Below the pieces are notes generated by a model. The model was not told where the DNA came from. It did not search any database and saw only the letters and a list, made by a program, of their open reading frames with translations. Positions 1 through 23,267 of a DNA stretch of 23,267 bases are shown in pieces. Positions within the stretch are counted from its first letter, which is position 1. The number at the start of each line of letters is the position of its first letter. Made by a program: the position numbers and the translations under genes. This DNA comes from Candidatus Iainarchaeum sp. (GTDB lineage Archaea; Iainarchaeota; Iainarchaeia; Iainarchaeales; Iainarchaeaceae), in the NCBI GenBank assembly GCA_043812975.1, contig JBDRLP010000023.1:1-23267 (forward strand), given 5' to 3'.

Positions 1-1
1 A

Positions 2-2512
2 GTAGAAGATAGTATAGATGATGAAGAAGAAGCAAATGACGATGTAAGTTCCGCAGTAGACCAGACTGTTCCTTCTGCACAAGAGGGAATTGATCAGGGA
101 AATGTTTCTTCAGATGCTATTACTGAGGAAGATGGAGCAATTCCTGAATGTAATGATTTGGGCACTGCTGCAAGAGCAACTGAAGCAGCAAACGGTTTCA
201 AGTGGGGAACCTACGGTGAAATAATGGGTTCATATATCGGGCTTGGATTCATTGGAGGAGGAGTCACAGGAGGGATGTTTGGAGATGAAGCAGACAGGTG
301 CGGTAAAAAAGTTAAACAAGAATTGCAGGACTGGATAATTAATTTAGCTCCGGGAGTTAGTTCACAGTTTAGCAGCATGGAAGAAAATAGTTTGCAAGAC
401 CTTATGGGTGAAGGAAACTTATTAGATAATTTTGGAAGTGCGTTTGCCTTAGGTTCTAATTCAGGAGATGCTTTGCCAATATATTCAGACATCAATGGAT
501 TGAAAGTTGACTGGAACACTGAAGATGCAAAATCAATAGGTCAGTTTGCTAAGCAGACAGTAGGAATAGTATTTGAAAACACAGGCCTTGAAGAAGAAGA
601 AAAATATGTTTACTCAACAGTTAATTTCAGGGCAACAAAACACATTCATGATAATCCGACAAGGATTCCTAGTGGAATAGACTTCTTTGGACAATTTAAT
701 GTTCCGGATAGCTCGGTTCAACCGATTAACCAAAAATTCCATTTAAGATTCCAGACCGGGGAAGAACAAAGACAATTAATTAATACTGGATTCGGTGCAA
801 AATCATGCGAGGTTGGAAACAAAATTGGTTACACAGGGCCTGAAATGAAACCGAGAATAAAACTTAACTGGGATTGGGCAGATTTCAGCGAATACATTTG
901 TGATGAAGATAATCCTGATTATGTTTACTGTGACGCTGTTCAGTTTAACATGGAAGCAAACTACAAAATAAACGCAATAAGAGAATTCATTGAAGTAAAC
1001 CACAATATATTGCCTTGCCCAACAAACCCTGCACAAGTAATATTGGATGAACTCTCCGAAGAATTATCAGACCTTGGTTTCTATGAAGCTCCTGCCCCAA
1101 GTCTTGAATGCTGGATGCCGAGAACAACAACCCTTATTGATGGAAGGCCTGCTTTGGATTACTATATTGAAGAGAATGTTTCACGAGTAAAATGGCTTCC
1201 TGAATACGGAATAAACAACAGACAGGATTTAATGGATTTGATAACTTTCAACACCTATTTGATACAGGACGGGTATAGTGAAGATATGTTAAGTGACTTT
1301 GAAAACTTTAATAATAATCAGGGATTTGTACAGACTCCGGAATTCTTTAACAGGTTAAGAATGGGAGATGAGAATAAAACTTATGGCCTGGACGAGTATT
1401 ACAAACGTGGAAAAATAAACTTCTACAAGAGATATGATGAAAGCGCAGTAAAATTATCAGGCCCTGGAAAATACAGAGCACACATAAAAATAGAATTTGA
1501 GGATGGATGGGGTTTCTTTGATTCAGAAGACAATTTACTTGCTGACATAAAAATAGAATTAAGCCTTATTGATGAACCAAAGATTGATAATGCATTATAC
1601 AGAATTCCATTTGACGGACTCGTAGGAACTGAAACAGGCGGGATTTATGACAGACAGGGTTACGGAACTGTATATGAAAATGAAGGAGAATTATTATACA
1701 TTGATAATTCTGCAACCCCGACAATAAGTTATCCTGGAGAAGGAAGCAATTCTATTGCACAAGCAGATGTAAAAATTAGCAGAGATCTTTATTCTTTGAA
1801 TGCTTCTCCAAGCACAAGAGGAATGATTCTTGAAATCAATAATCCGACAGGAACAAGAAAAAGCATTACTTTCCAGCCAGCAAATGCAACTCCAGTAATA
1901 ATGGAAGTGGCTAAGAACAGCACAACCGATGAGCCTTTCAGTGCAGTCTATGAAATAATTGAAAACGATGTTCCTCTTAGCATCGGCACGAGTTCAACTT
2001 ACTGGAACGGAGCAGGAAACTGTTATGATTTCACAGGAGAACCCGCAACTCAGAGTTTTTACGAACAACCCGATAGGATTGTTGTTGAGGAAGATGGTTT
2101 ATTAGACTGGAAAGACAAGTATGCGGTTGACTGGCCTAATGCAAATAGTACAGGAAATACTTATCTGAGGACAATTTATTATTCTGACCCGCTTAGGGAA
2201 ACAGTGCTTAGTTCGGTTAAGGGACCTGATGGATTAAAGTTTTATTCAGCAGACGAATCAGGAAGCAAGGTTCACTTAGACGGAGTTTCCTCAATGCCTT
2301 ACAACAGCAATATTGGAGGTACTGCTGGCGCTATTAATTCAATTAAAGATGTGTTTGGATTAGTTGATGCAGGAATGATTTGTGTTACTAATAGCAGCAA
2401 TTCCACAAAGTTCTGGTGGACTCCAAAAGTTATTTATGATTCACAAGGATCTCAAAGAAACATTTCAAATATGACAAATGATTTACAAGCAGGAAGTACT
2501 TGTATTGGCTAA
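2..2512 (+). CDS. Giant surface protein, C-terminal part (5'-truncated by the window edge); paralog of 2583..9854
   Basis: The frame is open from position 2 (VEDSIDDEEEAND...), so the TTG at 158 is probably not the true start. Colinear blocks shared with the next ORF: FGQFNVPDS/FGPFNVPDS, YCDAVQF/YCDATQF, PFDGLVG, YLRTIYYSDPL/YLRTIIYTDPL, LQAGSTCIG/LTAGDTCIG. Confidence 0.85.
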   Translation, partial: VEDSIDDEEEANDDVSSAVDQTVPSAQEGIDQGNVSSDAITEEDGAIPECNDLGTAARATEAANGFKWGTYGEIMGSYIGLGFIGGGVTGGMFGDEADRCGKKVKQELQDWIINLAPGVSSQFSSMEENSLQDLMGEGNLLDNFGSAFALGSNSGDALPIYSDINGLKVDWNTEDAKSIGQFAKQTVGIVFENTGLEEEEKYVYSTVNFRATKHIHDNPTRIPSGIDFFGQFNVPDSSVQPINQKFHLRFQTGEEQRQLINTGFGAKSCEVGNKIGYTGPEMKPRIKLNWDWADFSEYICDEDNPDYVYCDAVQFNMEANYKINAIREFIEVNHNILPCPTNPAQVILDELSEELSDLGFYEAPAPSLECWMPRTTTLIDGRPALDYYIEENVSRVKWLPEYGINNRQDLMDLITFNTYLIQDGYSEDMLSDFENFNNNQGFVQTPEFFNRLRMGDENKTYGLDEYYKRGKINFYKRYDESAVKLSGPGKYRAHIKIEFEDGWGFFDSEDNLLADIKIELSLIDEPKIDNALYRIPFDGLVGTETGGIYDRQGYGTVYENEGELLYIDNSATPTISYPGEGSNSIAQADVKISRDLYSLNASPSTRGMILEINNPTGTRKSITFQPANATPVIMEVAKNSTTDEPFSAVYEIIENDVPLSIGTSSTYWNGAGNCYDFTGEPATQSFYEQPDRIVVEEDGLLDWKDKYAVDWPNANSTGNTYLRTIYYSDPLRETVLSSVKGPDGLKFYSADESGSKVHLDGVSSMPYNSNIGGTAGAINSIKDVFGLVDAGMICVTNSSNSTKFWWTPKVIYDSQGSQRNISNMTNDLQAGSTCIG

Positions 2513-2541
2513 ATAAATGCATTTACTACAATTAAGCAATA

Positions 2542-2549
2542 TTTATTAA
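2542..2549 (+). promoter_or_regulatory. Putative archaeal TATA box (TTTATTAA) upstream of the giant protein gene
   Basis: TATA-like octamer preceded by AAGCAATA, about 33 nt before ATG 2583. The AT-rich context lowers specificity. Confidence 0.4.
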
Positions 2550-2582
2550 TAGCTAAAACTCTTAGTATTTGGGCTTTTTTTA

Positions 2583-5500
2583 ATGACGTATGAAGATGAT
2601 TACACCGAAGAACCGGAAGGTATTGACCAACGTGTTCTTATCGGAGTATCGGTTGTCGGAGTAATAATTATTATTATTGCTGCTTTTTTTCTTTTATCCC
2701 AAAATACTGGAAACTCAGAACTAACTGTAAAAATTGAGAATGCTGAATCTCAGGGCCTTTGGAAAGCACAGGTAAAAATTATTGGATTGGAAGAAACACT
2801 CAGTGTCACTACTGATAGATTTGGAAGAGCTACTTTTTTAGATATTCCTCAGGGGCAGGAAATCAAAATAGAGGCTTCTGGTTCGGGTTTTGAAAAAGCA
2901 GTGAAAAACATTACGCTTACTCAGGAAAATGAAACAATTACACTAAAACTTATTGCAAATCTTGATAATCAAGCGCACATAAAAACAATTACTTTTGTCG
3001 GACCAAGCGGAATAAGACTTGACGGCGAACTTATTACTGTTGATTTGAGTTGTTCAACAGGAATGCTTCTTGATGAACCAATACAATATGTGTCCACTGG
3101 ATTTTTAGACGTAGAAGTCCCAAGCGGATGCGGTACTTTGCTTGCAAATGTAAGTGCAACAGGATATGAATCTGGAAATTATTCTTTGGATGAAACTCAA
3201 ATAATAAGACTTCAGGAATTAATAACAGAAGAAGGAACAATTAAGGCCACGGTTGAAGATTCTAACGGAAGGTTTTTGGACAATATAGAAGTTTCAATTA
3301 GTGATTCTTATGGAGTCTCAACAGGTTTCAGAGAATTCACAAGTTTTGGAGAAGTAAAGTTTTCTTTAGAACCTGGTTCTTACAAGGCTTTTGCTTTTGA
3401 TCCTGCTGCTAAGTATGCTGATGCCGAACAAATTTTTTCAATCAGCCCTAATAGCCAGACAAAAATTTCTTTGATTATGGATGAAATATCACTTGGAAGC
3501 ATTAAGGCAAAAGCAGTTAGTAAAAGCAGTGGTGCTGAAATAATCAATGCTTTGATTACAATTGAGAATCCTTCCGGTGAAAAAATTTCTCAGGAATTCA
3601 AAGAAGAATTTGTTGAATTTCCAATAACTGAAAAAGGAACCTACACATTAGTTGCTACTGCTGAAGGATTTATTATAAGCGCAGAAATTGAAGTTAATTC
3701 TGATAATGCAAACGGAATTTATGAATTAGAGTTAGCTCCCTGCACTCCAAGTACTTGCGGTTTGTTAAAAATTATTGTTAAGGATGAAGATGATATTCCT
3801 GTTTCTAATGTAAGAGTTGGTTTGACTGACCCTGAAACAGGATTTTTCTTACAAGAATACGGATTGAAATACACCAACGGAGAGGGCATTGTCAATTTTA
3901 CTGGTTTAGAATCCGGAACTTATGCAATTATAGCTCAAAAATATCCTGCAGAAGGAACCTCTGATTCTTTCAAAATGTCTCAGGACACTGATACTGAAAT
4001 TGAAGTTGAATTGGTTATTGGAGAAGGAACAATTATTGTTGAAGCAGTTGACTCCCAAGGCAAAGCAATTCCATTCGGCTTTGCTGAATTTTTAGGAAGT
4101 GATGGCAAATCATTTGGACGGCTTCCTCTTGATTCTGAAGGAAAAGGAACACTGGTAACTAAAGCGGACAAAAAAGTATATGTGAGGGTTGAGTCTGAAG
4201 GTTATACAAATTATACTTCTAGATTATTCCAGGTTTATCCGAATGAAATTAATACTATTAATGCAAAAATGCAGAAGGAAATTCTTGGAGATTCTCCAAA
4301 AATAGAATTTGTCGGAATGTTCAATGAAACCAATTCACCGGTAAAGGGTTTGAGTGCAGGAAAAACTTTCAAAGCAAGGTTTAAGGTTAGTATTCCTACT
4401 GAATCAGATTATGAACAAGTAGGAGTTTTCTTAAGAGTTGGAGAAGAAAACCTGGTTGAAAAGGATGATATTTACATTGAAAAAATTAATGCTCCGACAA
4501 CATCGGTTATGAAAGGCGCTACTTATACTCCGCCAACAGGGGAAGAAGAAGATGAAAGTAACTTAACTAATAATGAAGCTAAATGGGCTACTGCTGTTTG
4601 GGATGAAACAGTACAGGGAATTTATGATGTTGAAATGGAAATAGTTGTGAGAGATTCAACAACACCTGCAAAATATTTGCCGATTTTTTACAGAGTATAT
4701 GCGATTAATGGAAATGGCGAAGTTTTAAGAGATCCTTTTGATTCTGAATTAGGAACCGGAGAAGAAACACCATTAAAACAGGCTCTTTATGCTGAGACTT
4801 ATGAAAAAGGTTACAATGAAAATGCCATTGAAGAATGTTTTGAAGATTTTTGTTACAGTGAAAGAGTGCTTGATATACAAGAAGGGCTCTTTATACATTC
4901 TCCGTTCGATGTTCGTATTTTTGGAAATTACCAGCTTGATTTTTCAATAACAAATAATTCAAAAAGGATTCATGACAATGCAGAAATCAGAATAATGAAT
5001 TCCTCAAACGGAGTCTTTCCGGAAGAAAACTTAAAGATCTTATCTTATAGCATTGTGAATTCTGATTCACAGGAGTTCTCATCAGGAAACGAAACATTTG
5101 AGTTACCTTCCTTTGCTTTAGGTGATTTCAGACAAAATAAAACAATCAATGCAAGGTTTGATTTAAGGCCTGAAGAATTAGGAAATACCGCTTTGCTTGT
5201 TCAGATTGTTTCAGATAACCAGTTAGTGTTTGAAAAGTTTATTTCTTTCAACAGTGTAAGCAGAGAAGACCTGAAGGTTACTGTGTTCCCTGAAGTTCTG
5301 CCTGCGTTTACTGAATTTGATTTGAATGTTAATGTAATGCTGATTGACAAAGATGATGATTTTGAAGCAGTTAATGATGCAATGGTCAGGGTTGAAAGAA
5401 TAACTCCTGACCGAGAAGAAACCGTGTTTATCTCAAGCACTAACGGAGACGGACTTGCTTTAATCAGGATTCCTCCTTCTGATCCAAAAACAAGAGTAAA

Positions 5501-8500
5501 AATAAGAGTTGAGAAAGAAGGTTACGCCGCTAAAACAGTAAAGTTAAAAGTAAGCGATGAGATTTTAGAATTTGACCCTGAAAAACTTGATTCCACATTA
5601 GATCTCACAAATAATAATGATGAAAAATTATCTCTTAAAATCAAAAACCTGGTTCCGGTAACTTTGCATTTAACCAAGTCAAACTTCAGTATTAATTCAT
5701 TAGGATTGTTAGATGAATTAAGGATGAATAATTTCCTTGCACAATATGTTGATAATTCTCAGTTGCCTTATCAGAAATCATCTGAAGTTAAATTATTGAC
5801 AGCAATTAGTGAGGATGCAAGACTTCTTGATTCAGTTAAGGAACTTAAAGGAAGTGTATTCTTCGAGGTTTCTAATGCTGGTGAAACAATTTTCTGGCCA
5901 ATGGAAGTCCCGATTAATATTACAATTAATCTTGCTGAACCTCCAAAGAACCCTGGGTGTATTGAAGTTTCTTTGAAAGAATGGAAAGCCGCAACTATTT
6001 CAGGAAAAGCACAAACTGAATTCCAAATAACAAATAATTGTCTGAACCAGAATAATGAGCCTCTTGACTTGAGAAATTTGCAGGCAAAAATTGACTGGAA
6101 AAGCAACAAGTTTGGTAATGTTGAATTAATTGTAACAGATCCTGAAACAGGACAGGAAGCACAGGCTGTTTTAATCGAGGAACTTTATTCAATTATGTTT
6201 GATTTGTTTCCCGGAGGAGCACAGTATAATGGTTTGCTTGTTTTCACTCCAAAAGGAGGAACCTCAGGAGAAAAAGCAAAGTTCAGTGTTATTATTGATG
6301 CTGGTCAGATAACAAATTCAGGAGAACAATTAGCTGGATCAAGCAATGATATTCAAGGCGAAATTGACATTATTGATTTAGCACAATGCATACAATATAC
6401 TCCTGATGCAGAAGCAGGAGTAATTTTACAGCCAACTGAACAGGAAGGAACACTCGGAATTGATATTAGTAATTGCGGAAACGTTACTGCTGATTTCTGG
6501 CTTTGTAAAGAAGACACAGGATGTTCAGGCGGTGTTGAAGGGCAAATAATTGTACAGCCTGATAAGTTTACACTTAACTCCAGCAATTCTACAAAAACTG
6601 TTCTTATTGGAAGGCAACCAATTTCAGGAATGTACGGGATTGATGTTCAGGTCAGAACTCCGGGAAGCAATTATCATTCAGTTGGCTTGGTTGATGTTCT
6701 TGTAAAACCAAGACCAGAAGATGCTTTTGAATTATCCAAATATGAATTTGTTACAATTGGAATTGGTTCAAAGGATTCAGCAGAACTAACCAACAGATAC
6801 TTATCAGAAACCGTTACTGTAGATGCAAGCATTTGTGACTGGGGTGATGCTGAGAGAGAAGAAGAGAAAAAAGATAGCTGGTTTGACTGGAAAAATGCCG
6901 GAATCGGAGCAGCCATCGGAGCACTTTCAGGCCTTAACAAAGCAAGGGATGCACAAAAAGCAGCAGCAAACAAGGAAGCTTTGCTTTCAAGTGATGCTTT
7001 AGATCAGGCTAAAGAAGAAACAAAAAATACACAAGCCACTGATGAAGTTACTAAAGGAGAGCATGAAGCACTTTGCAAGACATTGAAGACGAATGTCACT
7101 GCAGCTAACAGCGCTTCCAGTGCTTGTTCAGGAACTGTCGGAGCATCAGCTACATCTTCGGCTAAAACTAAGATTACCTCAGCAAAAACACAGTGTGAAA
7201 CAATGAATAAAGATTTAGAAAATCTTGCTGCATCCGATGATAAAAGTGTGCTTAGCACAGCTGCAGGCACTAATGCAAATACTGGAGAAAATCTACTTGG
7301 AAATGTTTTAAGTAACTTTGATCTTACAAACAGCAAAGTATTGGAAACTCTAACCAAAAACACAACAGGAATGGCAACCGGACTTGAAGCAGCTGCTGCA
7401 TCGTATGAAACAGCAGCAGCTCAGGCTGCGGCACAATGTTCAGCTACCCAACCTCAGGCATGTTCTTGTGCAAGTGCTATTCAAAATGCATTACCCCCAA
7501 CAAATGCAAGTATTACTGATTTGAAAGCTTACAGTAAACAGGCACTTGCTGATTCAAAAGATGCACTTGAAACTGTAACTGATTCAGTTGGTAATGCAAA
7601 GGATTCTATTGGCGATTCATTTGACAAAATTGAACCACTTACTAAATCTTCTTCTGGCGCTGGAAAGTTTGCTAGTGTACTGGCAACAAATGCATTAACT
7701 GGATTCCTGCTTGGTGGTTTGACTGGAGGCCTGTTTGGTGAAGATAAAGAAGATGTTTGTTTACAAAGAAGAATAGCTGATTTGCCGGATTATGTGATTA
7801 ATGTTCTGGATGACCTCAGAGGAATTGATTCAGAAACCCGTAAATTCGGATACCAATTAGACAAGAGTTCGGCACAGGTTATTGGTGAATATGATTTGCA
7901 AAAAGTAGGAATGGTTGTAACAAACCGCAATGAAGAAAACCCGAAGCCTGTGTTTGACACAGCAACATTCAATGCAACACAGCATTTACATGCTGATCCG
8001 ACAGAAATCGAAAAAGGCACCAGTAACTTTGGACCATTTAATGTTCCGGACAGTGAAACTCAGCAGATAGCTCAGAAGATTCATATGAAATTCAAAACTC
8101 AGGAAGCAGTTGAAACTATTCCTGATTTATCATTCGATACACTTTCATGTGTTTCAGGAAGCAAGATTGGAAGAACCGGCACAGGAGCTTTACCAAAAGT
8201 TTCATTGAACTGGAGCTTTAGTTCAAACGGAATAACAAGAGATGCTTGTTTAGAAGAAAACCCTGATGCAATTTACTGCGATGCAACACAGTTCTCAATA
8301 ATGTTAAGCAAAAGAATGCACAGCCTGAAAGAATTTTTTGACGCAAACCCAGCATTAGAATGTCCTCACAATCCTTACGCAGATACACTTGATAACATGT
8401 CGGAATTATTAGAAATTAGTTCTCAGGATTTTCTTCCGGAAGAATGCTATATTCCGACAACAGAAGGAATGCTTGAGGGAAGACCTGCAATAATGCAGTA

Positions 8501-9854
8501 CCTTGATTCAATGGTTATTAACAGCACACAAGAAATAAAAAGTTCTGCTGAATTTGAAAAAACAATACATTTCAATGCATTGTTAATGAGGGATGCTTTT
8601 TCAGATGACTTCCAGAAAGACTTTGCAAAGCACTATTCTGATGAAAGATTCTTTGATACTCCTGACTGGTTCTATGGCCTTGCATTGGATTCTGATGGAG
8701 AAAGTTATGGTTTGGCAAAGTTATACGAAGAAGGCAGAATAAATTTCACAAACAGGTTCTTTGAATCAAACGCATTATCAAGCGCAGGTCTTTATGATAT
8801 AATTTTAAGCATCAGGAGTGATAGTGATAGTTATAATTTCTTCAATTCTGATGGTTCTCCTAATGTCTGGATTGATGTTGAATTCCAGTTATTACAGGAA
8901 CCTAATCCTAATTCAGCATTCTACTCAATGCCATTCGACGGACTTGTAGGATTGCAGGGAAATAGTTTCAGCAGAAATGGTTACGGAATCAGCTTTGACA
9001 ATGAAACAACCGCAAACTTAATCACAATAAACAACGATCCTCAGCCTGCAAAAACTTACAGTGATGCAGGATCTAATCCTGTTGTGTTTGCTAGTTCCTC
9101 ATTTGAAAACAGTTTCTATGCGTTGAATACTTCCGCATCAGAAAGAGGAAATTTATTACAATTAGAAAAAGTTTCAAGCACAGGAGCTTACTTAAAGTTC
9201 AGTCCTTCAAAAGCAACTCCGCTTTTGTTAAAAATTAGTGCAGATGAAGTAAGTGATGATGACTTATCAGCATTCTATTTAGTAACAGCAAGAGATGTTC
9301 CTATTGATACCGGAGCCACAATGACTTTCTGGGAAGGCGCAGGAGCTTGTTTGGATCCAAGCGGGGTTATTATTACAGAAACATTTGACCAGAAACCTGA
9401 CAGAGCTGCTGCTAGTACTGATCCTGTTGTTAACTGGCAATCAGCTTATGCAGTTGATTTCGGAGAAGTGATTTACACAGGAGATGTTTATCTGAGAACA
9501 ATTATTTACACTGACCCGTTAAGTATTTCAAGTATTAAAGCAGAACACCCTGCCAATAAAATGGACTTCTTAACTCCTGATGCAATAGGACAGGAAGTTC
9601 AACTTGGCGGTGTCGGAGGAATTCCATACAACAGTGTTTCAGGAGGAAGCACAGGAAACATTAACAGCGTGGAGGATGTGTTTGAATTAGTTGAGACAGA
9701 AATGGTTTGTGTAGTTGATTCAGGAAGAAAAGCAAACTTTTTCTGGAACCCGAAAGCAATTTATGAAATGACGGGTTCACAAAGAAATGTTTCAGAGTTT
9801 ACAAATTCATTAACCGCAGGAGACACTTGCATAGGTTTTGGGGGGATCAAATGA
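2583..9854 (+). CDS. 2423-aa membrane-anchored giant surface protein with N-terminal carboxypeptidase-regulatory/CnaB-like beta-sandwich repeats
   Basis: Short acidic N-terminus, then one TM segment (VLIGVSVVGVIIIIIAAFFLL). Repeated units of the type G.L.V.V.D..G....A.V....TD..G...F..L..G.Y...A...GY. Many Cys residues and N-x-S/T sequons; no C-terminal anchor. Confidence 0.85.
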   Translation: MTYEDDYTEEPEGIDQRVLIGVSVVGVIIIIIAAFFLLSQNTGNSELTVKIENAESQGLWKAQVKIIGLEETLSVTTDRFGRATFLDIPQGQEIKIEASGSGFEKAVKNITLTQENETITLKLIANLDNQAHIKTITFVGPSGIRLDGELITVDLSCSTGMLLDEPIQYVSTGFLDVEVPSGCGTLLANVSATGYESGNYSLDETQIIRLQELITEEGTIKATVEDSNGRFLDNIEVSISDSYGVSTGFREFTSFGEVKFSLEPGSYKAFAFDPAAKYADAEQIFSISPNSQTKISLIMDEISLGSIKAKAVSKSSGAEIINALITIENPSGEKISQEFKEEFVEFPITEKGTYTLVATAEGFIISAEIEVNSDNANGIYELELAPCTPSTCGLLKIIVKDEDDIPVSNVRVGLTDPETGFFLQEYGLKYTNGEGIVNFTGLESGTYAIIAQKYPAEGTSDSFKMSQDTDTEIEVELVIGEGTIIVEAVDSQGKAIPFGFAEFLGSDGKSFGRLPLDSEGKGTLVTKADKKVYVRVESEGYTNYTSRLFQVYPNEINTINAKMQKEILGDSPKIEFVGMFNETNSPVKGLSAGKTFKARFKVSIPTESDYEQVGVFLRVGEENLVEKDDIYIEKINAPTTSVMKGATYTPPTGEEEDESNLTNNEAKWATAVWDETVQGIYDVEMEIVVRDSTTPAKYLPIFYRVYAINGNGEVLRDPFDSELGTGEETPLKQALYAETYEKGYNENAIEECFEDFCYSERVLDIQEGLFIHSPFDVRIFGNYQLDFSITNNSKRIHDNAEIRIMNSSNGVFPEENLKILSYSIVNSDSQEFSSGNETFELPSFALGDFRQNKTINARFDLRPEELGNTALLVQIVSDNQLVFEKFISFNSVSREDLKVTVFPEVLPAFTEFDLNVNVMLIDKDDDFEAVNDAMVRVERITPDREETVFISSTNGDGLALIRIPPSDPKTRVKIRVEKEGYAAKTVKLKVSDEILEFDPEKLDSTLDLTNNNDEKLSLKIKNLVPVTLHLTKSNFSINSLGLLDELRMNNFLAQYVDNSQLPYQKSSEVKLLTAISEDARLLDSVKELKGSVFFEVSNAGETIFWPMEVPINITINLAEPPKNPGCIEVSLKEWKAATISGKAQTEFQITNNCLNQNNEPLDLRNLQAKIDWKSNKFGNVELIVTDPETGQEAQAVLIEELYSIMFDLFPGGAQYNGLLVFTPKGGTSGEKAKFSVIIDAGQITNSGEQLAGSSNDIQGEIDIIDLAQCIQYTPDAEAGVILQPTEQEGTLGIDISNCGNVTADFWLCKEDTGCSGGVEGQIIVQPDKFTLNSSNSTKTVLIGRQPISGMYGIDVQVRTPGSNYHSVGLVDVLVKPRPEDAFELSKYEFVTIGIGSKDSAELTNRYLSETVTVDASICDWGDAEREEEKKDSWFDWKNAGIGAAIGALSGLNKARDAQKAAANKEALLSSDALDQAKEETKNTQATDEVTKGEHEALCKTLKTNVTAANSASSACSGTVGASATSSAKTKITSAKTQCETMNKDLENLAASDDKSVLSTAAGTNANTGENLLGNVLSNFDLTNSKVLETLTKNTTGMATGLEAAAASYETAAAQAAAQCSATQPQACSCASAIQNALPPTNASITDLKAYSKQALADSKDALETVTDSVGNAKDSIGDSFDKIEPLTKSSSGAGKFASVLATNALTGFLLGGLTGGLFGEDKEDVCLQRRIADLPDYVINVLDDLRGIDSETRKFGYQLDKSSAQVIGEYDLQKVGMVVTNRNEENPKPVFDTATFNATQHLHADPTEIEKGTSNFGPFNVPDSETQQIAQKIHMKFKTQEAVETIPDLSFDTLSCVSGSKIGRTGTGALPKVSLNWSFSSNGITRDACLEENPDAIYCDATQFSIMLSKRMHSLKEFFDANPALECPHNPYADTLDNMSELLEISSQDFLPEECYIPTTEGMLEGRPAIMQYLDSMVINSTQEIKSSAEFEKTIHFNALLMRDAFSDDFQKDFAKHYSDERFFDTPDWFYGLALDSDGESYGLAKLYEEGRINFTNRFFESNALSSAGLYDIILSIRSDSDSYNFFNSDGSPNVWIDVEFQLLQEPNPNSAFYSMPFDGLVGLQGNSFSRNGYGISFDNETTANLITINNDPQPAKTYSDAGSNPVVFASSSFENSFYALNTSASERGNLLQLEKVSSTGAYLKFSPSKATPLLLKISADEVSDDDLSAFYLVTARDVPIDTGATMTFWEGAGACLDPSGVIITETFDQKPDRAAASTDPVVNWQSAYAVDFGEVIYTGDVYLRTIIYTDPLSISSIKAEHPANKMDFLTPDAIGQEVQLGGVGGIPYNSVSGGSTGNINSVEDVFELVETEMVCVVDSGRKANFFWNPKAIYEMTGSQRNVSEFTNSLTAGDTCIGFGGIK

Positions 9855-10216
9855 TTCCGCTTTTTATTTTTGAATTATTTGATGATGCAAACCTTGTAAT
9901 AAAAATTTTTGTTTTAATGACTCTTGTTAGTTGGGTAAAAAATCACGTAGGCACTGGCCCCTTGTCATGGATCTTGGTAGGCGGAATGGGTTATTTTATT
10001 TTGTTTGATGGCTGGAAAATTTTCGGACCGATTTATATTCTGTATATGTTGTTAATGTTCGGAGTCAGTGGAATTCTTATTGACTTCTTCTTTGTTGGAG
10101 GCGGCTCAGGAGGCGGAGGGGAAAAAGGAATGGAAAGTCCAGTGAGTAGCGGAGTTGACATACAAAGAAGAATGGCTTCACAAGCAGCCAATAAAATGAG
10201 GAGGCCCGGAGGATGA
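9851..10216 (+). CDS. Small multi-pass membrane protein (paralog 1) with a Gly-rich, basic C-terminal tail
   Basis: Start reassigned to ATG 9851, which overlaps the TGA of the giant ORF (ATGA) and follows a G-rich SD-like run. About 3 hydrophobic segments. Confidence 0.75.
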   Translation: MIPLFIFELFDDANLVIKIFVLMTLVSWVKNHVGTGPLSWILVGGMGYFILFDGWKIFGPIYILYMLLMFGVSGILIDFFFVGGGSGGGGEKGMESPVSSGVDIQRRMASQAANKMRRPGG

Positions 10217-10620
10217 ATGAAAAAGTCCTACCGAGTACATCCCTAAGGGGTGAGGTGGACGCCGCCCAGAGGGCGTCCACAGCCGCAACTGTGGGGAGGA
10301 TGAATGAAAAAGGCCACATAATTCTCCTAATTATAGGGGGTTTTTTGATTCTGGCAATTATCCCTATCTTGATAACCAGCTTTTTTTGGCCTGCCAAAAT
10401 ATTAATGCAGATAATAATGATTTTCGTGCTTTACACCACTGTAAGAGGTTTTTTGGGAACAGGAACGTTAACTTTGATTGTTTCGGCTGTTCTTATTTAT
10501 TTCATGGTTTTTAAGTGGTTTGAGCTGTTTTTGGCTCTTTATATCTTGCAATTATTGCTTGGATTACAGTTCTTATCTGTTCTAATTTGGGGTATTGGAA
10601 CCACAATGAGGAAAGGATAA
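10213..10620 (+). CDS. Small multi-pass membrane protein (paralog 2). Second possible start at ATG 10300; the first 29 codons derive from an insertion plus duplication
   Basis: MNEK occurs twice (10213 and 10300), each preceded by GGAGG. Hydrophobic core with the motif VRGFLGTGTLTLIVSAVLIYF. Confidence 0.8.
   Translation: MNEKVLPSTSLRGEVDAAQRASTAATVGRMNEKGHIILLIIGGFLILAIIPILITSFFWPAKILMQIIMIFVLYTTVRGFLGTGTLTLIVSAVLIYFMVFKWFELFLALYILQLLLGLQFLSVLIWGIGTTMRKG
10225..10294 (+). mobile_element. Short GC-rich multi-hairpin insertion element (REP/MITE-like), copy 1, flanked by an 18-bp perfect direct repeat
   Basis: GGAGGATGAATGAAAAAG at 10208-10225 and 10295-10312. Hairpins: GTCC(T)ACC..GGTGGAC, CGCCC-AGA-GGGCG and CCACAG-CCGCAA-CTGTGG. 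A related copy lies at 18010-18061. Confidence 0.75.
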
Positions 10621-10664
10621 GTAATTTATTAACATGAAAGCAATAATCTTACAAAGGTGCTATT

Positions 10665-10925
10665 ATGATGATCATTTTGGACGGGTTGATGGACAATATA
10701 TGGATAATTTTAACCCTGTTCTTGTTTGTCTGGATTTATGCCTGGGCTAAACAAAACCTGGGTTCAGCAAAGCTAGCCATACTTTTCTCATTAATAGTCG
10801 TGTATTTGACCTTCTATTCATACCCTGTTTTGGTATGGTTATTGGTTGTTTTTTTCTTAATGCAGACTCTTGGAAAAGATTTTTTGGCACAAGTAAATCC
10901 TTTCGGTGGAGACCAGTTAAGATGA
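10665..10925 (+). CDS. Small membrane protein (paralog 3)
   Basis: AGGTG SD at 10655-10659 and TTTATTAA at 10625-10632. Motif WAKQNLGSAKLAILFSLIVVYL aligns with paralogs 1 and 2. Confidence 0.75.
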   Translation: MMIILDGLMDNIWIILTLFLFVWIYAWAKQNLGSAKLAILFSLIVVYLTFYSYPVLVWLLVVFFLMQTLGKDFLAQVNPFGGDQLR

Positions 10926-10926
10926 T

Positions 10927-11004
10927 TTGCGAACGAAGTGAACAAGTACTATCGAGTCTGACTGCAAGTCAGACGAAGATAGTACACCTCGTTAACGGAG
11001 GTGT
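10927..11004. repeat. Intergenic triple-hairpin palindromic element (REP-like)
   Basis: TTGC-GA-AC-GAA-GT-GA-ACAA (10927-10945); GTACTATC-GA-GTCTGACT-GCA-AGTCAGAC-GAA-GATAGTAC (10946-10985, two perfect 8-bp stems); ACACCTC-GTTAACG-GAGGTGT (10984-11004). Confidence 0.7.
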
Positions 11005-11010
11005 CCGTTA

Positions 11011-11328
11011 GTGGATACGTTTAATTTTCTTGTTTCAATTTTGATAATGATGATTGCAATTCAGTTACAGGAAACTTGGATTGTGTTAGCTGTTTTAATC
11101 ATCAGCATTTTAACCTCAAAAGATATCTCAACAATAATTGCTTTTATTATTGCAACGATAGTTCTTTACATTGTTGTCGGCATGGGAGATGTTGAATCAT
11201 TGTGGCCTGTTGCTATTTTTGGTTTGATAATTGTCGCAATTATTCTTGGTTCAAAACCACAGGAACAAGCTGCAGACCCTTACGGAGGAGGCGCTGATAT
11301 GTTTGGCGGAATGGGCGGCGGTTACTAA
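11011..11328 (+). CDS. Small 4-TM membrane protein with a Gly/Met-rich tail
   Basis: GTG start with GGAGGTG SD at 10997-11003. Four hydrophobic stretches; tail GGGADMFGGMGGGY. Confidence 0.75.
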   Translation: MDTFNFLVSILIMMIAIQLQETWIVLAVLIISILTSKDISTIIAFIIATIVLYIVVGMGDVESLWPVAIFGLIIVAIILGSKPQEQAADPYGGGADMFGGMGGGY

Positions 11329-11694
11329 ATGGCAAAACTTTTAATGAACCTTCCATTAATGATTATTCTTTTAGTTCTTTTTTTTATAGTACTTGGAACA
11401 AACGTAATCTGGGCAGCACTGCCTTTAGGGATTCTTGTTCTGGCTGAAGTTTTTGGAATTATTTCCGGTTTGTTCAAAACAGAACTTATTGAAATGGAAA
11501 AGGCAGAACCAAAACCTCCCGAGGGGCTAAAATTTGTTGAGGAAGGTCTCTCAAGAACAGGAAAGGCACTTGGTAAAGGTGAAAAAGCAAGAATTCAGGG
11601 AAAAAAAATTAAAGATGACAGGGAAGCATTTGGCATTATGGGTGAAGCCGCAGATGGTTTCTTTGACGGGCTTGGAAAACTTTTCAAGAAATAG
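11329..11694 (+). CDS. Membrane protein with two N-terminal TM segments and a charged/amphipathic C-terminus
   Basis: Starts directly after the previous stop (TAA-ATG). Hydrophobic N-terminal half; C-terminal DGFFDGLGKLFKK is amphipathic. Confidence 0.75.
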   Translation: MAKLLMNLPLMIILLVLFFIVLGTNVIWAALPLGILVLAEVFGIISGLFKTELIEMEKAEPKPPEGLKFVEEGLSRTGKALGKGEKARIQGKKIKDDREAFGIMGEAADGFFDGLGKLFKK

Positions 11695-11696
11695 TT

Positions 11697-12338
11697 TTAC
11701 TTCTCAAGTTTAAGAAGAGTTTTTTTATTGGTTTCAAGTATTTTTTTCAGGAGTTCCTGAAGTGCTTTGGTGTTAGCTTTTGTTTCACGAATTTCTTTTT
11801 CAAGAGAAGACATTCTTGTATCAAGAGAATCAATTTTTGCAATTGTTTCAGGAGATAAACTTGGAGTTGAATCGATTTTTTTGTGTAAATCGATAACATT
11901 TTTTTCAACATCTTCCATTTTTTCTTTGTGTTCATCAAGAAGCTGGTGAGTTGTCGTGTGCTGTGCAGCCTGTTCCTGAGAAACCGCTTCAATTTCTTTT
12001 TTGACATTTAAAGGAGGAGCTTCTGCTTCCTCTTCATCAGAAACATCATAATCACCTTGTTCTTCTTTTTCAGTTTCAGATTCATTTTCGTATCCGGATT
12101 CTTTTGATTTTTTCAATTTTTCAAAAGCTTCTTTAGGATCAACAGGGGCTTCTGGAGAAATTCCTTGATTAGGCTCGGGAGGAGCTTCCGGAGAAATTCC
12201 TTTGGCTTCATTAATAACTTTGTCAATTTCCCCTTCATCAAGATTTATTCCCTGAAGGGTTACTCTGATTGTATCATCATCAACGCCGGAAGACAGCATT
12301 CTTTTTACCGTATTCATTACAACTTCATTTGAAACCAT
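11697..12338 (-). CDS. Hypothetical protein: small helical N-domain, acidic/Pro linker, C-terminal coiled coil
   Basis: 213-aa ORF filling the gap. Heptad-like C-terminus (IDSLDTRMSSLEKEIRETKANTKALQELLKKIL); internal GISPEAP duplication. Confidence 0.8.
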   Translation of the reverse strand: MVSNEVVMNTVKRMLSSGVDDDTIRVTLQGINLDEGEIDKVINEAKGISPEAPPEPNQGISPEAPVDPKEAFEKLKKSKESGYENESETEKEEQGDYDVSDEEEAEAPPLNVKKEIEAVSQEQAAQHTTTHQLLDEHKEKMEDVEKNVIDLHKKIDSTPSLSPETIAKIDSLDTRMSSLEKEIRETKANTKALQELLKKILETNKKTLLKLEK

Positions 12339-12414
12339 TTAAATCAACATAAACTAACACAAAACACTAATTTTAATGTTTTCTTTGTTTTTGGCCTGTA
12401 TATTGTTAAGCAAA

Positions 12415-12422
12415 TTTATATA
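12415..12422 (+). promoter_or_regulatory. Putative TATA box (TTTATATA) for the HerA-like gene
   Basis: Consensus archaeal TATA preceded by AAGCAAA, about 20-25 nt before ATG 12442/12448, which suggests a leaderless transcript. Confidence 0.45.
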
Positions 12423-12441
12423 TATTATTTTAGTTTAATAG

Positions 12442-13950
12442 ATGTTAATGCAATTATTCAAAATAGCTAACGGACCATGGGAAAAGCTCTTTTCTGGTAA
12501 TTTTCAGGAACATGAGGTTGAACTATACTCTAACCCTGAAAAGATACTATTAGTCATAGTTTTTGAGAAAAAGCTTGATAGGGTTGAAGGAGCTATAATT
12601 GAGCTTTACAAGGTTTTCAGTGCAGAAGGGGACGTTGAGTCTTTTGTTGAAACACTTCCAAGGGATGTCTTGATTCTTACAAAACACGATGAAAAAAGCA
12701 CCCTCAAATTCCTGTTACTGGGAAGCAAGCCTACTTATGCAATGTGGAATGAAAAAGAATTTGTAAAGGAAGTAGACTTATTGGTTAAAAAATTAAGCAC
12801 CTCAGCCGCTATGATTAAGGATGTTTCAAAAGCATACGAATTAACTCTGAAAGAAATTGCAGAATCAACCAAAGAAATCCAAACTGCATTTTTTACACAA
12901 CCAATGCTCGTACCTTTAATGGCTACTTCAAACCATTCAATGATAAGAGAATCTGTTGATGAAATGAAAGCAATAACCAAAGGAGACATTACACTTGGAT
13001 TAACCAGAGACAGAAAAAAAGTTATTGAACCCATTGCTCTTTTCACTAAAACAATTATAAGTGAAGGTGAACCAAAAGATCGGGGAAGAGTTTTACAGGT
13101 TTTAGCTGAAAGCGCTATGCTTTCAAAAATACCAGTAGTGATATTTGATTATGATAAAAGATTTTCTGGTTTGGGGGAAACAAGCAAAGACGAAGCTGAA
13201 CTGAAAAAATACGAAGTTGAAATTGATCCGCTTGGTTTTCCTGTAAAAAATTACACTCCAGGAGATAGCGTGAAGGTTAATCTGAATATAATAAGTCCAC
13301 GGACAATTGCAGAACTTTTCGGCATTGGTTACAAAGATTTTCCAAGATTATTAACCCGTTTTTTGGCAGAAAACACTGTTACAAGTATTGATGACATGGT
13401 TGAAAAAATCTCAAAACTGCCTCAGTCAGAGGAATTCAGCGAATTTGAAATTTACAAGACTGCAAGAGTGATAAAACTTATAGGTACAAGATATCCGAAC
13501 TTATTCGGGGATAATAGTGAAACTAAAGATATGATAAAAACATCAACCTCAAATATTGCAAGAGCTTCAATAATTGATATTTCTTCAGCGGATAAAAGAA
13601 GCTCCACAATGCTTATCCATTCAGTAGTAAAAGAAATCAGCATGAGTAAACAAAAAGCTGATTCCAACTTTGTTTCAATAATTATTCCGGAAGGAGAAAT
13701 CATTCAGGCCAAAGAAAATCAAAATGTTATTTCAGGTGAAATTTATTCATTGCTAAATGAACTGGCTGTTTCAGGAGGAATGGTTACAATCGCAGCAGCA
13801 AAACCAATAGATATTGATTCAGCAACAAAACAGGATGCTAATGTAAAAATCAATATTGTAAGCGGAAATGATGTTGGCGTGCAAATGAAAAACAGGAAAG
13901 CCTACAGGGTTCTTGTGAGACCGCCATTAAGCAGACAGGCAAAAGATTAG
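12442..13950 (+). CDS. HerA/DUF87/VirB4-like P-loop-fold protein with degenerate Walker A and B motifs
   Basis: Element order matches HerA-like ATPases: ITLG, then TKTIISEGEPKDRGRVLQVLAE (Walker A position), KIPVVIFDYDKRFSGL, VSIIIPEGE (Walker B position), GGMVTIAAAKPIDID, NVKI. Canonical GxxGxGKS and DEAH are absent. Confidence 0.6.
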   Translation: MLMQLFKIANGPWEKLFSGNFQEHEVELYSNPEKILLVIVFEKKLDRVEGAIIELYKVFSAEGDVESFVETLPRDVLILTKHDEKSTLKFLLLGSKPTYAMWNEKEFVKEVDLLVKKLSTSAAMIKDVSKAYELTLKEIAESTKEIQTAFFTQPMLVPLMATSNHSMIRESVDEMKAITKGDITLGLTRDRKKVIEPIALFTKTIISEGEPKDRGRVLQVLAESAMLSKIPVVIFDYDKRFSGLGETSKDEAELKKYEVEIDPLGFPVKNYTPGDSVKVNLNIISPRTIAELFGIGYKDFPRLLTRFLAENTVTSIDDMVEKISKLPQSEEFSEFEIYKTARVIKLIGTRYPNLFGDNSETKDMIKTSTSNIARASIIDISSADKRSSTMLIHSVVKEISMSKQKADSNFVSIIIPEGEIIQAKENQNVISGEIYSLLNELAVSGGMVTIAAAKPIDIDSATKQDANVKINIVSGNDVGVQMKNRKAYRVLVRPPLSRQAKD

Positions 13951-13964
13951 CAACATTAAAGAAC

Positions 13965-14459
13965 TTATTTTTTCTTCTTTGCTTTAGAAGCAACTTTTTT
14001 GCCCTGCATTAATTCTTTTACATCTTTAATGGAAACAAATTCAAGAGGATTAATAGTATCTATAACGTATTTGATTTCTGCTACATCCTCGGCTTTTGCA
14101 TAATTTTCTTTTATGTTCTCAATCTCAGAATCAAGTCTTGCAATTGCTTCTGCCTTCTCATTAAGCTTCCTGTTTATTTCAGCAAGCTCAGGTTCTATTC
14201 CTGAAAGATCCGCTGAATCAGAACCGCGAGTTCCTTGTAAAGTTTTTATTTTTTTGTTTAAAACAAGCAGGTTTCTTCCTAAGATTTTTTCATTCCTCAC
14301 AAGATATTTGATTTTTTGAGAAATAACAAGAATACTGCTGTTCAGTGCTCTAATGTCTGAATTAATTCTTGAGAAAATGTTCTGGGCTTTTCCTGAAACC
14401 CTTTTTTCTTGATTATCATCGTCTCCTTCGCTTTTGGAGTGTCTCTGGTGTGGTGGCAA
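13965..14459 (-). CDS. Coiled-coil hypothetical protein with a basic C-terminal tail
   Basis: TTG start; two heptad regions; C-terminal IKYVIDTINPLEFVSIKDVKEL followed by a Lys-rich tail. Divergent from polB across a 45-bp gap. Confidence 0.75.
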   Translation of the reverse strand: MPPHQRHSKSEGDDDNQEKRVSGKAQNIFSRINSDIRALNSSILVISQKIKYLVRNEKILGRNLLVLNKKIKTLQGTRGSDSADLSGIEPELAEINRKLNEKAEAIARLDSEIENIKENYAKAEDVAEIKYVIDTINPLEFVSIKDVKELMQGKKVASKAKKKK

Positions 14460-14504
14460 AGTAAAACCTTCAATATAAAATCCTTTATTATAACAATAAT
14501 ATCT

Positions 14505-16904
14505 ATGGCATATAATAAAGTTACTGGATTGCTATTAGAAGCCGATTATAAAGTAGATGAGAACGGAAATTCAGTAATTCAGGTTTTTGTCAGCACGGAT
14601 AAAGAAATAAAAAAATTTGAAGATTCTGATTTTAAACCCTATTTTTATGTTATAACAAAAGACCCTGAAAAAACTGCAAAGGCTATTGAGGCTGCTGATT
14701 TTGGAGAAGGAATAAAAGTACTAAAAATAGAAAAAGTTGAAAAGGAAAATGCGAAAAATGTTCTCAGAATTTATTTCAAAAATCCTCAGGAACTGGTAAA
14801 AGCAAGAGACACTATTGAGGAAATTGAAGGGGTTATTGAAAAACGGGAATTTGATATTCCGTTTGCAAAAAGATATTTAATTGATAAAAAATTAAAGCCA
14901 ATGACTGGTGTTGAGGTTGAGGAAGAAAACAATGAAATAAGAAAAATTGTTTCAAAAGAAATTAAACATGATTTAAGGATAGTTGCTATTGACCTTGAAA
15001 CTTATTCTCCGGGAAGATTTTCAGATCCGGAAAAAGACCCGATTTTAATGGCGGTCCTTTCAACAAAAAAAGAATCAATAGTTTACACTTACAAAAAAAC
15101 CACTGCAAAAAATACTGTTATTCTGAAGAATGAAAAAGAATTAGTGAAAAAAATAATTGATGACTTAAACAAAATGCAGCCGGATATTCTGGTTACTTAT
15201 AATGGTGATTCTTTTGACATGCCTTACATAAAAACAAGATGTGAAAAACTTAAACTCGAATGTAAAATTGGTCATGGCGGAATCAAAATTATGAGAAAAG
15301 GAATGTATAATGCTACAAGTTTGAAAGGAACTCAGCATTTAGATGCATTTCAATTGGTAAAGTTTATGGCTAGGATTGGTGCAATTAGTCTTTTGAAATT
15401 TGATTTGGAAAATGTTTCGGAAAAGCTGTTTGGAAAACCAAAAGAAAAAGTTAAAGCAGAGGAAATAAACGAGCTCTGGGATAAAGGAACAATAGACAGA
15501 GTTGTTGAATATAATCGCGAGGACGGAGCAATAACTGTTAAACTTGCTGAAGAATTTTTACCTTTGCAATTGCAGTTAACCTCTATGCTGAGAGAATCAT
15601 TACATGATACTTCCAGAGCTTCGTCAAGCCAGATGGTTGAACAATTATTAATTGTAAACAGTTTTGAAAAAAATGCCTTAATCCCAAACAAGCCAAGGGA
15701 AAGCGAAGTTAATCAAAGAAATTTGCAGACTTATCAAGGGGGTTTTGTGAAAGAGCCTTTGCCGGGGTTGCATGAGAATATTGCTGTATTGGATTTTAGG
15801 TCTCTGCATCCGACAATAATGATTTCACATAACATTTCTCTTGAAACTTTAAAGTGCAAACATGATTCCTGCAAAAAAGGAAATAATCTTTCCCCGGACA
15901 AAGACTGGTTTTGTGAAAAACAAAAAGGTTTTCTTTCAGGAATTCTGGAAGAAATTCTGAATAACAGAATTAAGATTAAGGGGGAAATGAAAAAACTTTC
16001 AAAAGATTCCCATGAATACAAAACACTTAATGCAAGACAACATGCGCTTAAGATTCTTCTGAATTCGCACTATGGTTATTTAGGTTATCCAAGAGCAAGA
16101 TGGTACTCAAGAGAAAGTGCAAGGGCAGTAACAGCATGGAGCAGGCATTATATTCAGAATACGATGGAGCGGGCTAATGAACAGGGGTTTAAGACTTTAT
16201 ATGGAGATACAGATTCTTTATTTATTCTTGTTCCTGAAGGAAAAGGAAAAAAGGAAGTTGTTGAATTTGTTGATGGCATTAATTCTGAACTTCCGGGTGC
16301 AATGGAATTAGAGTTTGAGGGAATGTTTAAACGCGGACTCTTTGTAACAAAAAAAGAGGGCGGGGCGGCAAAGAAAAAGTATGCTTTGGTTGATTTTGAA
16401 GGTAATTTGAAAATAGTTGGTTTTGAGTATGTGCGGCGGGATTGGTCAAATATTGCAAAGGAAACCCAAAAAGGAGTTATTGAAGCTGTGCTGAAAGAAG
16501 GGAATCCTGAAAAGGCAATTTCTCTGGTGAGAAAAGTCATTAGTGATTTGAAAGCAGGAAAGGTTCCGAAAAAAGAACTTGTTATAATGACACAACTCAA
16601 AAGAAAAATTGAAAAGTATAATGCTATTGGTCCGCATGTTGCCGCGGCAAAAAAAGCAATCGTACGCGGAAAAGAAATTGATATTGGATCTGTTTTAGGA
16701 TTTGTAATTACTAAAGGAGTTGGGAAAAAGATTTCTGATAATGCTGAACTAGAAGAATATGTTGAGGAAGGGAATTATGATTCAGATTATTACATAAAAC
16801 ATCAGGTCATTCCTGCAGTAATCAAAATAATGCGGGAATTAGGGTATGAAGAAGAAGATTTGATTCAGGGCGGAAAGCAGAGTTCGCTTTCTGCTTTCAC
16901 GTAA
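14505..16904 (+). CDS. polB: Family B DNA polymerase (archaeal PolB with 3'-5' exonuclease domain), 799 aa
   Basis: ExoI DLET, ExoII YNGDSFD, ExoIII YNRED; motif A DFRSLHP, motif B KILLNSHYGY, motif C YGDTDS; KKKYAL and VRRDWS. N-terminal DY/PYFY/EFDIPF resembles the uracil-binding pocket. Start set to ATG 14505 because TTG 14409 overlaps the divergent gene. Confidence 0.97.
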   Translation: MAYNKVTGLLLEADYKVDENGNSVIQVFVSTDKEIKKFEDSDFKPYFYVITKDPEKTAKAIEAADFGEGIKVLKIEKVEKENAKNVLRIYFKNPQELVKARDTIEEIEGVIEKREFDIPFAKRYLIDKKLKPMTGVEVEEENNEIRKIVSKEIKHDLRIVAIDLETYSPGRFSDPEKDPILMAVLSTKKESIVYTYKKTTAKNTVILKNEKELVKKIIDDLNKMQPDILVTYNGDSFDMPYIKTRCEKLKLECKIGHGGIKIMRKGMYNATSLKGTQHLDAFQLVKFMARIGAISLLKFDLENVSEKLFGKPKEKVKAEEINELWDKGTIDRVVEYNREDGAITVKLAEEFLPLQLQLTSMLRESLHDTSRASSSQMVEQLLIVNSFEKNALIPNKPRESEVNQRNLQTYQGGFVKEPLPGLHENIAVLDFRSLHPTIMISHNISLETLKCKHDSCKKGNNLSPDKDWFCEKQKGFLSGILEEILNNRIKIKGEMKKLSKDSHEYKTLNARQHALKILLNSHYGYLGYPRARWYSRESARAVTAWSRHYIQNTMERANEQGFKTLYGDTDSLFILVPEGKGKKEVVEFVDGINSELPGAMELEFEGMFKRGLFVTKKEGGAAKKKYALVDFEGNLKIVGFEYVRRDWSNIAKETQKGVIEAVLKEGNPEKAISLVRKVISDLKAGKVPKKELVIMTQLKRKIEKYNAIGPHVAAAKKAIVRGKEIDIGSVLGFVITKGVGKKISDNAELEEYVEEGNYDSDYYIKHQVIPAVIKIMRELGYEEEDLIQGGKQSSLSAFT

Positions 16905-16936
16905 ACTTTAAAACTGGTTTCAGAGAAGATTTGTTT

Positions 16937-17833
16937 ATGGAAAAGGAAGAATTAGATGCTTACAAGAAAGCCGGAGAAATAGTAAAAGAAGCTCAGGAAC
17001 TTTCAAAGAAAAAGCTTAAAGTTGGCACTAATCTTTTTGAGTTTGCTGAGGAAATTGAAAAAGCAATAAAGAAAAAAGGCGGTTTTCCTGCATTTCCAAT
17101 AAACTTATCTGTAAACAATGTAGCTGCTCATTATACTCCTGGTTTTGAATCAGAGGATATTCTGGAAGAGGATGCAATTATCAAAATTGATATTGGAGTT
17201 CATGTTGATGGTTTTATTTGCGATACTGCTGAAACAATTGATTTTTCAGGAAAACAAACTGAAATGGTTAATGCAGCAAAAGAAGCTTTGGAAGCTGCGG
17301 TAAAACTTGTGAAAGAAAAAACTGAATTAGGAACAATTGGAGAAAAAATTCAAAAAACAATTAAAGGAAAAGGCTTCAACCCGATTCAGAACCTTTCAGG
17401 TCACGGGGTTCAGCAGTATGATGCACATACTTATCCTACAATTCCTAACATAGCTAATAATGACGCAAAAGTTCTTGAGGATGAAATGGCTATTGCTATT
17501 GAACCTTTTGCAACGAATGGACAAGGATTTGTTAGAGAAGGAAGTCAGGCAGAAATTTTTCAAATGGAAGAGAAGAAACCTTTGAGGGGAAGAGAAGCAA
17601 GAAAAATAATTGATTTTATTGAAGAAGAATATTCTACTTTGCCATTCGCAGAAAGATGGATTCAAAGGGATTTGGAAATGAGTGAATTTTCCAGAAAAAT
17701 AGGGTTACGTGAACTAATGCAGAAAAAGTGCATTGGTGCTTTTCCTTTGCTAAAAGAAGACGAAGGAAAAATAGTCACTCAAGCAGAAACAACATTGCTT
17801 TTGAACGAAGGAAAAGTAATCCGCCTGTATTAA
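16937..17833 (+). CDS. map: Type II methionine aminopeptidase
   Basis: AHYTP, KIDIGVHVDGFICDTA, NLSGHG, AIEPFAT, the type II helical insert (TLPFAERW) and QAETT. Start is ATG 16937 or TTG 16931. Confidence 0.95.
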   Translation: MEKEELDAYKKAGEIVKEAQELSKKKLKVGTNLFEFAEEIEKAIKKKGGFPAFPINLSVNNVAAHYTPGFESEDILEEDAIIKIDIGVHVDGFICDTAETIDFSGKQTEMVNAAKEALEAAVKLVKEKTELGTIGEKIQKTIKGKGFNPIQNLSGHGVQQYDAHTYPTIPNIANNDAKVLEDEMAIAIEPFATNGQGFVREGSQAEIFQMEEKKPLRGREARKIIDFIEEEYSTLPFAERWIQRDLEMSEFSRKIGLRELMQKKCIGAFPLLKEDEGKIVTQAETTLLLNEGKVIRLY

Positions 17834-17863
17834 TTGCAATTCAGTAATCCTTTTTAATTTAGA

Positions 17864-17915
17864 TTTTCTTTCTTTTTCGCCAAGGTTTTTCTTTCTTTTT
17901 TAAAAGAAAGAAAAA
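17864..17915 (+). repeat. Mirror repeat plus inverted repeat (potential intrastrand triplex or terminator-like element)
   Basis: TTTTCTTTCTTTTT (17864-17877), CGCCAAGG, TTTTTCTTTCTTTT (17886-17899), TT, AAAAGAAAGAAAAA (17902-17915). Confidence 0.75.
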
Positions 17916-17921
17916 GATTGT

Positions 17922-17993
17922 GCTCCTATGGGGTAATGGATAGCCTTCAAGCTTGCGGAGCTTGAGACCCGAGTTCGATTCTCGGTAGGAGCG
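17922..17993 (+). tRNA. tRNA-Arg(GCG)
   Basis: Acceptor stem GCTCCTA/TAGGAGC; anticodon stem CAAGC/GCTTG with loop TTGCGGA (GCG at 17955-17957); T-arm CCGAG-TTCGATT-CTCGG; no encoded CCA. Confidence 0.95.
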
Positions 17994-18009
17994 AATAATT
18001 ACCTTTTCA

Positions 18010-18061
18010 GTCCTACTGAGCTCAAGCGAAGTGGACGCGTACCCCACAGTCGCAACTGTGG
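18010..18061 (+). mobile_element. Short multi-hairpin element, copy 2
   Basis: GTCCTACTGAG..GAAGTGGACGC..CCACAGTCGCAACTGTGG shares three ordered blocks with 10225-10294. Confidence 0.7.
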
Positions 18062-18090
18062 CTCGGGTTCAATTCTCGGCAGGAGCGAAT
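18062..18090 (+). repeat. Degenerate duplicate of the tRNA-Arg 3' end
   Basis: CTCGGGTTCAATTCTCGGCAGGAGCGAAT versus CCCGAGTTCGATTCTCGGTAGGAGCGAAT (17968-17996): 25/29 identical, and all 4 differences are transitions. Confidence 0.85.
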
Positions 18091-18149
18091 CTTTTTTTAA
18101 ACTACAACAAAATCAGTGTTATTAAATAGTTTTAGATTATAATTTAAAT

Positions 18150-18635
18150 ATGCCAATGATAAGAAAAAACGGCAGAACAAGACAAAAGCCTTCTGGAAGA
18201 AATAAACCAAAAACCATACTCCAACAAAAAACACCTGCTTCTGGACTTACTAAACAGCCAAAAACAAGACGAACTAAATCCATTGTATCCGGAACAGGTA
18301 GAAGAAAAACTGAAAGAAGGATTTCCTTAAGACTAGATAAAAAAGAGCGAAGGCACAGAATCCGCCTTAAAAGAAAGGAAAAACAAAAATTGAAACAATA
18401 TCAAGTTAATCGCCTTAGACTCGGAAAACTAGTAGCTGTTTGTGCAAATTGTGGCGCATCAAAATATAGAGGTTCTTTTTACGATACAGGAGTAACTCCA
18501 AAAGAATGGGGAAAAATTTCAACAAGTATTAAGAATCATAAAGGAAAACCAAATTTAAGCCACGGAATTTGTGGCACTTGTGTTAGAATTCTTTATCCTG
18601 ATATTGCAGAAAAATGGGAAAGTGGAGGCAACTAA
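18150..18635 (+). CDS. Highly basic protein with a C-terminal putative Zn-binding module (CxxC...HGICxxC)
   Basis: K/R-rich N-terminal ~90 aa; VCANCG and SHGICGTC; TTATTAAA about 23 nt upstream. Confidence 0.7.
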   Translation: MPMIRKNGRTRQKPSGRNKPKTILQQKTPASGLTKQPKTRRTKSIVSGTGRRKTERRISLRLDKKERRHRIRLKRKEKQKLKQYQVNRLRLGKLVAVCANCGASKYRGSFYDTGVTPKEWGKISTSIKNHKGKPNLSHGICGTCVRILYPDIAEKWESGGN

Positions 18636-19103
18636 ATGGTATTCGGACTTGGAGTAGGGAAAATTGATTTGAAATTAGAGAAAACTGTTTTTAATCCCGG
18701 GGAAACTATTCAGGGAGAAGTAAAACTGAAAGTGAATAAACAAATTAAAGCTAAAGGAGTTAAGGTTGTTCTGAATGCAACGAGACAAACTTCCAGTTAT
18801 TCAAACGGAAGAAGAACAAGCAACACTCAAACACTTTATAATTTTGAACAGGAAATGGATGTGGAAAGAGATTATAATCCAAGTGAAGGAGAAAAAATTT
18901 ACAAGTTTCAATTGCAGGTTCCTACAGGGATTGGAAAAAAACCTGAGATAGGCAATGAGGCACTTGGTCAAATAGTTAATGTTGCAAGTATGCTTTCTGG
19001 TAGTTCAAGTCAGATTAAATGGGTATTAACAGCAAAACTTGATATTCCAATGGGTTTTGATGTTGCAAAAACAGTTCAGATAAGTGTTTCTGAAAATAAG
19101 TAA
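18636..19103 (+). CDS. Arrestin-N/SpoOM-like beta-sandwich protein
   Basis: IDLKLEKTVFNPGETIQGEVKL..IKAKGVKVVL..YKFQLQVP..IKWVLTAKLDIP matches the arrestin/SpoOM pattern; GGAGG SD upstream. Confidence 0.7.
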   Translation: MVFGLGVGKIDLKLEKTVFNPGETIQGEVKLKVNKQIKAKGVKVVLNATRQTSSYSNGRRTSNTQTLYNFEQEMDVERDYNPSEGEKIYKFQLQVPTGIGKKPEIGNEALGQIVNVASMLSGSSSQIKWVLTAKLDIPMGFDVAKTVQISVSENK

Positions 19104-19279
19104 AGATATTAGAAAAATTAGATGTGGAAGCCAAAGCAGGTAACACTAATATACTTCACGGAAAATACTATCAACATGATTTCCGAATTCCAAAAAGCCA
19201 AGTAAAGGCATTTAAAGATGTTCTAACTGAAAATTACTTACCTAAACGCAAAGACAGATTAGAAACAATACATTCTCTT

Positions 19280-19397
19280 GCGGGAGTCCGATAGCGGCAA
19301 TTCGGACGGGTTTAGGAAGCTTATAAGTCAATATGATTTTCTGCTTGAAACACCCGTTGGCTTAGCGCCTTCGCAGGTTCGAGTCCTGCCTCCCGCA
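19280..19397 (+). tRNA. tRNA-Leu(TAG) with a 35-nt intron (19317-19351) at canonical position 37/38
   Basis: Acceptor GCGGGAG/CTCCCGC plus discriminator A; anticodon stem ACGGG/CCCGT, TAG at 19313-19315; long variable arm GGC-TTAGC-GCC; T-arm GCAGG-TTCGAGT-CCTGC. BHB: helix TTTA/TGAA, bulges GG^A and AC^A, outer helix AGC/GCT. Confidence 0.93.
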
Positions 19398-19449
19398 TTA
19401 TTCTACTTTAAACCTATAACAATAAATAGTTATTAAATCAAATTCATTT

Positions 19450-20307
19450 ATGGTTAAAGAAAACATTATTGTTGAGCTTATTCCGTGGATGCATTATTTT
19501 CCGACACTGGCTCATGAAGATGTAGTTAAACATGTTAAGAGATTACCAAAAAACTCTACTATCGCAATTGAATTACCCCAGGCTCATGCTGAACTTGTAA
19601 ACTTAGCTATAAGTTCTTTTAGAGGAGAAAAAAGGGGGCTTGACAGGCTTAGTGTTGGTTTAGACGAATTAAGAAAAGTATTGCCTGATGACTTTTGGGC
19701 GGTAATGGAAGTTTTAACACAATGCAAAAAAAGGAATATTAAAGTAATTCCTATTGAGTCAAAAGCCTTATTTGACAAAGTTCATTCAATTGACATTGAA
19801 AGACCAAGAAATCATCCTGAACTTAAAGCAACGATAGATGTTGACGTTAAAAGAGAAAAATTTTTCGTTAATGAGATTATAAAACTATTAAATAGTTCTA
19901 GGAAAAGTGGAGTAGTCCACACTCGATTATATGTTTTAAGCGGTGCTGCTCATTGTTCACCGATGAGAAGAATGCTACTCGAGAGAGGCTACAATGCAGA
20001 ATTAAATACTTCTATATTTACTAAACAGAGCCAAATAGAAAGAGGAATTAGGACTGATAACTTAATTAGGCAAGCTTGTGATACCGGAGAATATAGAGGA
20101 GACTTAATTGATTTGGTACATAGATTATTAACTGATATTCGGAAAGATAATGAGGCCAAAAAAGATATTTTAGTTAAGGAAATAGAATCAGCATTGTTTC
20201 CTAAAAGTAAACATAAAAGAAGAATTGTGATAAGGAAAAGTACTAATAGAAAATCACTTGCGAGAAAAACTCGAAAAATAAAATCCGCTCAACCTAGGCG
20301 AAGATAA
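19450..20307 (+). CDS. Hypothetical protein, possibly EreA/ChaN/TraB-like fold, with a very basic C-terminal tail
   Basis: Ordered motifs MHY, IAIELP, CKKRNIKVIPIE, KREKFF and LSGAAH resemble that superfamily. The last ~30 aa are K/R-rich. Confidence 0.6.
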   Translation: MVKENIIVELIPWMHYFPTLAHEDVVKHVKRLPKNSTIAIELPQAHAELVNLAISSFRGEKRGLDRLSVGLDELRKVLPDDFWAVMEVLTQCKKRNIKVIPIESKALFDKVHSIDIERPRNHPELKATIDVDVKREKFFVNEIIKLLNSSRKSGVVHTRLYVLSGAAHCSPMRRMLLERGYNAELNTSIFTKQSQIERGIRTDNLIRQACDTGEYRGDLIDLVHRLLTDIRKDNEAKKDILVKEIESALFPKSKHKRRIVIRKSTNRKSLARKTRKIKSAQPRRR

Positions 20308-20946
20308 TTATCTAGGCAAATAACCCTTTGCATGTTTTACAACTATTTCGGAGTCAAGCCAGATTTTGTAACCAAGTTCTTTTGCGCGCTCGCTGAAAAC
20401 CTGATCCTCAGTTACTAAAGAACCATCATCCAATGGACGCAAATCAAATGCTCTTGGTTTGAATTTTTCGAAAAGTTTTCTTGCTATAACTGATTTGAAA
20501 GCACAAAAACCAAAACCAATTGCGTCAACTTCAATTAATCCGTTTAATTCTGATTCTTCCAGCCACTTATATCTTTCACCATCAGCATGATAAGCAACTG
20601 GTCTAATACCATCATCAAGCGGGTTAAAATAAACTCCTGAAACAAAATCTTTTCCTGAATCTAAGTGAGAAATTAATTGCTGAATCTGTTTGAAGTTGAA
20701 AACAATATCATTATCAATCCAGAGAAAATAATCAAACAAAAAACCAGGGTTTGTTTCTTCAAACTTGAAAGTTCTTCTCACTAATTCGTTTCTGTTTTCA
20801 AAAATCATCGGAGAAGCAACAGTAAAAACCGCAGTATTATAGGCCATCATTAGTTGTCCTATTGTCTGGGTAAAAGACTTAAAGAAGCTGAAATCCACAA
20901 ATTTACCGCTTGGAATGCATATGCAAATGTTTTTTTTGTCTGCCAT
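20308..20946 (-). CDS. GT-A fold (GT2-like) glycosyltransferase
   Basis: ICICIP, RNEL, DYFLWIDNDIVF (DxD), VSGVY, VDAIGFGF, TEDQVF, KIWLD..VKH. Confidence 0.85.
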   Translation of the reverse strand: MADKKNICICIPSGKFVDFSFFKSFTQTIGQLMMAYNTAVFTVASPMIFENRNELVRRTFKFEETNPGFLFDYFLWIDNDIVFNFKQIQQLISHLDSGKDFVSGVYFNPLDDGIRPVAYHADGERYKWLEESELNGLIEVDAIGFGFCAFKSVIARKLFEKFKPRAFDLRPLDDGSLVTEDQVFSERAKELGYKIWLDSEIVVKHAKGYLPR

Positions 20947-20986
20947 GAAGGATTAAATATAGGGAAAGCCTTTTTAGTATTGATTT

Positions 20987-22453
20987 TTGATGCTTGTAAG
21001 GCTTGGATTGGATGATTTAAAAGTTGTTCTGAGAGATTCCGGAGAACTGCTAAAATGGAGTTCAATTCTCTACATACTGCCAATACTGGCAGGAATCTGG
21101 TTCAGAGAAAACCCTGATTTTATTATTATTTATGGTTTAACCGGATTATTCAGTTTCTTTTTGGGAATGGCTTTGAAAAAGCTTTTCAGGACAGATCAGG
21201 ACACTGACTTAAAACACGCTTTTATGATTGTTGGGTTAGTGTGGATTGTTTTTACCGTGATTTCAGCAGTACCGTTTTCCCTTATAATGGGAATGCAGTT
21301 TTTGGATTCTTTTTTTGAAGCAATGAGTGCAATAACCACAACCGGATTAAGCATGATGGTAACCATTATTGATTCCGCGCCTAAAAGTCTTATTTTATGG
21401 CGATCATTACTTTCATGGATTGGCGGTGTTGGAATTGTTGTATTAAGTTTGATGGGTATTTTTACAACTTACACTAAATCAGCAAAACTCATGGTTGCTG
21501 AAGGCCGAGAAGAACTAATACGACCAAACCTGAAAAATACTGCAAAAGAAATCTGGATTGTTTATGTGTTCCTCACAATACTTAGTCTGGGATTATTGTT
21601 TTTTGTGGGAATGGATTTTTTCTCAGCAGTAAACTATTCAATGTCGGCAATTTCCACAACAGGAATGGATATAACATCAACCGGATTAGTCGGAATTGAT
21701 AACCCCTTAATAAGTTTAAGTTTAGTCCTGATAATGCTTGTAGGAGCTACTTCGTTTTCAGCACACTATTTGTTTATCAGAAAAAAAGAATTCGGGGCTT
21801 ATTTCAAAGATAATGAATTTAAAATTATGATTTCTATCCTGATTATTTCGGTGATAGTGATTCTTCCAAAAATGATGATCTTTTACCCTGATACAATAAC
21901 CGCTGTTGAAACTGCACTTTTCCATAATTCTTCAGCATTAACCTGCGGCGGATTTTTTAATGTTCCTTTAGGAGATATTGCAAAATGGGATGATTTTATA
22001 TTAGTGGTTTTAATGGGTTTAATGGTTATTGGGGGAAGTTCTGGTTCAACTGCCGGAGGAATAAAAATATCAAGAATAATTATTTTTGCAAAATCAATCT
22101 ACTGGAGAATAAAGGAACTTATTCTTCCGAAAGATTCTTACTTCCAAAAAAAGTTTGAAGGAAAACCAATTGAAAACCGATTAATCAGAGAAGTTAATCA
22201 GTTCATACTTCTTTACCTGCTTATTATCTTTGTTGGCGTATTCGTATTAACAATGCAGGGAACCGGGTTTACTGACGCATTATTCGTAGTTATTTCAGCA
22301 CAGGGAAATGTGGGCCTTGATGTAGGTGTTGTAAATACTTTGCTTCCGCTTGCATCAAAAATAATGCTTATCCTCAGCATGTGGATTGGAAGGCTTGAAA
22401 TAATACCGCTACTTTCAGCAATAGGGTTTGCCCTGAGTTTTAGGAAAAGTTAA
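20987..22453 (+). CDS. trkH: Trk potassium uptake membrane subunit
   Basis: FFEAMSAITTTG, WIGGVG, STTG, GGSSGSTAGGIKISR, GNVG, GRLEI; multiple TM segments. Confidence 0.95.
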   Translation: MMLVRLGLDDLKVVLRDSGELLKWSSILYILPILAGIWFRENPDFIIIYGLTGLFSFFLGMALKKLFRTDQDTDLKHAFMIVGLVWIVFTVISAVPFSLIMGMQFLDSFFEAMSAITTTGLSMMVTIIDSAPKSLILWRSLLSWIGGVGIVVLSLMGIFTTYTKSAKLMVAEGREELIRPNLKNTAKEIWIVYVFLTILSLGLLFFVGMDFFSAVNYSMSAISTTGMDITSTGLVGIDNPLISLSLVLIMLVGATSFSAHYLFIRKKEFGAYFKDNEFKIMISILIISVIVILPKMMIFYPDTITAVETALFHNSSALTCGGFFNVPLGDIAKWDDFILVVLMGLMVIGGSSGSTAGGIKISRIIIFAKSIYWRIKELILPKDSYFQKKFEGKPIENRLIREVNQFILLYLLIIFVGVFVLTMQGTGFTDALFVVISAQGNVGLDVGVVNTLLPLASKIMLILSMWIGRLEIIPLLSAIGFALSFRKS

Positions 22454-22490
22454 AAAGGAGTAGAAACTTTCATTATTAGGTGATTTTTAA

Positions 22491-23144
22491 GTGTACATAA
22501 TAATTGTCGGAGGAGGAGATTTAGGGTTTTATCTTGCCCAGATTCTTTTGGACGAAGAACACGATGTTGTAATTATTGATAAAGATGAAAAGAGATGTGA
22601 GAAAATCTCAAGCGAACTTGATCTTGTAGTTCAGAAAGGAGATGCTACTGAAACCAAAACACTGGAAAAAGCAGGTATAAAGGAAGCCGATGCACTTGTT
22701 GCTTTAACAGGCCAGGATGAAACCAACATGGTTATTTCGCTTCTTGCAAAAGAACTTGGAGCTAAAAACGTTGCAACAAGAATTGGTAAAATAGATTATG
22801 ACGAAATGGTGCTGAAAAAACTCGGAATCGATATTGTTATTCACCCGGAAGCAGCTGCTGCGGGTTATATTTCAGAATTAATTACAAAACCAGAAGTACT
22901 TGATTTAGCTTTTATTTCAAGAGGGCAGGCTGAAATAATGGAACTTGAAATAACTGAAAAATCAAAAATTGTCGGTAAAAAAATAAGTGAAATAGAACAC
23001 CCAAGCGGTTCTGCAATAGTTGCTCTTTATGAAAATGACAACCTGATTATTCCTGATAAAGATACAGAAATTAATGTTGGTTCAAAAATACTTATTCTCG
23101 CAAAAAGAGAAGTTGCTGAAAAAGTCAGAAAACTTATAATCTGA
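22491..23144 (+). CDS. trkA: Trk potassium uptake NAD-binding regulatory subunit (RCK N and C domains)
   Basis: GTG start with AGGTGA SD; IIIVGGGDLG, GDAT..LEKAGI..AD, DETN and a TrkA-C domain; adjacent to trkH. Confidence 0.95.
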   Translation: MYIIIVGGGDLGFYLAQILLDEEHDVVIIDKDEKRCEKISSELDLVVQKGDATETKTLEKAGIKEADALVALTGQDETNMVISLLAKELGAKNVATRIGKIDYDEMVLKKLGIDIVIHPEAAAAGYISELITKPEVLDLAFISRGQAEIMELEITEKSKIVGKKISEIEHPSGSAIVALYENDNLIIPDKDTEINVGSKILILAKREVAEKVRKLII

Positions 23145-23267
23145 TTATTGTTTTTCTTCTTCTGGCAAAGGAGTTCTTCTTTTAGTGGAATCCTTTCCAA
23201 AACCTAAAGAATGCATAAAACTTGCAATAACAGACTTCGGACCACGAACTCTAGGTTCTTGATGATA
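23145..23267 (-). CDS. 3' end of an unidentified gene truncated by the window edge
   Basis: Open minus-strand frame ...YHQEPRVRGPKSVIASFMHSLGFGKDSTKRRTPLPEEEKQ* whose stop abuts the trkA stop. Confidence 0.4.
   Translation of the reverse strand, partial: YHQEPRVRGPKSVIASFMHSLGFGKDSTKRRTPLPEEEKQ

Follow-up and report, generated by a model that had tools for sequence, protein, structure and literature searches.

What do DPANN archaea build to attach to, or draw on, other cells? A gene block from the phylum Iainarchaeota (Diapherotrites) bears on this question. The window, which is the whole stretch of DNA analysed, is the 23,267-nucleotide contig C23 of genome G000 (1.24 Mb, 94% complete). Close homologues carry the labels Diapherotrites and Iainarchaeum, which put the genome in this DPANN phylum. 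An earlier note had assigned ten of its genes to one envelope machine, such as a host-attachment organelle or conduit. The block is a real, ancient, envelope-type gene set that matches no named system. The leading explanation, likely but unproven and held with moderate confidence, is that a conserved superlocus, of which the ten genes make up the right half, builds one cell-envelope contact apparatus, with a linked pilus-type ATPase as its motor and the VirB4-like protein in a structural role.

All ten ORFs were found in the ORF calls at the positions reported earlier (Table 1). The two giant ORFs are paralogous (G1 and G2, 37.7% identity over 668 aa), and the five small hydrophobic ORFs at 9851–11694 are co-oriented, with gaps from G2 through m5 of -4, -4, 44, 85, and 0 bases. 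Both ATGA overlaps, at 9851 and 10213 (gap -4 each), and the TAA-ATG junction at 11326–11331 (gap 0) are present as described. At 10213 the overlap holds, but the conserved start of m2 is 10300 and the upstream ATG comes from a repeat element. Bounded by repeat copies at 10208–10228 and 10295–10315, this element duplicates the m1/m2 junction, supplies the in-frame ATG, and has relatives elsewhere in the genome. The coiled-coil and HerA-like genes are also present, although not in the order and strand first proposed: cc1 and cc2 are on the minus strand on either side of HER, and the ten genes are therefore not a single operon. PolB is probably not part of the machine. The block extends past the window edge, with more giant paralogues on contigs C5, C13, and C14.

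Table 1. Coordinates of the gene block and its neighbours in the window
Feature	Coordinates	Strand	Description
G1	2..2512	+	C-terminal 836 aa of a giant surface protein; 5'-open, truncated at contig end
G2	2583..9854	+	2423-aa giant protein
m1	9851..10216	+	Small membrane protein; paralogue of m2
Repeat insertion	10208..10315		Dispersed palindromic repeat of 87 bp, inserted where m1 meets m2, with a 21-nt direct repeat at its bounds
m2	10300..10620	+	All-helical membrane protein with class III (prepilin-type)-like signal; alternative in-frame start 10213
m3	10665..10925	+	Small membrane protein; distant m1/m2 paralogue; opens second module
m4	11011..11328	+	Small membrane protein with Gly/Pro-rich tail
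m5	11329..11694	+	Membrane anchor and charged tail
cc1	11697..12338	-	Small helical domain at the N-terminus, joined by a low-complexity linker to a C-terminal coiled coil; divergent from HER
HER	12442..13950	+	HerA/VirB4-fold pseudo-ATPase (DUF87-like ORF) without Walker A or Walker B
cc2	13965..14459	-	Coiled-coil protein in which two motifs are strongly conserved; convergent with HER
Family B DNA polymerase (PolB)	14508..16904	+	Pfam PF00136; conserved right-hand neighbour
Methionine aminopeptidase (Map)	16931..17833	+	Pfam PF00557; conserved neighbour

Giants at this locus are multi-copy, N-terminally anchored proteins of 2,200–3,400 aa. G1 is 73% identical to a 2553-aa paralogue on C5 and probably continues, without sequence overlap, the 1560-aa giant ORF that is left open where that contig ends. 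Further giants are encoded on C5 (2514, 2553, and open 1560 aa), C14 (2800 and open 1713 aa), and C13 (2385 aa). G2 comprises an N-terminal membrane anchor (residues ~19–39), carboxypeptidase-regulatory-like Ig repeats (Pfam PF13620, E 4.5e-22), a conserved region beyond the repeats that runs to ~1430 in the conservation map, a Gly-zipper-flanked variable insert (~1436–1720), and a conserved Cys-rich C-terminal region (~1770–2423). Cysteines and aromatic residues are conserved across the C-terminal 650 aa. A fixed central site is occupied by a short segment in 27 of 42 giants, typically with one long uncharged Gly/Ala-rich stretch, and by a long variable insert in 15/42, often between glycine-zipper helices; some paralogues carry variable inserts of 250–400 residues. 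Central segments passed a strict hydrophobic test in 29/42 giants, compared with 0/202 control windows, and their position is conserved. G2, of the long-insert form, falls narrowly below the hydrophobic-hairpin threshold (maximum 1.4). The central hairpin may resemble the membrane-inserting hairpins of translocators; just as well, it could anchor the giant a second time in the membrane of its own cell. A profile of the giant C-terminal domain matched 84/84 same-order genomes that are at least 88% complete, mostly several times, and 0/5 genomes from other orders.

The small membrane proteins m1–m5 are 86–135 aa in length and have 1–4 hydrophobic segments each. Profile comparison with hhalign indicates that m1 and m2 are paralogous (97.9%) and that m3 is a distant paralogue of both (80% against m2); m4 is not clearly related (9%). 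The predicted structure of m2 is all-helical (pLDDT 90). Its orthologues have a short leader with [KR]G directly before the first hydrophobic helix in 24/26 cases, and this leader is found in 0/28 m1, 1/31 m3, 0/31 m4, and 1/19 m5 proteins. In line with established knowledge of archaeal prepilins, the leader is read as a putative class III signal; it would be cleaved. A simple scan of the genome for class III-like signals flagged 29/1407 ORFs, many of them pilin-like. Two A24 prepilin peptidases (PF01478) are encoded elsewhere in the genome. m2 is known in a protein atlas only as uncharacterised Iainarchaeota clusters, and m5 is expanded to 3–4 similar genes in a distant lineage.

HER had been noted as a HerA/VirB4-like protein. 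The fold is indeed HerA/VirB4 (VirB4/CedB-fold), but the ATPase motifs are missing: Walker A (GxxxxGK[ST] at the P-loop) occurs in 0/180 HER homologues and the Walker B DE in 1/180; HER itself has neither. HER is therefore not the motor. Its N-domain, mixed alpha/beta in the whole-protein model, is probably of VirB4 type. Only TrwK entries align with it from residues 16–27 onward (overall rmsd ~15 A), and HerA chains align only from residue ~179. The atlas score of 0.78 for a VirB4-type domain (CagE_TrbE_VirB) is a lead only, and this domain had no Pfam match in 37 HER family members. HER is single-copy and was found in 194/204 Iainarchaeota genomes. Other HerA-family genes with intact motifs are encoded elsewhere in G000. 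An intact 1033-aa HerA-like protein has matches in 58/58 near-complete genomes, a few only to a paralogue, and the intact VirB4 is present in 18/58, ~60% identical across families and mobile-element-like. In a tree of 98 HER proteins, two large clades include none of the 13 Iainarchaeota references; 30 proteins were looked up, and four from these clades are labelled Micrarchaeota.

The window is the right half of a superlocus of ~55–60 kb, or ~5% of the 1.2-Mb genome, whose left half has pilin-like genes together with genes for a pilus-type ATPase and a TadC-like protein. The layout read from ten long stretches in relatives starts with a 1500-aa surface protein, six pilin-like genes, the TadC-like gene, and the secretion ATPase. 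Giant A and giant B follow, with a pilin-like protein between them, and then come a membrane protein of 150 aa, more giants, and the window genes. The TadC-like gene and the ATPase point away from giant A. They adjoin giants in 8/10 stretches, and the arrangement is continuous to PolB in 7/10; no pilus genes were found within 40 kb upstream in G046 and G055. Genome G206, from another order, shares the layout, and in better-assembled relatives the genes of C14 and C5 form one continuous stretch with the block. The linked ATPase of G000 (C14, 760 aa, outside the window) belongs to the T2SSE (VirB11/TadA) family (PF00437, E 1.3e-18). Its TadC-like neighbour is 781 aa in length with 9 TM segments; the match to PF00482 (E 4.8e-4) is below the cut-off, and another search returned none. 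Class III-like signals, as a sequence motif, also occur on C14 neighbour genes.

The pilus-type ATPase, the likely energy source, lies outside the region 2..14459 covered by the earlier note.

In 40 loci from across the order, the usual arrangement is giant, giant, m1–m5, cc1 (reverse), HER, cc2 (reverse), PolB, Map. A profile-based count started from 80 named-genome loci and dropped 30, leaving 50 with sufficient DNA on their flanks. At least 8/9 families are in window order in 44/50 of these informative loci, a set that overlaps the one used to build the profiles and contains kin that are not independent. m3 and m4 are each present in 50/50, m5 in 49/50, and cc1 in 50/50; PolB adjoins cc2 in 47/50. 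The 6/50 exceptions all lack the giant, m1, and m2 at the locus, and the break is always at m2|m3, where inversions in L040 and L059 also break. G051, G024, and G055 keep giants, m1, and m2 together elsewhere in the genome. m1 accompanies the giants and m2 through rearrangements. G052 breaks at m5|cc1, its giants staying with m1–m5 while cc1 and HER are found elsewhere.

Ten loci from other orders were read, four of them at contig ends and only partly visible. G191, G200, G197, and G194 keep m1–m4, a small membrane ORF at the m5 position, and HER, and cc1, cc2, and PolB were detected in most of the four. G204 keeps m2 through cc2, and G206 keeps a giant, m3, m5, cc1, HER, cc2, and PolB. From one of the two HER-tree clades without Iainarchaeota references, a distant clade with HER identity of 22–25%, 12 of 22 metagenome loci were read, three of them cut by contig ends. 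Nine of the 12 encode a giant or large ORF, m1 or m2 through m5-like genes, cc1, HER, cc2, and PolB in window order, and seven of these nine have a BLAST match to giants.

Background gene order is also kept, at 64–80% overall. G000 retains 159/200 informative adjacent orthologue pairs against 400 kb of G038 and 139/204 against G050, and same-order background runs of 10–20 genes of mixed function occur. Against 252 kb of G200, from another order, 48/75 pairs are kept and only two runs reach at least seven genes. PolB and Map keep their place next to the block nearly as consistently as the candidate parts do. Because gene order is generally stable in this lineage, within-order synteny is weak evidence. 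Better evidence comes from its survival in other orders and in the distant clade, but PolB and Map survive alongside. The earlier note had staked its reading on co-occurrence and synteny in relatives; the genes do co-occur and stay syntenic, and 0/9 non-ATPase genes map to unrelated known functions. An envelope machine is therefore plausible. A single machine is something we infer, with reserve, because the block splits repeatedly into two modules and background synteny is high.

In the proposed apparatus, the giants would form the outer part, with the small membrane proteins as predicted base and HER as predicted non-catalytic scaffold. HER would oligomerise at the cytoplasmic face, held by m3–m5 and braced by cc1 and cc2. 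A prepilin peptidase would cleave m2 and other class III-like proteins, and energy, which a dead ATPase cannot provide, would come from the linked pilus-type ATPase and platform. Together with m1 and m2, the giants would extend an Ig-like stalk, about 1400 residues long, out from the cell. The hydrophobic, Gly/Ala-rich hairpin at their centre would enter a membrane, whether of the cell itself or of a partner, and partner specificity would be tuned by the variable insert. Directly supported parts are gene content and order, the paralogy of the giants and of m1–m3, the Walker loss, the HerA/VirB4 fold, and the linkage to a T2SSE-family ATPase, a TadC-like gene, and pilin-like genes. A bolder form, which we regard as unlikely, is an ancestral hybrid contact machine of Iainarchaeota and a sister lineage. 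Its pilus-type ATPase would drive assembly on a dead VirB4 ring, and the 2,400-residue giants would act as translocator- or fusogen-like spikes that put the hairpin into the partner membrane.

Counting against one apparatus are the high background order, the nearly equal retention of PolB and Map, breaks at m2|m3 as expected of separate modules, and the opposite strand of cc1 and cc2. The missing pilus genes in the 40 kb upstream in G046 and G055, the weak TadC match, the narrow miss of the hairpin threshold by G2, and the high overall rmsd of the TrwK match also weigh against it. The main rival, doubtful yet deserving attention, is two unrelated neighbouring modules. Giants, m1, m2, and pilus genes would form an appendage, and m3–m5, cc1, HER, and cc2 a housekeeping membrane assembly for, e.g., division, segregation, or replication anchoring. 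Proteins with HerA/FtsK-superfamily folds act on DNA, and HER, being single-copy and near-universal, resembles a core gene. In addition, all six exceptions and both inversions separate these two sets, and the position of PolB beside cc2 fits a role in replication anchoring. However, m3 is a paralogue of m1 and m2, the break in G052 leaves m3–m5 with the giants, and both modules are adjacent from the window to the lineage at 22–25% identity.

Rather improbable is a plain cell wall or adhesin coat (S-layer-like) made of giants, with the other genes unrelated and gene order slowly eroding. Coat proteins and adhesins typically have Ig-like repeats and N-terminal anchors, and the high background synteny would fit, but nine unannotated envelope-type genes hold order and orientation where few long runs survive, m1 and m2 track the giants in every rearrangement examined, and a central hydrophobic segment is conserved in position. 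We consider improbable, too, a domesticated, degenerate Ced/T4SS-like DNA conduit, in which m1–m3 would be VirB2/CedA1-like pilins, m4–m5 VirB3-like, and HER a dead VirB4 scaffold, with an unlinked intact HerA-family ATPase pumping DNA. The VirB4-like fold and N-domain of HER, the three paralogous small hydrophobic proteins, and the ubiquity of the intact 1033-aa HerA-like protein are consistent with it, as is the frequent homologous recombination described in the accessible text on Forterrea (PMC5905446). The block, however, has no 6–7-TM protein of CedA/VirB6 size, and the intact VirB4 is patchy and mobile-element-like. The class III-like leader of m2 also differs from CedA1, which is unprocessed, and from TedC, which has a predicted signal peptidase I site, in the accessible part of that report (PMC9905601). 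One contact apparatus driven by the linked pilus-type ATPase is the reading we prefer.

The block is a defined parts list, conserved across the phylum, that lends itself to heterologous expression, tomography, and proteomics. The coupling of a pilus-type ATPase to a VirB4/HerA-fold protein that is motif-dead throughout the phylum would make for an unusual secretion architecture. If true, the hybrid machine would offer genes that could underlie the large barrels and tubes observed in the envelope at DPANN-host contacts. Cryo-tomography of Microcaldus ARM-1 revealed a 21-nm barrel at contacts, and the accessible text names no genes for it (PMC11329633). Searches of open-access texts turned up no account of the small membrane genes, the motif-dead ATPase, or the locus in its entirety. 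The giant cluster is very probably already in print (PMC5905446, accessible text).

The comparisons that follow draw on the accessible parts of the cited reports. The earlier note could not match the block to a named system, and this is upheld: defining features of Ced, T4SS, HerA-NurA, and the nanohaloarchaeal giant-VirB4 proteins are absent. Its analogy with Ced and T4SS fails, since HER is not the motor and the block holds no CedA/VirB6-sized channel; no larger polytopic conserved gene was found in it for a 6–7-segment protein. Membership of Ced or T4SS was ruled out by the missing Walker motifs and the missing channel. The block shares with Ced/Ted (CedA/CedA1/CedA2/CedB) a chromosomal VirB4/HerA-like gene and small membrane proteins, domesticated in archaea (PMC9905601). 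It differs in these two absences and in the m2 leader, and by its giants and pilus ATPase, which Ced as described there lacks. HerA-NurA helicase-nuclease was ruled out by the dead ATPase motifs and by the absence of nurA, mre11, and rad50 beside HER, whose neighbours are cc1, cc2, m1–m5, and PolB. Compared with the HerA helicase-translocase (PDB 4d2i), HER has no Walker motifs, and its N-domain fails to align with HerA chains.

The reduced T4SS of Patescibacteria is likewise chromosomal, near-universal, and VirB4-centred in small host-associated cells, mostly without a relaxase (PMC12102498). It has recognisable VirB3/PrgI, VirB6, and VirB2 homologues, whereas Pfam and NCBIfam searches detected none in the block. 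A secretion ATPase, class III-like prepilin signals, and an A24 peptidase are shared with archaeal type IV pilus and Tad-like systems, and a TadC-like platform is a candidate shared part (PMC4858521, PMC6393860). These reports also refer to DPANN loci that combine divergent pilins with surface proteins; the accessible text of the former mentions neither Diapherotrites nor VirB4. The present locus differs in its one double-length, very divergent TadC-like protein, 4–6 giant paralogues, m1–m5, and dead VirB4-like protein.

Nearest in content are two sets of DPANN giants. The nanohaloarchaeal SVXNc_0300 and BNXNv_0298 ('SPEARE') are ~9,000-aa proteins proposed to form a host-contact secretion channel (PMC10266531). 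Shared features are a giant, Ig-rich, anchored protein and an adjacent VirB4-family gene, whose N-domain is PF03135 there and probably of VirB4 type here. In the SPEARE giants the membrane segment is C-terminal and leads into a fused VirB4/TraG-like ATPase domain, whereas those described here are shorter, multi-copy, and anchored at the N-terminus without an ATPase fusion, and the motif-dead VirB4-like protein is separate. G2 has no ATPase match and ends in its Cys-rich region. Ca. Forterrea multitransposorum, of the same phylum, has, in a 42-kbp region, five large membrane-anchored proteins of more than 1,800 aa with a likely role in cell-cell interaction (PMC5905446). That account, in its accessible text, gives the giants one sentence and does not mention small membrane genes, coiled coils, a dead ATPase, pilus genes, or conservation. 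Both are clustered arrays of giant anchored proteins, and the 42-kbp region of Forterrea is very probably the same giant array.

In other lineages the block carries additional genes at several positions. In the distant clade, the place of m5, the last of the five small membrane genes, is taken by three or four mutually similar small membrane genes. Additional surface-type genes lie between m2 and m3, between m5 and the coiled-coil gene cc1, or between the HerA/VirB4-fold pseudo-ATPase gene (HER) and the second coiled-coil gene, cc2, each in single lineages; these three junctions therefore tolerate insertions. Within the window, tRNA-Arg(GCG) is followed by a variable region. It holds a pair of short "orphan" ORFs with basic products, together with one gene resembling arrestin/SpoOM and one resembling glycosyltransferases. 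Homologues of these genes were found in at most two compared loci, most loci having ended before reaching the region.

Features of the window, other contigs of the genome (G000), and related loci
Feature	Location	Locus
Expanded m5 position	about 7980-9360	L261, L262, L269, L270, L273, L282
Inserted surface-type genes	L042:7985-12202	L042, L046, L030, L029, L056
GC-rich palindromic element 1, between small genes	window:10208-10315	
GC-rich palindromic element 2, between small genes	window:10926-11010	
tRNA-Arg(GCG)	window:17921-17994	
Variable region after tRNA-Arg(GCG)	window:18150-20946	
TrkH/TrkA potassium uptake pair, ordinary	window:20987-23144	
Giant paralogue, 2385 aa	C13:10550-17707	in L090
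HerA-like protein, 1033 aa	C21:6085-9186	L164:3086-6184
Intact VirB4	C36:254-2509	L163
HerA-family gene, interrupted	C20:6811-9372	L166
HerA-family gene, interrupted	C27:88589-91969	

The genome encodes further HerA-family and VirB4 proteins. The HerA-like protein on C21, which retains its Walker motifs intact and also contains a TrmB-like HTH, is matched in all 58 near-complete genomes of the phylum (a few by a paralogue only). The 84-aa membrane gene preceding it resembles, by eye, the 90-aa gene adjoining giant A on C14. The intact VirB4 is present in 18 of the 58 genomes with about 60% identity across families, and is probably carried on a mobile element. The HerA-family genes on C20 and C27 are interrupted near the P-loop, and the C20 copy contains a LAGLIDADG intein. 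The C13 giant, a sixth or seventh paralogue, stands alone outside the superlocus among metabolic genes.

Each palindromic element forms a stable hairpin (about -34 kcal/mol). Comparable repeats seem to be present in the corresponding region of L045-L049. Partial copies of both elements occur on many other contigs of the genome, and the two look like REP/MITE-type repeats.

Follow-up and report, generated by a model that had tools for sequence, protein, structure and literature searches.

The stretch of DNA analysed here (the window, 23,267 nucleotides, from the genome called G000 below) contains three members of a dispersed family of gene-less elements of small-genome, Iainarchaeota-like archaea, 45–110 bp long and built of variable 5' hairpins and a fixed 3' end predicted to form a pseudoknot. 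With a probability of roughly 0.55 we regard them as one-ended single-stranded DNA elements, joined to the target at a nick and leaving a duplication made by host repair. The element likely moves as a folded single DNA strand through an enzyme acting in trans. Its sites are empty in relatives, one end is precise and contains covarying pairs, the duplications vary in length, and the insertions have a target preference, with hot spots at tRNA ends.

All features described here for the window lie on the forward strand. Copies 1 and 2 were located at 10225..10294 and 18010..18061, in agreement with the original prediction for both position and orientation, and the compensatory change it described in the first stem, ACC/GGT in copy 1 and ACT/AGT in copy 2, was read directly in both. 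The duplications of upstream DNA that it reported after each copy were likewise present, with 18/18 and 25/29 identical bp. Copy 1, of the T class, has a 5' hairpin with a tandem G-A motif, an extra linker hairpin, and the terminal 6-bp stem at 10277-10294. The upstream copy of its target duplication (10208..10225, 18 bp) comprises a ribosome-binding site, an overlapping stop/start and the first codons, is found as a single copy in the empty site of G003, and ends with the base that is also the first G of the element. The downstream copy (10295..10312, 18 bp) restores the ribosome-binding site and the original start codon. The net insertion was 87 bp, i.e., 29 codons in frame, inside the ORF 10213-10620, and the orthologous sites in G003, G005, and G002 are empty. 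Copy 2, a canonical T class copy, sits behind a tRNA-Arg(GCG) gene (17921..17994, matched by Rfam) and duplicates its 3' part. The upstream, functional copy of this duplication (17968..17996, 29 bp) covers the T arm and the 3' strand of the acceptor, and is followed by 13 unduplicated nt (17997-18009), the 5' hairpin of the element (18010-18036), its predicted H-type pseudoknot (18037..18061), and the orphan copy (18062..18090). In the pseudoknot 18037-18039 would pair with 18051-18053, and 18044-18049 with 18056-18061, leaving loops of 4, 1, and 2 nt. Empty orthologous sites were found in G001, G003, G002, and G004, while in G005 the corresponding tRNA-Arg is followed by an element of a different class that has made a separate duplication of about 20 bp. 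The third element (10929..11010) consists of a GAA mini-hairpin, a long hairpin with a GCA triloop and an R-class pseudoknot (10984-11010), which includes a Shine-Dalgarno sequence and lies directly before the GTG start (11011). The same class with other 5' modules occupies this site in G003 and G005, and the site is empty in G002. The third copy, the tRNA target of copy 2, the in-frame nature of copy 1 and the predicted 3' pseudoknot had all been missed earlier.

The empty sites in relatives, together with about 60 copies in G000, bear out the proposed dispersed, non-autonomous mobile family, and dispose of the case in which only two copies exist genome-wide. Fifty-nine of these copies were classified into five pseudoknot classes, and the family was found in 31 of the 132 genomes of the phylum. 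The elements are G+C-rich in an A+T-rich genome, and their 5' modules are freely variable and not mirror images of the 3' end, i.e., there are no terminal inverted repeats. Relative to the upstream gene, 41 of the 59 copies were in sense, 14 antisense and two antisense or unclear, with two copies having no upstream gene. The family matched no known Rfam family, as the gathering threshold was reached by the tRNA alone and the best hits in permissive scans (E 0.64 and 1.9) both fell off the elements. A literature search of partial coverage gave no published description of it. About 19 bacterial matches had no complementary stem or no 5' hairpin; their number equalled the chance expectation and they were dropped.

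The pairing within the 3' end was consistent between copies. Among 146 distinct canonical copies, in which part of the pairing is constrained by the search pattern, the 6-bp stem was Watson-Crick in all 146, with 11 arm variants and no G-T, and the crossing helix was TCG/CGA in 79, GCG/CGC in 66 and broken in one. In 30 distinct rows 270 of 270 cells paired and five of the nine pairs changed on both sides; none of 500 shuffles equalled this result, and slid controls paired in 20-41%. The fixed 3' end is, as predicted from these comparisons, a covarying H-type pseudoknot. Hammerhead, HDV-like, and K-turn folds, judged by eye against their consensus, did not fit. The hairpin loops were of the DNA type. 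GNA triloops occurred in 48 of the 101 best hairpins (GNRA in two, UNCG in none) and in 1 of 107 on the opposite strand, and a wider census counted them in 50 of 129 hairpins, compared with 0 of 89 for a control of mostly 16S rRNA and about one per shuffle. Mini-hairpins of the GCGNAGC type are exceptionally stable and exonuclease resistant in DNA, with much weaker RNA counterparts (PMC13037366). The loop census and its controls, computational as they are, point to an element that folds as a single-stranded DNA hairpin.

A duplication above the control threshold accompanied 56 of the 161 copies examined, the other 105 having none above it, and at 54 loci it measured 17–53 bp. In G000, 16 of the 39 candidate 3' ends (two or three of which are probably not elements) had a duplicate scoring at least 28 and starting no more than 4 nt from the end; the same test at 500 random positions gave 1.4%. 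The long, variable duplications originally described are thus real and beyond chance, although they pass the threshold only in the above fraction of copies. Mismatches between duplicates at positions 1–5 were seen in 16, 10, 7, 11, and 7 of the 54 loci, and in 0–5 at positions 6–18, an excess partly favoured by the lower scoring penalty at positions 1–5; loci from related genomes are not independent. The insertions have one precise 3' end, a variable 5' end, a duplication of variable length, and junction errors in its first 1–5 nt.

The target preference covers 9 nt 3' of the junction and is loose, N-K-N-N-R-V-D, with +7 almost never C. A matrix trained on 99 flanks without duplication and tested on 51 other loci scored 0.89 at the start of the upstream duplicate and -2.6 at neighbouring positions (p 1e-14), with C at +7 in 0 of 51. 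When tRNA-end sites were excluded, C was found at +7 in 1 and at +2 in 6 of 173 junctions, the background being 19%; in G179 the +2 bias was weak (C in 5 of 24). Seventeen of 190 junctions lay within -4..+4 nt of tRNA ends, 12 at 3' ends in antisense and five at 5' ends in sense, and only two lay at 5–90 nt. Nick positions -1 to -5 had no consensus apart from a mild A excess, and no conserved tetranucleotide preceded either the hairpin or the target nick on the 5' side. Neither a general preference for the foot of hairpins nor pairing between the downstream flank and the element was found. In a test for donor-derived tails the downstream copy fitted the matrix better in 21 of 33 cases (p 0.08).

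The window had been said to encode no mobilising enzyme, and none was found nearby. RAYT/TnpA(Y1), reverse transcriptase, or GIY-YIG genes flanked by the motif, which the original prediction had proposed as the place to look, were not found either; GIY-YIG genes were mostly single-copy. Within the genus TnpB occurred in G000 only, with an end unrelated to the element. Only one of the 23 family genomes had Cas1, and no genome of the genus did; the element, having no inverted ends, does not qualify as a casposon. RNA ligase matches lay in each genome's long ligase ORF and were set aside. Motif screens (RT, HUH, HNH, GIY) of G000 and 104 metagenome loci gave nothing credible, the 298 ORFs near elements, sorted by eye and by clustering, were housekeeping genes with no parent IS seen, and an identity-outlier screen of G179 versus G000 gave no transferred gene. 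Subtraction with G038, a weak filter because G038 itself carries two pseudoknot variants, left a PD-(D/E)XK nuclease, LAGLIDADG, TatD, PLD-family, and helicase-like proteins, none of them tied to the element. LAGLIDADG had 18 matches in G000.

In the mechanism we prefer, the element-bearing strand would be released, and either a structure-guided cut or exonuclease stalling would place its 3' end at the pseudoknot foot, in some cases leaving a tail of 1–5 nt. This end would then be joined to, or copied from, a nick fitting the loose 9-base preference, tRNA acceptor ends being favoured. The 5' side, which has no fixed end, would be closed 17–53 nt farther along through strand displacement and annealing by the host, so that the stretch between both joints becomes duplicated. 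Copies would persist at sites whose stop codon, ribosome-binding site, reading frame or tRNA end is restored by the element or by the duplication. The enzyme in trans may be a host replication or repair enzyme, or be encoded on an unbinned mobile element; as no mobiliser was found, the first three steps are drawn from the footprints alone. We know of no characterised DNA-based pathway that gives such insertion geometry, and the sense bias toward the upstream gene (41/59 in G000) counts against a DNA route and suits an RNA step. A strict lagging-strand model gained no support, since copies are not locked to one strand and strands are mixed in G001 and G179. In G000 75 of 86 same-contig pairs share strand, with 45 coming from one operon-rich contig and the null being flawed, and G179 has no skew switch to test the model against.

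A precise end combined with a variable duplication is typical of target-primed reverse transcription, one of the two mechanisms suggested originally, and the hairpin-plus-pseudoknot layout resembles tRNA-like structures of RNA. For that mechanism the geometry stands, i.e., the precise end, the variable duplication, and the junction errors, while the enzyme was not found. It is possible, at rather low odds, that the element is an archaeal SINE-like retroposon, the 3' hairpin-pseudoknot of its transcript serving as a tRNA-like handle for a virus or plasmid reverse transcriptase in trans, which would prime at a nick or a tRNA 3' end, or switch template from a tRNA 5' end. The insertion geometry with its junction errors, the orientation of the 17 tRNA-end junctions, and the sense bias fit this reading, and Mauriceville-type reverse transcriptases recognise a 3' tRNA-like structure, need little priming complementarity, and switch templates (10.1101/792986). 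It is opposed by the DNA-type loops, the core stem without G-T, the lack of a match in viral contigs with two patterns, and the distribution of RVT_1 (reverse transcriptase), which was not found in any of the 23 family genomes or of the 19 genomes making up two further families, one being that of the element-rich G179. The order gave 37 reverse transcriptase matches, and the 17 loci read among them resemble DGR, group II intron, or Cas-linked enzymes. None of these was seen to share the 3' end of the element, and the three from an element-bearing family had no pseudoknot nearby; a partner enzyme may still lie on an unbinned element. The other original suggestion, HUH/RAYT-type single-stranded DNA chemistry, fared similarly: the loop census supports its single-stranded half, whereas Y1/RAYT-type genes were not found in G000, G001, and G003, and 12 Y1 loci read in other family members have unrelated ends without the motif. 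A REP/REPIN- or IS200-type element, whose fold is bound by an HUH enzyme (Y1/RAYT, Y2, or Rep) that cuts 3' of it, would account for a strand-specific, DNA-type fold, and the element-rich G007 has seven Y1 matches. The absent tetranucleotide and Rep_trans in 0 of 5 speak against it, as does the fact that IS200/IS605 insertion is not known to make a duplication, and we find this reading improbable. Y2 scored 0 of 5 as well, with a silent control that deprives this count of weight. The binding of HUH Y1 enzymes to small subterminal hairpins, with the cut falling at a set position (PMC6006769), agrees with the reading.

Allele-to-allele homing, in which, at a locus already occupied by an element, a donor strand made up of upstream gene sequence and the element recombines by its 5' homology and joins precisely at its 3' end, is compatible with the single-stranded insertion we prefer; the two "duplicates" would then be two alleles and not one frozen copy. 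Duplicates differed in coding sequence by 39 synonymous and 30 non-synonymous changes, against 41% synonymous expected of a neutral orphan (p 0.008), a comparison in which reading frames were assigned automatically, several of them spuriously, and orthologous loci were counted more than once. Several duplicated loci had four synonymous changes and none or one other. At one locus the 5' point was unchanged but the 3' junctions differed (49 bp in L177, 19 bp in G000 C40), and at one locus L141 and L052 carried distinct elements at an identical junction. Downstream duplicates are often constrained as ribosome-binding sites, which weakens the argument, the three changes of the copy 2 orphan relative to G003 are those expected of plain decay, and flank 9-mers in G000 did not cluster (p 0.16). 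We consider homing unlikely. We give very little credence to domesticated cis-regulatory RNA structures for translation control or tRNA 5' processing, with incidental duplications. The five R-class copies seen in G000 hold a Shine-Dalgarno sequence at a start codon, five tRNA 5' ends in G000 abut an element, and the third window copy is common to G000, G003, and G005. Against this reading stand the empty sites of close relatives, the copies in antisense, the tandem arrays, the unrelated neighbour genes, and the DNA-type loops; it may hold for the R class only.

Like SINEs, the element shows junction errors and a duplication of variable length, and has a precise 3' end and a 5' end that varies; it differs from SINEs and other retroposons by a host family without reverse transcriptase, by having neither a poly(A) or simple-repeat tail nor an encoded CCA, and by its DNA-type loops. 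The Tymovirus tRNA-like 3' structure is built like the element, as a hairpin stacked on a small H-type pseudoknot whose first stem has 3 bp and whose first loop has 4 nt; the element, however, has no ACCA end and no conserved T loop and exchanges its hairpin freely. Further traits in common with the Mauriceville retroplasmid and SINEs or non-LTR retroposons are the structured 3' handle and the association with tRNA ends (10.1101/792986). MITEs and Rickettsia palindromic elements are also short, non-coding, structured, dispersed, and dependent on an enzyme in trans, with some in-frame insertions (here copy 1, 29 codons; PMC10969869). The present element lacks terminal inverted repeats, has one end fixed and the other variable, and makes duplications that differ per copy over 17–53 bp instead of being short and fixed; its sequence is G+C-rich in an A+T-rich genome, and no parent IS was seen among the 298 ORFs near elements. 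REP/REPIN-RAYT systems and IS200/IS605 ends resemble the element in that their small DNA hairpins are strand-specific, their copies numerous and intergenic, and their substrate likely single-stranded DNA, but the element has no GTAG-like guide tetranucleotide or flanked Y1 gene and has a pseudoknot end and long variable duplications (PMC6006769). Fungal mitochondrial GC clusters and double-hairpin elements are likewise tiny, G+C-rich, and palindromic, with merger and shuffling of modules and exchange by flanking homology through an unknown mechanism; their direct repeats are 2–3 bp (AG, ACT), unlike the duplications here, and the part of the description available mentions no pseudoknot end or 9-nt target preference (PMC4478555).

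The spread of tiny palindromic repeats with no partner gene, such as Rickettsia elements, mitochondrial GC clusters, and many REP-like repeats, is a long-standing question. The present family offers unusually sharp handles: its 25-nt core covaries, one of its ends is exact, its target preference can be measured, and there are hot spots and empty alleles. On this basis synthetic oligonucleotides and purified host enzymes could be used to test the mechanism. We propose, tentatively and with rather more doubt than confidence, a new class of mobile DNA, in which a natural single-stranded DNA pseudoknot of 25 nt would be the sole mobility signal and would be inserted one-ended by ordinary host replication or repair enzymes at sequence-biased nicks and tRNA ends, without a transposase or reverse transcriptase of its own lineage, leaving variable, retroposon-like duplications. 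If true, either of the leading outcomes, transposase-free insertion driven by a DNA pseudoknot or a prokaryotic SINE, would be new to our knowledge. In a gene-dense DPANN genome about 60 such insertions are tolerated through the rebuilding of stops, ribosome-binding sites, and tRNA ends.

Both copies in the window, the change in their first stem and their flanking duplications were present in the sequence as the original prediction had described them. Copy 1 (10225-10294) accounts for an in-frame 87-bp insertion at an overlapping stop/start and has an exact 18-bp duplication. Copy 2 (18010-18061) lies behind tRNA-Arg(GCG) and is followed by 29 bp duplicated from the 3' part of the tRNA, 25 of the 29 being identical. 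Orthologous loci in related genomes were empty, in G003, G005 and G002 for copy 1 and in G001, G003, G002 and G004 for copy 2. The copies are therefore insertions, as expected of the mobile element that had been proposed. At the copy 2 site, G005 carried another element class, accompanied by a separate duplication of about 20 bp. For a third copy (10929-11010), G003 and G005 had the same class with different 5' modules, and G002 was empty. In G001 (locus L021) and G003 (L022), the orthologous tRNA-Arg had some 45-50 extra nt inserted behind the anticodon, at the site of window 17942-17943; the source genome lacks this insertion, which is probably an intron.

The source genome, G000 (1.24 Mb, 68 contigs, of which the window is C23, 35% G+C, 94.5% complete), held 59 copies according to patterns for the pseudoknot classes (T 43, Y 6, G 5, R 3, L 2), which overlook some copies, the third window copy among them. 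The strict T pattern was found in 19 of 23 host-family genomes and in 6 of 192 other genomes of the class, and a looser pattern in 31 of 132 genomes (all at least 85% complete) from five families. Named records with the same motif were titled Candidatus Iainarchaeum or "archaeon", and the host is therefore likely an Iainarchaeota (DPANN) archaeon. Gene content among the 12 window proteins scanned was housekeeping or unknown (PolB, methionine aminopeptidase, TrkH, HerA-like ATPase). Two adjacent very large ORFs, 2-2512 and 2583-9854, are alike in their C-terminal regions and probably encode surface proteins. A metagenome scan gave 104 loci, and the distinct matches printed had, by eye, a 5' hairpin and a complementary stem. 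One lineage had the elements in head-to-tail arrays; such arrays, some beginning with a larger variant, were seen at L143, L162, L179, L193 and L286. G179, a single-contig genome from another family, had about 25 copies with additional stem variants and an array of three 85-bp units, and G038 had two pseudoknot variants with a crossing helix TCA/TGA, as well as other dispersed repeats in 15-22 copies. Two patterns gave no match in viral contigs, and the Rfam comparison, suggested at the outset, returned no matching family.

The 5' part consists of interchangeable hairpins, and the fixed 3' end is a predicted H-type pseudoknot. Across 146 distinct canonical copies, the three bases that follow the 5' hairpin covaried with three loop bases (TCG/CGA 79, GCG/CGC 66, broken 1), and the terminal 6-bp stem was Watson-Crick throughout in 11 variants. 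In an alignment of 30 distinct cores, all 270 cells paired, five of nine pairs changed on both sides, and none of 500 shuffles matched either the share of paired cells or the covariation score, a result leaning towards the pseudoknot since the patterns that picked the set dictate some of the structure. Classes G, R and Y retained the same fold with unrelated sequence. GNA triloops closed 48 of 101 best hairpins (GNRA 2, UNCG 0; no hairpin was detected in 37 of 138 5' modules) and 1 of 107 on the opposite strand. Over all hairpins, the GNA triloops numbered 50 of 129, whereas a control drawn mostly from 16S rRNA had 0 of 89 and each shuffled set about one. In DNA, according to passages of PMC13037366, such mini-hairpins show high stability and resist exonucleases, and their RNA counterparts are much weaker. 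Mainly for this reason we interpret the element as a folded single strand of DNA.

Duplicates exceeded the 99th percentile of 1000 random positions in 56 of 161 copies. The predicted variability in length was confirmed, the 54 non-tandem duplications ranging from 17 to 53 bp; shorter ones occur below the threshold, e.g., 14 bp on contig C64. Mismatches clustered at the first five bases past the element, where several loci had a one-base insertion. In coding sequence, 39 differences between duplicates were synonymous and 30 non-synonymous, a synonymous excess relative to a neutral orphan (p 0.008), counted with automatic frames and related loci included. The nine bases past the junction were biased, the bias being over by +10. 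This is target preference and not later selection, because a matrix from 99 duplication-free flanks singled out, at 51 other loci, the position where the upstream copy begins (p 1e-14), and none of these loci had C at +7. The preference persisted when tRNA-end sites were excluded (C at +7 in 1 of 173), and no general preference for hairpin feet was seen. Some loci shared the 5' point with new junctions, or the junction with new elements. At the start of a gene which we take to be ABCE1-like, antisense insertions in several genomes used four different junctions (C27 107989-108056 of G000; L015, L053, L069, L244).

The ends of tRNA genes were hot spots: among 190 junctions, 12 lay within -4 to +4 nt of 3' ends (antisense) and five of 5' ends (sense), against two at 5-90 nt. 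An A/T-rich hairpin repeat (17863-17917) adjoins the 5' end of tRNA-Arg. Its look-alikes are numerous in relatives within the genus, and in G000 they precede tRNA Cys, Ser(gga), Glu(ctc) and Val(tac); a loose pattern had 54 matches on both strands together. The repeat possibly represents another dispersed family favouring tRNA ends. An intron-bearing tRNA at 19279-19398, called solely with the intron option and labelled Phe with unsure identity, is entered by a start-less open frame from about 19102, possibly the relic of an endonuclease gene. Downstream of tRNA-Val(tac) (C27 74848-74920) and of tRNA-Asn (C58 9266-9341) in G000, the 3' end of the respective tRNA is partly repeated; for tRNA-Asn no element was seen between the two copies.

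We favour, at a probability of roughly 0.55, a mechanism in which a folded single strand, with the pseudoknot defining its 3' end, would be joined or copied by that end at a nick of the preferred kind, while strand displacement and annealing by the host would close the other side and thereby make the duplication. Allele-to-allele homing may, with a low probability, act alongside it. Searches for a mobilising gene over the available genomes, incomplete and of binned DNA, identified none; clustering of element-neighbour genes and two comparative genome screens gave no candidate, and TnpB, Cas1, GIY-YIG and Rep_trans genes showed no linkage to the element. No TnpB gene turned up in the genus apart from a solitary one (398 aa, C9 1157-2353 of G000).

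The main rival, which we hold to be rather doubtful, is a SINE-like process driven by reverse transcriptase (RT). Target-primed reverse transcription had been offered in the original prediction, and it suits the insertion geometry and, by passages of 10.1101/792986, the tRNA-end junctions, but it fits the hairpin loops poorly and lacks its enzyme, RT being found in none of 23 host-family genomes. RT was present in 26 of 196 genomes of the order, where the 17 loci read resemble, by their hallmarks, RTs of DGR, group II intron or Cas-linked type. RT genes at L426-L433 and L435-L440, from other families of the order, were preceded by AAC-rich template-like repeats, as in diversity-generating retroelements. 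The HUH/RAYT-type chemistry proposed at the same time was not supported, and a REP/IS200-type route is improbable: Y1 genes occurred in 9 of 23 host-family genomes but not in G000, G001 or G003, the ends at the 12 Y1 loci read were unrelated to the element, and both linkage and the guide motif, as set out in parts of PMC6006769, failed.

The element works like other small non-autonomous repeats, such as MITEs and Rickettsia elements (PMC10969869) and yeast GC clusters (PMC4478555), but, where tested, lacks their defining features as given in parts of these sources. No description of the family was found in the portions of literature searched, many journals and supplements lying outside that search, and we rated its anatomy, mechanism aside, as categorically new. 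In the five R-class cases seen (window 10984-11010; G000 C1 13151 and 39045, C3 1907, C27 65113), a Shine-Dalgarno sequence lay inside the pseudoknot, paired to its complement, and the 3' end fell at the start codon or one base before it; these pseudoknots are candidates for translational control.
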